Part shown: positions 1 to 64,000 of the stretch, piece by piece
How positions within the stretch are numbered: the first letter of the stretch is position 1
Layout: each line of letters begins with the position of its first letter
From: an uncultured Candidatus Rokubacteria bacterium
Lineage (GTDB): Bacteria; Methylomirabilota; Methylomirabilia; Rokubacteriales; CSP1-6
Direction of reading: 5' to 3'
Length of the DNA: 64,000 bases
Assembly (NCBI GenBank): GCA_963758635.1
Contig: CAVWWD010000002.1
Location: 1 to 64,000 of the forward strand
Notes under the pieces: model-generated
Database searches by the model: none
The model's input: the letters and a program-made list of their open reading frames with translations, nothing else
What the model was told of the DNA's origin: nothing
Program-made: the position numbers and the translations under genes

Positions 1-3000
1 AGGCTCCCGGCTCGGTCGAGGGATCCGGCGGCCGGGGTCGGACCGAGGCGGCCAGGGCGCGGCCGACCTCGCGCCGCAGGTCCTCCCCCGCGTATCCGCG
101 CTTCGCGATGATGCGCTCGACGCCGCCGTTCAGGCGGTTCTTGTCGGCCTCGGTGAGGTCGCGGGCCGTGACGACAACCACGGGGATGTCGCGCCCGTCG
201 GGGCGGCTCCGCAGCTCGGCCAGGAACTCGAAGCCATCCATCTCGGGCATGACGAGGTCGAGCACGATGACCTCGGGAAGCTCCGCGGCCACGCGATCGA
301 GCGCCACGCGCCCGTTCTCCGCCTGACGAACCGTCCACCCGTCCCGCTCCAGGATCTGTCGCAGCCGCGCGCGAGTGTCCGCGTCGTCCTCCACGAGCAG
401 CAGCCGGCCGGCGTGGCGCGGGCACAGGGCGCGGAGGACACCGAGCAGGCGCTCGCGGTCGACCGGCTTTACCAGGTAGTCCGCGGCGCCCAGCGCGAGC
501 CCCCGCGTCCGCTCGTCGAGGATCGTCACCAGGACCACGGGGATGTCGGCCAGCGTGGGATCGCCCTTGAGCGCGGCCAGCACCGTCCAGCCGTCCAGGT
601 CGGGCATCATGACGTCGAGGGTGATCGCGGCCGGATGAAGCTCGCGGGCGCGGGACAGCGCCTCGAGGCCGCCCGCCGCGGTGACGACCGCGAAGCCCGC
701 GCGCACGAGGAACTGCTCCACGATCTCGCGCACGGTGGCGTCGTCGTCGACCACGAGCACCGTCGTTCCCGTGACGGCGGGTCGCCCGCGTGGCGCCACC
801 GCCTCCTTCCCGACGTTGTCCGCGCGCGCCGGCCCCTCGCCGGCGGGGAGCGCGATGGCGAACGTCGAGCCCTGGCCGGGCGTGCTCTCCACGGTGATGT
901 CGCCGCCCATCATGCGGCAGAAGCGCCGGCTGATGGCCAGCCCCAGCCCCGTCCCCCCGTACTTCCGCGTGGTGGAGGCGTCGGCCTGGGTGAAGTCCTG
1001 GAAGAGCCGCTCCACCTGCTCGGAACGTCATGCCGATCCCCGAGTCCGCCACCTCGAGCACGATCCAGTCGGCGTCTCCGCGGCGCGGGCGGCTGGCCCG
1101 GATGGTGACGAGCCCGCCCTGGGTGAACTTGACGGCATTGCTGGCGAGGTTGAGGAGGGCCTGGCGGAGGCGGGTCGCATCGACGTGCATCGCCCCGACC
1201 TCGGCCGGGCACTCGACGACGAGCCGGTTGCCGTCCTTCTCCGCCAGCGGCCGCATGGTCGTCCGCCACGTCCTCGACGATGGCATCCACGGCGACGGTC
1301 TCCGGATGCAGCTCCATCTTCCCGGCCTCGATCTTCGACAGGTCGAGGACGTCGTTGATGAGCGTGAGCAGGTGCCGCGCCGCCCGCAGGATGCGCTCGA
1401 GCGGCTCGACCTCGTCCTTGCGCCCAAGGTCACGAGCATCCTCGAGCAGGATCTCGCTGACGCCGATGATCGCGTTCATCGGCGTGCGCAGCTCGTGGCT
1501 CATGTTGGCGAGGAACTGCGACTTGTGCTCGCTCGCCACCTGGAGCTGACGGCCCTGCTCCTGGATCGCCTCGAACAGGCGCGCGTTCTGGATGGCCAGC
1601 ACCGACTGGGTGCCGAAGGTCTGCAGGAGCTGGACGGTCTCCGGAGGGAACTCGCCGGCCACCTTGCGCCGGACCACCAGGGCGCCGATGACCCGGTCCT
1701 CGCGCAGGAGCGGCACGGCCAGCACCGCGCGGAAGCCCGCCCGGGCCAGGATGTCCTGCAGTCGGTTGCCCGGCTCACGCTCGAGGTCGTGAACCTGCAC
1801 GGCGGTCCGAGCCGCCGCCGCTCGCCCCACCACCGTCTCGCCCATCCGGATGCGCGAGTCGTGCAGCGCCTCGATGAGGTCGCCGCTGATGCCGTAGTTC
1901 GACCGGGGCACGAACACCTGCGTCGCCTCGTCGAACTCGTAGATGGTCCCTCCGTCGGCCTTCGAGAGCAGGACGGCTTGCGTCACGATCGTGGTGAGCA
2001 CGGTCTGGAGATCGAGCGTGGAGCTCACCGTCTGGCCGACGGCGCCGAGCGCCTGCAGCTCCTCCACCGCGCGCGCCAGCTCGCGCGTGCGCGCGTCCAC
2101 CTTCTGCTCGAGGTTCGCGTACGACTCCTGGAGCCGCGCCGCCGTCTGGTTGAACTCCTGGCCCAGGGCCTCGATCTCGTCCCCGGTCCGCACCTCGATG
2201 CGATGACCGAGATCGCCCGCCCCGATCCGCGCCGCGCCGGCCTGGAGGACGCCGATGGGCGCCACCATCCGCCGGGCCAGGACGACGCTGGCAAGCAGCG
2301 AGAGCCCCAGGCCGAGCACGAAGATGACGGCGCTCCGGATGATCGGCGCGCGCAGGGGCGCATAGGCGTCGGCCAGCGGCCGCTCCACGACGACGAGCCA
2401 TCCGAACGGGTTGACCGGAGCGTGCGCGGCCAGCACCTGATCGCCGTGCAGACCGTCGGCGACGGTCACAACGTCCTCCTCGGGCCGACCAGTGGTGGCC
2501 GCGCGGGCCGCGCGAACCTGGGGAAGCCCGGAGAGATCGCGCTTCTGCTGGACGACGCGGGCGTCCGGATGGGCGAACAGCTGCCCGCGTGAGTCCACCA
2601 CGTAGGCGTATCCGCGGGCGCCGACCTCGGTCCGGGCGATCAGCTTGAGGACCGGCCTCAGCGTGAGCTCGGCGGCGGTGACCTCCACGGCGTAGGTGCC
2701 CACCGGTACGGCCAGCGTCACGTGGGGCTCGGCGTCGTCGCGGAAGTACACCGGGCTCACGTACGTGCGGCCGGCGCGCGCCTGCACGAACTTGGGCGCG
2801 CTCGAGAAATCCTCCTGGCTGCCGATCGCGTCGGGCTCGAGCCGCGACACCCGGAGCTGCTCGCGACCCGACACGTCGAGATGCGCGATCTCCATGACGG
2901 CGGGCGCGTTCCGGAGCAGGCGCAGGAAGTCCAGCTCGCGCTGCTCGGCCAGCGCCGTGCCCAGCCCCTGCCGGAACGGGAGCTTGCCGCGCCGCACCTG

Positions 3001-3297
3001 CGCGGCGGCCGGGTCGTCGGCGGCGGCCAGGGTGGTATCGCGCACCTGACGCTCGATCTCCTTGAGGAACTGCTCGATCTGGACGGCGATGGCCGCGGCC
3101 TTGGCCCGCTCGACCTGCACGATCGACCGCTTCGTCTCCTGGTAGGAGAAGAACAGCTCGACCAGGCTGCTGATCATCAGCACGCCGCCCACCAGCACGA
3201 GCAGGAAGACGACGTACTTCCTCCGCAGCCGGCGCCGGGGCGCGGCGGCGGGCGCCGGGGGAACGCGGCCGGCCGGCGCCGGGGCGCCGCCGGTCAT
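1..3297 (-). CDS. Hybrid sensor histidine kinase: TM-Cache-TM-HAMP-GAF-HisKA-HATPase-REC-REC; runs off the left edge; apparent frameshifts near 1262 and 1025
   Basis: H-box [17 protein letters not shown]-box [13 protein letters not shown] boxes DSGIGM and GGTGLGLAI in alternate frames; two receiver domains (VLVVDDD...ITLDVMMP and LLLVEDD...IVLDLVMP) read manually on the minus strand at ~760-100. Confidence 0.9.
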
Positions 3298-4277
3298 CGA
3301 CGGAACCCGTCGGCGCGGAGCAGGATCTTGCGCGGCACGGACAGGCCCAGCAGGTCGGCCGTCTTCAGGTTCACGGCGAGATCGACCTTGTCGGCGCCCT
3401 CCACCGGCACGTCGTGGGGCCGCGCGCCGCGCAGGAGCTTGGCGACCAGGGAGCCCGCCTGCACGCCCTGGGCGAAGTAGTCGGGCCCGTACGAGACCAG
3501 GCCGCCGTGACCGACCCAGAGCGCCGTCGTGAAGGCGGCGGGCACGCGGGAGGCCAGCGAGGCGTCGAGGATCGCGGCGGGGATGTCCAGGCTGGAGCTC
3601 TCGGGAGCGAGGAGCGCATCGCGCGGCCGCACGTCACGCAGCGCCAGCGCGATCTCCCCCGTGGTCAGCACCGCTCGCGGCAGGATCTCCAGCTTCAGGC
3701 GCTGCGCCGCGCCGACGGCGTTCGCGACCACGGGCTTCGTGCTGGGGTCGCCGCCGTCGTGGATGACCCAGACGCGACGCGTGGCCGGCACCAGCGTCCT
3801 CAGGATCTCGATGCGCTTGGCCACCAGCCGGGCGTGCAGGCTGGTGATCCCGGTGACGTTGCCCTCCGGCCGCGCGAGGTTGCTGACGAGCCCCGCGGCC
3901 GCGGGGTCGCCCACCAGCGTGAAGACGATGGGGATGCTGGGCGTCGCGTCCTTCGCGGCGCGCGTGGCGGCGTGCTGAATGGTGAAGACGAGATCGACGG
4001 GGGCCCGCGCGAGCGCCGCCGCCGCCGCCGGCAGCGCCTCGATGCTCCCCTCGGTGAAGCGGATGTCGAACGTCACGTCGCGGCCCTCGTGCAGGCCGAC
4101 CTGCCCGAGTCCCGCCTTGAGCCCTTCGACGGTCGGGTGGCTGGCCGTCCACGCCTCGGTCAGCACGCCGACGCGGTACGGACGAGAAGCCGGCTGCGCC
4201 TCGGCGAGGCCGGCGAGCATCCCGAGGAGGACGAGGGCGGCGAGCCACGTGCCGGCCCCGGCCCGGCGGTCCATCAC
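3294..4277 (-). CDS. ABC-type substrate-binding protein (ABC_sub_bind, TrpX-like), orphan
   Basis: Signal peptide; motifs IPIVFT..GDP..AGLVSNLARPEGNVTG and GLVSYGPD...INLKTA-like; ATGA overlap with the kinase. Confidence 0.88.
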   Translation of the reverse strand: MMDRRAGAGTWLAALVLLGMLAGLAEAQPASRPYRVGVLTEAWTASHPTVEGLKAGLGQVGLHEGRDVTFDIRFTEGSIEALPAAAAALARAPVDLVFTIQHAATRAAKDATPSIPIVFTLVGDPAAAGLVSNLARPEGNVTGITSLHARLVAKRIEILRTLVPATRRVWVIHDGGDPSTKPVVANAVGAAQRLKLEILPRAVLTTGEIALALRDVRPRDALLAPESSSLDIPAAILDASLASRVPAAFTTALWVGHGGLVSYGPDYFAQGVQAGSLVAKLLRGARPHDVPVEGADKVDLAVNLKTADLLGLSVPRKILLRADGFRR

Positions 4278-5365
4278 AGCGCGACGAACTGGTGGTACGC
4301 GCCCTCGGAGATGGTGCGCCAGCCGGAGAGCTGAGCCTGGAACTTCGTGAACGACGCGTAGACCTTCCGCGCCATCGGGCTCTTCTCGGATTCCTCGCGC
4401 AGGACCTCGGCCGAGAGCTTCTTGAGGTCCCGCAGCACGGGGACGGGAAGCTGCAGCACCTCGACCTTGCCCTTGAACTCCGTCCTGAGCCTCTCCAGGG
4501 CGATCGTGTTCTTCGCCTCGTACTCCATGAGCCCCTGCACCTGGCTGGAGACGACCGCGTAGTCGACGATGCGACGGAGGTCGACGGGCAAGGCGTCGTA
4601 GGCCTTCCGGGCGAAGACGAACTCCAGCGTGGTGGCCGGCTCATGCCAGCCCGGGTAGTAGTAGTACCGCGCGGTGTTCTGCAGCCCGAGCTTCATGTCG
4701 TCGTGCGGGCCGACCCACTCGGTGGCGTCGATCACGCCCCGCTCGAGCGCCGCGTAGATCTCGCCCCCCGGGGTCAGCACGACGGACGTGCCGGCCTTGG
4801 CGACGACCCGGCCGCCGAGCCCGGGGATGCGCATGCGCAGGCCCTTGTAGTCGGCGAGCGTGTTGATCTTCTTCCGGAACCACCCCGCCATCTGCGGCCC
4901 GGTCGCCACGCCCGGGCGCGGCACCAGGTTGAAGGCGGCGTAGGTCTCCTCCCACAGCTTGAGGCCGTCGCCGTGCAGGTACCACGTGGCCATGCCGCCC
5001 GGGTTCATGCCGAACGGGACGCTCGTGAACCACTGGACGGCCGGATCCTTCGCCGCCCAGTAGTAGGACGCGCCCATGAAGGCCTCCACGGTGCCCTTCG
5101 ACGCGGCGTCGAAGCAGTCGAGCGGCGGCATGATCTGGCCGGCCGGGAAGACCTCGATCTTGAGCCGGCCTCCGCTCAGCTCGTCGACGACCCGCGCCAC
5201 CTGCTGGGCCGCGCCCTGCATCACGTCGAGCGCCGGGGTCCACGTGGTCGGCATCCGCCACTGGAACTTCGGCTGGGCGATGACGTTGGGGGCTCCGGCG
5301 AGCGCGACCGCCCCACCCGCGGCCAGCGCAGCGGTCGTCCTGGCGATGAACCGACGTCGCTGCAT
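4274..5365 (-). CDS. TRAP transporter DctP/TakP-like solute-binding protein with Tat-like signal
   Basis: MQRRRFIA leader; PFGMNP, QMAGWFRKKINT, LRMRIPGLGG, ALERGVIDATEWVGP, YYYPGWHEP motifs. Confidence 0.9.
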   Translation of the reverse strand: MQRRRFIARTTAALAAGGAVALAGAPNVIAQPKFQWRMPTTWTPALDVMQGAAQQVARVVDELSGGRLKIEVFPAGQIMPPLDCFDAASKGTVEAFMGASYYWAAKDPAVQWFTSVPFGMNPGGMATWYLHGDGLKLWEETYAAFNLVPRPGVATGPQMAGWFRKKINTLADYKGLRMRIPGLGGRVVAKAGTSVVLTPGGEIYAALERGVIDATEWVGPHDDMKLGLQNTARYYYYPGWHEPATTLEFVFARKAYDALPVDLRRIVDYAVVSSQVQGLMEYEAKNTIALERLRTEFKGKVEVLQLPVPVLRDLKKLSAEVLREESEKSPMARKVYASFTKFQAQLSGWRTISEGAYHQFVAL

Positions 5366-5577
5366 GAGGAGGTCTCTCCCCTGCCCCGAGGAACTGGTCC
5401 CGATCAAGGGTGGCGCCTCGAACGAGCCGTCTCGGCAGCTTTCGTCACGGGAAGGGAGGCAGGTGACCGGGGCCACGACCGGCCACGTGGAGCGCGCTGG
5501 CGGGGCATTCTAGCACAGGCCACGCGGCCATCCGTCGACCGGTCCGGCCGGGCGCCCCAGGGCTGATCCGCTTCTGC

Positions 5578-5696
5578 GCCGAACGCTCAGGCCTGAGCGA
5601 CCGGCGTGCGAGCCTGCCGGCTGGCAGACGGCGATTGCCGAAAGCTCGGTGGTCCGCCGGCGGCACGAAGCGCGTCCGCTCCACGCGAGGTTATCC
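5578..5696 (-). mobile_element. Integron attC-like recombination site (119 bp)
   Basis: Minus strand GGATAAC-CTCGC-GTGGAGCGGAC ... GTCGCTCAG-GCCTGAGC-GTTCGGC, giving R''/L''/L'/R' boxes with an extrahelical base; begins 5 bp after the parE stop. Confidence 0.7.
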
Positions 5697-5700
5697 GGTT

Positions 5701-6004
5701 TCAACTTCGGCGCGTCCAGACCCGAGGATGCCTGGATCCAACGGACTGGAAGGATGCGCGTGGACGACGATCTGGCGCGGTTCGATCCCGTAGAGGATCG
5801 CGTAGGGGAACCGTCGAATCGAGGCGCCCGGCGCATTGAGCGGATCGACGAGGGCGAAGCTTGCGGATGATGTCGAATCGTTGCGAGACACGCGTCGACG
5901 GCGGCCAGGAAGGCGCCGGCACGGTCGGGCGCCTGCGTGTGATACCAGAGGTGGGCCTCGTCCAGATCAAGCTCGGCCTCAGGCGTGAGACGGAGCCGCT
6001 TCAC
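5701..6004 (-). CDS. ParE/RelE-family toxin (multiple apparent frameshifts)
   Basis: MKRLRLTPEAELDLDEAHLWY... N-terminus; IRRFPYAILY and HPRVWTRRS* pieces in other frames. Confidence 0.75.
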
Positions 6005-6240
6005 TTACGGCGTCGAAGCTTGGCATGTACCTGGGCCAGGATTTCGATCAGCCGAGGGATTTCGCGCAGGAGCCCGCCGCCGGGCATCTGCTCCTTGCGC
6101 TGAGCGTCAGTGACCGGAACCGCTTCGGGGTGTCGATCGGGCTGTCCCAGATCGCCTTCCAGGAGCTAGTCGATCGGTGGCGCCGAGGGACTGCTCGATC
6201 TCGCTGGCGTACCGTGGCTCGATGGCTGAATTCTCCGCTT
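6001..6240 (-). CDS. Putative addiction-module antitoxin (TIGR02574-like), frameshifted or degraded
   Basis: Fragments AIWDS, EAVPVTDAQRKE and WPQVHAKLRRRK*; GTGA overlap with the parE start. Confidence 0.6.
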
Positions 6241-6280
6241 CTCGTTCCGGCGACCGCAACCGACACATCAGTATCGATAG

Positions 6281-6335
6281 ACATGACGACTTCCGCGCGG
6301 TGAGGCTGACCTCCGGCGCTCGACGCGGGTTAGCC
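6281..6335 (-). mobile_element. Second, degenerate attC-like site
   Basis: Plus strand CGCTCGACGCG-GGTTAGCC (6317-6335) closely matches CGCTCCACGCGAGGTTATCC (5677-5696); the R' end is poorly conserved. Confidence 0.45.
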
Positions 6336-6339
6336 TGAC

Positions 6340-7040
6340 GTTGCTCGCCTCGCGTCCAGGGCTGCAGGCTCTCGCCCCGGTCGACGCGAGGACGCTCACA
6401 GGGCTCAAGCCGCGTAGCGCACCACTGCGAGTGCTAGGGGCCGTCGAGCGGCGCAGAAGCTCGTCGACTCGGGCGAGCACCCTGTCTTGCGACGCCGCGA
6501 ACGTGCTTGATGATTCGATCAGATCGATCCGTCGCAGGCGAAACGATGACGGGATTGTCAGTGCCTCAGAGGTCTTGACGGTCCTTGAGGTCTGCCGCGA
6601 ACAACGACCTCGAACTTGCGCAGGCCGCGCCAGCGGGCACGATCGGCGGCCCCTGGCGCCCCGCTCGACCACAAGGATTTTGTCCACACACGGTAGCCGA
6701 GCTCCGACGCCTGAACAGACTGTGATTATGCGCTTTGGCCCAGTGAGCTCGACCGTAGCCAGCCGGCCTGCGCATGCTCTGCGCTGCCCACCGGTATCGA
6801 CGGTCGTCAGATTGCGCGTGGTCATCGATCGCAAGATCTGCGATCCTGTCTTCGGCAACTCGAGAAGACATGCGAATCCCAGCAGAACCGATGATCGCGT
6901 CAGGCTTGTCTCTGTATCGGATGGCTATCGGCACGGCCTTCGACCTCATCTTCCTCCGGGATCTCGAGCGGCCACGGGTTCCCGAGGGGCGGCAGCCGCG
7001 CTAGGCTGTAAGGGCGCTGCTACCCGTATGTCATAGGATG
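6340..7040 (-). other. Low-GC segment, probable cassette ORF disrupted by indels; product unknown
   Basis: Lower GC than flanks; only broken ORFs; lies immediately upstream of an attC-like R'' box. Confidence 0.3.
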
Positions 7041-7232
7041 TCGAGAGCGAGCCGGTGCATGAGACCTCGGGCGACCGATTGCCTTGAGGTTCGGCGCGGT
7101 AGAGCTATAGCGTGGGGGAATCGCATCGGCAAGCGCTCGGCGGGCGTAACACGTCCCAGACGCGCCGGCGGACCGCGGGTTCCTTGTCTCCCCCGCGGGG
7201 GGCACTCCCGGCCACGCTGGGGTGGCGGCGGG

Positions 7233-7261
7233 TTGACCCGGCCGCGCCCGGACCGTAGCCT
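7233..7261 (+). promoter_or_regulatory. Candidate sigma70 promoter for uma2
   Basis: TTGACC-N17-TAGCCT. Confidence 0.4.
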
Positions 7262-7330
7262 CGATGTATTCATCATGGGACGCTGACAGGGGGCGCGATG
7301 AGCGATAGGGTGCCCGGCAGGGAGAGCGAC

Positions 7331-7906
7331 ATGGCGCTCGAGACCGAGTCCGTCGCGCGGCGGCGGCGCTTCAGCGTGGACGAGTACCACCGCCTGGGCG
7401 ACAGCGGGATCATCGGCCCCGACGAGCGCGTGGAGCTGATCGAGGGCGAGATCATCGAGATGACCCCCATCGGCCGGGACCATGCGAGCGTCGTGGATCG
7501 CCTCAACATGCTCTTTGCCAGGCGGGTGGGCGACCGGGCGCACGTGCGGGTCCAGGGGCCGGTGACGCTGCGGGCCCTCGCGTCCGAGCCCCAGCCGGAC
7601 CTGCTCCTGCTGCGGCCCCAGCCCGACTACTACCGCTCCGGCCACCCCGAGCCGCCGCACGTCCTGCTGGCCATAGAGGTGATGGAATCGTCGGTGGCCT
7701 ATGACCGGCGGCGGAAGCTGCCGCTCTACGCGCGGGCCGGCTTCCCGGAGGTCTGGCTGGTGGACGTGAACGTGGACGTCACCAGCGTCTATCGCGGCCC
7801 GACGCCCGGCGGCTATCGCGAGGAGCGCACCGTCCGCCGGGACGACGCCATCGCCCCGCTGGCCCTCCCCGACCTCGCCCTCCTCGGCCGCGACCTCACG
7901 GGCTGA
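7331..7906 (+). CDS. Uma2 (DUF820) family PD-(D/E)xK endonuclease
   Basis: RRFSVDEYHRL, RVELIEGEIIEM, SEPQPD, AIEV, DRRRKLPLYARAG..EVWLVD. Confidence 0.92.
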   Translation: MALETESVARRRRFSVDEYHRLGDSGIIGPDERVELIEGEIIEMTPIGRDHASVVDRLNMLFARRVGDRAHVRVQGPVTLRALASEPQPDLLLLRPQPDYYRSGHPEPPHVLLAIEVMESSVAYDRRRKLPLYARAGFPEVWLVDVNVDVTSVYRGPTPGGYREERTVRRDDAIAPLALPDLALLGRDLTG

Positions 7907-8030
7907 GGGGGCCGGGTGGCGAGCCAGGTAAGTCAGATGACGCGGTCAGAAGACCGCGCGCGGCATGCGGGCGACCTGCCCCGCGTCCATCACCCCCGCC
8001 GGCGGCTTCCGCCGAGAACGGAGCGACGAC

Positions 8031-9260
8031 ATGGATGACACCGCGATGGCCCCGGAGTGCCTTGCCGGCGTGCGAGTCCTGGACCTCTCGCAGTTCGAGG
8101 CGGGTCCCTCCTGCACCGAGGTCCTGGCGATGCTCGGGGCCAACGTCGTCAAGGTCGAGAGCCCGAAGGGGGGCGAGCCCGGCCGCACGATCGGCACCGG
8201 GCCGGCGCCGGGCGCCGACGGCTACTACTTCATGACCTACAACGCCAACAAGAAGTCGGTCACCGTCGACCTGAAGACCGAGCGCGGCATCGCGCTCGTC
8301 AAGGAGCTGGCCGAGCGCGCCAACGTCTTCGTGGAAAACATGGCCCCGGGCACGATCGAGCGCCTGGGCCTGGGCTGGGACGTGCTCCACGCGCTCAACC
8401 CGCGCCTGATCTACGCGCAGGTCAAGGGGTTCGGCGAGGGCAGCCCGTACGAGCACAACCTGGCCTTCGACATGATCGCGCAGGCGTGCGGCGGCACGAT
8501 GAGCATCACCGGCGAGCGCGAGGGGCGCCCCTGCAAGCCGGGCCCGACGATCGGCGACACCGGGACGGGCATGCTGCTGGCCATCTCCATCGTGAGCACG
8601 CTCTTCCAGCGCCAGCGCACCGGCACGGGCCGGCGCATCCAGATCGCCATGCAGGACGCGATGCTCCAGTACATCCGCGGCGCGTTCGCCCAGAACCTGC
8701 GCACCGGCGCGCCGGCCATGCGCAACGGCGCCCGGACCCTGGCCGGCGGCCTCGCGCCCTGCGGCATCTACCCGTGCGCGCCCGGCGGGCCCAACGACTA
8801 CGTGTACCTCTTCACCAGCAACACCAACCCCGAGCACTGGCGGCGGCTCCTCAAGGTGATGGGCCGCGAGGACCTGCTGGACGACCCGCGCTTCGCCACG
8901 CGCGAGAAGCGAGCCGAGCACGAGGCGGAGATCGACGCGATGGTCTCCGAGTGGACCAGGAAGCGCGACAAGCACGAGGCGATGCGCCTGGTCGGCGCCG
9001 CCGGCGTGCCCGCGGGGGCCGTGCTCGACACCGGGGAGCTCCTCGGCGAGCCGAGCTTCGAGGCGCGCGGCATCATGCAGACCATGCAGCATCCCCGCGG
9101 GACGATGAAAATGCCCACCTTCCCGGTGCGGTTCGACGGCGCGCCGCCCCGGGTCACGCCGTCACCGCTCCTGGGTGAGCACAACGCCGCCGTGCTCGGC
9201 GACTGGCTCGGCATGAGCGAAAACGACGTGGAGAAGCTCCGGCGCGACGGCGTGCTCTGA
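8031..9260 (+). CDS. Class III CoA-transferase, formyl-CoA transferase-like
   Basis: VLDLSQFEAGPSCT, NANKKSVTVDLK, ENMAPG, FDMIAQA, GDTGTG. Confidence 0.9.
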   Translation: MDDTAMAPECLAGVRVLDLSQFEAGPSCTEVLAMLGANVVKVESPKGGEPGRTIGTGPAPGADGYYFMTYNANKKSVTVDLKTERGIALVKELAERANVFVENMAPGTIERLGLGWDVLHALNPRLIYAQVKGFGEGSPYEHNLAFDMIAQACGGTMSITGEREGRPCKPGPTIGDTGTGMLLAISIVSTLFQRQRTGTGRRIQIAMQDAMLQYIRGAFAQNLRTGAPAMRNGARTLAGGLAPCGIYPCAPGGPNDYVYLFTSNTNPEHWRRLLKVMGREDLLDDPRFATREKRAEHEAEIDAMVSEWTRKRDKHEAMRLVGAAGVPAGAVLDTGELLGEPSFEARGIMQTMQHPRGTMKMPTFPVRFDGAPPRVTPSPLLGEHNAAVLGDWLGMSENDVEKLRRDGVL

Positions 9261-9261
9261 T

Positions 9262-9298
9262 CCCCTCTCCCCTCGGGGGAGAGGGTCAGGGTGAGGGG
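9262..9298. repeat. CCCTCTCCCC-tcg-GGGGAGAGGG-tca-GGGTGAGGGG palindromic intergenic element (REP/CIR-like); possible bidirectional terminator
   Basis: Perfect 10-bp stem 9263-9272/9276-9285 followed by GGGTGAGGG, between convergent genes. Confidence 0.65.
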
Positions 9299-9329
9299 CG
9301 GTGGCACGAGCACGCGGGCTGACGCAGCG

Positions 9330-10049
9330 TCACCGGGCGCCGAACGCCTCCTGGAACAGCGCGAGCATGGCGGCCCAGGAGCGCCGATCCGCGGCCGCGT
9401 TGTAGGCGAGCGCCGGGTTGCCCAGCGTGTCGGCGTCCGGGTTCGTGAAGCTGTGCACCGCGCCGCCGTAGCTCACGAGCTGCCAGTCCGCCTGGGTGGC
9501 GCGCATCTGCGCTTCGAACGCGGCGACCTGCTCGGGCGGGATCAGCGGATCGTTCGCGCCGTGGCACACCAGCACCTTGGCGCGGATGTTCCTCGCGTCT
9601 TCCGGGCGCGGCGCCTCGAGCCCTCCGTGGAAGCTCACGATGGCGGCGAGCGGCGCCCCGCTCCGGCCGAGCTCGAGCGCGGTGCTCCCACCGAAGCAGT
9701 AGCCGATGGCGGCGAGCCTCGCCCGGTCCACGCCGGGCTGGGCGGACAGGGCGTCCAGCGCCGCCTGGGCGCGCGCGCGCCAGCGGTTCACGTCCGAGCG
9801 GACGTCGGTCATCATCTGGATCGCGCCGGGGAGGTCCTTCGCCTGCGCGCCGTCCCCGTACGGGTCGGCGGCCAGCGCGACGTAGCCGACCGCGGCCAGC
9901 CGTCGCGCCCGCTCCATCACGTGCTCGCCGATGCCGAACGCCTCGGGAAACAGCACCACGCCGGGCCGCGCCCCCGACCGACCGTCGTCGGCCAGGTAGC
10001 CCTTCAGGGACACGGCGCCGTCACGGTATTCGAGCGTCTTGTTTGCCAT
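9330..10049 (-). CDS. Dienelactone hydrolase family protein
   Basis: PEAFG, GYCFGG nucleophile, SFHG, GANDP, HSFTNP. Confidence 0.92.
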   Translation of the reverse strand: MANKTLEYRDGAVSLKGYLADDGRSGARPGVVLFPEAFGIGEHVMERARRLAAVGYVALAADPYGDGAQAKDLPGAIQMMTDVRSDVNRWRARAQAALDALSAQPGVDRARLAAIGYCFGGSTALELGRSGAPLAAIVSFHGGLEAPRPEDARNIRAKVLVCHGANDPLIPPEQVAAFEAQMRATQADWQLVSYGGAVHSFTNPDADTLGNPALAYNAAADRRSWAAMLALFQEAFGAR

Positions 10050-10102
10050 GGTCGTGCTCGTCCTTTCGAGTCCAGAGCGCTCCGGGATTGGCGAGCGCGC
10101 GG

Positions 10103-11155
10103 TCAATAGCCGTCGGCCCAGTCTACGACGTTCGTCAGCGGCCGCCCCTCGAGGTACGCGCGCAGGTTGTCGCAGAAGAGCTCGATGCCCCGGTGCCCGC
10201 GCACGTCGGTGCCGCCGGAGACGTGAGGCGTGATGAGCACGCGCTCGTCGTCCCACAGCCGCCGGTCCGGCTCGCGCTCGAACTCGCCCGCGTAGACGTC
10301 GAGCGCCACCCCGCGCAGCCGGCCCGCGGCGAGGGCGGCGACCAGCGCCTCCTCGTCCACGATCTCGCCGCGCGCCACGTTCACCAGGATGGCGCCGGGC
10401 TTCATGGCGGCGAAGGCCTCGCGGCCGATCAGCCCCGTCGTCTCCGGCGTCCACTGGCAGCAGACCGCCACGGCGTCGCTCTCGGCGAGGAGCGTGTGAA
10501 GCGCCTCGGGGCCCTCGAGACGGCTGAACCCGTCGGGCCGCTTGGCGCCGGGCGCGACCCGCCGGCGTGTGCCGACCACGCGCATGCCGGCGCCGGCGCA
10601 GAGCTGCCCCACCGCCTGCCCGATGCCGCCGGCGCCGACGACGCAGACCGTCTTCCCCTCGAGGAGCATGGGGCGATACGCGGCGTGGTCGAAGCGGCCC
10701 CGCTCCCGATCACGCGAGGCGCGGTGAAGGCCACGGGCGAAGTGCAGCACGCTGGCCAGGACGTACTCGGCCATGGGCCGGACGTTCCCGACGCCGCGCG
10801 AGGTGGTGACGACGACGTCGCTGCCCCAGAGATCCCCGCGGAGCAGGTTGCTCGCCCCCGCCGGAAGCTGGTGGAACCAGCGCAGCCGCGGCGCGCGGGC
10901 GCGGAGGTCGAGCGGGAACGGAAAGCCGCCGAGGACGATCTCCGCGGTGGCCAGCGCGCGGTCGCGCTCCTCGCGCGACGTGGCCGGCTCGGCGCGGCGG
11001 CCCACGTAGCGCTGGACCGTCCATGCCGGCCAGCTCTCGCCGAACTCGCCGTCGAACCAGCCACGGGCGTCGACGACGCGGAGGCTCGGGTGGACCGCGG
11101 CGATACGGCCCAGCGCCTCGTCGGGTGTCGGCACGATCACCACAACGTCCCTCAT
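10103..11155 (-). CDS. D-2-hydroxyacid dehydrogenase (NAD-binding)
   Basis: VGAGGIG, NVARGEIVDE, ALDV, ITPHVSG; start uncertain. Confidence 0.88.
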   Translation of the reverse strand: MRDVVVIVPTPDEALGRIAAVHPSLRVVDARGWFDGEFGESWPAWTVQRYVGRRAEPATSREERDRALATAEIVLGGFPFPLDLRARAPRLRWFHQLPAGASNLLRGDLWGSDVVVTTSRGVGNVRPMAEYVLASVLHFARGLHRASRDRERGRFDHAAYRPMLLEGKTVCVVGAGGIGQAVGQLCAGAGMRVVGTRRRVAPGAKRPDGFSRLEGPEALHTLLAESDAVAVCCQWTPETTGLIGREAFAAMKPGAILVNVARGEIVDEEALVAALAAGRLRGVALDVYAGEFEREPDRRLWDDERVLITPHVSGGTDVRGHRGIELFCDNLRAYLEGRPLTNVVDWADGY

Positions 11156-11289
11156 CGGCGGCATCGTCGCCAGGTTCCAAGGCCCTCCCATGGCAGGAGA
11201 TCGCGCGACGCATCTCGGGGCCGGACGGCAGGCGCATCGAGCGGGGCGCGATACGCATCTTCAGCCCGGAGGGCGGGATCATCAAGGGC

Positions 11290-12849
11290 TCATCGCGCTT
11301 TGAGGCGGACCTCCTCGAGCGGCGCCGACCACGGGTACGGGTTGATCAGCATCAGCGCGGCCTCGGCCACGCGCGGCCCGATGCCGCTCGGCCAGTGATA
11401 CTCGAAGATGGGCACGAACCTCACGCGCTCGTGCAGGATCTGCTGGATCTGGTGCAGCATGGCCTCGCGCTTCTTCCGGTCGGTCTCGACCGCCTGCTGC
11501 CGGTAGAGCGCGTCCACGTCGGGATAGCCGCCGTAGGCGTACGTGCCCTCGCTGGGCACCACCTCCGACATCCGCGTGGCCGCATTGCCGTAGAGCGCGG
11601 TCCCGCACACGCAGATTCCGCGCAGCTTCTTCGACTGCCAGGCCGCGAAGAAGGCCGCGCGCTCCATGGGCCGCATGCGGCTCTTGATCCCCACCGCGCC
11701 GAGGTACCCCACGATCGCCTCGCCCCGGGCGAAATAGGGCGGCGTCACGTGCAGCTCGCCGGCGTCGAACCCGCTCGGGTAGCCCGCCTCGGTCAGGAGC
11801 TGCTTCGCTCGCGCCGGGTTGTAGGGATGCGGCTCGATGGGCAGCGCGAACTCGAACGTGCGCGGGATGATGCTGCCCGTCGGCTTCGAGGCGCCCAGGG
11901 TTTCCGCCTCGGAGAGCCGTTGCCGGTCGATGGCGTAGCTCGCGGCCAGCCGGACCCGCTTGTCCGCCCACGGCGACTTCGGATCCCACATGTCCAGGAA
12001 GTCCATGGCGCTGATGCCGATGCCGCCGGAGAAGGCGAGCCGCAGGTTCGGGTCCTTCTTGAGCTCCTGGGCCTCGGGCGCCTCCAGCAGGTACGCCACG
12101 TCCACCTCGCCGCGCTTGAGCATCGCCAGTCGCGTGGTGGCCTCGGGCACGCTCTTGAAGACCAGCCGCTTCACCGAAGGCGTCTTCCGCCAGTAGCCCT
12201 CGAACGCCTCCATGACCAGCTCGATGCCGACGGCGTGGCTCACGAACTTGTACGGCCCGAGCCCGATCGGATGCTTCTTGAAGCCGTCGTCGCCGACCTT
12301 CTCCACGTACTTCTTCGGCACGACCCAGCCGGTGCCCGTGACCAGCGTGCCGTAGAACGCCATGAAGTCCGGGAAGGGCTCGTGCAGGTGGAAGCGCACG
12401 CGGTACGTTCCCGCGACCTCGACGTCACGCACCTTCTCCTTGAGGATGCGGGCGCCCTTGGTCCGATGGAAGCTGAACTTCACGTCCTCGGCGGTGAAGG
12501 GATCGCCGTTGTGGAACTTCAGCCCCTCCCGGAGCTTGAACTCGTAGACGCGCTGGTCGGGGCTCACCGTCCACGACTCGGCGAGGCTGGGCGCCATGAG
12601 GTTGCCCGGCATCGGCTTCACGAGCGCGTCGTGGATCGCGTACAGCACCCAGAATGGCGTGATCTGCCCCTGCACCTCGGCGGGATCGAGCCAGACGGGC
12701 GCCAGCGTCACGTAGAGGGCCCAGCGCATCTCGCCTTCCGGCTTGGCCTGCGCGCCGGCTTCGCCGGCAAGCCCCACCACGGCGAGCGCGCCGAGCAGCC
12801 CCAGGACGACCCATCGAGATCGAGTCGAGAGCCTTTGCGTGTGGTCCAT
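11290..12849 (-). CDS. ABC substrate-binding protein family 5 (peptide/nickel-type), orphan
   Basis: PSLAESW, FKLREGLKFHNGDPFTAEDVKFS, PIGLGPYKF. Confidence 0.9.
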   Translation of the reverse strand: MDHTQRLSTRSRWVVLGLLGALAVVGLAGEAGAQAKPEGEMRWALYVTLAPVWLDPAEVQGQITPFWVLYAIHDALVKPMPGNLMAPSLAESWTVSPDQRVYEFKLREGLKFHNGDPFTAEDVKFSFHRTKGARILKEKVRDVEVAGTYRVRFHLHEPFPDFMAFYGTLVTGTGWVVPKKYVEKVGDDGFKKHPIGLGPYKFVSHAVGIELVMEAFEGYWRKTPSVKRLVFKSVPEATTRLAMLKRGEVDVAYLLEAPEAQELKKDPNLRLAFSGGIGISAMDFLDMWDPKSPWADKRVRLAASYAIDRQRLSEAETLGASKPTGSIIPRTFEFALPIEPHPYNPARAKQLLTEAGYPSGFDAGELHVTPPYFARGEAIVGYLGAVGIKSRMRPMERAAFFAAWQSKKLRGICVCGTALYGNAATRMSEVVPSEGTYAYGGYPDVDALYRQQAVETDRKKREAMLHQIQQILHERVRFVPIFEYHWPSGIGPRVAEAALMLINPYPWSAPLEEVRLKAR

Positions 12850-12853
12850 GCGT

Positions 12854-13012
12854 CTACCCTCCGTCGGGGTTCGCGGTCACGCTCCGTGAAGCGGTCGAAG
12901 TCCGGCGAGCGCGAGGGGGATCGAAGACGGAGGGGGGAGCGCGCGAGGGACTGCGCTCCCCGCGGAACCGGAGGCCTTCCGGATCGTTCTGCCGAAGGCG
13001 CGGCCACTGCAT
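12854..13012 (-). CDS. Possible 52-aa leader/small ORF
   Basis: AAAGGAGG Shine-Dalgarno before ATG 13012; in-frame TAG at 12854; below the ORF-track cutoff. Confidence 0.3.
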   Translation of the reverse strand: MQWPRLRQNDPEGLRFRGERSPSRAPPSVFDPPRARRTSTASRSVTANPDGG

Positions 13013-13075
13013 GCCGGGTGGGCCTCCTTTCCAGGAGGGGACCGGACCGGTTCCTGCGGGGAGACGACTCAGTCG

Positions 13076-13112
13076 AGACTAGGCTCGCCGGTTGCGCCGG
13101 TCAAGGCGCAAC
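13076..13112 (-). promoter_or_regulatory. Sigma70-like promoter with an inverted repeat over the -35 box
   Basis: Minus strand TTGACC-N17-TAGTCT; GTTGCGCC-ggtcaa-GGCGCAAC at 13091-13112. Confidence 0.5.
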
Positions 13113-13207
13113 GGCCGCGTGATCACCGGCTGCGCCTCACATTCCTGCGGACGTGGTGGCGCTTCATCGCCGCCGGGCGCGCCCGCCCCGCCGGACCGGG
13201 GCGCCGT

Positions 13208-13483
13208 TCACTCCTTCCCCGGGTGATCGAAGAAGCGTTCGGTGGTGTCCTCGGTCCAGAAGAACAGCCGGTGCTCCCGCGCCTCGCCGTCCGTGACGAT
13301 CCACATCTGGTCGTGCGCGGCACTCTCCTGGTCGCGCACCTTGAACTTCCAGCCGGGTTGGAGCCCGCGCTCGAACTCCTCCCAGTACTCCGCCGTCCAG
13401 CCGGAGTCAGGGCCGATGCCGAAGCGGAAGTACATCTCCTTGAACGCCTCCTTCGACACCTCGCGGAACGCCGGCTCGCTCAT
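13208..13483 (-). CDS. Hypothetical acidic/aromatic-rich protein (91 aa)
   Basis: GGAGG SD; codon usage typical of real genes; 21 bp downstream of the TM0106 gene. Confidence 0.7.
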   Translation of the reverse strand: MSEPAFREVSKEAFKEMYFRFGIGPDSGWTAEYWEEFERGLQPGWKFKVRDQESAAHDQMWIVTDGEAREHRLFFWTEDTTERFFDHPGKE

Positions 13484-13504
13484 GGGGCCTCCCTGTCGCC
13501 CGTG

Positions 13505-16500
13505 TCACCCGGCTTGCGCTTCCGCGAGGTCCACGAACCGGCAGAGCGCGTTGATCAGGCGCATCTGCTCGATGGTCCGCGCGCGGGACTCCAGGAGGCG
13601 CGGGCTCGCCACCACGATGGCCAGGCACATGGCGCGGGACACCGCCACGTTCAAGCGATTGCGCGAGAACAGGAACTCGAGCGTGCGCGGCACGTCCTCG
13701 GCGCTCGACGTGGCCATCGAGTAGAAGACCACGGGCGCCTCGCGGCCCTGGAACTTGTCGACGGTGCCCACGGGCACGTCGCCGAGGCCGGCCGAGCGCA
13801 GCGCCTCCCGCAGCCGTCGCACCTGCGCGTTGTAGGGGGCGACCACCATGAAATCCGTCTCGCGGAGCGGCCGCGTGTCGCCGTCCTCTGTTCGTCCACT
13901 TGCCGCCGACCATCCCGCGGATCTCCGCGGCGACCGCTCTCGCCTCCTCCGTCGAGGCCGAGGCGTTGCCGAGGTGATGCACCGGCCGGAACCGGAGCCC
14001 GGTCCCGAAGTCCGTGGCCTGGCGGGCCACCTCCGGGCACGCCGTCCAGGCGGCTCTCGTACACGACCTCGGAGATGAAGCGGCACACGTCCGGATGCAT
14101 GCGGCGCGTGCGCTCGAGGAAGACGCCCCGGTCCGGGGGAATGGTCGCGTGCGCGCCGAGCAGGTGCTCGAGCACCGACGCCTCCGTGCCCGGCGGATGC
14201 GTGCCCTGGGAGACCTGGGCGAGCTGGAGCGGATCGCCCAGCAGGACGACGTTGCGCGCGGCGGCGCCCATGGCGAGGGCATCGGCCAGCGACACCTGCC
14301 CGGCCTCGTCGATCACGAGCGTGTCGATCATGGGCGTCGCGCCGCCGTCGAGGTCGCGGTGGGCGAAGAGCCAGGACGTGCCCGCGAAGAGGAGCACGTC
14401 GGGGCGGGCGCCGGCGAAGTCCGCCACCTCCCGCGCGTTGGTGATGGAGTCGCCGTGGTAGAGCGACTCGTCGTTGGTGTCGGAGCACTTCTTGAGGCCG
14501 CGAAAGCGGACCCCTTCCTCGCGCGCCGCCTTCTCGACCTCGGCGAGCAGGTTGTGGATCGCCTTGTGGCTGGTCGCCGCGACGCCGACACGGCGGCCGA
14601 GCCGCATCAGCGCGGTGACCAGTCGCGCCCCCGTCCACGTCTTCCCGGTGCCTGGCGGGCCCTGGATGAAGAGGTAGCTTCCGTCGAGCGCGGAGGTCAG
14701 GCCGCGCAGCTCCTCGGTGTCGATCGTCTGGACGCTTCCGCCCGCCGGACGGCCGCGGAGCCGGGGCGCGTTCCGCGCCAGGATGTCGCGCAGCGCCGGG
14801 TAGCGGCCGTCGCCGGCAAGCATGGAGGCGGCCAGCCGGCCCAGCGCGCGCCGCTGCTCGGTCGTGGTGAGTGGTCCTCCCGGAACGAGCGCCCGCGGCA
14901 ACGGGACATCCGCCAGGCCCGGCCCCCGCCGGAGCTCCAGGGTGCCACCAACGTCGTCCACGTCCACGATGGTCCCGGCCAGCTTCCTGGTCGCGGGGTC
15001 GTACGGCTTGTCGCCCGCGCCGAGCTTGTGCTGCTGAGGGGGGAACGCGAGCCGGTGCCTGAGAGATTTCTTGTCGGGGATGCCGCGCCCGACCGGGGCC
15101 AGCCCGCCGATCGACTCCGCGTCGTCGACGAGTTCCTCGACCGTCATCTGGTTGAGCCGCTCGAAGAACCACCACCACCCGGGCCGGGCTTCCCGGCGGT
15201 GGTACTCGAGCAGCTCGCCGGCCAGCCACCGTGGCGATCCGGGCTCCGCGCCCTCGACGAGGGCGGCGCGCAGCGCGCCGCGCTCGCCGGCATCGGCGTC
15301 GTCGCGGGCGGCGACGGCTTCCACGTCCGCCCAGGACGCGTCGTCCGGGCGCCGGGCCACGAGCCAGTCGCGGAGCGCGAGCGTGGCGCGGCAGTCCTCG
15401 TCGTTGTAGGCGGCGATGCTCTCGAGCCGCGCCGGGTCGCCCGTGTCCATCCAGCGCTCGTAGGCCAGGACGGCGCGCGTGCCGCTCTTCACATCGGCCC
15501 GGCGCTCGAACTCGGCCAGCGCCTCGATCTCCTTCAGCGAGTAGCTCCCGACCCCCGCCCGGAGCCCCTGGCGCACCACCGTGTGGAGGTTCACGAAGAC
15601 CTTCCGCCGCAGCAGCTCGTCGACCGCGTCCTCGCGGCTCGCGTAGATGCCCATCAGCTGCGTGATCGCCGCTTTCTCGTAGGCGCCGTAGTGGTACACG
15701 TGCATGCCGGGATCCCGGGCGAGGCGCTCGTGGACGAGGTCCACGAACCCCTCGAACAGCCGGCGCTCCTCGACCCGGTCGTGGGCCCACATCGGCTGGT
15801 AGCGCCAGTCCGCGCCGTCGCGGAGGACGAGGCCGAACAGGAAATGGAGGCCGCGCGCCGGCTCCCAGAACGGATCGCCCTCGATGTCGAAGATCACGTC
15901 TCCGGCCGACGGTCGAGGCAGCAGGGAGAACCCGCGGCCCGCGTCGGCCGGGATCGCGATGCCAGTCGAGGCGGCCCGTGGTCCGCCGAGCGAGCTGGAG
16001 CGCCGCCTGATCGCGAAGCGTCGCCGAGCGCAGAGTCGGCCACGCCCTCCACGCGCGCCTCGGGCGGCGACGTCGCGAGGGTGGCGAGCGTCGGCAGCCC
16101 GGCGCCGCGCAGGAGCTCCACCTGGTCGCGGCGGACGTTCGCGACGAGCGAGAGATGGTCCTCCGCCTCCCAGCGGTCCGCGCACACGCCGCGGAACTGG
16201 CAGAGCGCGCAGTGGTCGACGGGGTATGGCTCGGTGGCCCCGGCGTGGCGACGACGGCCTCGAACCCGGCGCGCACGCGACGGTAGTACGCGGCGAAGTC
16301 GTCGTAGCGCAGCGAGATCTGCTCGCCCACCCCGAGCAGCACGTGCATGCGCTCCGGCGGCGCGCCCTGGATGGCGGCGATCCCGTCGCTGTAGAAGCAG
16401 AGCTGGAGGACGTAGGTCGGCTTCTCGGCGCGGGCCAGCTTGGCATCGAGCGGCTCGTAGCCCCACGCGCCGAGGCTCGTGGCTCTCGGAACCTTCAGCA

Positions 16501-16849
16501 GGAAGTCGGCGCGGCCGCGCCACCGGCCCGCCACGAACGTGGCCTGCGAGATCACGTCGGCGCCCGCCCGCATGGCGTCCGCGGTCCGGCGCGCCGCGGT
16601 GTCGAAGTCCCACGATCCGCCGAGCGGCACGTCCACGATCGTGCGCCCCTCCTTCCGCAGGCTCTCGAGGTGCGCGCGCTCGTGCTCCTCGCCCTTCCGC
16701 CGGAGGAGGTCGCTCTCCTGGTCGGCCAGGTACGGGCGAGGCCGCTGCCCGAGCGCCACCTCGAGCGCGAGCGTGGTGAGGTGGGCGCACTCGACGTGAT
16801 CGTTCAGGTCGGAGGGGGAGAGGATGATCTGCCCGGCGACGTTCTGCAT
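13505..16849 (-). CDS. TM0106-family RecB-like nuclease + RNase_H_2 + SF1 (Upf1/DNA2-like) helicase; about 4 apparent frameshifts
   Basis: LSPSDL, GRADFL..EPLDAKLA..LQLCFY; FDIEGDPF, YHYGAYE, YSLKEIE, YNDEDC; IQGPPGTGKT, IDEAGQ, LLGDPLQL, RRMHP, APYNAQV, GTVDKFQGRE, NRLNVAVSRA. Confidence 0.9.
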   Translation of the reverse strand: MQNVAGQIILSPSDLNDHVECAHLTTLALEVALGQRPRPYLADQESDLLRRKGEEHERAHLESLRKEGRTIVDVPLGGSWDFDTAARRTADAMRAGADVISQATFVAGRWRGRADFLLKVPRATSLGAWGYEPLDAKLARAEKPTYVLQLCFYSDGIAAIQGAPPERMHVLLGVGEQISLRYDDFAAYYRRVRAGFEAVVATPGPPSHTPSTTARSASSAACARTAGRRRTISRSSRTSAATRWSSCAAPGCRRSPPSRRRRPRRAWRAWPTLRSATLRDQAALQLARRTTGRLDWHRDPGRRGPRVLPAASTVGRRRDLRHRGRSVLGAGARPPFPVRPRPPRRRGLALPADVGPRPGRGAPAVRGVRGPRPRAPRPGSRHARVPLRRLRESGDHAADGHLREPRGRGRRAAAAEGLREPPHGGAPGAPGGGRELLAEGDRGAGRVRAPGRCEERHARRPGLRALDGHGRPGAAREHRRLQRRGLPRHARAPRLARGPAPGRRVLGGRGSRRRPRRRRCRRARRAARRPRRGRGARIATVAGRRAARVPPPGSPARVVVVLRAAQPDDGRGTRRRRGVDRRAGPGRARHPRQEISQAPARVPPSAAQARRGRQAVRPRDQEAGRDHRGRGRRWWHPGAPAGAGPGGCPVAAGARSGRTTHHDRAAARAGPAGRLHACRRRPLPGAARHPGAERAPAPRPSGGRKRPDDRHRGAARPDLRARRKLPLHPGPARHREDVDGGATGHRADAARPPCRRRGDQPQGDPQPARRGREGGARGRGPLSRPQEVLRHQRRVALPRRLHHQRAGGGGLRRRPPRRAPLRGHVLALRPPRPRRRRDAHDRHARDRRGRAGVAGRCPRHGRRRAQRRPAGRSAPARPGLPGHASAGHGGVGARAPARRARDHSPGPGRLPRAHAPHASGRVPLHLRGRVREPPGRRARRWPARPRTSGPGSGSGRCITSATPRPRRRRRERSPRRSAGWSAASGRTEDGDTRPLRETDFMVVAPYNAQVRRLREALRSAGLGDVPVGTVDKFQGREAPVVFYSMATSSAEDVPRTLEFLFSRNRLNVAVSRAMCLAIVVASPRLLESRARTIEQMRLINALCRFVDLAEAQAG

Positions 16850-16866
16850 CGGCTCCCGCTACGAGC

Positions 16867-17143
16867 CTACGGCTGTTTCGCGAGCCGCTCGATCTCGCCG
16901 ACCACGCGCTGGAGCTCCCCGGCCAGGCGCTCCGGCCCCACCCGGAGGAAGGTGTCGGCCAGGGCCCGGTAGTCCCAGAGCGTCGGCGATGGCCTCGTCC
17001 TCGGTCGCGCCGTGCTCGAGCGCGATGCTGGCCACGCCGAGGAGGTGGGAGACGTACGGAATGCTCGTGCCCTTCCGGACCTGCGCGGCGTGGAGCCGGG
17101 CCGCGAAGACCAGCGCGTCCTCGAAGCGTGCGGACAGCGGCAT
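16867..17143 (-). pseudogene. HD-domain (RelA/SpoT-hydrolase-like, HD_4) gene with a large internal deletion
   Basis: HAAQVRKGTSIPYVSHLLGVA..ATEDEAIA jumps directly to the C-terminal TLWDYRALADTF; the LLHD motif and central region are absent. Confidence 0.75.
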
Positions 17144-17242
17144 CGGACGACGTGGGATCCCGCAGGGACCGGCGCTCGACACGCTCTTACGCGAACGAGC
17201 GGGGCGCCGGTCCGCTCTCGCGGGATCCGCGAATGCGTCGGG

Positions 17243-18457
17243 TCAGATGACGTCCTGCGTCTTCAGCTCTTCCAGCTGGCTCGGGGTCATGCCCAGCCAC
17301 TCGCCGTAGATCGCCGCGTTGTGCTCGCCGAGGAGCGGGGAGCGATCCACCGGCACGTGCGAGTCGGACATCTTCACCGGCCAGCCGGGCAGCGTGAACT
17401 TGCCGCGCTTGGGATGGTCCACGGTGACGATCATCTCGCGCTTCTGGATCGCCGGGTCCTGGGCGATCTCCATCGTGTCGTAGACGGCCCCGGCGGGGAC
17501 GCCGGCGTCGCCCAGGACCTGCATCACCTCGGCCTTGGTGCGGCTCTGGGTGAACTCGGTCAGGATGCGGTCCACCTCGTCGTGGTGGGCCCACCGCTGC
17601 TCCGGCGAGTTGAAGCGCGCGTCGCCGATCAGCTCCTCGCGGCCGATGGCCTTCAGCAGCCGATCCCAGTGCCGGTTGCCGGCGCGGGTGGTGTAGATGA
17701 AGCAGTAGTCGTTGAGCCCGCCGCCCTTGCACTTGTAGAGGCCGCTCGGCGCCGTGGTGCCGAGCGCGCTCCGGTTGCCCGAGCGCACGGCCGCCTTGCC
17801 GGTCGCGGCCTGGCGCGCGAAGGCGATGCGACTGAAGTTGATCACCGCGTCCTGCATGGCCACCTTGACGTGCTGGCCCCGGCCGGTGCGCTCGCGCTGG
17901 TGCAGCGCGGCCAGGATGCCGATGGCGCAGTGGAGCCCCGTGCCCGTGTCGCCGATGGTGGGCCCGGGCTTGAGCGGCTCGGTCTCCGTGGTGCCGGTGA
18001 GGCTGAGCGCGCCGCCCACGGACTGGGCGATCATGTCGAAGCTCACGTAGTTCTCGTAGGGGCCCTCGCCGAAGCCCTTCACCTGCGCGTAGATGAGCCG
18101 CGGGTTGACCTTCTGGACGACGTCCCAGCCGAAGCCCAGCCGCTCGATGGCCCCCGGGGCGAAGTTCTCGATCATCACGTCGGCCTGCTTCAGCATGTCG
18201 ATGAAGATGGCGCGGCCGCGCTCGCTGGACAGGTTCAGCGTGACGCTGCGCTTGTTCGCGTTCAACAGCATGAAGTAGTGCGAGTCCACCCCCTTGGTGT
18301 CGGTGGACGCGCCGCGCCCCTGGTCGCCGCCCTTGGGGTTCTCGACCTTGATGACGTCGGCCCCCAGCCAGGCGAGCGCCTCGGTGCACGAGGTCCCGGC
18401 CTCGAACTGGGTCAGATCGAGCACCTTCACGTCCTGGAGCGCGGTCTTCTGTGTCAT
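17243..18457 (-). CDS. Class III CoA-transferase, formyl-CoA transferase-like
   Basis: VLDLTQFEAGTSCT, YFMLLNANKRS, ENFAPG, GDTGTG, SPLLGEHN. Confidence 0.9.
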   Translation of the reverse strand: MTQKTALQDVKVLDLTQFEAGTSCTEALAWLGADVIKVENPKGGDQGRGASTDTKGVDSHYFMLLNANKRSVTLNLSSERGRAIFIDMLKQADVMIENFAPGAIERLGFGWDVVQKVNPRLIYAQVKGFGEGPYENYVSFDMIAQSVGGALSLTGTTETEPLKPGPTIGDTGTGLHCAIGILAALHQRERTGRGQHVKVAMQDAVINFSRIAFARQAATGKAAVRSGNRSALGTTAPSGLYKCKGGGLNDYCFIYTTRAGNRHWDRLLKAIGREELIGDARFNSPEQRWAHHDEVDRILTEFTQSRTKAEVMQVLGDAGVPAGAVYDTMEIAQDPAIQKREMIVTVDHPKRGKFTLPGWPVKMSDSHVPVDRSPLLGEHNAAIYGEWLGMTPSQLEELKTQDVI

Positions 18458-18544
18458 GTGTGGACCCTCTCGTCAGCGAGAACGGTTAGATGTGTCGCAC
18501 GGTTGACATCGTCCCCGAGCTCAGTGGTACGCCGCCGCCCCGAC

Positions 18545-19408
18545 TCACTCGCCTTCCAGAGCGCTCGCGTCGGCCACGATGATCTTGGTGCCGTCGGCCT
18601 TCTCGCAGTACACGGTGACGTCGGCGCGCGTCCGATTGCCCTCCGCGCGACGGCCGGTGATGACCCCGCGCGTGACGAAGGGCTCGTTCGGCCACAGCAC
18701 GTTGGTGAACTTCACGTCGAGGCGCCCGCCCTGGTAGAAGCCGCGGCCGAAGTGCCGCGTCAGGAGCTCGGTGACGCACGAGAGCGTCATGCGGCCGCCG
18801 ATCACCGTGTCGCCGAAGCCGAGCTCCTTCGAGGCGGCCTTGTCGTTGTGGTAGTTCCGGCTCTTGAAGAAGAACTCGTTGCACATCTCGTCGGTGAACG
18901 TCTTGCGGAGCTCGAGCGACAGCGGCTCGCCCGTCGCGTCGGCCACGCGCTTGGCGCCTTCCTTGCTGGACGGGTCGCGCAGCGCGACTTCGCCGGTGGT
19001 CTGCTCGGCCAGGAAGCTCTGGTGATGCATGCTGCGCGCGACGAGCTGCCCGGCCTGGTCGCGCACCCACATCTCCATGGCGACCACGTCGCGGTCGCGC
19101 CGGCGGTAGCGGTCGGCCACGCGCGCGGTGCAGCGCAGGACCTGCCCGACGCGGGTGGGCGCGTGGATCTCCCACTCCTGGCGCCGCCACAGGTTGCCGA
19201 AGAGGTTGTCGAGGTACCAGCCCTTGAACTCGGTGTCCACCTGCTGGTAGACGATGACCGGCGCCACCGGCCCGCCGAAGGGCGACGCCGTCGTGTACCA
19301 GGGGTTCGGCTCGTCGAGCCCCTTGATGTAGTGGTCCACCATCTCGGCGGTCACCGTGACATCGAGCGCGCCGAGGTCCTTGCCCGGGTGCACGTCCGTC
19401 GTCGGCAT
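18545..19408 (-). CDS. Double hot-dog (MaoC-like) dehydratase family protein
   Basis: SPFGGPVAP; NYHND..AS..GFGDTVIGG; LDVKFTNVLWP. Confidence 0.75.
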   Translation of the reverse strand: MPTTDVHPGKDLGALDVTVTAEMVDHYIKGLDEPNPWYTTASPFGGPVAPVIVYQQVDTEFKGWYLDNLFGNLWRRQEWEIHAPTRVGQVLRCTARVADRYRRRDRDVVAMEMWVRDQAGQLVARSMHHQSFLAEQTTGEVALRDPSSKEGAKRVADATGEPLSLELRKTFTDEMCNEFFFKSRNYHNDKAASKELGFGDTVIGGRMTLSCVTELLTRHFGRGFYQGGRLDVKFTNVLWPNEPFVTRGVITGRRAEGNRTRADVTVYCEKADGTKIIVADASALEGE

Positions 19409-19582
19409 GAGCGCGATCCTCCTGGTCATGTGCTTGCTATCGCGTGCGGCGATGTGGGGCTTCGGGGCCCCGCCCCTCCCTGATACAGCAAAGGCCCGGC
19501 ATGGGCAAGGCGCTCCGCGGCGGAAGGATGGTCCGCGCGTCCCTCCGTCGACCATGCATGCACAGCATGTACGATCAGGGCC

Positions 19583-19822
19583 ATGCGAACCACCATCGAG
19601 ATGAAGCCGGAGCATCGCGCGCGGCTGTTGGAGCTGGCCGCGCTACGAGGTCAGAAGGGCTTCTCGGAGCTCATTGGCGAGGCGCTCGACGCCTACCTGA
19701 GCGCCCAGGCCGGCAAGACCGAGAAGCGGAGGCGAGCCCGCCTCCTGCAGGGCGCCCTGTCGATGAAGGAGGCCCGGACGCTGCGGGACACGACCACCCA
19801 GATCCGAGGGTCATGGCGATGA
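19583..19822 (+). CDS. VapB-like RHH antitoxin
   Basis: MRTTIEM...FSELIGEALDAYL; ATGA overlap with a PIN-like start. Confidence 0.7.
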   Translation: MRTTIEMKPEHRARLLELAALRGQKGFSELIGEALDAYLSAQAGKTEKRRRARLLQGALSMKEARTLRDTTTQIRGSWR

Positions 19823-19922
19823 TGGTGGCCGACACCGACGTCCTCATCGACTTCCTCGCGGGCGCCCAGCCCGCGGCTCGCCGCATCGCCCTGGAGCTCT
19901 CGCTGGGCTCGATCTCGACGTC
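19819..19922 (+). pseudogene. Truncated VapC/PIN toxin (about 34 codons)
   Basis: MMVADTDVLIDFL PIN N-terminal motif; homology ends abruptly at the stop of the convergent amidohydrolase. Confidence 0.7.
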
Positions 19923-20750
19923 TCAGCCGGGCTGGTTCCACCCCCACCAGGCGGACACCGCCTGGCCCATGACCAGCTCCTTGTCGCGCTCCGAGAGCCA
20001 GGGCAGCTCCTCGGTGAACATCGTCACGCACTGCCGCCACGAGCACGGCATCTTCGTGATGTCGGTGCCCCAGAACACCCGCTCCGGTCCGAACGCGTCG
20101 TAGATCTGGCGCAGGTACGGATGCATGCTCCGGAACGGATACGGCCCGCTGCAGTAGCCCGGCGCGCCCGTCGCCTTCACGGCCACGTTGGGACGCCGGG
20201 CCAGCGCCACGAGCTCCGGCATGTGCGTCATCGCGGCGTCGTCCTTCAGTGTGGTGGTGCCGCCGCGCCCTCCGAGGTGGTCGATGGTCAGCCGCAGGCC
20301 CGGGTGGCGCTCGGCGATCCGACCGATGTCCCGGAGCGAGTCCGTGGCCAGCATCGCGATCGGCACGCCCGCCCGCTCGGCGGCGGCCCACAGCCAGTCG
20401 AGCGTCCCGTCGGCCAGCCAGGTCCGCATCGGCTCGTTCAGGAACCCGTAGCGAAGCCCGAGCATGCCCGGCTGGCTCCGCCACGTGCCGACCAGGCCCC
20501 GCTTGTCCGGCTGGTCGAGCGGGAACGAGCCGAGGATGGCGAAGCGGCCCGGATGCTCGCGCACCGCCTTGAACGCCATCTGGGTGGAGTTCGGATCCCA
20601 GCCCGGCGGGTGGATCACGGCGGCATCCACGCCGCCCTCGTCCATCATGCCGAGCGCTTCCTCGGTCGTGAACGCGGTGACCTGGCGATGGGCCATGTTG
20701 CTGGGCAGACCGGTGCCCCAGAGATGGATCTGAGCGTCCACGATGCGCAT
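19923..20750 (-). CDS. Amidohydrolase family 2 (LigI/fuconolactonase-like)
   Basis: IVDAQIHLW, LTIDHLG, NVAVKA, FGPERVFWGTD. Confidence 0.88.
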   Translation of the reverse strand: MRIVDAQIHLWGTGLPSNMAHRQVTAFTTEEALGMMDEGGVDAAVIHPPGWDPNSTQMAFKAVREHPGRFAILGSFPLDQPDKRGLVGTWRSQPGMLGLRYGFLNEPMRTWLADGTLDWLWAAAERAGVPIAMLATDSLRDIGRIAERHPGLRLTIDHLGGRGGTTTLKDDAAMTHMPELVALARRPNVAVKATGAPGYCSGPYPFRSMHPYLRQIYDAFGPERVFWGTDITKMPCSWRQCVTMFTEELPWLSERDKELVMGQAVSAWWGWNQPG

Positions 20751-20870
20751 GAGGCGTCCTTTCGGTGTCCGAGTTGTCGGCACTCTTGCCGTTCGGCGGG
20801 CCCGACCGAGCACGATCTTAGCGTGCTAGGATCGCTTTCATCCCCCGAGGATCGAGACCCTCCAGAGGAG

Positions 20871-22458
20871 ATGCCCATGTACGCCGTCCCCGACATCGAC
20901 GAGGTCCTGGCCGTCGCCAAGGAGCTGGGGATCCATCTGGGTCCGGAGGAAGCCGCGCTCTACCGGAAGTATCTCCTGGAGCAGATGAGCGAGCTCGACC
21001 GCTTCGTGCAAGCGCGGCTGGAAGAGTCCTCGCCGCCCATGGTCGCGGCCGTCCGCACGCCGGGTCGCCGGCCGACGGCGGAGGAAGATCCGCTGAACGC
21101 CTGGACGTGGAAGTGCCGGATCGCGCCGGCGGGCACGGGGGCGCTGGACGGCAAGACGGTCAGCTTCAAGGACCATATCGCCGTGGCCGGCGTGCCGATG
21201 AGCTTCGGATCGTTCGCGCTCGAAGGCCTCGTCCCCGACTTCGACGCCACGATCGTCACGCGCGTGCTGCAGTCGGGCGGGACCGTCGTCGGCAAGAACG
21301 TCATGAACGGGCTCGCCGGCGGGTTCGGCACCGGCGGCGGCATCGGCGACTACGGCCGCCCGCTCAACCCGCACAACCACGAGCACGTGACGGGCGGATC
21401 GTCGTCCGGCTCGGGGGCGGCGGTGGCCGCGCGCGAGGTGGACATCTCCTTCGGCGGCGACCAGGGCGGCTCCATCCGCATTCCCGGCGGCGTTCTGCGG
21501 CATCGTCGGCCACAAGCCCACGTTCGGCCTCGTGTCGCACTTCGGCATCGGCTTCGGCTCCGATCAGAGCATCGACTACACGGGGCCCATGGCGCGCACC
21601 GTGGAGGACGCGGCCGCGGCGCTCCAGGCCACCGCGGGACCCGACGGGTACGATCCGCGCCAGACGCGCAACGTCCCCGATCGCATGGACGTGCTCGGCG
21701 GCCTGGCCGGCGGCGTGGCCGGCGTCCGCATCGGCGTGCTCCAGGAGGGCTTCGACGACGCGCAGGAGGACGTGCGCGACCTGGTCATGGCCGCGGTGGA
21801 CGTGCTCGCCCGGAAGGGCGCGGAGGTGTCGAAGGTGTCCATCCCCGCGCATCACGCCATCCGCACGGCCCAGGCGGCGCTCTCCGCCGAGGGCGCGCTC
21901 GCCGTGTTCAAGACCGGCTTCTTCGGCGCCTTCACGCGGACCTACTACCCCGCCTCGGTGATCTCGGCCATCAACACGCTGTGGGCCAGGCACGCCGACG
22001 TGCTCGCCCCGCGCACCAAGCTGTCGCTGATCGCCGCCGAGCTGAGCCGCCGCAACTACCACGGCCGCGTGTACGCCAAGGCCCAGAACGTGCGGCCGGC
22101 CTACATCAAGGCCTACGACACCGCGCTCGCGGACGTGGACGCGCTCGTGATGCCCACGTGCCTCATGACCGCGCCGAAGAACCATCGGCCGGCCAGCTAC
22201 CTCGAGGCCGTCGAGGACAACCTCACGTCCATGGCGCGCGGCTTCGCCCGCAACACGCAGCCGTTCAACTACACCGGGCATCCCGCGCTGGCGCTTCCCG
22301 TGGGCAAGTCGCCGGCGGGGCTGCCCGCGAGCATGCAGCTCGTCGGGCGGTTCTTCGACGATGCGCTGCTCCTGCGGATCGGCCACGCGTTCCAGCGCGC
22401 GGTGGACTGGGACAAGATCGTCGGCGTCGCGCGCCTGAGCGGAGGCCCCGCCCGCTGA
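20871..22458 (+). CDS. Amidase signature family protein (frameshift near 21485)
   Basis: SFKDH, TGGSSSGSG, GGDQGGSIRIP then AAFCGIVGHKPTFG in the next frame; FNYTGHPAL. Confidence 0.9.
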
Positions 22459-22540
22459 TCGGGCGCCCCGGTCCGCCGCGCGCTCGAGCGGATCGGCGAG
22501 GGAGCGCGCAACGCCGACCCGCCTGAAGGGTGACGATTCC

Positions 22541-23508
22541 ATGCCGACGCCGATCGCCGTGCTCGCTCTGGTGCCGCTGTCCGTCGAGCGCGTGGCCGCG
22601 CTCACCGCCGCGGGCTATGCCGTTCGCGAGGGGACGAAGTACCCGAGCCGGCTGGACGCCCTGCGCGACGGTGGCGATGCCGTGCGGGCGGTGCTCACCA
22701 ACGGCCGCGGGGGCCTGAGCGCCGACGAGATGGCGCTGCTGCCGAACCTCGAGATCGTCTGCGCGACCGGCGCGGGCCACGAGGCCGTCGATCTGGAGGC
22801 GGCGCGACGCCGAGGCATCGCCGTCGCCAACTGCCCCGACGCGAACGCCCCGCCGTGGCGGACTCCGCCATGATGCTGCTGATGGCCGCGACCCGACATC
22901 TGCGGGAAGCCGACCGATTCGTGCACGCCGGCGGATGGCAGGACGGCTGGCGCGTGGACACGCCGACCATCTCCGGCAAGCGTCTGGGCATCCTCGGCCT
23001 GGGGAGGATCGGGAGCAGGATCGCGCACCGCGCCGCGCGCGGCTTCGACATGGAGATCGGCTATCACAACCGGACGGCCGTCTCGGGATCTCCGTATCGC
23101 TATTTCGCCAGCCTCGTCGAGCTGGCGACGTGGGCCGATTTCCTGGTGGCCGCGGCGCCGGGCGGCTCGGCCACGCGGCACCTCGTCAACGCGGATGTCC
23201 TCACCGCGCTCGGACCGAAGGGCTATCTCGTGAACGTGGGGCGCGGCACGGTCGTGGACACGGCGGCGCTGATCGATGCCCTGCGCGCCAAACGCATCGC
23301 GGGGGCGGGCCTGGACGTCCTGGAGGGCGAACCCGCGGTGCCGCCCGTTCTCCCGGAGCTTCTGCAGCTCGACAACGTCGTCGTCACCCCGCACGTGGCG
23401 GGACGGGCGCCGGAGTCGCGCGCGGCGGCAACCGCGCTGCTCCTGGGGAACCTGAACGCGCACTTCGCAGGGCAGCCGCTGCCGTCCCCGGTGTCGCTCG
23501 GGAGCTGA
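22541..23508 (+). CDS. 2-hydroxyacid dehydrogenase (hydroxypyruvate/glyoxylate reductase-like; frameshift near 22850)
   Basis: GILGLGRIG, NVGRGTVVD, GLDVLEGEP, TPHVAG. Confidence 0.88.
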
Positions 23509-23707
23509 ACCCGCCCCCCGGACCAGCGCAGGGCGCAGGCGCGCGCCTGACTTCGTCACGCCACCGGCGAGCCCCGCCGGGCATGATCGCCGCCCGCCGG
23601 TGGGGCGGGACGCCTGAGACCTTGGGGCCATTGCGTTCGCCCCCTCGGATGAGAGCACGATCGGGGTGTCCATTACACCCAGGACGCGCCCGGGCAAGGA
23701 GGACGAC

Positions 23708-23899
23708 ATGGCCGAAGAGACCAAGGATCAGTGGGACTCCACCCAGTGGCACGAGGTCAAGAAGGGGGAAACGCTCTGGAAGATCGCGCAGGAGTACTAC
23801 GGTGACGGCAGCCTCTACACGAAGATCTTCGAGACCAACCAGGACACGCTGAAGGATCCGAACCTGATCAAGGTCGGGCAGCGCCTGCGGATCCCGTAG
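23708..23899 (+). CDS. Stand-alone LysM domain protein (63 aa)
   Basis: HEVKKGETLWKIAQEYYG...IFETN..LKDPNLIKVGQRLRIP; AGGAGG SD. Confidence 0.85.
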   Translation: MAEETKDQWDSTQWHEVKKGETLWKIAQEYYGDGSLYTKIFETNQDTLKDPNLIKVGQRLRIP

Positions 23900-23929
23900 G
23901 CCACGCGCCGACACCAGGAGGAGACACTG

Positions 23930-24547
23930 ATGCGGACGAGCCCGCGGATAGCCCTGCTCATTGCGCTCATCGGCCTCTCCCTCGCGGCGTGCGCCGGCGA
24001 CAAGGGTCCGGCCGAGCTGGCCGTCAAGGCCGCCGAGGACGCCCTCGCCACCACCCGGGCCGAGGCGGCCCAGTACGTCCCCGATCAGCTCAAGTCGGTG
24101 GAGGACGGCCTCGCCAGCCTCAAGGCGAACCTCGCCAAGGGCGAGTACAAGGCCGTGCTCGCCTCGGCGCCGGACATCACCGCCAGGGCTCGAGCCCTCG
24201 GCGACGCGGCCGCGGCGAAGAAGGCGGAGCTCGCCGCGAAGACCGCGCAGCTGACGAAGACCTGGACGGACATGGCCGAGGGCCTGCCGAAGATGGTCGG
24301 GGCCGTCGAAAGCCGCATCGACACCCTGTCCAAGTCGAAGACGCTCCCCGCCAAGCTCGACAAGGCCACGTTCGAGGAGGCGAAGGCCGGCCTGGCCACG
24401 GTCAAGCAGACGTGGGCCGACGCACAGGAGGCGTTCAAGGGCGGCAAGGTCGAGGACGCGGTGACGAAGGCCACCACGGTCAAGGACAAGACCGCGGAGA
24501 TCATGACCAAGCTGGGCATGCAGGTGCCCGCCGCGGCCAAGAGCTGA
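23930..24547 (+). CDS. Helical lipoprotein (DUF4398-like)
   Basis: Lipobox LAAC; Ala/Lys-rich helices, AEAAQYVP motif. Confidence 0.75.
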   Translation: MRTSPRIALLIALIGLSLAACAGDKGPAELAVKAAEDALATTRAEAAQYVPDQLKSVEDGLASLKANLAKGEYKAVLASAPDITARARALGDAAAAKKAELAAKTAQLTKTWTDMAEGLPKMVGAVESRIDTLSKSKTLPAKLDKATFEEAKAGLATVKQTWADAQEAFKGGKVEDAVTKATTVKDKTAEIMTKLGMQVPAAAKS

Positions 24548-24561
24548 ACCGGAGGTCGGAG

Positions 24562-25179
24562 ATGAGCACCGTGACCACCCGAACCCGGACCCTCCCGCCT
24601 CCCTTGCCACAGATCGCGCCGCAGAAGTTCGCCCACGTCGTGCTGAAGACGGCCAGCTACGACGCCGTGATCGCCTGGTACGCGACCGTGCTGGAGGCGC
24701 GTGTGGCCTTCCGCAACGACTTCATCGCCTTCCTCACCTACGACGACGAGCACCATCGGGTGGCCGTCCTCAACACGCCGGGCAGTCCGTCCGCCGATCC
24801 CGCCGCGGCCGGCGTGCACCACATCGCCTACACCTACGCCGACCTGGGCGGGCTCCTGTCGACCTACCGGCGGCTCAAGGCCGGCGGCATCGAGCCCGCC
24901 CGCTGCATCAACCACGGGCCGACGATCTCCATGTACTACCGCGACCCCGACGGCCTGCGCGTCGAGCTACAGGTCGACGTCTTCTCGACCATGGACGAGG
25001 CCCACGCCTACCTCACCGGTCCGGAGTTCGCCGAGAACCCTATCGGCGTCATCTTCGACCCCGAGCAGCTGATCCGTGACTACGAGGCCGGCGCGTCGTT
25101 CGAGGATCTGGTGCGGCGCCCGCCGCTGCCGCCGGGCAAGACGCCCATGGACATGCGCGCGGAGACTCCCCGCACCTGA
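24562..25179 (+). CDS. VOC/glyoxalase (extradiol dioxygenase-like) family protein
   Basis: FAHVVLKT, FLTYDDEHHRVA, HHIAY, NHGPTISMYYRDPDG..VELQ. Confidence 0.88.
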   Translation: MSTVTTRTRTLPPPLPQIAPQKFAHVVLKTASYDAVIAWYATVLEARVAFRNDFIAFLTYDDEHHRVAVLNTPGSPSADPAAAGVHHIAYTYADLGGLLSTYRRLKAGGIEPARCINHGPTISMYYRDPDGLRVELQVDVFSTMDEAHAYLTGPEFAENPIGVIFDPEQLIRDYEAGASFEDLVRRPPLPPGKTPMDMRAETPRT

Positions 25180-25200
25180 GACACCCGCCGGGGATGCTTC

Positions 25201-26262
25201 TCAGGAGTGCGTCATCACCACGCGGCCGCGGACCTTGCCGCCGGCCTTGAGATCGGCGAGGGACTCGGTGGCGCGGTCCGCGGTCCGGCTCTCGATGGGG
25301 ATCGGCGCCACCTTGCCGGCCTTGCCCAGCTCCAGCAGCTCGCGCAAGTCCTGGAGGGTGCCCACGTAGGACCCCTCGATCGTCATCATCTTGAACGGGA
25401 ACAGCACGGTGGACACGGACGCCGCGCCGCCGTAGAGGCCCACCATCACCAGCTTGCCGCCCTTCTTGAGCGCGCTGATGCCGAACTCCATCGTCTTGGG
25501 TGAGCCGACGAAGTCGATGGCGCCCGCCACGCCGCCACCCGAGAGGTCCATGACCTGCTGCACGGCGTCGGCCGCGGAGTTGTCCACGGTGCCCTTGGCG
25601 CCCAGCGCGCTCGCCTGCGTTCGCTTGCCGGGATCGATGTCCGCCACCAGCATGCGGCCGGCCAGGTACGCGGGCGCGATGTGCACGGCCTGGCCGCCCA
25701 CGCCGCCCGCGCCGATGATCAGGAAGTGGTCGTCGTCGCCCACGTGGTCGCGGATCTTGCTGAGCGCGCTGTAGGCGGTGATGCCCGAGCACGTGTAGGT
25801 CGCGGCCAGGTCCTGGGGCACGGTGCCGTGGTCGACCAGGTAGCGCGCGTGAGGCACCAGCACGTGGCTCCCGTAGCCGCCCGAGGTGCGCGTGCCGAGC
25901 GTGCGCGGCGTCAGGCACAGGAGCTCCTCCCCCTTCCGGCACACCGCGCAGGCGCCGCAGCCGATCCACGGGTAGACGGCGTAGCGCTTGCCCACCTCCA
26001 CGCCCCGGGCCTCGGGCCCCACCGCCACCACCTGGCCGGCGATCTCGTGGCCCATCGTGAACGGCAGCTTCACGCCCCGCTGGTCGAGCGTCACCTTCTG
26101 CCCGCCTCCCAGGTCGAAGTACCCGTCCCAGATGTGCACGTCGCTGTGGCAGACGCCGGCCGCCTCGACGCGGATCAACACCTGCTCGCCCGTGGGCTCG
26201 GGCGTCGGGTATTCGCGCGCCTCCAGCGGCTTGCCCCACTCGATGATCTGCATGGCACGCAT
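25201..26262 (-). CDS. Zn-dependent alcohol dehydrogenase
   Basis: GVCHSD, GHE, CGACAVC...C, GAGGVG. Confidence 0.93.
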   Translation of the reverse strand: MRAMQIIEWGKPLEAREYPTPEPTGEQVLIRVEAAGVCHSDVHIWDGYFDLGGGQKVTLDQRGVKLPFTMGHEIAGQVVAVGPEARGVEVGKRYAVYPWIGCGACAVCRKGEELLCLTPRTLGTRTSGGYGSHVLVPHARYLVDHGTVPQDLAATYTCSGITAYSALSKIRDHVGDDDHFLIIGAGGVGGQAVHIAPAYLAGRMLVADIDPGKRTQASALGAKGTVDNSAADAVQQVMDLSGGGVAGAIDFVGSPKTMEFGISALKKGGKLVMVGLYGGAASVSTVLFPFKMMTIEGSYVGTLQDLRELLELGKAGKVAPIPIESRTADRATESLADLKAGGKVRGRVVMTHS

Positions 26263-26506
26263 GGTCGGTTCTCCTTTCGGCTGCGCGCTCAGGCGCCGCT
26301 GCCACGACTCCGGTCTGCGCGCAGCGCGCCGTGGGTGAGTAGCCTACGACGCGGGCGCATCGCTCGGGGAGCTGGAGAGCGTGGCAGGCGCGCAGGAGCT
26401 CAGAACGGGAGGTTAGCATGGGACGACGCCGGCTGCGGACGAGTCGCTAGGAAAGGTACTTGACCGGGCCTTCCCGGGGTGGAACGATTCCGACGAGCAC
26501 GGCGCC

Positions 26507-27712
26507 TCAGACGACGCCGTCGGCGCGCAGCGCCGCCAGCTCGTCGGGGCCGAGGTCGAGCCACTCGCCGTACACCTCGGCCGTGTGCTGGCCCTTGTCG
26601 GGTCCGGCCCACCGGATCTCGCCCGGCGTCGCGGTGAGCCGGGGCACGACACCGACCATCGCGATCGGGCCGACCCGCGGGTCGTCGATCTCGACGATGT
26701 TTCGCTCCTGGAAGTGCGGGTCGGCGGAGATGTCGGCCACGGAGTAGAGACGCTCCGCGGGCACGCCGATCGCCTCGAGGCGGCGCAGCGCCTCGGCCGC
26801 CGGGACCGTGGCCATCCACCGCGTCACGAGGTCCTCGACCTCGTCGCCCCGCGCGATCCGGTCGGCCGAGCGCGCGTAGCGCTCGTGACACGCCTCGCCG
26901 CCCATCAGCTCGGCCATGCGCGCCCACAGCGAGTCCGTGCCGGCGTTGACGACGATCCACGCGCCGTCCGCCGCGCGATAGTTCCCCGCGGGGCAGACAC
27001 CGGGGTTCCGGTTGCCCATCCGCTCGCGCACCACGCCGAGCTTCCGGTACGCCGTCAGCATCCCTTCCGAGCCGCGGAAGACACCCTCGTAGAGGGCGAG
27101 GTCGATCTCCTGTCCGCGCCCGCCGTTCTGCTCGCGGTCCCACAGCGCCACCATCACGCCGTACGCGCCGAACGCCGCCGTCAGGTAGTCCGCGAGCGCG
27201 AAGCTCTGCCGCACGGGCGGCCCGTCGGGGAACCCCGAGGTGTACGTGAGCCCCGCGAACGCGGACGCGATGCGGTCGAAGGCGCCCTTGGCGCGGTACG
27301 GCCCGGTGCGCCCGTAGCCGGAGACGTGCAGCATCACGAGCCCCGGATTCGTGGCGGCGAGCGCCTCGTAGCCGAGGCCCCAGCCCTCGAGCGTGCCCGG
27401 ACGGAAGTTCTCGGTGACCACATCGGCCCGCGCGGCGAGCCGGCGGAACAGGTCCTGGCCACGCGCGTGGCGCAGGTTCAGCGTCACGGAGCGCTTGTTG
27501 CGCGCCTCCTGCAGCCAGATGAGCGGCCGGCCATCGACGCGCGGGCCCATCTGCCGCAGGAGGTCGCCGGTGACGGGCTCCTCGACCTTCACAACGTCGG
27601 CGCCGAACTCGCCGAGGAGCGTCGCCGCGACGGGCGCGCCCAGGACGGTCGCCACGTCGAGCACGCGAATGCCGGCGAGCGGCAACGGGCGTTCATCGTC
27701 TCGAAGCTTCAC
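26507..27712 (-). CDS. CaiB/BaiF class III CoA-transferase
   Basis: LAGIRVLD, GADVVKVE, RNKRS, ENFRPG, LADY. Confidence 0.92.
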   Translation of the reverse strand: MKLRDDERPLPLAGIRVLDVATVLGAPVAATLLGEFGADVVKVEEPVTGDLLRQMGPRVDGRPLIWLQEARNKRSVTLNLRHARGQDLFRRLAARADVVTENFRPGTLEGWGLGYEALAATNPGLVMLHVSGYGRTGPYRAKGAFDRIASAFAGLTYTSGFPDGPPVRQSFALADYLTAAFGAYGVMVALWDREQNGGRGQEIDLALYEGVFRGSEGMLTAYRKLGVVRERMGNRNPGVCPAGNYRAADGAWIVVNAGTDSLWARMAELMGGEACHERYARSADRIARGDEVEDLVTRWMATVPAAEALRRLEAIGVPAERLYSVADISADPHFQERNIVEIDDPRVGPIAMVGVVPRLTATPGEIRWAGPDKGQHTAEVYGEWLDLGPDELAALRADGVV

Positions 27713-27734
27713 CTGGTCACGCTCTCGTTCCTGC

Positions 27735-30470
27735 TCACGCCGTGGCCGCCGTGGGCTGGTCGCGCAGGCGGTCGGCGAGGTTGCGGGCGAGGTTGCGGAA
27801 GATCTTCGACCCCGTGTAGGGGAAGCGCAGCCGGATGCGCTCGAGCGCGCGGAAGTCCAGGGCCAGCACCTCGGTGGGCGCCTCGGCCACCACGGAAGCG
27901 GAGCGCACGCCGCCGCCGACGAGCGCGATCTCGCCGAAGAGGTCGCCGTCCCGCAGCGTGGTCAGGGTGCGCTCCGAGCCGTCGGGCAGCACGTCGAAGA
28001 CCCGCGCCTGGCCCGAGACCACCACGAACATCTCGTTGCCCCGGTCTCCCTTGCGCACGATGGTGTCGCCCGCCGCGACCGGGCGGAGGTCGCCCAGCAC
28101 CACCACCTTGCGGATCTCCCAGCGGGAGAGGTCGCGGAAGAGCGGCGCGCGTCGCAACGCCTGCGAGTTCATGCGCAGCCGCACCAGGTCCCAGAGCGTC
28201 ACGAGCTGCGTGGAGTACATGAGCAGCGGCGTCAGCGTGAGCTCGCCCACCATGGCCACGAGCATGACCAGCCCGCACAGCACGCCGGCCTGGCGGGTGG
28301 GCACGAAGTTCGAGAAGCCCACCACGAAAAAGCCCGCGGCGAGCGCCAACGACACGTAGATCACCGGCCGGCCCTGCGACCGCAGCGTGTCGACCATGGC
28401 GCGCCGCTGGTCGTGGTGCCGCTTGAGCTCGCGACTGTAGCGGATCATGTGGTGAACCGTGTCGTCCACGGCGATGCCGATGGCGATGCTCCCCACGATG
28501 GCCGTGCCGATGTTCAACGGGATGCCCGCCAGCCCCATGATGCCGTAGTTGTAGATGATGGGAATGACGTTGGGCACGAGCGACAGGAAGCCGGCGCGGA
28601 GCGACGTGAAGAGCAGCGCGTGGATGACACCGATGATGATGAGCGTGGTCCCGAAGCTGGCCAGCTCGTTCACGGCCAAAATGTCGGAGGCGCGGTTCAC
28701 CAGCACGTCCTGGCCCGTCGCGTGGACGGAGATCCCGCGCGGCACGTCTCGCGCCACGTGAGCGTCCAGGTCGCGCAGCAGCGCGGCGAGATGCCACGAG
28801 CCCGACAGGTTGTGGCGCACGAGCACGTTGGCGGAGGCGCCGTCGAAGCTGACGAGCTTGGCCACATCCTGGGCGTCCAGCAGCAGGAGGTACTGGGCGA
28901 TCTCCTCCGCGCTGTCGGGCACGGCGGCGAACGCGGGCGCGCCGCCGTTCATCTCCCGGTGCATGAGCTTGACGTGGTCGGCGAGGGACACGGTGGCGTC
29001 CACGCGCCCGGTGGACCGGAGGAAGTCCTGGATGCCCGCGATCTTCCGCAGGACTGCGGGGTCCTTCACGCCGTCGGGCCGTCCGGTGTCCACCACGACG
29101 TAGAAGACGAGGGCCCCCGAGAGCGTGCGATGGATGTCCGCCATGCGCTCGCGGAGAGCCGACTTCTCCGGCAGGTAGCCCACCCAGTCGGTGTCCACGC
29201 GCAGGCTCTTCCAGCCCCAGAGCGAGCCGACGACGAACAGAGCCGCCACCACCACGATGACGCCACGGCGGACCACGATGAACGCGGCGAGCCGCTCCAT
29301 GAGGCGCGGGATGACGCCGTGCTCGGTCTCGTCGGCGAACGCGGCACGGCGCGCCACGCGGGGCACCGGCCACAGATGCAGGATCACCGGCAGCACGAGG
29401 AGCGTGACCACGAAGTTGATGGTGAGCCCGAGCGCGGCGGCGAGCCCGAACTGGACGAGCAGGGTGATGCTGCTCGTGGCTAGCCCGAGGAAGCCCAGCA
29501 CGGTGGTGCCGGTGGTCACCAGGATGGGCAGCCCGCCGTCCTCCAGCATGCCGCGGAGCGCGGTGCGCTTGTCCTCGCCGTGGCGCAGCCGCTCGTGGTA
29601 CTCGGAGATCATGTGCACGTCCTCGGCGAAGCCCACCGCGAGCAGCAGCGACGGCACCGCGGTGGTGAGAGCGTTGAGCGGCAGCTCCAGCAGCGCCATC
29701 GCCCCCGCCGTCCACACGATGCTGAGCACCGCCGTGGTCATGGGCACGACCACGCCCTGCGGCGTGCGGAATGCGATCAGGAGCACGAGGAGCAGCACCA
29801 CGCCGGACAGCGGGATCAGTGTCCGCTGGTCGGCCAGGATGTAGTCGGCCAGCGTCACCTCGACGAACGGCTTGCCGAGCTGGTAGAGACTGACGCCGGG
29901 CCGCGTCTCCGCCGCCATCACGCGCTCCACCTCGGTGGTGAAGCGGCGGCTCACCGCCTCACTCAGGCGCTGGTCGCCGAGGTAGGCGATCACCGCGGTG
30001 GCTCGCGCGTCCTTCGCCACGAGATGGTCCACGAGGACGGGGTTCCGGAGCGCGTCGGCGCGGAGGGCGGCGAGCTCGGCCGCGCCGGTGGGCACGGTGC
30101 GAGGCACCAGGGGCTCCGTGTCGAGCGAACGGCCGTCGCCCTTGACGTTCCTGACCGTGGTCAGGCTCTCGACGCGGCTCACCAGGTCCAGCCGCTCGAG
30201 GGCGCCGGTGACGCGGCGGACGGACTCCAGCACCGGTGCGGCGAACACGTCGTCGGCCTTGATGACCACGATCGACAGCGTGTCGTTGCCGAAGCGCTTC
30301 TTCGCGTTCTCGTAGAAGGCCCGCGCGGGGTCGCCCTTCACCATCAGGCCTTCCGCGGAGGTGTCGATGACCAGGCGGGGCAGCGCAGCGGCGAAGATCA
30401 CGGTGATGCCCAGCACCAGCAGGGTGGTGACGACCGGGTGGTCGACGATGGCGAGGAGCAGACGCTTCAT
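27735..30470 (-). CDS. MMPL/RND lipid-exporter family protein with C-terminal cyclic-nucleotide-binding domain
   Basis: Two MMPL repeats (GFAEDVH; IGIAVDDTVH); C-terminal IVRKGDRGNEMFVVVSG...FGEIAL..GVRSASV. Confidence 0.88.
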   Translation of the reverse strand: MKRLLLAIVDHPVVTTLLVLGITVIFAAALPRLVIDTSAEGLMVKGDPARAFYENAKKRFGNDTLSIVVIKADDVFAAPVLESVRRVTGALERLDLVSRVESLTTVRNVKGDGRSLDTEPLVPRTVPTGAAELAALRADALRNPVLVDHLVAKDARATAVIAYLGDQRLSEAVSRRFTTEVERVMAAETRPGVSLYQLGKPFVEVTLADYILADQRTLIPLSGVVLLLVLLIAFRTPQGVVVPMTTAVLSIVWTAGAMALLELPLNALTTAVPSLLLAVGFAEDVHMISEYHERLRHGEDKRTALRGMLEDGGLPILVTTGTTVLGFLGLATSSITLLVQFGLAAALGLTINFVVTLLVLPVILHLWPVPRVARRAAFADETEHGVIPRLMERLAAFIVVRRGVIVVVAALFVVGSLWGWKSLRVDTDWVGYLPEKSALRERMADIHRTLSGALVFYVVVDTGRPDGVKDPAVLRKIAGIQDFLRSTGRVDATVSLADHVKLMHREMNGGAPAFAAVPDSAEEIAQYLLLLDAQDVAKLVSFDGASANVLVRHNLSGSWHLAALLRDLDAHVARDVPRGISVHATGQDVLVNRASDILAVNELASFGTTLIIIGVIHALLFTSLRAGFLSLVPNVIPIIYNYGIMGLAGIPLNIGTAIVGSIAIGIAVDDTVHHMIRYSRELKRHHDQRRAMVDTLRSQGRPVIYVSLALAAGFFVVGFSNFVPTRQAGVLCGLVMLVAMVGELTLTPLLMYSTQLVTLWDLVRLRMNSQALRRAPLFRDLSRWEIRKVVVLGDLRPVAAGDTIVRKGDRGNEMFVVVSGQARVFDVLPDGSERTLTTLRDGDLFGEIALVGGGVRSASVVAEAPTEVLALDFRALERIRLRFPYTGSKIFRNLARNLADRLRDQPTAATA

Positions 30471-31270
30471 GAGCCGCCGCGCAGCAGCTCCGCCTCGGTG
30501 AAGAGGTCCTCCTTGAGGCCCTTGTCCACCGCGCGCGACTCCACGATGAGGATGGTGCGGTTGCCGTTCTGCTCGTTGACCATCTCGACCTCGCCGGGCC
30601 GCCAGATGGTGCCGGTGACGAGCGCCAGCTTGCGGTCATGCTGGATCTTCTCGAGCCGGCCCCGCTTGTCGTAGAACTCGCGCTTGACGATGGCGTGCGA
30701 GTCCTTGCGCACCCAGAGCTTCCGCTTGCTGTAGCCGCTGTCCTCGGCCTGCCGGTCGGTGGCGGGCGCCGCTTCCACCACCCAGCACGCCTGGCCGTCC
30801 ACCGGCTGCTCGCCGGCCAGCGTGTAGCGGTTCAGCGCCACCGCCTCGGGCAGGAGGTCCTCGGACGCGAACTCCGTGCCCATGAACTTGTTCTTCTTGC
30901 CGCTGGCTGCGATCCGCCGCGTCTTCTTGGCCGAAGGCAGGTAGAGCCATTGCTCGTCACGGCCGTCGGGCCCCTCGAAGGTCAGCACGCCGGTGCCCTC
31001 CACGTCGCGCGGGGCGGTGAAGCGGATGAGCAACTTGTTGAGCTGGTCGGTGCCGCGCAGGAGGTAGCGCACGAGCTTGCGCTGCTTCACGTCACCACCC
31101 TTGTCCACGAGCTTCATGAGGAGCTGCTCCTCCTCGTCGCGGGCGGCCTGCCGCGTGCGATGCGTCTGCATGATCTCGGCCGCCGTCTGCGCCGCCGCTC
31201 GCGAGGGCGCCAGCACGCCGGCGCCGCTCACCGCCACCGCGGCGAGCTTGAAGAGATCTCGTCGCTTCAT
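30467..31270 (-). CDS. Outer-membrane lipoprotein-sorting (LolA-like) protein with Tat-like leader
   Basis: MKRRDLF; FTAPRDVEGTG, QWLYLPS.KKTRRIA, FMGTEFASED, EFYDKRG. Confidence 0.85.
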   Translation of the reverse strand: MKRRDLFKLAAVAVSGAGVLAPSRAAAQTAAEIMQTHRTRQAARDEEEQLLMKLVDKGGDVKQRKLVRYLLRGTDQLNKLLIRFTAPRDVEGTGVLTFEGPDGRDEQWLYLPSAKKTRRIAASGKKNKFMGTEFASEDLLPEAVALNRYTLAGEQPVDGQACWVVEAAPATDRQAEDSGYSKRKLWVRKDSHAIVKREFYDKRGRLEKIQHDRKLALVTGTIWRPGEVEMVNEQNGNRTILIVESRAVDKGLKEDLFTEAELLRGGS

Positions 31271-31290
31271 CGTGATCCTCCTCGTACTCC

Positions 31291-32739
31291 CTAGAACAGG
31301 TACGTGATCTGGGCGAAGAAGCGGTCGTTGTCCCGCCAGCGACCCCAGATCGTGTCGGTCTCGCCGAAGAACAGGTCGATGCCCCCTTCGATGAGGAGCA
31401 CGTCCTTGATCTTGTGGGCCACCTTGAGCTGCACGAAGGCGTTGGGGCTCAGGTCCAGGTCCACGAGCGCCGCCACCCTGGCCGTGGTCTCCTCCGTGAA
31501 CTTCACGTTGATCTTGCCGATCAGGGCGTTGCGGAAGGGCACACCCTCACCGAGCCCTGGCACCACCGGCGGCTCGAAGAACGGCGACGGCGTGCGGCGA
31601 TGGAACACGATCTCCCTGGCGTACTCGAGCCCGACCACCACGTGGCGGAGCCACGGGAGGTCGAAGTCGTCCTTCGTGTAGCTTCCGCCGGCGATGAGCT
31701 GGAGGCGGTCGTCGCGGCCGTTGGACGCCACGAACCGCGCGGCGGCCTCACCGTGGAACTCGAACGGGCCCCAGGTCGTCGAGAAGTCCGCGCCGGGGGT
31801 CCGGATGCGCGTGTACACGGGCGTCACCCGGGGCACCACGATCCCGGGCGCCAGCTCAGCTCCGCCCAGCCGGAGCACGGGCGTGCGCTCGAAGCCCTCG
31901 AAGTAGCTCAGCGCCAGGTCCACCCCACGCAGCGTCGTCTTCACCCGGGCCGCGTACTGGATATTCTCGAACTCCACCGGCGGGACCTGCCGCTCGTCCA
32001 GCACCACGAAGCCCGGGGCGACCGTCGGCGGCGTCCAGCGGCTGGGCTGAAGCGGCTCGCGCGTGGGCGTGAAGGCGGGAATGACCACGAAGAGCCCGCT
32101 CGTGACACCTCGTGTGACGCGCACCGCTGCCGAGTAGACGCCCATCTTCTCCGCATCGATGGGGTCGAGCGCGTCGTAGGGATTCACGAGGTCGGTGGGG
32201 TTGTACGCGTCGCCCGTGCCCCAGGCGAAGACCTGTTTGCCCAGCGTGACCTCCACGGGATCGTGACGCAGCCGCAGCACCGCCTCGCGGAGGTTCAGGA
32301 TGCTCCGGCGCTCCTCGGTCTCGGGGATCTGGAAGTACACGCCGTCGGTCAGGTCGGCGTCGTCGCCGCGCGCCTCCACCACCGCCGTGACGTGCGCCCA
32401 CGCGGCGAGGCGTCGCTGCCACTCCACGCGCAGGATGCCCTCGTTGCGGAACTGCTCATCGCCCGCCGGCGACTCCTGGAAGTGCGAGAAGTTCTTGTAG
32501 ATGAGCGCGCCCTTCAGCCCGAGCCCCGTCCACCAAGACGGCGCCGGCTCGGCCGCCGGCGGCGCCTCGCCGGTGGGCTTTGCCCCTTCCGTGGGCTGGG
32601 CCTGGCCGGTCGTCTGCGCCTCACCCGTGGGCGGCGCCTCGCCGCGCGCCTGCGCGGCCCCTCGCGCCGGCCACAAGCCGCCGGCCCCGCACACCAGCGC
32701 CAGGCAGAGGACGAGCAGACAGGGTCGTGACGGTGTCAC
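31291..32739 (-). CDS. Putative outer-membrane beta-barrel (DUF1302-like)
   Basis: Signal peptide; LREA, LGKQVFAWG..D.YNPTD; C-terminal QITYLF; start uncertain. Confidence 0.7.
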   Translation of the reverse strand: MTPSRPCLLVLCLALVCGAGGLWPARGAAQARGEAPPTGEAQTTGQAQPTEGAKPTGEAPPAAEPAPSWWTGLGLKGALIYKNFSHFQESPAGDEQFRNEGILRVEWQRRLAAWAHVTAVVEARGDDADLTDGVYFQIPETEERRSILNLREAVLRLRHDPVEVTLGKQVFAWGTGDAYNPTDLVNPYDALDPIDAEKMGVYSAAVRVTRGVTSGLFVVIPAFTPTREPLQPSRWTPPTVAPGFVVLDERQVPPVEFENIQYAARVKTTLRGVDLALSYFEGFERTPVLRLGGAELAPGIVVPRVTPVYTRIRTPGADFSTTWGPFEFHGEAAARFVASNGRDDRLQLIAGGSYTKDDFDLPWLRHVVVGLEYAREIVFHRRTPSPFFEPPVVPGLGEGVPFRNALIGKINVKFTEETTARVAALVDLDLSPNAFVQLKVAHKIKDVLLIEGGIDLFFGETDTIWGRWRDNDRFFAQITYLF

Positions 32740-32987
32740 GCAGGAAGACGGGAGAGTCACGGCCGGGCGGCGGCACGCCGCGAGTTCACGGCCCGTCCTG
32801 TTGCGTGCGCGAGCGCCTGCATGTCCGACCAGCGTTCTCCTCGCGTGGCGTGTGCCCGTGGGCGCTGCCGCGGCAGGCACGATACAGTACACCGCTTCGC
32901 GTCTCTCGCGCGAATCGGCGCCCAGCCCGCGGGACCCGCTGATAGCGGTCTGGCCATACCGTCCCACGTCGTCTACCCTTGGGAGCC

Positions 32988-35316
32988 ATGACACCTACAA
33001 CGACCGCCGCCACACCGTCGAAGCTCATGGGCGCCTCGGTGAAGCGCAAGGAAGACCCGCGGCTCATCACCGGCGCCTCCACCTACGTGACCGATGTCGC
33101 CCTGCCCGGGATGCAGTGGGTGGCCTTCGTGCGCAGCCCTCACGCCCACGCCCGCGTCGGCAGGATCGACGCCACGGCCGCGCTCCGCGTGCCCGGGGTG
33201 AAGCAGGTCGTCACCGGCGAGGAGATCCGGACCATGGCCAAGGCCCTGCCGCCGGCGAGCGCGTCGGCCGAGGGCGGCGGCAGCGCCGGCGCGCCGGGCC
33301 GCCAGCACTGGGCGCTGTCGACGGGCGTCGTGCGCCACGTGGGCGAGGCGGTCGCGGCGGTGATCGCCGACAGTGACGCCGCGGCCCACGACGGCGCCGA
33401 GGCGGTCGAGGTCGACTGGCAGCCCATGCCCGCGGTGACCGACATCTGGAAGGCGATGGAGGCCGGCGCCCCGCAGCTCCACGCCGACGCGGCCGGCAAC
33501 ATCGAGCACAAGAACCAGATCACCGCCGGCGACGTCGACGCCGCCTTCGGCCGGGCCGGGCGCGTGGTCCGGCAGCGCATCGTGAGCCAGCGCCTGTGCG
33601 GCATGTCGCTGGAGCCGCGGGCGTGCGTGGCCGCTCCCGAGGGGATCAACGGCGGCATCGTGGTCTACGCCACCCACCAGGCGCCGCACATGCTGCGGGC
33701 CGACCTGGCCGGCGTGCTCGGCATGGACGCGAACCTGATCCGCGTGGTCAATCCCGACATGGGCGGCGGCTTCGGGGTGAAGTTCGGCTGCTACCCGGAG
33801 GACGTGGTGCTCGCCGCGCTCGCGAAGAAGCTCCGCCGTCCGCTCAAGTGGGTGGAGACCCGCGTCGAGCACATGCTGGCGACGACGCACGGGCGCGACC
33901 AGGTCGCGGACCTCGAGGCCGCGGTGGAGGACGACGGCACCGTCACCGCGCTCCGCATGAAGGTGACGGCGAACATCGGCGCGTACCCGGTGTTCACGTT
34001 CATCCCCGACCTCACGCTGTTCATGGGCGTGGGCGTCTACAAGTTCACCAACGTCGACGTGTCGTCCACGTGCGTGTTCACCAACACCACGACGGTCGCC
34101 GCGTATCGCGGGGCCGGACGGCCGGAGGCCGCGTACTACCTCGAGCGGCTCATGGACATCATCGCCGCCGAGCTCGGCCTGCCCCCGGAGCAGGTACGCC
34201 GGAAGAACTTCATCCCCCCGAGCGCGTTCCCGTACGACACGCCCACCGGCCAGAGCTACGACTCCGGCGAGTACGACAAGGCGCTCACCGAGGCCCTCCG
34301 CATGTCCGACGTGGGCCGGTGGCGGAAGGAGCAGGCGGAGCGGGTGAAGCGCGGCGATACCAAGCGCCTCGGCGTCGGCATGGCCTGCTACGTCGAGATG
34401 TGCGGGTTCGGGCCGTACGAGAGCGCGATCGTGCGCGTGGACTCGTCGGGCACGGTGACGGTCTATACCGGCACGTCCGCCCACGGCCAGGGGCACGAGA
34501 CGACCTTCGCCCAGATCGTGTCCGACCACCTCGGCGTCGACTTCGACCGCATCCAGGTGCGGCACGGCGACACCGCGGCGATCCCGATGGGCAACGGGAC
34601 GGGCGGCTCGCGGAGCGTGGCGGTGGGCGGCACGTCGATCTACAACGCGACGCTCAAGGTGCAGGAGAAGGCGCGCCGCATCGCCGCCTCGATGCTGGAG
34701 GCGGCGTTCGAGGACGTGGTGCTCACGGACGGCCGCTACCAGGTGCGCGGCGCGCCGGCCAAGGCGCTGGGGCTCGCGGAGATCGCCGCGATGGCGCACG
34801 GCGAGACGCTCGCGCCGGGGCTCGAGCACGGGCTCGAGGGCACCGAGTTCTGGCGGCCGCCGGCGCTCGTGTACCCGTTCGGCGCCCACGTCGCCGTGGT
34901 CGAGGTGGACACGGAGACGGGCGCCGTCCGGCTGCTCGACTACGTGTCGGTGGACGACTGCGGCGTGCGGATCTCGCCCAACCTCGTGTCCGGTCAGGTG
35001 CACGGCGGCCTCGCCCAGGGCATCGCGCAGGCCCTCTGGGAGGAGCTGCGATACGGCGACGACGGCCAGCTCCTCACCGGGACGCTGATGGACTACGCGG
35101 TGCCGCGGGCCGACGACCTGCCCGTCGTTCCGCGACGCGGCCACCGTCACCCCGACCCCGCGCAACCCGCTCGGCGCCAAGGGCATCGGCGAGGCCGCCA
35201 CGATCGGCTCGACGCCCGCGGTGGTCAACGCGGTGGTGGACGCGCTGCGCGCCGGCGGGACGCGGCACCTCGACATGCCGCTCCGGCCTTCGGCGCTGGT
35301 GGCGGTCAAGAAATAG
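32988..35316 (+). CDS. Xanthine dehydrogenase family Mo-binding large subunit (form II CoxL-like); frameshift near 35130
   Basis: RKEDPRLITG, VRSPHAHA, GGGFGVK, AYRGAGRPEA, GQGHET, QVHGG, GAKGIGE. Confidence 0.92.
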
Positions 35317-35328
35317 GGCGGGCGCTCC

Positions 35329-36541
35329 TCAGTCGCAGGACCCGCCCTCGTCCGGCCGCCACGGGTTCGAGAACGTGCTGAGCGACTCGAGGAAGACGAC
35401 CAGGTCGGTCTGCTCGCGCGGGGTGAGGTCCAGGCGCTCCGCGGCCGAGGGCCGCCAGTCCTTCGTGGAGCATCCGGAGGGGATCCACGCTCGAGTAGTG
35501 CCGCACGACCTCGGCGAGGGTCTCGATGCTGCCGTCGCGGCCGTACGGCGCGGTCAGCATGAGGTTGCGGAGGGACGGCACCTTGAACTCTCCGGGACTG
35601 GCCTTCTCGCGCGCGGCCTGGCGCGTCTGCTCGGCGCTCGCCCTCGTCGGGTCGTCGTTGTACGGGCCGAGCAGGTTGAACCGGCTTTCGAGAGCCTGGC
35701 GGATGCCGTCGGGGCGCCCGGGATCGGGCGTGCCCCGGGGGGCGAAGCGGGACAGGCCCGTGTGGAAGAACTCGCCGTTGGTGAAGTTCGGGCCCGAGTG
35801 GCACGACACGCAGCCGCCCTTGCCGATGAAGATCTTGAGTCCCCGCTGGGCCGACTCGGAATAGCCGGAGGCCGAGGGCGCGACCCCGCGCGCCAGGGCC
35901 TCGCGGAATCGATCGAACGGCGTGCCGCCGCTCGTCAGCGTTTCCAGGAAGGCGGCCAGGACCTTCCCGGCATCCACGAACAGCGCCTCGTCGGCCGCGG
36001 ACGCCGGCGCGGCTCCGAAGGCCCGCCGGTAGCGACACGACAGGTCCTGGTCCTTCCGGATCAGCTCGGCGACATGGCGCGGCGTCGCGGCCAGCTCCCG
36101 CTGGTCGACGATCGCGCGAAGGCCCTGGGACCAGAGGCTGTCGGCGGCGCCGCCCCAGCCGGACCAGCGCTGGCCGTGCAGGTTGGCGACGGTCGGCGTG
36201 TTGCGGTCCACCTCGGCCAGGCCGACGCCGCGCCGGAGGTTGTCGCTCCAGTGGCGCTCCGGCACGTGGCAGGTCGAGCAGGAGACCGTGCCGCTTCCGG
36301 ACAGGCGCTGATCGAAGAACAGGCGCGTCCCGAGCTCGATCGCGTGCCGGTTCCCCGAGACTCGGTTGCTCGGATCCTGCCCCACGGGCGACCGCCACGG
36401 CCCCTGGAAGAGGATGATCCTGATCTCCTTCTCGGTGAACGCGGGCCCGGGGCCGGCGCCGTCGTCCGCCTGACCGGTCCACGGAAGCGCCACGCACGCT
36501 GCGCCGACCACGGCGGATGCGACACGCATCGCCACCCGCAT
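35329..36541 (-). CDS. Di-haem cytochrome c peroxidase/MauG-family protein (frameshift near 35450)
   Basis: Signal peptide; LGTRLFFDQRLS; CSTCH and CVSCH; RNTPT; FKVPSLRN; AGGAGG SD before ATG 36541. Confidence 0.88.
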
Positions 36542-39500
36542 CACGAGCCTCCTTCGAGTCCTCGAGGCGACTGCCAGGTGCGCGACGGTCGGAGCGTCGA
36601 AGAACACGCGCAACGGCACGTCCACGTGGAAGCTGTCGAAGACGCGATTCAAGAGCTGCGTGGCCAGCAACGAGTGTCCGCCCACCTCGAAGAAGTCATC
36701 GTCGACGCCGACCGGGTCGTATCCGAGCACGTCTGCCCAGAGCCGCGCAAGCCCTCGCTCATACGGCGTGCGCGGGGCAACCGCCGGCAGGGGCCGTGCC
36801 GCCGATTCATGGGGCGGCACGGGCAGGGCCCGGCGGTCGACCTTGCCGTTCGGGAGCAGCGGCAATGCCTCCAGGTGAACGATGCTCGCCGGGATCATGT
36901 GGCTCGGAACGTGTTCTTGCATGAAGCGCCGTAGCTCGCTGACGGTGGGTGCCAGGCGCCGTGGCCGAGACCACGTAGGCCGCCAGCCCGGGTTCCCCGG
37001 GTGGTCCTCGCGGGACATGACCACCGCATCGTTCACCGCGGCGTGTCGCACGAGCACGCCTTCCACCTCGGCGGGGTCGACGAGATGGCCGCGGATCTTC
37101 ACGCGCGCGTCCTTCCGCCCCAGGTACAGCAGGCAGCCATCGGAGCGCAGACGGCCCAGGTCGCCCGTGCGATAGAGTCGTGCATCGCTTCCCTGCGGGT
37201 CAGGGAGCAAGGCACGTGCGGGTCAGCTCCGGCTGGCGCCAGTAACCCCGGAACAGGTAGCGGCTCTTGATCGTGATCTCACCGACCTCGTGGCTGTCGA
37301 CCTCGTACCCGCGCTCATCGCGCAGGAGGATCTCCGTGTCCGTCACCGGATAGCCGACAGGCACCGTGCCGCCGGCGAGGGGCGTATCGTGATCGAGGAA
37401 GTACTGCCGGGCGATCCCCATCTCCGTGATGCCCATCCGGTTGTGGAGCAGGCAATGGCGGGGGAAGTGACGCCGGTAACGCTCCACCTCGCGCGGGGTA
37501 ACGGGCTCGCCGGCCAGCTCGATCAGCCGTAGCGCCGGAAATGCCTGGGCGCCGGTCAGGGTGTCGGCGAAGTAGCGGAACACCGTCGGCACCGAGTGGT
37601 ACACGGTGATGCCTCCCGATCCACGCGCGCCGCCAGCTGGGCCATCGTCTCCTTCCGGAGATCGTACGGGAAGAGGCTCGCCCCGTTGAGCAAGGCGCCG
37701 AAGATGTTCGTCATGGCCGCGCCGAAGCCGTAGGAGAACAGGAGCGTCAGGCGGTCGTCGGCCGAGATGTGCGAGCCGTTCGTGTACTTCATGATCGGTG
37801 TGCAGCAGCCGCAGTGATCGTGCACGACGCCCTTCGGCTGTCCGGTCGAGCCCGACGTGTACAGGATGTAGGCGAGGCATCCGGAGCGATGGGCAGCGCC
37901 AGATCGTCTGACGGGAGAGCCGGGTCGAGGGCATCGACATCGAGGAGATGGACCCCGGGGCCAGCCAGCTGCTGGGCCAGTGACCGCGACGATGCGCCCG
38001 TGATCAGCAGCCGGCTGTCCGTGTCGGACAGCATCGTCGTCAGCCGGCCCCTCGGGTACGTCGGGTCCAGCGCCACGAAACACTTCCCCGCCTTCAACAC
38101 CCCCAGGAGCGCGACGAGCATCGGCGCTCCGTGCTCGAACAGCAGCGCGATGGGCTCCGACGCCCCCACGGCGCGCGCCATGACTGCGCGCGCGACGCGA
38201 TTCGCGGCATGGTTCAAGGCCGTGTAGGTCAGCGCGAGCTGGGGCGTCCGGACGGCCAGTCCGTCGGCGTGCTCGCGCACTTGCTGCTCGAAGCGCGCAG
38301 GGATGGATTGCTCGACGGCCGACGCGGGGAACGGCACGAACGGTGTGGTCGGCTCCACGCGGCGCGGCGGCAGCGCGGTGCGGCGCCGGGCCGCGCGCCG
38401 GCGGCGGAGGTGGCGGCCGGCGCCCACTCACGGCGCACCAGCGGGGACTTGCCGGTGCGGGGGTCGACGGCGATGCTGCGGCAACCGGCCGACCCGGAAG
38501 GTGGTGCGCGTCGCATCCTTCATGTTCAGCCAGCGCTGGAAGGCTCGCCCGACCGCGTCGTCGAACGTCCTCCTGCGGCCACGTAGTCGACACGGACATG
38601 GTCCGGCCGCTCCGAGACGAACTGGACGCGCTCCAGCCCGGGCACGAGCAACGTCGCCAGCAGCGTCGGAGGTAGCGCATCGACCGCGCCGTGGCGCATG
38701 ACCACCGGCAAGGCGTCGTCGGTCCGTCCCTCGATGCTCCGGATGGTGGTAAAGGCGCTCTCGTGTGCGGCGGTCACCGACCGTCACGTAGTCGGCCAGC
38801 TCGTATCGGATGAGGGGGAGCGTGTAGTTGAAGAGGTTCGTTTCCACAGCATGGCCCTGGCCGCCGGGCGGAACCGGCCGCCGTGCTTCGTCCAGCACCT
38901 CCAGGATGTTCAGATCGTCCATCACGGTCATCTCGTCTCGCGCCGGCGACCTGACGGCCATGTACGGCGCTTCCGAGGCGCTGTACGTGACGTAGACCTG
39001 CGCGTCCCACACACGCTCGATGCTCTGCGCCATGCGCTCGGTGAACCGCTCGCCGCTCACGAGAACCGTCCGGGGACGGATCCGCAGCGTCCCCTTCTGC
39101 GCCAGGTCCGCCAAGGTGGCGATGCCGCTCGAATACCCGGTCAGACGATCAGGCTGAAAGTTGTTCAAGGATTCCACCACCGTGTGCACGCTGTCCATCA
39201 CCGAGAGGAACAGGCAGTCGTAGGTGGCGGCGGGCATGTGCTTCGCGGTGGTGATCCCGGCGAAGTGCCCATGCGTGGCCAGAAAGAAGGCGGCGCGGGT
39301 CTTCCCGCCTACGCCACGTTCGGGGGGCGGAAGGCGTGGCGCGATGGTGCTGTTCATCACCTGCCAGTCGGCGCGGCTGTACACGAAGATGCCGAAGCGG
39401 CCCGAGGACCCCGAGCCGTGCACCATGACGAACTGCTGCTGGTAGCACCTCGGCCGGGTCCTGGTTGTCCTGCAGCCAGCGCTCGATGTCGTGCCGACGC

Positions 39501-39751
39501 AGCCGCCGATCGGTCACGGCCGTGTCGAAATGCTCCATGACGCGACGCTTGGAGACGAACGGGAGATCCTCGACCGTCAGCTCCGGAAGGTCTTTCTCGG
39601 CGATCCCGTGGCTCGCGTAGTAGTCGCGATAGAACGCCGAGTGTCGCCAGACGTGGCGGAGGAGGGCGCGGTGGCCGCGCCGTTGCTAGTCTGAACCTTC
39701 TCAGCGGGTGGCCGGCACAGCGGGGAGGCGGAGGGCCGCGCGCTGATTCAT
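36541..39751 (-). CDS. NRPS-like protein: PaaK/F390-synthetase-like ligase + adenylation domain + PCP (many apparent frameshifts; may be two genes)
   Basis: PaaK part: HSAFYR, LPFVSK, HGSGSSG, LTGYSS, YSASE, PLIRYELAD, DPRTGK. A domain: YILYTSGSTGQPKGV, GITE, GYW, YRTGDLGR, GRKD..VKIRG, PNGKVDR. PCP: FFEVGGHSL. Confidence 0.8.
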
Positions 39752-39823
39752 GGCGTTGGTGTCCCGACTGTAGCATCCGCGGCGGTGTCGACTGGCCCGG
39801 CGGCGCGTCCGTGAGCGGGGGGG

Positions 39824-40476
39824 TCAGGGGCCTCGGCGTCGTGAACGCCCGCGCTCGCGCAGCGCGGCGTCCACCAGGGCGTCCATCATCCAGCGCACCA
39901 CCGCCTCCGTTTCGCGGTCGGTCGCGCCGCAGATGTCCTTGAGGATGACCATCGGCTCGATGCCGTAGACGACGGCCAGCGCCTTGAGCAGGCGTCGATA
40001 CGTCGCCGGGCGGCAGGCGTCGTCTCAGGGGATGGAGCGTGGTGGCGAGGATCTCGGTGCGCTGGCCGCGACGGAAGGGCTCCTCCTCCAGCAGCCCGGC
40101 GGCCTCCAGCGAGCGATGCTCGAGGGCCAGCTGGAGCGCGGCGCGCATGTGCGGCTCGTACTCGGCGAACCGCGAGTAGGTGCGGTCGAGCAGCTCGTGA
40201 AGGCGCTGCTTGGCGTCGCCTTGCTGCGGCACGGCCCGCCGCACCGGGCCCAGGGCCTCGGCGATCACCGCGCTCACGAGCTTGGACCGCGACGGGAAGT
40301 AGCGGTACGCCGTGGCGCGGGACACGCCGGCGCTCTGGGCCACCTCGGCCACGGACGGGATGCGGCCCGCGTCGCACGAGCCGGACGGCCTCGTCGAGGA
40401 GTCGGCGGAACACCCGGCTCCGGTGGCCGGAGCCGAGGTCGGGCAAGGCGTAGAAGGGTCTGGCGCCTTTCCTCAC
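39824..40476 (-). CDS. TetR-family transcriptional regulator (frameshifts near 40365 and 40005)
   Basis: IPSVAEVAQSAGVSRATAYRYFPSR HTH. Confidence 0.85.
40452..40474 (+). repeat. Direct repeat copy 1: AGAAGGGTCTGGCGCCTTTCCTC
   Basis: 23-bp identity with 44934-44956; flanks extend with single mismatches. Confidence 0.85.
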
Positions 40477-40523
40477 TGGTCCTGCTTCAGGGGCGGTCGA
40501 GACCGGTCACGAGGGCGCGCGGC

Positions 40524-40904
40524 TCACCTCGGGAGGCCGCGTCCATCACGCGAGTGCTGGAGCAGCTGGACCGGCCGGACCTCGAGCACCGCGACGCGCG
40601 CCGCCGGAAATCTCGCCGCGACGGCGCAGGCCTCGTCCATGTCCTTGGCCTCGATGACGAAGAATCCACCCAGCTGTTCCCTGGTCTCGGCAAAGGGGCT
40701 GGCCGTGGTGGAGGCCTGACCGTCGCCGACGCGGATGGTCCGCGCCGTCCGGACAGGCTGCAGGGCATCGGTGGCGACGAGGTGGCCGGTTCGCCTGAGC
40801 TCCTCGGCGTACTCGATCGAGGCGTCGACGAGGGCCCCCAACTCCTTCTCGGGCATCGCGGCCAGCTCGTTCTCGTCGTGGTAGATCGTGAACATGAATC
40901 TCAT
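40524..40904 (-). CDS. YciI/DGPF-type protein
   Basis: ALQP..TARTIRV, xPFAETREQLGGFFVIEA, EVRPV. Confidence 0.88.
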   Translation of the reverse strand: MRFMFTIYHDENELAAMPEKELGALVDASIEYAEELRRTGHLVATDALQPVRTARTIRVGDGQASTTASPFAETREQLGGFFVIEAKDMDEACAVAARFPAARVAVLEVRPVQLLQHSRDGRGLPR

Positions 40905-41002
40905 CGCATCCTCCTCGCGAGCGGAGCCCGTGGGCCCTGGGCTCGCGCTGGGGTCACTCTGGAGAAGGTATACCAGGCCGGTGTCCTTCTCGCGCGACAG
41001 CG

Positions 41003-44000
41003 TCACCTGGCGAGGCGGGCGCGCTCGAGCGCCGCCACGCGGCGATACTGATCGGAGCCCAGCTCCGCGGCGAGGGCGTCCACGGACCCGAGCGCGCTCG
41101 CGATCGCCGCGCGGTCGGCGGCGGGCTCCGAAGCCACGAGGCGAGCCCACGCCAGCGCGACATCGAAGGCGCCGAGCCGCCAGCCTCGTCCCCGATCCAC
41201 GAGCTCACGCGCCTCGGCGAGGAGCCCGCGGGCTTCGGCGCGGGCGCCCGCGGCCCGCTTCGCGTCCGCGAGCGTCGCGAGGATGCGCGGCTCGTACCAT
41301 AGCGCGGTGCGCCGATCGCGCGCGAGCGCGAGGGCCTGCTCGAGCACGCCCGTGGCCGCGTCCAGATCGCCGTCGGCGAGCTCCGCGGCGCCGAGAAACC
41401 CCGCCGCCTCCACCCGAGAGAACACGCTTCCGCCCTCTTCCGCGAGCTCGACGGCACGGCGGCCGTGCGCGAGCGCCCCGGGCACGTCTCCTCGCAAGCG
41501 CAGCACCTCGCACAGGAACGCGTGCGTTCCGTAGAGGGCCTGGAGCGGGGGCTCGCTCTCCTCGGCGAGGAGGGCTCGCAGGGCGGTCTCGCCCTCGCCC
41601 GAGCGCCCGAGATGCGTGCTCGCCAGCGCCCACCACACGCGGCACAAGCCAGGTGCGGTGGAGTGCCCGACCGCCTCCCGCAGCCCGGGCACCCGCGCGA
41701 CCTCGGCAAGAGCCCGCTCCGCGGTCGCGCGGGCGGGAGCGAGGCGGCCGGCGGCGAGCTGTGCGTGGGCCAGCACCGAACGGATCTCGAACTCGAAGGC
41801 GGCGTCGGATCCTTCGGCAAGCTCCATCGCATGCTCCGCGCACGCGAGGTACTGCCCGACATCGCCCGCGAGCCCGCAGAGGCGCCCATAGGAGGTGAGC
41901 AGGAACGCGTGGCCGGCCTTGTCCTGAAGCCGCTCGGCGACCGCGCGCGCCTCGTCGAACAGGCCACGGGCCTCGCCCTCCTCGATTCCGGCGATCCGGC
42001 CGATCTCGAGCAGCGCGATGCGGGAGGTGAGCTCGAGCATCAGGGTCTCGCGGCGCTCCGGAACGGCGGCGAGGAGCGCGGTGACCCGACGGCAGTGTCT
42101 CGCGCCCTCCGCCGGGTCACTGCGCGCGACGCGGCGGCCCGCCTGCTCGTGCCAGCGCGCCGCGTCGAGATGCTCGCCGGCCTCGTCGAAGTGATGCGCG
42201 AGGATCGCCGCGTGGGTGACCGCCGAGGGTCCGTGGAGCGTCAGCAAGGCTCGCGCGATGGCGGCATGGGTTCCGCGGCGCCGATCCAGGAGCTGCGTGC
42301 GATAGGCCACCTCCTGTGTGAGGGGATGGCGGAAGGCGTGATCCCCCGGAGACCCGGCAGGCCCGAGAAGCTCGGCGGTCGAAAGCCGCTCGAGGGACGC
42401 GGCGAGCTCGGGCGCGGGCAGATCGATCACGGCGCGCAGCAGCTCGACCGGGACGTCCCGGCCGACCACGGCGGCGGCCTGGAGGACGTCCTTGTCGCGG
42501 TCCCCGAGCCGATCGATGCGCGAGGCGAGAACGGCCTGGACCGTCTCGGGCAGCGTGATCTCCTCGATCGGGGCGGCCAGCCGGTAAGCGCCGCGTTCGC
42601 CGCGCAGCCCGCCACCCTCCACGAGCGAGCGAATCATCTCCTCGAGGAAGAGCGGGTTGCCGCGAGCCCGGCCCTCGATCCGGTCGCGCAGGGGCGCGAG
42701 CCCCGGATCAGCCCCGAGCCAGTCGTCCAGCAACACCCCCCCTTCCTGAAGGCCGAGGGGCGCAAGGGAGAGGGTCTCGACACCCGACGACCACCGAGGC
42801 CGATACTCGGGCCGCATGGTCGCGAGCAACAGCAGCCGGCTCCCCGCCGACTCCGGGGCCAGGAGACGCTCGACGAGCATCTCCAGCGCCGCCTCGCTCG
42901 CGGGGTCGAGCCAGTGCAGGTCCTCGACCCAGAGCACCGTGAGCTCGCGCCGAGCGCGCGCCTCGATCACATCGAGCAGCGACCGGAAGAGACGTGCGCG
43001 GCGCGCTTCGGGATCGAGTCCTGACGGCGCGGGACCGTGATCGGACACCCCGAGGAGGTCGAGCCAGAGATCCAGGGTGGTCGGGTCGGGCGGCGCATGA
43101 CCGAGACCGCGTCGCACGGCCTCCCGGAGGTCCGACGGCGGCGCGACTTCGGCGACCCCGAAGAGACTGCGCGCAAGCGCGACGACCACGTGAAAGGGAA
43201 GCATGCGTCCGTGGGAGGGCGCGCGGACGGAGTGAAGCGCCACGCCGCGCGCGCGCTCCACGAACTCGTGACAGAGGCGGCTCTTTCCCGCGCCCGGCTC
43301 CGCGGTGACCAGGACGACGCCCGGGCGGCCCGACTGCGCCTCGCGCAGAGCGGCCTCGAGCAGAGCGAGCTCGCGCTCGCGGCCCACGAAGCGCGAGAAG
43401 CCGCGCGCCCGGGAGCGCTCGAGGCGGCTCCGGACCGGGCCCGGACCCCGCAGCTCGAACACGCGCACGGGATGGCTCGCGCCCTTGAGACGCTGTTCCC
43501 CGCGGTCGAGGAAGTCGAAGAAGCCCGCCGCGAGGCGCGCGGTCTGCCCGGTCACGGCGATGCCGCCCGGTGGCGCCAGCTGCTGCACCCGGGCCGCGAG
43601 CCCGACGACGTGCCCCTGCGCGGTGTAGTCCATGCGCAGGTCGTCGCCGATCCGCCCCACGACCACCTCGCCGGAGTTCAGGCCCATCCGGACCGCGAGG
43701 TCGAGCCCGCTCCGCCCCCGCACGTCGTCGGCGAGCGCGCCGAGCTCGCCCGTCAGGTCCAGGGCGGCCGCACAGGCGCGCTGGGCGTGATCCTCATGGG
43801 CGATCGGGGCGCCGAAGAGCGCCATGATGCCGTCGCCGGTGTACTGGTTCACGGTCCCCTCGTATCGGTGGACACCACCGGCGAGGATCCGGAACATGCG
43901 ATCGAGCAGGCGATGCCATTCCTCGGGATCGACGCGCTCCGCGAGCTCCATCGAGCGCACGACGTCCGCGAAGAGGACGGTGACCAGCTTGCGCTCGCCC

Positions 44001-44159
44001 CTGAGCGCGCTCCGGGACGCCAGGATCTTCTCGACGAGATGCCGCGGCGTGTAGGAGCGCGGCTCGGGGGAGGTTGTCGGCGCAGCGAGGTGCGCGCCAC
44101 AATCGTTGCAGAACCTCGCGCCGCGCGGGGTTCTCGTGTCCGCAGAATGGGCAGCTCAC
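41003..44159 (-). CDS. Zinc ribbon + class III adenylate/guanylate cyclase + AAA (STAND-like) + TPR-like protein (frameshift near 44127)
   Basis: CPFC..FCNDC; GERKLVTVLFADV; YTGDGIMALFG; VRMGLNSG; FVGRERE; EPGAGKS; EDLHWLD; GNPLF; FRHPLTQEVAY. Confidence 0.9.
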
Positions 44160-44219
44160 GGGGCCTCGCCCATCTTAGCCTCATCCGTGAGGCCGTCGCG
44201 CCGTGACGAGGAGGACAGC

Positions 44220-44888
44220 ATGACCGAGGGGATCAGTCCGAAGCAGTTCCACGAGTCCCAGGGCGTCGAGGACTGGCGGGTCATCGGCGACGGCGCCTGC
44301 GCGTACTTTCCGACCGCCTCGTTCGCGGCGAGCGCACGGCTCGTGGGGGCCATCGGCCAGCTGCCGGGCGTCGAGGACCACGCGCCGGACGTTGACCTGC
44401 GACCTGACGGGGTGACCGTGCGCCTGATCACGTACACGGACGACTACTACGGGATGAGCCAGCGCGACGTTGACATGGCCCGACAGATCTCGGCGGCGGC
44501 CCGACGGTTGGGCCTGGTCGCCGACCCGTCGGCCGTTCAGAGCCTGCTCGTCATCCCCGGCGCGGCCTCCACCGCCGAGGTGATGCCGTTCTGGCGCGCC
44601 GCGCTCGGGTATGAGCCCCGCCGCGACAGTCCCGCCGCTGACCTCGTGGATCCGCGCGGTCGGTGGCCGGGCTTCTGGTTCGAGCGGATGAACGAGCCGC
44701 GCGCGGACGGCGGCGGGGCGATCCACGTCGCCATGTGGGTACCGTCCGAGCGGGCGGAGGCGCGCATCGCGGCGGCGCTCGCCGCCGGCGGCCGCATGGT
44801 GCGCGACGAGTTCGCTCCATCGTGGTGGACGCTGGCCGACGCAGCCGGAAACGAGGTCGACATCGCCACCGCTCGCGGCCGCGACTGA
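44220..44888 (+). CDS. Pterin-4a-carbinolamine dehydratase-like + VOC (Glyoxalase_6) fusion
   Basis: HAPDVDLR...RDVDMARQIS; FWRAALGY, LVDP, IHVAMWV, WWTLADAAGNE. Confidence 0.8.
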   Translation: MTEGISPKQFHESQGVEDWRVIGDGACAYFPTASFAASARLVGAIGQLPGVEDHAPDVDLRPDGVTVRLITYTDDYYGMSQRDVDMARQISAAARRLGLVADPSAVQSLLVIPGAASTAEVMPFWRAALGYEPRRDSPAADLVDPRGRWPGFWFERMNEPRADGGGAIHVAMWVPSERAEARIAAALAAGGRMVRDEFAPSWWTLADAAGNEVDIATARGRD

Positions 44889-44933
44889 GAGGTTGGGCCG
44901 CCCCCCGGCACGCTCCAGGCCCGGCCGGGGCGC

Positions 44934-44956
44934 AGAAGGGTCTGGCGCCTTTCCTC
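44934..44956 (+). repeat. Direct repeat copy 2
   Basis: Identical to 40452-40474. Confidence 0.85.
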
Positions 44957-44982
44957 GCTTGGCGGTACCATGACCCACCTTT

Positions 44983-45000
44983 TTGAGACGCCCGTCTCAA
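44983..45000. promoter_or_regulatory. Palindromic operator candidate TTGAGACG-cc-CGTCTCAA
   Basis: Perfect 8-bp arms, 50 bp upstream of the operon's first gene. Confidence 0.6.
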
Positions 45001-45050
45001 TCAGTGTGCCGCGCCGCGGCATCCGCGCCGCGGCATCCAGGAGGGTCCAG

Positions 45051-45905
45051 GTGCTCGTCGAGCGGATGGCCGTCGAGATCGAGGGCGAGGGCGAGCCGGT
45101 GCTGATGATCCACGGCCTCGGTGGAACATCGAACGTCTTCACGCCCGTGCTGCCGGCGCTGGCCCGCCACCGGACCATCCGGTTCGACCTCCCCGGATCC
45201 GGGCGCTCGCACCGCGCCGGTGGGCCGGGGCCGCTCTCCGCTCGCGCTGTTCGTCGACAAGGCTCGCCTGGTCATGGACCGGGCCGGCGTCGAGCGCGCG
45301 CACATCGTGGCGCACTCCATGGGCACGATCGTCGCGGCGCACCTCGCCGCGGCCGAGCCCGGGCGCGTCCTGAGCCTGGCGCTCTTCGGCCCGCTGCTGG
45401 CCCCGCCGGAGCCGGCCCGGGCGGCCATCCGCGCCCGCGGCGCTCAGGCGCGCCAGGGCGACATGCAGCCCATCGCCGACGCCCTGGTCCGGGCGCGAGC
45501 CTCTCGGCCGAGACGCGGGCGCGGCGACCCACGGCCGTGGCCTTCGTCCGCGAGTCGCTCATGCGGCAGGACCCCGAGGGCTACGCGCGTAGCTGCGAGG
45601 CCCTGGCCGAGATGGGGTCCGCCGACACGTCCCGGATCGACTGCCCGACGCTGCTCGTCACCGGCGACGAGGACGTTGTGGCCCCGCCCCAGGCGGTGCG
45701 CATGATGAGCGAGCGGATCACCGGAAGCCGGGTCGAGGTGCTGCGCGGCTGCGGGCACTGGACGCCGGTCGAGAAGCCCGAGGAATGCACCGGTCTGCTG
45801 CAGCGATTCCTGCTCGAGAGGAGACCGACATGGCGAACGTCCTCTTCACGAACGTCCGCATCATCGATGCGACCGGCGCCCAGCCCTATCAGGGCGAGGT
45901 CCTGA
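45051..45905 (+). CDS. Alpha/beta hydrolase (enol-lactonase-like); frameshifts near 45220-45240 and 45495; true end probably near 45830
   Basis: IHGLGG, FDLPGSGRS, AHSMG nucleophile, TGDED, GHW. Confidence 0.85.
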   Translation: MLVERMAVEIEGEGEPVLMIHGLGGTSNVFTPVLPALARHRTIRFDLPGSGRSHRAGGPGPLSARAVRRQGSPGHGPGRRRARAHRGALHGHDRRGAPRRGRARARPEPGALRPAAGPAGAGPGGHPRPRRSGAPGRHAAHRRRPGPGASLSAETRARRPTAVAFVRESLMRQDPEGYARSCEALAEMGSADTSRIDCPTLLVTGDEDVVAPPQAVRMMSERITGSRVEVLRGCGHWTPVEKPEECTGLLQRFLLERRPTWRTSSSRTSASSMRPAPSPIRARS

Positions 45906-47107
45906 TCCAGGGCAACCGCATCTCCCGCGTCGGCCGCGGGTCCCGCAGCCTCGCCACCTCCGGCGTCACCGTGATCGACGGCGCCGGCGCCACGCTCATG
46001 CCGGGCATGTGCGAGGCGCACACCCACTTCGGCTGGACCAACTCCAAGACGCTGGACGCCATCCAGAAGATGCCGCCGGAGGAGCACACCCTCTGGGCGG
46101 CCCAGGTGGCCAAGACCTACCTCGACCACGGCTGGACCTCGTGCGTGGGCGCGGCCACCCCGAAGCCGCGGCTCGACTGCGTGATCCGCGACGCCATCAA
46201 CTCCGGGCAGATCCCGGGGCCGCGGTACCTCGCGGCGAGCCAGGAGATCACGGTGACGGGCTCGCTCGGCGACGACATGCTCCCCCACCTGCCCTTCCCG
46301 GAGATGTCCTTCGGCTGCGTGGTGGACGGCCCCGACGGCATGCGCAAGGCGGTGCGGATGTTCCTCAAGTACGGCGTGGACCAGGTGAAGCTCAACCTGT
46401 CCGGCGACAACCTGGTGCCGGGGGCCGACGCCCGCACGAGCTGGATGAGCGACGAGGAGGTGGCCGTGGCCGCCCACGAGGTGAAGGTGCGCGGCAAGCG
46501 GCTGGCCTCCCACGCGCGCTCGAGCGAGTCCGTGAAGCAGAGCCTGCGCCACGGCGTGGAGGTGATCTACCACGCCAGCTTCACCGACGAGGAGGCGCTC
46601 GACGGGCTGGAGGCCCGGAAGGACAAGATCTTCGTCGCGCCCGGCCTCTCCGTGATCATCCGCCTGCTCTACGAGGGCGAGGTGGTCGGCATCTCGAACG
46701 ACGACGCCAAGCGGATGGGCTACGAGCTGGAGCTCGAGGCGGCGGTGAACAGCATGAAGGCGATGCTCCGGCGCGGGATCCGCGTGCTGCCCGGCGGCGA
46801 CTACGGCTTCGCCTGGGCGCCGCACGGCGAGAACGCGAAGGACCTGGAGTACTTCGTGAAGTACCTCAACATGACGCCGATGGAGGCCATCATCTCGGCC
46901 ACGCGCTGGGGCGGTCAGATCATGATGCGCCGCGACCTGGGCGAGATTCGCGAGGGCTGGCTGGCCGACCTGCTGCTGGTGGACGGCGACCCGCTGGCGA
47001 ACATCTCCATCCTCCAGGACAAGTCCAAGCTGCTGGCGATCATGAAGGACGGCGAGTTCACGAAGGCGCCCGAGATCCGGTCCACCCGGAGCCGCTGGGT
47101 CGCGTGA
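45830..47107 (+). CDS. Metal-dependent amidohydrolase (prolidase-like subgroup)
   Basis: MPGMCEAHTH, VKLN, ASHAR, IYHAS, GGDYG, ADLLLVDGDP. Confidence 0.9.
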   Translation: MANVLFTNVRIIDATGAQPYQGEVLIQGNRISRVGRGSRSLATSGVTVIDGAGATLMPGMCEAHTHFGWTNSKTLDAIQKMPPEEHTLWAAQVAKTYLDHGWTSCVGAATPKPRLDCVIRDAINSGQIPGPRYLAASQEITVTGSLGDDMLPHLPFPEMSFGCVVDGPDGMRKAVRMFLKYGVDQVKLNLSGDNLVPGADARTSWMSDEEVAVAAHEVKVRGKRLASHARSSESVKQSLRHGVEVIYHASFTDEEALDGLEARKDKIFVAPGLSVIIRLLYEGEVVGISNDDAKRMGYELELEAAVNSMKAMLRRGIRVLPGGDYGFAWAPHGENAKDLEYFVKYLNMTPMEAIISATRWGGQIMMRRDLGEIREGWLADLLLVDGDPLANISILQDKSKLLAIMKDGEFTKAPEIRSTRSRWVA

Positions 47108-48051
47108 CGCGACTCTGGATCGCGCTCTGGGCGGTCCTCATCGGGCTGCCGGTCGTCGTCTTCGCGGCCTGGGCGCTCCAGGACAACGCGCGCCTGTTCG
47201 TCGTCACGCTGCTCAACGGCCTCACGCTGGCCTCGCTCTACTTCATCGTGGCGCGCGGCTTCACGCTGGTGTTCGGGCTCATGCGCAACGTGAACCTGGC
47301 GCACGGCTCGCTGTACCTCCTGGGCGGCTACCTCGGGTTCTACACCGGGCAGTTCACCGGCTCGTGGCTGCTCGCGCTGGCCGTGGGCTTTGCCGCCGCC
47401 GCGGTCGTCGGCCTCGCCATGCAAGTGTCGATCTTCCGCTTCATGCCCGGCCAGGACCTGCGGCAGACGATGGTCACGATCGGGCTCTCGATCGTCATCG
47501 CCGACCTCCTCATGTGGGCGATCGGCGCTCAGGTCCACCAGATGTCGCCCCCGCCCTGGCTCGACGGTCCCCTGCGCAACCTGCCGGTGATCCGCGCCTA
47601 CTCGACGTACCGGCTCTCGCTGCTGCCCATCGGCATCGTGATCGGCGTGGCGCTCTGGCTGTTCCTGAACCGCACGCGGGTCGGCATGATGATCCGCGCC
47701 GGCGTCGACGACCGCGCCATGCTCGCGGCGGCGGGCGTCAACGTCAACCTGGTGTTCGCCACGACGTTCGCGCTCGGGGCCGGGCTGGCCGGCCTCGGCG
47801 GCGTCATCGGCGTGGTGGAGCTTTCCATGGTGCCCGGCGAGGACACGCGCCTTCTCCTGGCGTCGCTCGTGGTGGTGATCGTTGGCGGTATGGGCAGCGT
47901 GGTGGGGGCGGCGATCGGCGCCGCCATCCTCGGCCTGGCCGAGACCTACGGCCTCGCCTACGCGCCCACCTACAGCGTGATGTTCACCTTCGTGATCCTC
48001 GTGCTGGTGCTCGCTTTCCGTCCGCGCGGCATCCTCGGCCGGCCCGCATGA
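47104..48051 (+). CDS. Branched-chain-type ABC permease (LivH-like)
   Basis: GFTLVFG..NVNLAHG, G..IRAG.DD, VGGMGS, RPRGILG. Confidence 0.9.
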   Translation: MTRLWIALWAVLIGLPVVVFAAWALQDNARLFVVTLLNGLTLASLYFIVARGFTLVFGLMRNVNLAHGSLYLLGGYLGFYTGQFTGSWLLALAVGFAAAAVVGLAMQVSIFRFMPGQDLRQTMVTIGLSIVIADLLMWAIGAQVHQMSPPPWLDGPLRNLPVIRAYSTYRLSLLPIGIVIGVALWLFLNRTRVGMMIRAGVDDRAMLAAAGVNVNLVFATTFALGAGLAGLGGVIGVVELSMVPGEDTRLLLASLVVVIVGGMGSVVGAAIGAAILGLAETYGLAYAPTYSVMFTFVILVLVLAFRPRGILGRPA

Positions 48052-49205
48052 GCGCCGCCGACTGGCGCCGCGCCATGAATCTCCAGCCCCGCCCGCTGGG
48101 CACGCCGGCGGGGCGCCCGGCCGTCCGGGCCGCCGGCGCGCCGCGGGCGCCCCGGCGTCGGCTCACGAATCCCGTGCGCGCGCGGCATGTGATCGTGCTC
48201 GCCTTCCTGCTCGCCTACCCGTGGTTCGCGCCGCCGTTCTTCACGTACCAGATCGGGGCGCAGGCCCTGGCGCTCGGCCTCATCGCGCTGTCACTCACCT
48301 TCCTGGCCGGATACGGCGGCATGATCTCGCTCGCGCAGATGACGGTGGCGGGCATCGCCGGCTACATGCTGGCGATCTTCGGCACCGCGGCCACGGACGG
48401 GGTCACGCTCGGCTGGCCGTGGTGGCTCGCCGTCATCATCGCGCTCCTCATCGCGGTCCTGGCCGCCGCGGGCATCGGCTGGCTCTCCGTCCGCACCGAG
48501 GGCATCTACACCATCATGATCACGCTGGCCATCGGCGTGGCGTTCTACTACCTGGCCCTGCAGAACTACACCGTGTTCAACGGCTTCCAGGGCATGCAGA
48601 AGGTGTTCCCGCCGACGCTCGCCGGCGTCTACTGGCGCGACCCCACGCCGTTCTACTACCTGGCGCTGGCCTGCGCGCTGGCCGGCTACCTCTTCGTGGT
48701 CTACCTGATGCGCACGCCCTTCGGGATCGCGCTCCAGGGCATCCGCGACAACCCGCGCCGGATGCACGCGCTGGGCTTCAACGTGACGGCCCACCGGGTG
48801 GCGGCCTACGCGGTGGGCGGCGCGCTCGCCGCGGTGGGCGGGGTGCTGTTCACCTGGTACAACGGCCTCGTGACGCCGGGCTCGGTGGGCACGGGGTGGC
48901 TCATCAACATCCTCATCATCGCGGTGCTCGGTGGCATGCGGCATCCGGTCGGCGCCTTCCTCGGCGCCATCGTCTTCGTGCTCGTCCAGAACTTCGCCAT
49001 CGACGTCATCAACCGCGAGCGCTTCAACCTGGTGATCGGAGTGGTGTTCCTCGTCATCGTGCTGTTCTCGCGCGACGGCCTGCTCGGCTGGTGGGCGGCC
49101 CTGAGCGCCCGGGTGTCAACTCAAAGAGGAGGGAGTCCATGGACATCGGCAAGAAGACGCTGGTATGCGCGCTCGTCGTCGCCGTCGGCATCGTCGCCGT
49201 CCTGA
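48048..49205 (+). CDS. Branched-chain-type ABC permease (LivM-like); 3' end uncertain
   Basis: GYGGMISLAQ, GIYTIMITLA, PFGIALQGIRDN, VLGG. Confidence 0.88.
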   Translation: MSAADWRRAMNLQPRPLGTPAGRPAVRAAGAPRAPRRRLTNPVRARHVIVLAFLLAYPWFAPPFFTYQIGAQALALGLIALSLTFLAGYGGMISLAQMTVAGIAGYMLAIFGTAATDGVTLGWPWWLAVIIALLIAVLAAAGIGWLSVRTEGIYTIMITLAIGVAFYYLALQNYTVFNGFQGMQKVFPPTLAGVYWRDPTPFYYLALACALAGYLFVVYLMRTPFGIALQGIRDNPRRMHALGFNVTAHRVAAYAVGGALAAVGGVLFTWYNGLVTPGSVGTGWLINILIIAVLGGMRHPVGAFLGAIVFVLVQNFAIDVINRERFNLVIGVVFLVIVLFSRDGLLGWWAALSARVSTQRGGSPWTSARRRWYARSSSPSASSPS

Positions 49206-50387
49206 GCGCGGGGGCGATCGCGCAGGCGCCCCCGGTCAAGATCGGGCTGCTCGCCACGCTGGAAGGTCCGTTCGCGGCCGGCGGCCAGGACGGCATGCGC
49301 GGCGCCGAGCTGGCGGTGCGCCAGCGGAACGGCGTGGTCGCCGGCCGCAAGATCGAGATCGTCAAGGCCTCGTCCGACGCGAAGCCCGACGTGGCGGTGA
49401 ACGCCACCCGGAAGCTGGTCGAGCAGGACAAGGTCGACATCATGGTGGGGCCGCTCTCCGGCTCCGAGGGCATCGCGGTCAAGGAGTACTCGAAGACGCA
49501 GCCCAACATCACGTTCATCAACGGCTCGTCGGGCGCCCAGGCCACGACGCTCGTCAACCCGTCGCCGAACTTCTTCCGCTTCAACACGGACGGCGGCCAG
49601 TGGATGGTGGGCCTCGGCAAGGCGGCGCTGGACAAGGGCTACAAGCGCGTGATGGTCATCGCCGAGGACTACGCCTTCCCCTACTCGCAGGTGCAGGGCT
49701 TCATGACCGAGTACTGCAAGCTGGGCGGCAAGGTCCCGCTGAAGGCGTGGGTGCCGCTCGGCGGCAAGGACTACTCCTCGGTGATCGCGCGCATCCCCAA
49801 GGACGTGGACGCGCTGGTGGTGGTGCTGGGCGGCGCCGACGCGGTGAACTTCCTGAACCAGTACGAGCAGGCCGGCGGTGACAAGCCGATGGTCGGCGGC
49901 TCGATCACGGTGAGCCAGGACATCCTCAACTACAAGGGCAAGCGCCGCGACTCGCTGGTGGGCACCATCGCCGGCGCGCCGATCGCCGACGCCTACGAGG
50001 CGCCGGAGTGGCGAGCGTTCGTCGCCGACTACAAGAAGAACTTCCCCGACGGCTATCCCAGCCCGTCGCTGTTCGCGCTGGTCTACTACCTCAACATGAA
50101 GGCGACGCTCGACGGCCTGGACGCCGTCAAGGGCGACCTCTCGGACGGCCAGAAGAAGTACCGCGACGCGCTCAGCAAGATGACGCTCAAGTCGCCCGTC
50201 GGCGACGTTCAAGCTGGACGCCAACCGGCAGGCCATCGGCACGACGTTCATCACCGAGGTGGTGAAGGACAGCCAGGGCAACCTCTACAACAAGGTGCTC
50301 CGGAAGATCGACAACGTGAACCAGACGATGGGCATGACGCCGGCCGATTTCAAGATCGGCTCGCGCGACGAGCCGAATTGCCCATAG
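49139..50387 (+). CDS. ABC substrate-binding protein (Peripla_BP_6); frameshift near 50210
   Basis: Signal peptide; VKIG, GRKIE, VGPLSGSEG, NFFRF, DYAFP. Confidence 0.9.
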
Positions 50388-50409
50388 TGAGGGGCCCCGT
50401 CGGGGCATA

Positions 50410-51169
50410 GTGGCGGATTCACCCACCCGCGTCTCGGGTGACGCCCTCGTGCTGGAGGGCGTCACCCGGACGTTCGGCGCGCTCCACGCGATCGAGGACG
50501 TTCTCGTTCTCGGTCGCGGTGGGGGAGCGTCGCGCCGTGATCGGCGCCAACGGCGCCGGCAAGACCACCCTGTTCAACGTCGTCACCGGCGACTTCCCGG
50601 CCACGCGGGGGCGCGTGCGGTTCTTCGGCGAGGACGTGACCACGCTGCCGCCTCACGAGCGCATTCGCATGGGCATGCGCCGGACGTATCAGTCCTCGCT
50701 CCTGTTCCGTGACCTCACCGTGCGCGACAACCTGTTCCTGGCCGTGCGCGGCGTCGCGCGCAACCGCTTCAGCTTCCTGCGGGCGTCGAGGAACGGTCCG
50801 GCCGACGAGCTCCTCGATCGGGTGCGGCTCACCCCCGTGGCCGAGTCCCCGGTGGCCGCGCTGTCCCACGGCCAGCAGCGCCAGCTCGAGATCGGCATGG
50901 CGCTGGCGGGCGCGCCGCGCCTGATCCTGTTCGACGAGCCCGCCGCGGGACTGTCGCCCGCCGAGCGCGGGGAGCTGGTGACGCTGCTGCGGGGCCTGCC
51001 CGCGCACATCGGCTTCATCCTGATCGAGCACGACCTGGACATCGCGCTCCGCGTGGTCGACCGCGTCACGGTGCTCCACAACTCCCGCGTGCTCAAGCAC
51101 GGGAGCCCGGCGGAGATCGAGAACGACGCCGAGGTGCAGGCGATCTACATGGGGGACCGGGCCCGGTGA
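50410..51169 (+). CDS. ABC ATPase (LivG-like); frameshift near 50500
   Basis: [23 protein letters not shown]. Confidence 0.9.
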
Positions 51170-51185
51170 TCGGGGGGCGCGGGCG

Positions 51186-53451
51186 GTGATCCTCGAGATC
51201 CGGAACCTGGACGTTCTACTACGGCCGGGCTCACGCGCTCCAGGGCGTGTCGCTCGCGCTGGACCGTGGCGTCCTGGCCGTGGTGGGCCGGAACGGCATG
51301 GGCAAGACCACGCTCTGCAACGCGGTGACGGGGCTGGTCCCCGCCTCGGGGAGCGTGAAGCTCGCCGGCGAGGAGATCCTGGGGCTGGCGCCGAACGCGA
51401 TCACGACCAAGGGCGTCGGGTACGTGCCCCAGGGCCGTCGCGTGTGGCCCTCGCTGTCCGTGGACGAGCACCTCCGGCTGGCCCGGCGGCGGGGGCCGTG
51501 GACGGTGGAGCGCATCTACCAGACCTTCCCGCGCCTGGCCGAGCGCAAGGGAAACGGCGGCGCCGAGCTGTCGGGCGGCGAGCAGCAGATGCTCGCCATC
51601 TCCCGCGCGCTGCTGCTCAACCCCAAGCTGCTGGTCATGGACGAGCCCACCGAGGGGCTGGCCCCGATCATCGTGCAGCAGGTCGAGGCCATGCTGAAGG
51701 CGCTCACCGCCGAGGGCGCGATCTCGGTGCTGCTGATCGAGCAGAACCTGGGCGTGGCCATCGACGTGGCCGACACCGTGGACGTGATGGTGAACGGCCG
51801 CATCGCGCGCTCGATGCCCACCGCCGCGCTGGCCGCCGACCGCGACCTGCAGCAGCGCCTGCTCGGCGTGAAGCTCGACACCGAGCTGACGGCGGAGGTG
51901 GCGGTCGAGCCCGAGGGCGAAGCCCGTCGCCGACCCGAGGGCGAAGCCCGTCGCCGAGAGGACGCGGGCCCGGCGGTGCAGGTGCTGACGGTGCGGCGCG
52001 CCACCGACTCCGTGGTGGTCGAGCCTTCCTCGCCGGCGTCTGCGCCCGCGCCTGCGGAGGAGCGGACCATCCGAGGCTTCACGCGCTGGGGCTCGACCGG
52101 CCGCGACCACGTCGTGGGCGCGCCGGAGCCGGTGGCGGCCGACGCCCACGCGGCGGAGCTCCGTGGGGGAGAGCAACAGCCCCGCGCCGGAGAGTTGCTG
52201 CCGGTGGCCCAGATGGTTGGCCGCGCCGCCTACATCGCCGGCACCTTCGACACCAAGGGCCGCGAGCTGTTCTACCTGCGCACGTGCCTCGAGAGGCTCG
52301 GCGTGCGCACGGTGACCGTGGACCTGGCCACGTCGGGCACGCCGTCGCCCGCCATGGTCCATCCGCGCGAGGTGGCGCGGCACCATCCCGGCGGCGAGCG
52401 CGCGGTGTTCACCGGCGACCGCGGCTCCGCGGTCACCGAGATGGCCGTGGCCTTCGAGGAGTTCGTGACCCGCCGGCGCGACATCGGCGGCCTGATCTCG
52501 GCGGGCGGGTCGGGCGGCACCGCGCTCGCCACCCGCGCCATGCGCCGGCTGCCCATCGGCGTGCCCAAGGTGATGGTGTCCACGGTGGCGTCGGGCGACG
52601 TGAAGCCCTACGTCGGCCCCTCCGACATCTGCATGATGTACTCCGTCACCGACGTGGCCGGCATCAACCGCATCTCGGAGAAGGTGCTCGCCAACGCGGC
52701 GCACGCGCTGGCCGGCATGCTGGCCTTCGCCCGCTCGCCCGCCTCGCCCGAGGCGCAGAGCAAGCCCGCCCTCGGTCTGACGATGTTCGGCCTCACCACC
52801 CCGTGCGTGCAGGCAGTGTGCAAGCAACTCGAGGACGAGTACGACTGCCTGATCTTCCACGCCACCGGCACCGGCGGGCAGAGCCTGGAGAAGCTCGCCG
52901 ACTCCGGCCTGCTCGCCGCGGTGCTCGACCTCACCACCACCGAGGTCGCCGACGAGGTCGTGGGCGGCGTGCTCTCCGCGGGTCCCACGCGGATGGACGT
53001 GTTCGCGCGAACCACCATCCCCTACGTCGGCTCCTGCGGCGCGCTCGACATGGTCAACTTCTGGGCCCGGCCCACCGTGCCCGAGCGCTTCAAGGAGCGG
53101 ACCCTCCACGTCCACAACCCGAACGTCACCCTGATGCGCACCACGTCCGACGAGGCGCGACGCATCGGCCGGTTCATCGCCGACAAGCTCAATCGCATGG
53201 AGGGGCCGGTGCGGTTCCTGATCCCCGAGGGCGGCCTCTCCGGCCTCGACCGGCCCGGCGGCTCCTTCTGGGACCCGGCCGCGAACACGGCGCTCTTCGA
53301 CGCGCTCGCCGCCGAGTTCCGCGCCGGCACGAACCGCAAGCTCACCAGAGTGCCGCACCACATCAACGACCCCGCGTTCGCCGACACGGTGGTCGCCACC
53401 TTCCGCGAGGTCAGGACCGCATGGCCCGAATCGATCGCCAGGACATCCTGA
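51186..53451 (+). CDS. ABC ATPase (LivF-like) fused to a Tm-1-like/UPF0261 ATP-binding domain; frameshift near 51215
   Basis: [27 protein letters not shown], then in frame [57 protein letters not shown]. Confidence 0.88.
51910..51957 (+). repeat. 2 x 24-bp tandem repeat CCCGAGGGCGAAGCCCGTCGCCGA (PEGEARRR x2) in the fusion linker
   Basis: Exact duplication; each unit contains a GGGC-GAA-GCCC hairpin. Confidence 0.85.
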
Positions 53452-54272
53452 GTCGGCTCTCCGGCATGGCCCGTCGCGGCGAGCCGATCATCGGCGGCGG
53501 CGCCGGCACCGGGCTGTCCGCCAAGTGCGAGGAGGCCGGCGGCATCGACCTCATCGTGATCTACAACTCGGGGCGGTATCGCATGGCCGGGCGCGGCTCG
53601 CTCGCCGGCCTGCTCGCCTACGGCAACGCCAACGAGATCGTGCTGGACATGGCGCGCGAGGTGCTGCCCGTGGTCACGCGCACGCCGGTGCTGGCCGGGG
53701 TCAACGGCACCGACCCCTTCCTGCTGCTCGACCCATTTTTGAAGACGCTGGGCGAGCTGGGGTTCTCGGGCGTGCAGAACTTCCCGACGGTCGGCCTCTT
53801 CGACGGGGTCATCCGGGCCCAGCTCGAGGAGACGGGCATGGGCTACGCGCTCGAGGTGCAGATGATCGAGCGCGCCCGAGCGCACGACCTCCTCACCACG
53901 CCCTACGTCTTCTCGGAGGACAACGCCCGCGACATGGCCCGGGCCGGCGCCGACATCGTGGTGTGCCACCTGGGGCTCACCACGGGCGGCGCCGTCGGCG
54001 CGCGCACCGCGGTCACCCTCGAGGCCTGCGTGCCCCTCATCGACGCGTGGGCGGCGGCGGCCCGCGCGGTGAACCCGGACGTCCTCGTCCTGTGCCACGG
54101 CGGGCCGATCGCCACCCCGGACGATGCCGCGTACGTCCTGGCCAAGACCCGGAGCTGTCACGGCTTCTACGGCGCCTCCAGCATGGAGCGCCTGCCGACC
54201 GAAATCGCGCTGACGGAGACCACGCGGTCGTTCAAACGCATCGGCCTCCGTCCGAAGGAGAAGGCGTCATGA
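53421..54272 (+). CDS. TIM-barrel 'signal transduction'/PEP-hydrolase-like protein (TIM-br_sig_trns)
   Basis: [60 protein letters not shown]. Confidence 0.92.
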
Positions 54273-55843
54273 CAGGGGCCCAGCTCGGCCAGCTCGTCCT
54301 GGCCATCATCGTCCTCGCCGCGGTCGTGGCGATCGTCGCCTGGCTGCTCAACTGGCTCTACCTGCGCTCCTCCAAGGAGCGCGCCTTCGTCCGCACCGGC
54401 TTCGGCGGACAGAAGGTCGTGGTGAACGGCGGCGCCCTCGTGCTGCCGATCGTCCACGAGGTGATCCCGGTGAACATGAACACGCTTCGCCTGGCGGTGA
54501 CGCGCGGCCGCGACCGGGCCCTCATCACCAAGGACCGCATGCGCGTGGACGTGATCGCCGAGTTCTACGTGCGCGTGCAGGCCGCGCCCGAGGCCATCGC
54601 CGCCGCCGCCCAGACGCTGGGCCAGCGCACCATGCAGCCGGAGATGCTCGGCGAGCTGGTGGAAGGCAAATTTGTCGACGCGCTCCGAACAGTAGCCGCC
54701 GAGATGACCATGGAGGAGATGCACGAGAAGCGCGGCGACTACGTCAAGCGCGTGCGCGCCGTGGTGGCGGCCGACCTGCTGCAGAACGGCCTGGAGCTGG
54801 AGACGGTGTCGCTCACCCAGCTCGACCAGACCGCCATGGAGTTCTTCAACCCCTCGAACGCCTTCGACGCCGAGGGCCTGACGCGGCTCACCGAGACCAT
54901 CGAGACGCGCAAGAAGAAGCGGAACGACATCGAGCAGGACACCATGATCCAGATCCGCAACAAGAACCTGGACACCGAGCGCCAGGCCCTGGACATCGAC
55001 CGCGAGCTCGAGTACGCGCGCCTGGAGCAGACCCGGGAGCTGGAGGTGAAGCGCGCGGGCCAGCGCGCCGACGTGGCGCGGGAGCAGGCGGTCAAGGCCC
55101 AGGAGGCCGAGCGCGCCCAGATCCAGGCCCGCGAGCAGGTGGAGCGCGCGCGGATCACCTCCGAGCGCGCGGTGGAGGAGGAGCGCATCGCCCGCGAGCG
55201 GCAGATCGAGTCGCTGGAGGTGGAGCGCCGCACGGCGATCGAGCTGGCCGAGCAGCAGCGGGCCATCGCCGTCGCCGAGCAGTCCCGGATCCAGTCCGAG
55301 GCTCAGGCCGCCGCCGACCAGGCCCGCGCCAAGGCCGTGACCGAGGAGGAGCGCGTGTTCACCGCCCGCGACACCGAGACGGCCGAGCGGCGCAAGCGGG
55401 TGGAGATCGTCCAGGCCGAGGCCGACGCCGAGGCCAGCCGCATCCGTGCCATGGCCGCGAAGATCCACCACGAGGTGGAAGCCGCGGGCCTCACGCTCAT
55501 GAACACGGCGGCCAACCTGCTCACCCCGGAGGCGCGCCAGTCCGCGCTGCGCCGCCAGCTCATCGACAGGCTGGAGGGCATCATCCGCGAGTCGGTGAAG
55601 CCCATGGAGCGCATCGAGGGCATCCGCATCCTGCACGTCGAGGGGCTGGGCGGCAGCCGCGGCGGCGGGCCGGGCAACGGGGGCGGCGGCGGGATCGCCG
55701 ACAGCGTCGTGGACTCGGCCCTGCGCTTCCGGGCCCAGGCGCCGCTCATCGACCAGCTGCTGCGCGAGATCGGCGTGCAGGGCGGCGATGTCGGCCAGGC
55801 GGCCAAGGCGCTGCTCGAGCGCAGCGAGCAGCCCGCGGAATGA
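54269..55843 (+). CDS. Flotillin/SPFH (band 7) family protein
   Basis: N-terminal [42 protein letters not shown], long EA-rich coiled coil. Confidence 0.9.
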
Positions 55844-55912
55844 GCGGCGGGCGGCAGTGAACGGCGAGCGGCCGGCGGCGAGCAGCGGCCACCCGGCGGC
55901 GCGGGCGGCGGC

Positions 55913-56350
55913 ATGATCAAGGTCTACACGTCGAGCGTCATCGACGCGCCCGCCGACGCCGTCTGGGCGCAGGTGCGCGACTTCAACGGCCTGCCGCGCT
56001 GGACGCCGTTCGTGGCCGAGTCCCGCATCGAGGAGGGCCAGCCCGCGGACCGCATCGGCTGCGTGCGGAACTTCCGGCTGCGGGACGGCGGCGTGATCCG
56101 CGAGCGCCTGCTGACGCTCTCGGACTACGACTACCAGTGCACCTACTCCATCCTGGAGTCCCCGATGGGGGTCGAGAACTACGTCGCCACCCTCAAGCTG
56201 ACGCCGGTGACGGACGGCGGCCGCACCTTCGCGGAGTGGTGGGCCGAGTTCGACTGCGCCCCCGAGCGCGAGGCGGCGCTGGCGGAGCAGATCGGCCAGG
56301 GCGTCTTCCAGGCGGCGTTCGACTCGCTGAAGAAGGTCTTCGCCCGGTAG
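55913..56350 (+). CDS. SRPBCC/START (polyketide_cyc2, MxaD-like) protein
   Basis: VIDAPADAVW..VRDFNGL..W.P, IRERLL, NYVATL. Confidence 0.88.
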   Translation: MIKVYTSSVIDAPADAVWAQVRDFNGLPRWTPFVAESRIEEGQPADRIGCVRNFRLRDGGVIRERLLTLSDYDYQCTYSILESPMGVENYVATLKLTPVTDGGRTFAEWWAEFDCAPEREAALAEQIGQGVFQAAFDSLKKVFAR

Positions 56351-56364
56351 GCGAGGTCGGCGTC

Positions 56365-57810
56365 GTGTCGAGGATCCGGGTTCGCCGGTCCGCCGTGATC
56401 GACGCGCCGATCGAGCGCGTGTGGGCGGTGCTGCGCGATTTCAACAGCCACTCGGCCTGGCACCCCGCGGTCGGCCCCTCCGAGATCGAGCGTGGCGAGG
56501 CGGCCGACCAGGTCGGCTGCGTGCGCGACTTCACGCTCAAGGACGGCAACCACATCCGCGAGCAGCTCCTGGCCCTGTCCGACCGCGACCACGTCTCGAC
56601 CTACTGCATCCTCGACGCGACGCTGCCGATGCGGAACTACGTCGCCACGGTGGAGCTCAAGCGGGTGACGGACGGCGATCGCACGTTCTGGCACTGGGAG
56701 TCCACGTTCGACGTTCCGCGCGGCCGGGAGCGCGAGTTCGAAGAGCTGGTCGGCGGCCAGGTGTACGAGGCGGGCTTCACCGGCCTCGCGGCGTACCTGC
56801 GGCGGGACGGGCGCGTGGGCTCGCATCCCCGCGTGGTGGATGCCTGGGCCCCGGTGGATGCCCGGGCCGTCGTGGCGACGGCGTTCGGCGGTCCGGAGGT
56901 GCTGCAGCTTCGGCGCGTCGACGCGCCCCCGCCGCGCTCTGGCGAGGTCAAGCTGCGCCAGACGGCGATCGGCGTGAACTACATCAACGTCTACGTGCGC
57001 GCCGGCGTCTACCGCATGATCGAGCCCCCGGCGGCCATCGGCATGGAGGCGGCCGGCGTCGTCCTGGAGAGCGGCGCCCCGGGCTTCCGCCCCGGCGACC
57101 GCGTCGCGTATGCGTGCACTCCGCCGGGCGCGTACGCCACCGTGCGCACGCTGCCCGCATCCGCGCTCGTGCTCCTCCCCGACGACGTGAGCGAGGAGAC
57201 GGCGGCTGCGCTCATGCTGAAGGGCATGACCGCCGAGTACCTCCTGCACCGCACGTACCGCGTCCGGCCCGGCGACGCCGTGCTGGTGCACGCCGCGGCC
57301 GGCGGCGTCGGGCTCCTGCTCTGCCAGTGGGCCCGGGCGCTGGGCGCGCGCGTCATCGGCACGGTGTCGAGCGAGGCCAAGGCGGAGCTGGCCCGGGTCC
57401 ACGGCTGCGAGCACCCGATCGTGACCAGGACCTATTCCTTCGCGGAGCAGGTGAAGCGGATCACCGGCGGCCGCGGCGCCGACGTGATCTACGACGGCCT
57501 CGGCCGCGACGCGGCATCCGAGAACCTGACGGCGCTCGCCGTGCGCGGCCACTGGGTGAGCTACGGACACGCCACCGGCCCCCTCGATCCCGTGAACCTG
57601 GCCGAGAAGTCCGGCACCCTGTCCCAGCCGGTGCTCTTCCACTACACCGAGGATCTCCTGCAGCAGATGGCCGGCCGGGTGTTCGCCGCGTTGCGCGACG
57701 GCATCATCCGGCCCGACGTGCGCCACCGCTATCCCCTCGCCGCCGCGGCCGACGCCCACCGCGACCTGGAAGCGCGGCGGACCACCGGGCAGATCGTCCT
57801 GCTGCCCTGA
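56365..57810 (+). CDS. SRPBCC domain fused to NADPH:quinone oxidoreductase (MDR family)
   Basis: SRPBCC paralogous to the upstream gene, then FGGPEVL, GVNY, LKGMTA.YL, HAAAGGVG, TTGQIVL. Confidence 0.88.
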   Translation: MSRIRVRRSAVIDAPIERVWAVLRDFNSHSAWHPAVGPSEIERGEAADQVGCVRDFTLKDGNHIREQLLALSDRDHVSTYCILDATLPMRNYVATVELKRVTDGDRTFWHWESTFDVPRGREREFEELVGGQVYEAGFTGLAAYLRRDGRVGSHPRVVDAWAPVDARAVVATAFGGPEVLQLRRVDAPPPRSGEVKLRQTAIGVNYINVYVRAGVYRMIEPPAAIGMEAAGVVLESGAPGFRPGDRVAYACTPPGAYATVRTLPASALVLLPDDVSEETAAALMLKGMTAEYLLHRTYRVRPGDAVLVHAAAGGVGLLLCQWARALGARVIGTVSSEAKAELARVHGCEHPIVTRTYSFAEQVKRITGGRGADVIYDGLGRDAASENLTALAVRGHWVSYGHATGPLDPVNLAEKSGTLSQPVLFHYTEDLLQQMAGRVFAALRDGIIRPDVRHRYPLAAAADAHRDLEARRTTGQIVLLP

Positions 57811-57844
57811 GCCTCCCGCCGCGGGCACCCTGCCTGCGCTGCGC

Positions 57845-58853
57845 TCAGGGCGCTCGCGTCGCCGAGACCAGCCGGGTGATCGTGGGAATGACCTCGCGAT
57901 CCCGGATGTCCGTGAAGCCCCGCGCGACGAGCTGGGCCGAGAGCGCGCCCGGCGTGAGCAGGCCGGCGTCGGGATCGTTCAACAGGCCGGACAGGAGCCA
58001 GAGGGCGGCGGACGTGGGCCCGCTGCCGTCGTCGTCCACCATGAAGTCGTGCACGAGCAGGGTGCCCCCCGGCGCCAGCGCTCCGAACGAGCGCGAGAGC
58101 AGCTCCGTCTTCGCTGCCGCGCTCACCGCGCTCATCAGGTAGGAGATCAGCACAACGTCCTGGGCGCCGGGCCACGGCGTCTCGAGCGCGTTGCCGGCCA
58201 GGAACGTGATGCGGCCGTCGAGCCCGGCCTCCCGCGCGAAGCGTTCCGCGACGGTCTGCACCTGGGGGAAGTCGAGGATCGTGCAGCGCAGGCCGGGGTG
58301 GCGCCGGCAGAGCGTGATGCTGAAGGCGCCGCTGCCACCGGCCACGTCGAGGAGCGTGCGCGCGCCCGACAGGTCCACGAGCTTGCTCGTCACCACCGCG
58401 GGGCCGAGGGAGCCCGCGTGCTGCGCGCGGCTGAAGTACTCGGCCTCCTCGTCGTTCTGGGTCAGCCCGTAGAACTGCATGCGCTTGCCCCGGAGCGCTT
58501 CGGAAAGCCCCGCGAAGGCCGGGTACACCTGCCGGTCGATCTGGAAGCGATAGTAGTCGCCGAAGTAGCGGGGCGCCGTCCGCACCAGGTACTCCTGGGC
58601 CGCCGGCGCGTTGGCGAAGGCGTCGCCCGACTTCCCGAGCAGGCCCATGCTCACGCAGGCCGTGAGCAGCACGGCGAGCCGCGGAGCCGGGACGCCGGTG
58701 CCGCCCGCCAGCTCCTCGAGCGTCCTGGGCCCGTCCGCGAGCCGGCCGAACACGTCGAGCTCGAGCGCCGTGAAGAACGCTTTCGACGCCATGAAGCCGT
58801 AGGCGAGCCGGGAGATGTCCCGGAACGTCGGTCAGCGGGGCAACACCAGCCAT
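57845..58853 (-). CDS. SAM-dependent O-methyltransferase (Methyltransf_2 with dimerisation domain); frameshift near 58825
   Basis: YGFMASKAF..ALELDVF, LLDVAGGSG, LDFP, L.PGG.LLVHDF. Confidence 0.85.
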
Positions 58854-59023
58854 GTGCGCCTCCTTCGAGCGGAGATCACCGTTGCGTCTCGCTGTCCACA
58901 GGGCATGTGTCCCCCGCGCGCAGCGGGCGCCGGCGCGGCGTCGAGGATACCCTGACACACACGCGAGGCAAGGTCGCGCTGGAAGGGCGGCTCGCCTTGT
59001 AGTGAAAAAGGGGTTGCACGACG

Positions 59024-59044
59024 TTATGGTCTGTGTAACCTTAT
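59024..59044 (+). promoter_or_regulatory. NrtR-type operator TTATG-GT-N7-AC-CTTAT overlapping a TTGCAC/TAACCT promoter
   Basis: 21-bp imperfect palindrome with the GT-N7-AC core directly upstream of nrtR. Confidence 0.65.
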
Positions 59045-59057
59045 GTCTCACGTAGCC

Positions 59058-59840
59058 ATGGAGACGCTATCGCGCACGGGCGCCGGCTCGAGAAAGCAGT
59101 CCACTCCGCGATCGCCGGGCGTTCAGGCATCCGTCGTCGTCGCCGTCGTCATCTTCAGCCTCCGGCCCGATGCCGCCGACAAACCGCCTCTTCAAGTCCT
59201 GCTCGTCCGGCGCGCGGTCGAGCCGTTTGCCGGGTACTGGGCGCTGCCGGGCGGCAAGCTCTGGGGCGGCGAGGCGCTCGACGAGGCGGCGTGGCGCCAG
59301 CTGGAGGAGAAGACGTCGCTCCGAGCGTCGTACCTCGAACAGCTCTACACCTTCGAGCTCTGCGACGCGGGACGGCAGCTCGAGGCCGCGGTGACCGCGT
59401 ACTTCGCGCTCGTCCGCACCGACCGCGCCGAGATCGCCCCCGGGCGCAACACCATGGAGGCCGCCTGGTTCCCGGTGGACGGGCTGCCGAAGCAGCTCGC
59501 GTTCGACAACGACGAGATCATCCACTTCGCGCTGCAGCGCCTGCGCAACAAGGTGGAATACGCCCACGTGGCGTTCCAGTTCCTTCCGCCATCGTTCACG
59601 ATGGCGCAACTCCGCGCCGTGTACGAGGTGATCCTCGGCCGCCGTCTCGACCCGACGAACTTCCGCCGGCGCGTCGAGGCCACCGGCACGATCGTGCCCA
59701 CCGGCCACGTGGTCTCGGGCGGCCGACATCGCCCGCCGGCGCTGTACCACTGCGCGGACGACCCGGTCATGCTGGTCAAGACGATGCGCCCTCGGCGGAC
59801 CCTGAGGGCCCGCCTTTCCCTGCACGCCGACAATCCGTGA
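59058..59840 (+). CDS. nrtR: Nudix-related transcriptional regulator NrtR
   Basis: WALPGG degenerate Nudix box, YLEQLYTF, LAFD, FTMAQL..VYE.ILG..LD..NFRR wHTH; upstream of nad genes. Confidence 0.88.
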   Translation: METLSRTGAGSRKQSTPRSPGVQASVVVAVVIFSLRPDAADKPPLQVLLVRRAVEPFAGYWALPGGKLWGGEALDEAAWRQLEEKTSLRASYLEQLYTFELCDAGRQLEAAVTAYFALVRTDRAEIAPGRNTMEAAWFPVDGLPKQLAFDNDEIIHFALQRLRNKVEYAHVAFQFLPPSFTMAQLRAVYEVILGRRLDPTNFRRRVEATGTIVPTGHVVSGGRHRPPALYHCADDPVMLVKTMRPRRTLRARLSLHADNP

Positions 59841-59948
59841 CCCGGTCCAGAGGAGGACAGCCCATCCATGTGCTCAAGTAATGGTGGGAGACACCTTAAC
59901 AAACGCGCAGAAAGCGCTCACCAAGCAGTCGATGAGGGAGGACACGCG

Positions 59949-61268
59949 ATGGCGACGATGACGGCGAAGATCCAGTCGGCGGCCACGGACAGCCTGTGCA
60001 GCGACGAGCTCAAATGGGATCCATGGGCTCACGATTCGACACCCGCGACGCCTCGCCCGCCGGTGTACGGCCCAGGCGCGAGCCAGTGGGATGCGATTCC
60101 GGCCTCGGCTCCCGTGCAGACCGAGATCCCCGAAGCGTATCGGCGCATGGATGCCGACGAGATCGCGGAACGGATCGCGTCGGCGAAGGCGGCGCTGGGC
60201 TCCCGCCTCGTGATCCTCGGCCACCACTACCAGCGTGACGAAGTCGTCCGCTGGGCCGACTTCCGCGGCGACTCGCTCAAGCTCTCCCAGCAGGCCGCGG
60301 GGCAGCGGGACGCCGACTCCATCGTCTTCTGCGGCGTGCACTTCATGGCCGAGAGCGCCGACATCCTCGCCGGCGATCACCAGCGCGTGATCCTGCCCAA
60401 CATGGCCGCGGGCTGCTCGATGGCCGACATGGCCGACGAGCCACAGGTGCTCTCCTGCTGGCAGCAGCTCGCCGAGGCGCTCGGCGTCGACGCCGGGAGC
60501 CCACGTGCCGCGGTCCTACCCGTCACCTACATGAACTCGTCGGCCGCGCTCAAGGCCTTCTGCGGCGACCGCGGTGGGCTGGTCTGCACGTCCTCGAACG
60601 CGACGCGTGTGCTCGAGTGGGCCTTCGAGCGCGGCGAGCGCGTGCTGTTCTTCCCCGACGAGCATCTCGGCCGCAACACCGGAGTGAAGCTCCGGATCGC
60701 CGACGACGCCATGGTGGTGTGGGATCCGCGCCGGCCTCTCGGGGGCGCCTCGCCGGAGCGCCTGCGTCGCGCGCGGCTGATCCTCTGGCGCGGCTGGTGC
60801 TCCGTCCACGCGCGGTTCTCGGTGGCGCAGATCGCGCGCGCCCGCCGCGAGCATCCGGGCGTCACCGTGATCGTGCACCCGGAGTGCCGGCGCGAGGTCG
60901 TGGATGCCGCCGACCTGGACGGCTCGACGGAGGTCATCCTCGACACGATCGCGTCGGCCCCGTCCGGGACCGCGTGGGCCGTCGGCACCGAGATCAACAT
61001 GGTCAACCGTCTGGCCGCCGAGCACCCGGACAAGACGATCTTCTGCCTCGATCCGGTGATCTGCCCCTGCTCGACGATGTATCGGATCCACCCGGCGTAT
61101 CTCGCCTGGGTCCTGGACGCTCTCGTCGACGGCCGCGTGGTCAACGAGATCACCGTCGCCGAGCATGTGAAGGCCTCGGCGCGCGTGGCCCTCGAGCGCA
61201 TGCTCTCCCTTTCCGGCCGGACCGCGCCGCGCGACGCCGTCCGGGCGGGCTTGGAGGTATCGCCGTGA
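59949..61268 (+). CDS. nadA: Quinolinate synthase
   Basis: ILGHHYQ, GDSL.LS, FCGVHFMAE, AGCSMA, YMNS, CSVH, HPEC, CPCSTM. Confidence 0.95.
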   Translation: MATMTAKIQSAATDSLCSDELKWDPWAHDSTPATPRPPVYGPGASQWDAIPASAPVQTEIPEAYRRMDADEIAERIASAKAALGSRLVILGHHYQRDEVVRWADFRGDSLKLSQQAAGQRDADSIVFCGVHFMAESADILAGDHQRVILPNMAAGCSMADMADEPQVLSCWQQLAEALGVDAGSPRAAVLPVTYMNSSAALKAFCGDRGGLVCTSSNATRVLEWAFERGERVLFFPDEHLGRNTGVKLRIADDAMVVWDPRRPLGGASPERLRRARLILWRGWCSVHARFSVAQIARARREHPGVTVIVHPECRREVVDAADLDGSTEVILDTIASAPSGTAWAVGTEINMVNRLAAEHPDKTIFCLDPVICPCSTMYRIHPAYLAWVLDALVDGRVVNEITVAEHVKASARVALERMLSLSGRTAPRDAVRAGLEVSP

Positions 61269-62122
61269 CGCATCCACCGCTCTCCCAGGTCCGCGAGATC
61301 ATCCGGCGCGCGCTCGACGAGGACATCGGCGCGGGCGACGTCACCACCGACAGCTGCATCCCCGCCGAGCAACGGTCGCGCGCCACCCTGCTCGCCAAGC
61401 AGGACGGCGTCCTCTGCGGCGGGCGCGTTTTCGCCGAGACGCTGGCGCTGGTGGATCCGGGCGTCACGGTCGACCTGGTCGTCCGCGACGGGGCGCCGAT
61501 CCGCACGGGCGACGTGGTCGCCCGCATCGAGGGGCCGACGCGCGCGCTGCTGACCGGCGAGCGGACGGCCCTCAACTTCGTCCAGCGGCTGAGCGGGATC
61601 GCGACGGCGACGGCGGCATTCGTCGAGCGGCTGCGCGGGCTTCGCACGCGGCTGGTGGACACCCGCAAGACCACTCCCGGGCTGCGCGTGCTGGAGAAGT
61701 ACGCGGTGCGCGTCGGCGGCGGACACAACCACCGGTTCAACCTGGCCGACGCCGTGCTGATGAAGGACAACCACCTGGCCGCCCTGCGGACCCGGGGCCT
61801 CGAGCTCGCCGCCGCGGTCAAGACGGTGCGGGAGCAGATCCCTCACACGATGCGGATCGAGGTCGAGGTCACGTCCCTCGCCGAGGTCGACGAGGCGCTG
61901 GCCGGCGGCGCCGACATCATCCTGCTCGACAACATGACCACCGAGGCGATGCGCCACGCCGTCCGTCGGATCGGCGGCCGGGCACTGACCGAGTGCTCCG
62001 GCACCGTCACGCTGGAGACCGTCCGAGAGCGGGCCGAGACCGGGGTCGATCTCATCTCGTCCGGCGCCCTCACGCACTCGTCGCGAGCCCTCGACCTCAG
62101 CCTGGAGATCGAGGCCGCATGA
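61265..62122 (+). CDS. nadC: Nicotinate-nucleotide pyrophosphorylase (quinolinate phosphoribosyltransferase)
   Basis: EDIG.GDVTT, ERTALN, DTRKT.PG, NHR, KDNH, EVEV, LLDN, GALTHS. Confidence 0.95.
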   Translation: MTHPPLSQVREIIRRALDEDIGAGDVTTDSCIPAEQRSRATLLAKQDGVLCGGRVFAETLALVDPGVTVDLVVRDGAPIRTGDVVARIEGPTRALLTGERTALNFVQRLSGIATATAAFVERLRGLRTRLVDTRKTTPGLRVLEKYAVRVGGGHNHRFNLADAVLMKDNHLAALRTRGLELAAAVKTVREQIPHTMRIEVEVTSLAEVDEALAGGADIILLDNMTTEAMRHAVRRIGGRALTECSGTVTLETVRERAETGVDLISSGALTHSSRALDLSLEIEAA

Positions 62123-63312
62123 AGCCGATCTACGCCGACTACGCCTCCACCACTCCGGTCCACCCCCTCGTCCTCCAGGCCATGGAGCCCTACCTGCGCG
62201 AGCACTTCGGCAACCCCTCGAGCCCGTACCGTCCCGGCCGGAGCGCCGCCGACGCGATCGACCGCGCCCGCGCGACGGTGGCGCGCATCCTCGGCTGCCA
62301 CGACGACGAGGTCGTGTTCACCGGCGGGGGCACCGAGAGCGACAATCTGGCCGTGAAGGGCATCGCGCTGGCCGCCGGCGCGCGCAAGCGACACATCGTC
62401 ACGACGGCCATCGAGCACAGCGCTGTGCTCGAGGCCGTTCACGCGCTGCAGGAGCATCTCGGCGTCGACGTCACCTACGTTCCCGTCGACCCCGACGGGC
62501 TCGTCGATCCGGCCGTGGTCGCCGGCGCCATCCGCCCGGAGACGTGCCTGGTCAGCGTGATGCTCGCCAACAACGAGATCGGCACGATCCAGCCGGTCGC
62601 CGAGATCGGGCGACTGGCCGCGGAGCGCGGCGTCCCGGTGCACACGGACGCGGTGCAGGCCGCGGGACTCCTGGACCTGAACGTCGATCGGCTCGGGGTT
62701 CACGCGCTCGCGCTCTCCGCGCACAAGTTCTACGCGCCGAAGGGTGTGGGCGTGCTCTACGTCCGGCGGGGCACGGCGCTGGCGCCGCTCGTCCACGGCG
62801 GCAGCCAGGAGCGCCAGCGCCGCGCCGGAACGGAGAACGTCGCCGGCATCGTGGCCTGCGCCGCCGCGCTCGAGCTGGTCGAGCGGCACCGGGCGTCCAC
62901 CGCCGCGCGCCTGACGGCGCTGCGCGATCGGCTGATCGATGGCATCGAGGCCAGCGTCCCCGGGGCCCTGCTCAACGGCCATCGCCGGCGTCGCCTCCCC
63001 GGCAACGCGAGCTTCTGCTTCCCCGACGTGCAGGGCGAGAGCATCCTGCTCGAGCTCGAGGCGGACGACGTGTATGCGTCGAGCGGCTCGGCCTGTCATG
63101 CCGGCTCGCAGGATCCTTCGCACGTGCTGCTGGCCATCGGCCGCGAGCCGGAGCTGGCTCACACCGCGGTGCGGCTCACGCTGGGCGCGCCGACCACGGA
63201 GGAGGAGGTCGACCGGCTGCTGGAGCTGGTGCCACGGGGCGTGACCCGGCTACGCGAGCGGGGAGCCTCCGCCGCCCGGCCACGCGGCCGGCCTGCGCCG
63301 GCAAGGCCTTAG
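62119..63312 (+). CDS. nifS: Cysteine desulfurase (NifS/IscS family)
   Basis: [42 protein letters not shown]. Confidence 0.9.
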
Positions 63313-64000
63313 CGAGGCTCCACGCCCTCGTCCAGGTCGGCGCCGCGCGCGGCGGGGCGCCGACGCCACTCGGCGAGACGCTCGACGGCCACGTAGAACG
63401 CCGGCACCAGCAGCACGCCCAGGAGCGTGATCGCCAGCATGCCGCCGACGACGGTGACGCCCATCGAGTGGCGGCTCGCCGCGCCGGCGCCCGTCGCGAA
63501 CATCAGCGGCAGCGAGCCGAGAATGAACGCGAACGACGTCATCAGGATCGGCCGGAAGCGCAGCCGGGCCGCCTCGCGCGCGGCCTCGCGGATGGCCATG
63601 CCGCCCTCGCGGCGGTCCTTGGCGAACTCCACGATCAGGATCGCGTTCTTGGCGGCGAGGCCGATCAGGAGCGCGAGCCCGACCTGGGCGAACAGGTCGT
63701 TGGCGGTGCCGCTGAGCCAGAGCGCCAGGAGAGCGCCGAGCACGCCGAGGGGCACCGCCAGCATCACCGCCAGCGGCACCAGCCAGCTCTCGTACTGCGC
63801 GGCCAGCACGAGGAAGACGAACAGCGCCGACAGCGCGAACACGATCCCGGCCCACGAGCCCGCCTCCTTCTCCTGGAACGCGAGTCCCGTCCACTCGTAG
63901 GACATCCCGGCCGGGAGATGCTGGCGCGCCAGCTCCTCCATGATCTGGATCGCCTGGCCCGAGCTGACGCCGGGCGCGGTGTCGCCGGCGATCTCCGCCG
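63309..64000 (-). CDS. HAE1/AcrB-type RND efflux permease, C-terminal part (5' end off-window)
   Basis: [37 protein letters not shown]. Confidence 0.93.

Follow-up and report, generated by a model that had tools for sequence, protein, structure and literature searches.

MarK (Saro_1862, PDB 9MPY) of Novosphingobium aromaticivorans, described in 2025, is a UPF0261 protein and an ATP-dependent kinase that phosphorylates phenols (PMC12624787). Lys16 raises its rate about 1600-fold, and its two sites lie about 25 Å apart. MarK is a free homodimer, active alone. Its operon contains the acvCDEF carboxylase genes, and no PF09370 TIM barrel (TBST) is described there (PMC12624787). The plant relative Tm-1 grips a protein by means of bound ATP, as described in PMC12624787. 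UPF0261 and TBST genes co-evolve and are fused in plants; the pair is present in bacteria, archaea, fungi and all land plants (PMC5028733).

The window, the whole stretch of 64,000 nucleotides analysed here, carries an operon in which a UPF0261 domain is joined to the LivF ATPase of an ABC importer. Pfam and NCBIfam profile searches find the 11 co-directional plus-strand genes of the first-pass annotation, with the families it gave. The genes had been called mostly overlapping; they overlap at 6 of 10 junctions, with gaps of about 14–70 nt at the other four. The operon unit is larger than first described, as it also includes an operator and a tetR gene. The features are as follows.

39800..40476 (approximate), minus strand: tetR repressor gene (Pfam TetR_N), ortholog of the operon's usual divergent regulator, frameshifted in the assembly
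40452..44956, no strand: 4.5-kb insert with YciI, adenylate cyclase-AAA-TPR and pterin dehydratase/glyoxalase, not in the pathway
44984..44999, no strand: palindrome TGAGAC-N4-GTCTCA, predicted TetR operator
45051..45905, plus strand: alpha/beta hydrolase, PcaD/RutD-like, with Ser-Asp-His motifs; 2 assembly frameshifts
45830..47107, plus strand: binuclear-metal amidohydrolase resembling prolidase/ochratoxinase, with intact metal-ligand motifs and an SRW tail at the C-terminus
47104..48051, plus strand: LivH-type permease (Pfam/NCBIfam)
48048..49205, plus strand: LivM-type permease (Pfam/NCBIfam)
49139..50387, plus strand: substrate-binding protein (SBP), Peripla_BP_6; frameshift near 50200-50233
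50410..51169, plus strand: LivG ATPase; frameshift near 50500
51186..53451, plus strand: LivF::UPF0261, predicted kinase, open from 51247; LivF to about 51870, linker of about 117 aa at 51871-52221 (TVRR and FTRW motifs), complete UPF0261 at 52222-53451
53421..54272, plus strand: PF09370 TIM barrel (TBST), predicted phosphate-binding enzyme
54269..55843, plus strand: flotillin with N-terminal membrane segment, SPFH, coiled coil and Flot domain
55913..56350, plus strand: SRPBCC protein (Polyketide_cyc2) in which an Arg and a Glu are conserved
56365..57810, plus strand: SRPBCC fused to an NADPH:quinone-reductase-type domain

LivF had been read as continuous in frame with a Tm-1-like domain. PF00005, PF06792 and PF23189 indeed match one ORF (51247-53451, 734 aa), with no stop between the two parts. 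The UPF0261 scores are 205 bits for PF06792 and 299 bits for PF23189 (gathering cut-off 27), and 611 versus 520 for NF002673. Assembly frameshifts break the hydrolase twice and also affect the C-terminal end of the SBP and the starts of livG and livF (the latter at about 51214); none falls between LivF and UPF0261. The extra base at 51214 is absent from contigs of related organisms in 4/4 runs, and the livF break is therefore a one-base assembly error. In those contigs the indel at 45487 was seen in one run, as was that at 50501. Among related loci with both halves, 72 of 73 are fused, and the sole split locus has several frameshifts; of the remaining 7 of 80 loci, six are cut by a contig edge and one is truly unfused. 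A long-read artefact as the source of the fusion is ruled out by the 72/73 fused loci and the related contigs. In RNA run X11 all 30 bins are covered, but by contigs of mixed organisms. The RefSeq name for the fusion is 'ABC transporter permease', which hides it. No description of the family, fusion or operon was found in the searchable literature (mostly non-subscription text), though the homologue lists that accompany the MarK paper may include such fusions; locus-tag searches returned nothing beyond expression lists and a null symbiosis result.

The gene set is conserved, and its order is kept across three phyla. As far as each contig extends, no member of the core livHM-SBP-livG-livF::UPF-TBST-flot-SRPBCC-SRPBCC is missing (77/77, 73/73, 63/63, 63/63, 72/72, 62/62, 57/57 and 52/52), and SRPBCC and quinone reductase are fused in 54/56 loci with both parts. 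Of 200 genomes from the phylum, 17 have full-length matches, window genome included, and the fusion occurs in 19/401 alphaproteobacterial genomes, the chosen centre among the 19. No syntenic cluster with an assigned pathway was found. Accessory hydrolases and oxidoreductases are swapped between operon subtypes, which fits catabolism.

The bacterial function of the UPF0261 domain had been called not established. The MarK work makes that statement out of date, and the window domain keeps MarK's key residues. The two proteins share the full-length two-lobe fold, the putative ATP residues, the hydroxyl pocket residues and placement in an operon of catabolic type. The putative ATP residues D14/T15/K16 of MarK have equivalents D335/T336/K337 in 71/71 fused sequences, and the phenol-binding G195, H219 and H304 correspond to G515, H538 and H623, also in all 71. 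Judged from these residues, the fused domain is likely an ATP-dependent kinase of an imported compound. Most of the UPF0261 family retains the D/T/K, G, H, H set, which therefore cannot point to a particular substrate. The domain matches MarK 9MPY with E 2.6e-58 (201 bits) and tomato Tm-1 (PDB 3WRY), its closest solved relative, with E 2.7e-91 (310 bits); no catalysis is reported for Tm-1, and this difference is counted against the kinase reading.

Other pocket positions depart from MarK, and the window domain, unlike MarK, is fused to LivF and accompanied by TBST, flotillin and SRPBCC. The position of the ketone-binding H348 is I, L or V in 71/71 (L in the window domain), F283 is replaced by M in 70/71, and I285 by N in 71/71. 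The pocket residues GALDMVNF and the L at the H348 position are common to the window domain and Tm-1. A pathway of MarK type for lignin-derived acetophenones, with phosphorylation followed by biotin-dependent carboxylation, would agree with the MarK homology, the conserved phenol-binding residues and the soil and rhizosphere origin of the best-holding runs. It is very improbable, as the ketone-binding histidine is missing throughout, the domain is nearer to Tm-1 than to MarK, and the biotin-carboxylase signature is found in none of 146 loci (motif scan only). A BCCP-like 5-letter motif is found in 3/146 loci, one of them fused, and no acvCDEF/hpeCBAD carboxylase genes are found in the window operon or the annotated loci. 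With a Tm-1-type pocket and no carboxylase motif nearby, the fused system would not be the MarK pathway. An AcvAB/HpeHI identity for the UPF0261 and TBST pair was also dropped; those kinases are treated as a different enzyme type in PMC12624787.

Plant Tm-1-like proteins resemble the window operon in having the UPF0261 and TBST pair (PMC5028733). However, in plants UPF0261 is joined to TBST, whereas in the window it is joined to an ABC ATPase, with TBST encoded by a gene of its own; UPF0261 and TBST occupy separate frames here and in 78/78 loci. There is no sign in the window operon of the antiviral role of Tm-1.

TBST belongs to the family of Mll9387 (PDB 2P10; PF09370 'PEP hydrolase-like' barrel), with E 1.3e-119 and Z 33.4; Mll9387 is also uncharacterised. 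After its own family, the folds nearest to the TBST model are TIM (Z 18.8, rmsd 2.8, 202 aligned), Pdx1.2 (Z 17.8), IGPS (17.7), TrpA (17.3) and KDPGal aldolase (17.2); a further fold comparison agreed. PEP-mutase-type barrels follow at Z 15.3-16.3, with phosphonopyruvate hydrolase at 16.3, a small gap below the phosphate-binding group. The label 'phosphonopyruvate hydrolase' of Mll9387 finds no backing in this ranking, the phosphate-binding barrels scoring slightly higher. PEP-mutase chemistry is without profile support (hhalign against one PEP_mutase protein, probability 1.1%), though the fold leaves room for it. HGGP is present in 107/107 close homologues, and G248/G251/A252/S253/S254 in 106/107. 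The Gly-rich motif aligns with the GFG and GSA motifs of TrpA, to which the profile match is weak (probability 8.6%). TBST is predicted from the model to be a phosphate-binding enzyme.

UPF0261 and TBST could also form one two-part enzyme, with ATP used for ring opening, dehydration or C-N cleavage via a transient phospho-intermediate and no free phosphorylated product. Their co-evolution and plant fusion (PMC5028733) are in keeping with this, and in the genomes checked in which a UPF0261 gene lacks a TBST neighbour, TBST is present all the same (5/5). In 2/19 fused loci TBST is not adjacent but lies elsewhere in the genome. The distance between the two MarK sites would let a partner complete the site in the fused clade. 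Yet MarK is active alone, TBST is sometimes far from the UPF0261 gene, and the frames are separate in all 78 loci; we consider a two-part enzyme improbable. A complex prediction for the UPF0261 domain and TBST scored 0.00 with controls not folded, and carries no weight either way.

The transporter is a full LIV/HAAT set of SBP, LivH, LivM, LivG and LivF with intact ATPase motifs, as in LivKHMGF and UrtABCDE. The LivF Walker A Gly/Lys, Q-loop, LSGGE, DEP and EQN are invariant in 71/71. Scores are below the LIV/Urt equivalog cut-offs that stand for branched-chain amino acid or urea specificity (LivF 131 vs 441, LivH 93 vs 379, UrtA 60 vs 493 bits), the ORFs being partly frameshifted. Searches against the PDB gave only distant solved matches for the SBP (best E 3.8e-31), naming no ligand, and only distant matches for TetR. 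The difference from known LIV/HAAT importers is that LivF of the window type bears a 400-aa enzyme-like domain on a tether of 73-142 aa. In PTS group translocation and in GlpF-GlpK transporter-kinase coupling, the substrate is trapped by phosphorylation at entry. The likeness is in idea only, with no homology; here an ABC importer has a covalently tethered ATP-dependent domain, and the coupling is putative.

Regulatory C-terminal domains are common on ABC ATPases (MetN, ModC, MalK). By this precedent the UPF0261 domain might have a regulatory role, sensing a nucleotide or ligand and either throttling the importer or passing on a signal; TBST would then be a sensor and not an enzyme. The ATP-dependent grip of Tm-1 would suit such a role, as would the divergent TBSTs that are input domains of sigma-54-type activators adjoining several such operons. 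But the UPF0261 domain comprises the entire two-lobe protein of 400 aa, hydroxyl pocket intact, and its close unfused copies sit with cupin, SRPBCC or oxidoreductase genes, without transporter fusion. Moreover, the operon TBST keeps the motifs QNFP, YNSG and YGASS, which the divergent copies have lost. A sensing function is accordingly unlikely, only marginally less so than the two-part enzyme.

Unfused relatives bear on whether the tether matters. In the L176 operon, livF and UPF0261 are separate overlapping genes with the same transporter (SBP 57% identity) and no flotillin; tethering is therefore not required. In unfused modules a cupin occupies the SRPBCC slot, so the START-fold proteins, first taken as carriers of a hydrophobic intermediate, may equally be small enzymes. 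Among the ORFs picked around unfused modules, of which the scan covered 110 of 166, no pathway is shared; what recurs is SRPBCC, cupin, Gfo/Idh/MocA, TetR/AraC and assorted transporters. One change on the tree suffices for the fused domains. For a single fusion origin, the quick tree (82 rows; one short and one partial row left out) gives SH-aLRT 92. Support in the careful tree, built on 56 rows without the divergent ones, is only 56/78, with 54% of bootstrap trees. The trees are compatible with a single origin of the fusion.

The chemistry could thus be the same with an accidental fusion, livF and UPF0261 having merged once, the kinase working as if free in the cytoplasm and the flotillin merely travelling along. 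We judge this unlikely, though it is the strongest rival. The L176 arrangement and the single change on the tree are what it would predict, and the linker varies from 73 to 142 aa across fused loci. AF2 of the intact orthologue from L002 gave two folded parts (pTM 0.51) and a linker of pLDDT <50, which is predicted to be disordered. Against an accident, the fusion and the flotillin persist in three phyla despite replaced accessory genes and shuffled order; in L149, livF::UPF is away from livG yet still next to flotillin. The linker also keeps two motifs, [TN]RW in 80/90 (shuffled mean 0.7, maximum 5) and (T/S/V/F)(V/I/L)(R/K)R in 57/90 (shuffled mean 2). The (T/N)RW motif recurs in amidohydrolase tails, and is missing from many alphaproteobacterial ones. 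It occurs 0-2 times per gene in the C-tails of other operon proteins, in 0/69 SRPBCC-QOR linkers, and in 1/16 stretches upstream of unfused UPF0261 domains, where the single case lies ahead of the probable start. Docking of the linker motifs in cis was not seen in the L002 model, whose low-confidence linker is uninformative on trans binding.

The flotillin has an N-terminal membrane segment and Band_7 and Flot domains. It accompanies 19/19 fused and 0/16 close unfused copies; since the fused domains may be one clade, this association is possibly one evolutionary event. A bacterial flotillin gene usually has its nfeD partner adjacent. In the window nfeD is not adjacent: the TBST stop overlaps the flotillin start, and SRPBCC is next. 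From co-occurrence only, the flotillin may organise a membrane microdomain.

The window tetR shares 92.5% identity with the tetR that immediately precedes the L002 operon (DNA alignment 39851-40471). The insert edges are a 23-bp direct repeat (40452-40474 and 44934-44956) in the tetR 5' end. The repeat has only these two occurrences in the genome at <=4 mismatches, and L002 has a single copy and no insert. On this alignment, the insert is what displaced tetR from the operon. The palindrome has no other exact copy in the 6.17-Mb genome, and lies <=400 nt from the orthologous tetR in 40/40 loci (chance mean 0.13 per window at 1 mismatch). TetR and its predicted operator are common to fused operons and unfused modules. 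No sigma-70 promoter or plus-strand terminator was found.

The first-pass annotation had proposed uptake and catabolism or signalling. Uptake and catabolism are supported, with the conserved gene set; signalling is the weaker alternative. Its idea that the importer holds a Tm-1-like domain on a tether, and that this domain acts on the substrate, gains from the gene set and the MarK residues, as far as sequence goes. We favour import coupled to phosphorylation and catabolism of a hydroxylated ring compound, via the tethered UPF0261 kinase and then TBST, and hold it about evenly poised between right and wrong. TetR would leave the palindrome in the presence of the substrate or its product, and SBP-LivHMGF would bring the substrate in. 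The tethered domain would phosphorylate a hydroxyl on a flat ring, so that the compound is trapped and activated at the membrane; candidates are a phenol, an enol or a hydroxy-heterocycle (hydroxypyrone, furanone, pyridone), not an acetophenone. The phosphorylated product would be handed to TBST for a lyase- or isomerase-type step. The SRPBCC proteins (cupin in other modules) would prepare precursors or complete ring opening, and in the window subtype the quinone/enone reductase, hydrolase, amidohydrolase and often a FAH-family enzyme may serve the same ends. The flotillin would cluster the machinery, possibly via the (T/N)RW motifs.

A bolder version is a PTS-like group translocation, with the ATPase-tethered kinase in a dedicated flotillin cage, (T/N)RW docking recruiting the transporter and downstream hydrolases, and the reaction being the ancestral enzymatic role of plant Tm-1-like proteins. 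This is speculative, and we think it unlikely.

The only measured reaction for the UPF0261 and TBST pair is that of MarK, from a different sub-branch. The fused clade has the plant Tm-1 pocket, and the operon opens an experimental way towards what plant Tm-1-like proteins normally do. There are three independent handles on the substrate: the SBP, the TetR with its predicted operator, and the cultured hosts Variovorax paradoxus, Shinella zoogloeoides and probably Bradyrhizobium diazoefficiens. Should the tether prove important, the operon would clearly exemplify both the coupling of an ABC importer to a kinase and a flotillin that serves a single metabolic machine.

ORF listing and family scans of the window bore out the 11 co-directional genes annotated for the operon, and the reading of LivF as continuous in frame with a UPF0261 (Tm-1-like) domain stood as well.

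Features of the window
40452–44956: 4.5-kb insert between tetR and the operon
44984–44999: palindrome TGAGAC-N4-GTCTCA, candidate operator for TetR
45051–57810: operon of 11 genes in one direction
51247–53451: stop-free livF–UPF0261 ORF; ABC ATPase at residues 9–135 (Pfam), UPF0261 halves at 328–494 and 506–722
57845–58792, minus strand: O-methyltransferase gene convergent with the operon end, found beside the operon in 0 of 80 related loci
59043–63312, plus strand: ordinary NAD biosynthesis cluster; NrtR-type NUDIX regulator and nadA (by Pfam/NCBIfam), nadC-like and cysteine-desulfurase-like genes (by eye)

The window derives from contig C2 of a 12-contig, 6.17-Mb assembly, whose closest relatives in a genome scan are Rokubacteria. 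UPF0261, TBST (the PF09370 TIM barrel) and flotillin are each single copy in this genome. Indel errors affect the hydrolase, the substrate-binding protein (SBP) and the 5′ ends of livG and livF; an extra base at 51214 is absent from related organisms' contigs in 4 of 4 runs. At 56990–57010 the quinone-reductase-type (QOR) domain has Asn (GVNYINVY) where the common variants listed among 56 orthologues have Asp (GVNYIDVY), which could reflect sequencing error or loss of function. At their start (window 48048 in this livM), LivM orthologues share a short conserved segment resembling MSAADWRRAMN, with a variable stretch after it.

The best 80 of 174 confirmed stretches in a genome scan were taken as related loci, a choice that biases the set toward fusions. 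Of the 73 loci in this set that have both halves, 72 carry LivF and UPF0261 in a single frame; of the further loci, six end at a contig edge and one is unfused. The first-pass annotation had treated the genes as one system, and the gene set is indeed conserved in other genomes. With the unfused locus omitted, every contig that extends far enough carries the core: TBST 77/77, flotillin 73/73, both SRPBCCs 63/63, livG 72/72, SBP 62/62, livM 57/57 and livH 52/52. The accessory genes follow with QOR 56/59, amidohydrolase 46/50, hydrolase 39/42 and FAH 28/40. Among the hosts are Rokubacteria, Thermodesulfobacteriota and members of the Alpha-, Beta- and Gammaproteobacteria; within the window's phylum, 17 of 200 genomes hold a full-length match (one with an internal stop) and 4 more a partial one. 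Three fused operons (L171, L172, L149) have TBST displaced, elsewhere in the genome or upstream, and L171 and L172 carry toxin-antitoxin-like or other genes 3′ of flotillin. Three subtypes share the common core.

Operon subtypes
A (window, Variovorax): TetR, FAH, hydrolase, one or two amidohydrolases, QOR, VOC
B (Shinella, Yoonia): AraC, Fe-ADH, molybdenum hydroxylase with MoxR/VWA, lactonase-type enzymes, isochorismatase
C (three deltaproteobacterial-type loci): core and SRPBCC-QOR only

By order and length alone, B. diazoefficiens bll3369–bll3387 matches subtype B gene by gene (bll3382, 2217 nt; bll3381, 834; bll3380, 2901; bll3379, 438; bll3378, 456). In TY medium its structural genes are expressed, and their levels drop jointly by 3.5–7.5-fold in a phaR mutant, with the AraC gene down 2-fold (PMC6201568); several of the genes rise in a nasT mutant (PMC6759348). 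S. meliloti SMa1334 is probably an unfused UPF0261 gene, judged by length and position; with an insertion in it, nodule numbers stay close to wild type and no expression is seen in nodules or free-living cells (PMC3462710). Passages of PMC6321122 and PMC8508112 contribute nothing further.

As an unbiased control, all 63 places with UPF0261, in 47 of 401 alphaproteobacterial genomes, were taken as 59 regions, yielding 60 domains long enough to score, with two fragments left out. All 19 fused domains have a flotillin no more than 6 kb away, and all have the orthologous SBP. The 16 close unfused domains, two with less than 4 kb of downstream sequence, have flotillin in 0, TBST in 12 and SRPBCC in 7; among 25 divergent unfused domains, flotillin lies beside one only, a second UPF0261 copy adjoining a fused operon. 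Because the fused domains cluster together on the tree (support moderate to weak), these counts are not independent. In locus L176, livF and UPF0261 are separate overlapping genes beside the same transporter (SBP 57% identical), TBST, one SRPBCC and a TBST-domain sigma-54-type activator, with no flotillin; this arrangement is likely ancestral.

Divergent copies occur as well. Among L150 (G290:C77, 700–2814), L163 and L170, a second, divergent UPF0261+TBST pair whose pocket differs closes a fused operon; in other loci a single TBST is flanked by two divergent UPF0261 genes. Twelve unfused domains (L184–L198) form a large branch with Asp/His at the I285 position, Trp at the H348 position (MarK numbering), no TBST and often an adjacent aldehyde dehydrogenase, likely a further kinase subfamily with another substrate.

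The palindrome, whose sole exact copy in the genome is that of the window, is no more than 400 nt from the orthologous tetR in 40/40 loci with that tetR (149 loci examined, at most 2 mismatches). Four of the 40 are unfused modules (Rubrivivax, Vibrio, Rhizobium, an alphaproteobacterium), and the shared regulator suggests one substrate class for both forms. A minimal four-gene module on a Vibrio plasmid (L087, 6916–10408) has the same operator and consists of tetR, UPF0261, TBST and DUF1097, the last perhaps a simple transporter of the same compound. A 23-bp direct repeat in the tetR 5′ end borders the window's insert on both sides; the close relative L002 lacks the insert. It encodes YciI, an adenylate/guanylate cyclase-AAA-TPR protein (985 aa) and a pterin-dehydratase/glyoxalase fusion; no integrase was seen in it. 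By parting tetR from the operator-containing promoter, it could change regulation.

The fused domain can be compared with MarK, a UPF0261 aromatic kinase. According to PMC12624787, MarK uses ATP to phosphorylate the hydroxyls of phenols and releases ADP; fast turnover requires K16, the phenolic oxygen is held by G195 and H219 and the ketone by H348, and H304 stacks. MarK residues were placed on the window domain by counting along the printed alignment. The equivalents of D14/T15/K16, G195, H219 and H304, window D335-T336-K337, G515, H538 and H623, are each present in 71/71 aligned fusions (70 of the 72 fused loci plus the window), in which the LivF ATPase motifs are also intact. In contrast, the ketone-holding H348 is replaced by I/L/V, F283 by M and I285 by N, as in tomato Tm-1, to which the window domain scores 310 bits versus 201 to MarK. 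The same pocket occurs in close unfused bacterial and archaeal domains, and a different one in divergent branches. From these residues the fused domain is predicted to be a kinase working like MarK in the features that could be compared, a role borrowed from a relative in another branch; with its changed pocket, it does not belong to the MarK acetophenone pathway.

For the intact L002 orthologue, AF2 models two well-folded parts joined by ~80 residues at pLDDT <50 (pTM 0.51). The linker is Ala/Pro-rich and mostly variable, and contains [TN]RW in 80 of 90 fusions (two loci counted twice via overlapping fetches; shuffled mean 0.7, maximum 5). The operon amidohydrolases, too, have a variable tail at their end, which holds [TN]RW in 33/97 and RW in 46/97 (shuffled means 0.8 and 10); a paralogue elsewhere in the window's genome has no such tail. 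The motif might serve linker and tail alike for docking, which we offer as no more than a lead; the amidohydrolase tail would also fit an oligomerisation arm.

The window TBST belongs to the family of Mll9387 (2P10). Its model (pLDDT 79) comes closest in fold to TIM, an uncharacterised phosphate-site barrel, Pdx1.2, IGPS, TrpA and KDPGal aldolase (Z 18.8–17.2), with phosphonopyruvate hydrolase lower (Z 16.3) and Foldseek in agreement. The near-invariant HGGP and GFYGASS lie where strands 7 and 8 end, the phosphate-binding place in TIM/IGPS/TrpA-type barrels; the alignment with TrpA at this place has a low probability. UPF0261 and TBST co-evolve (PMC5028733); the simplest reading would be a kinase followed by a phosphate-binding barrel.

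The solved SBPs nearest to that of the operon are distant, and some presumably bind aromatic acids. The SRPBCC proteins are similar to uncharacterised bacterial proteins and show a weak likeness to lachrymatory-factor synthase; with these similarities and a retained Arg and Glu, they may be enzymes. The fused operon is made of known families and is apparently undescribed as far as the literature can be searched; it is real and widespread. Its UPF0261 pocket points to a flat hydroxylated ring lacking the MarK ketone contact, and its accessory genes (lactonase-type hydrolases, enone/quinone reductase, FAH, molybdenum hydroxylase, isochorismatase) suggest a small heterocycle containing oxygen or nitrogen as the substrate.
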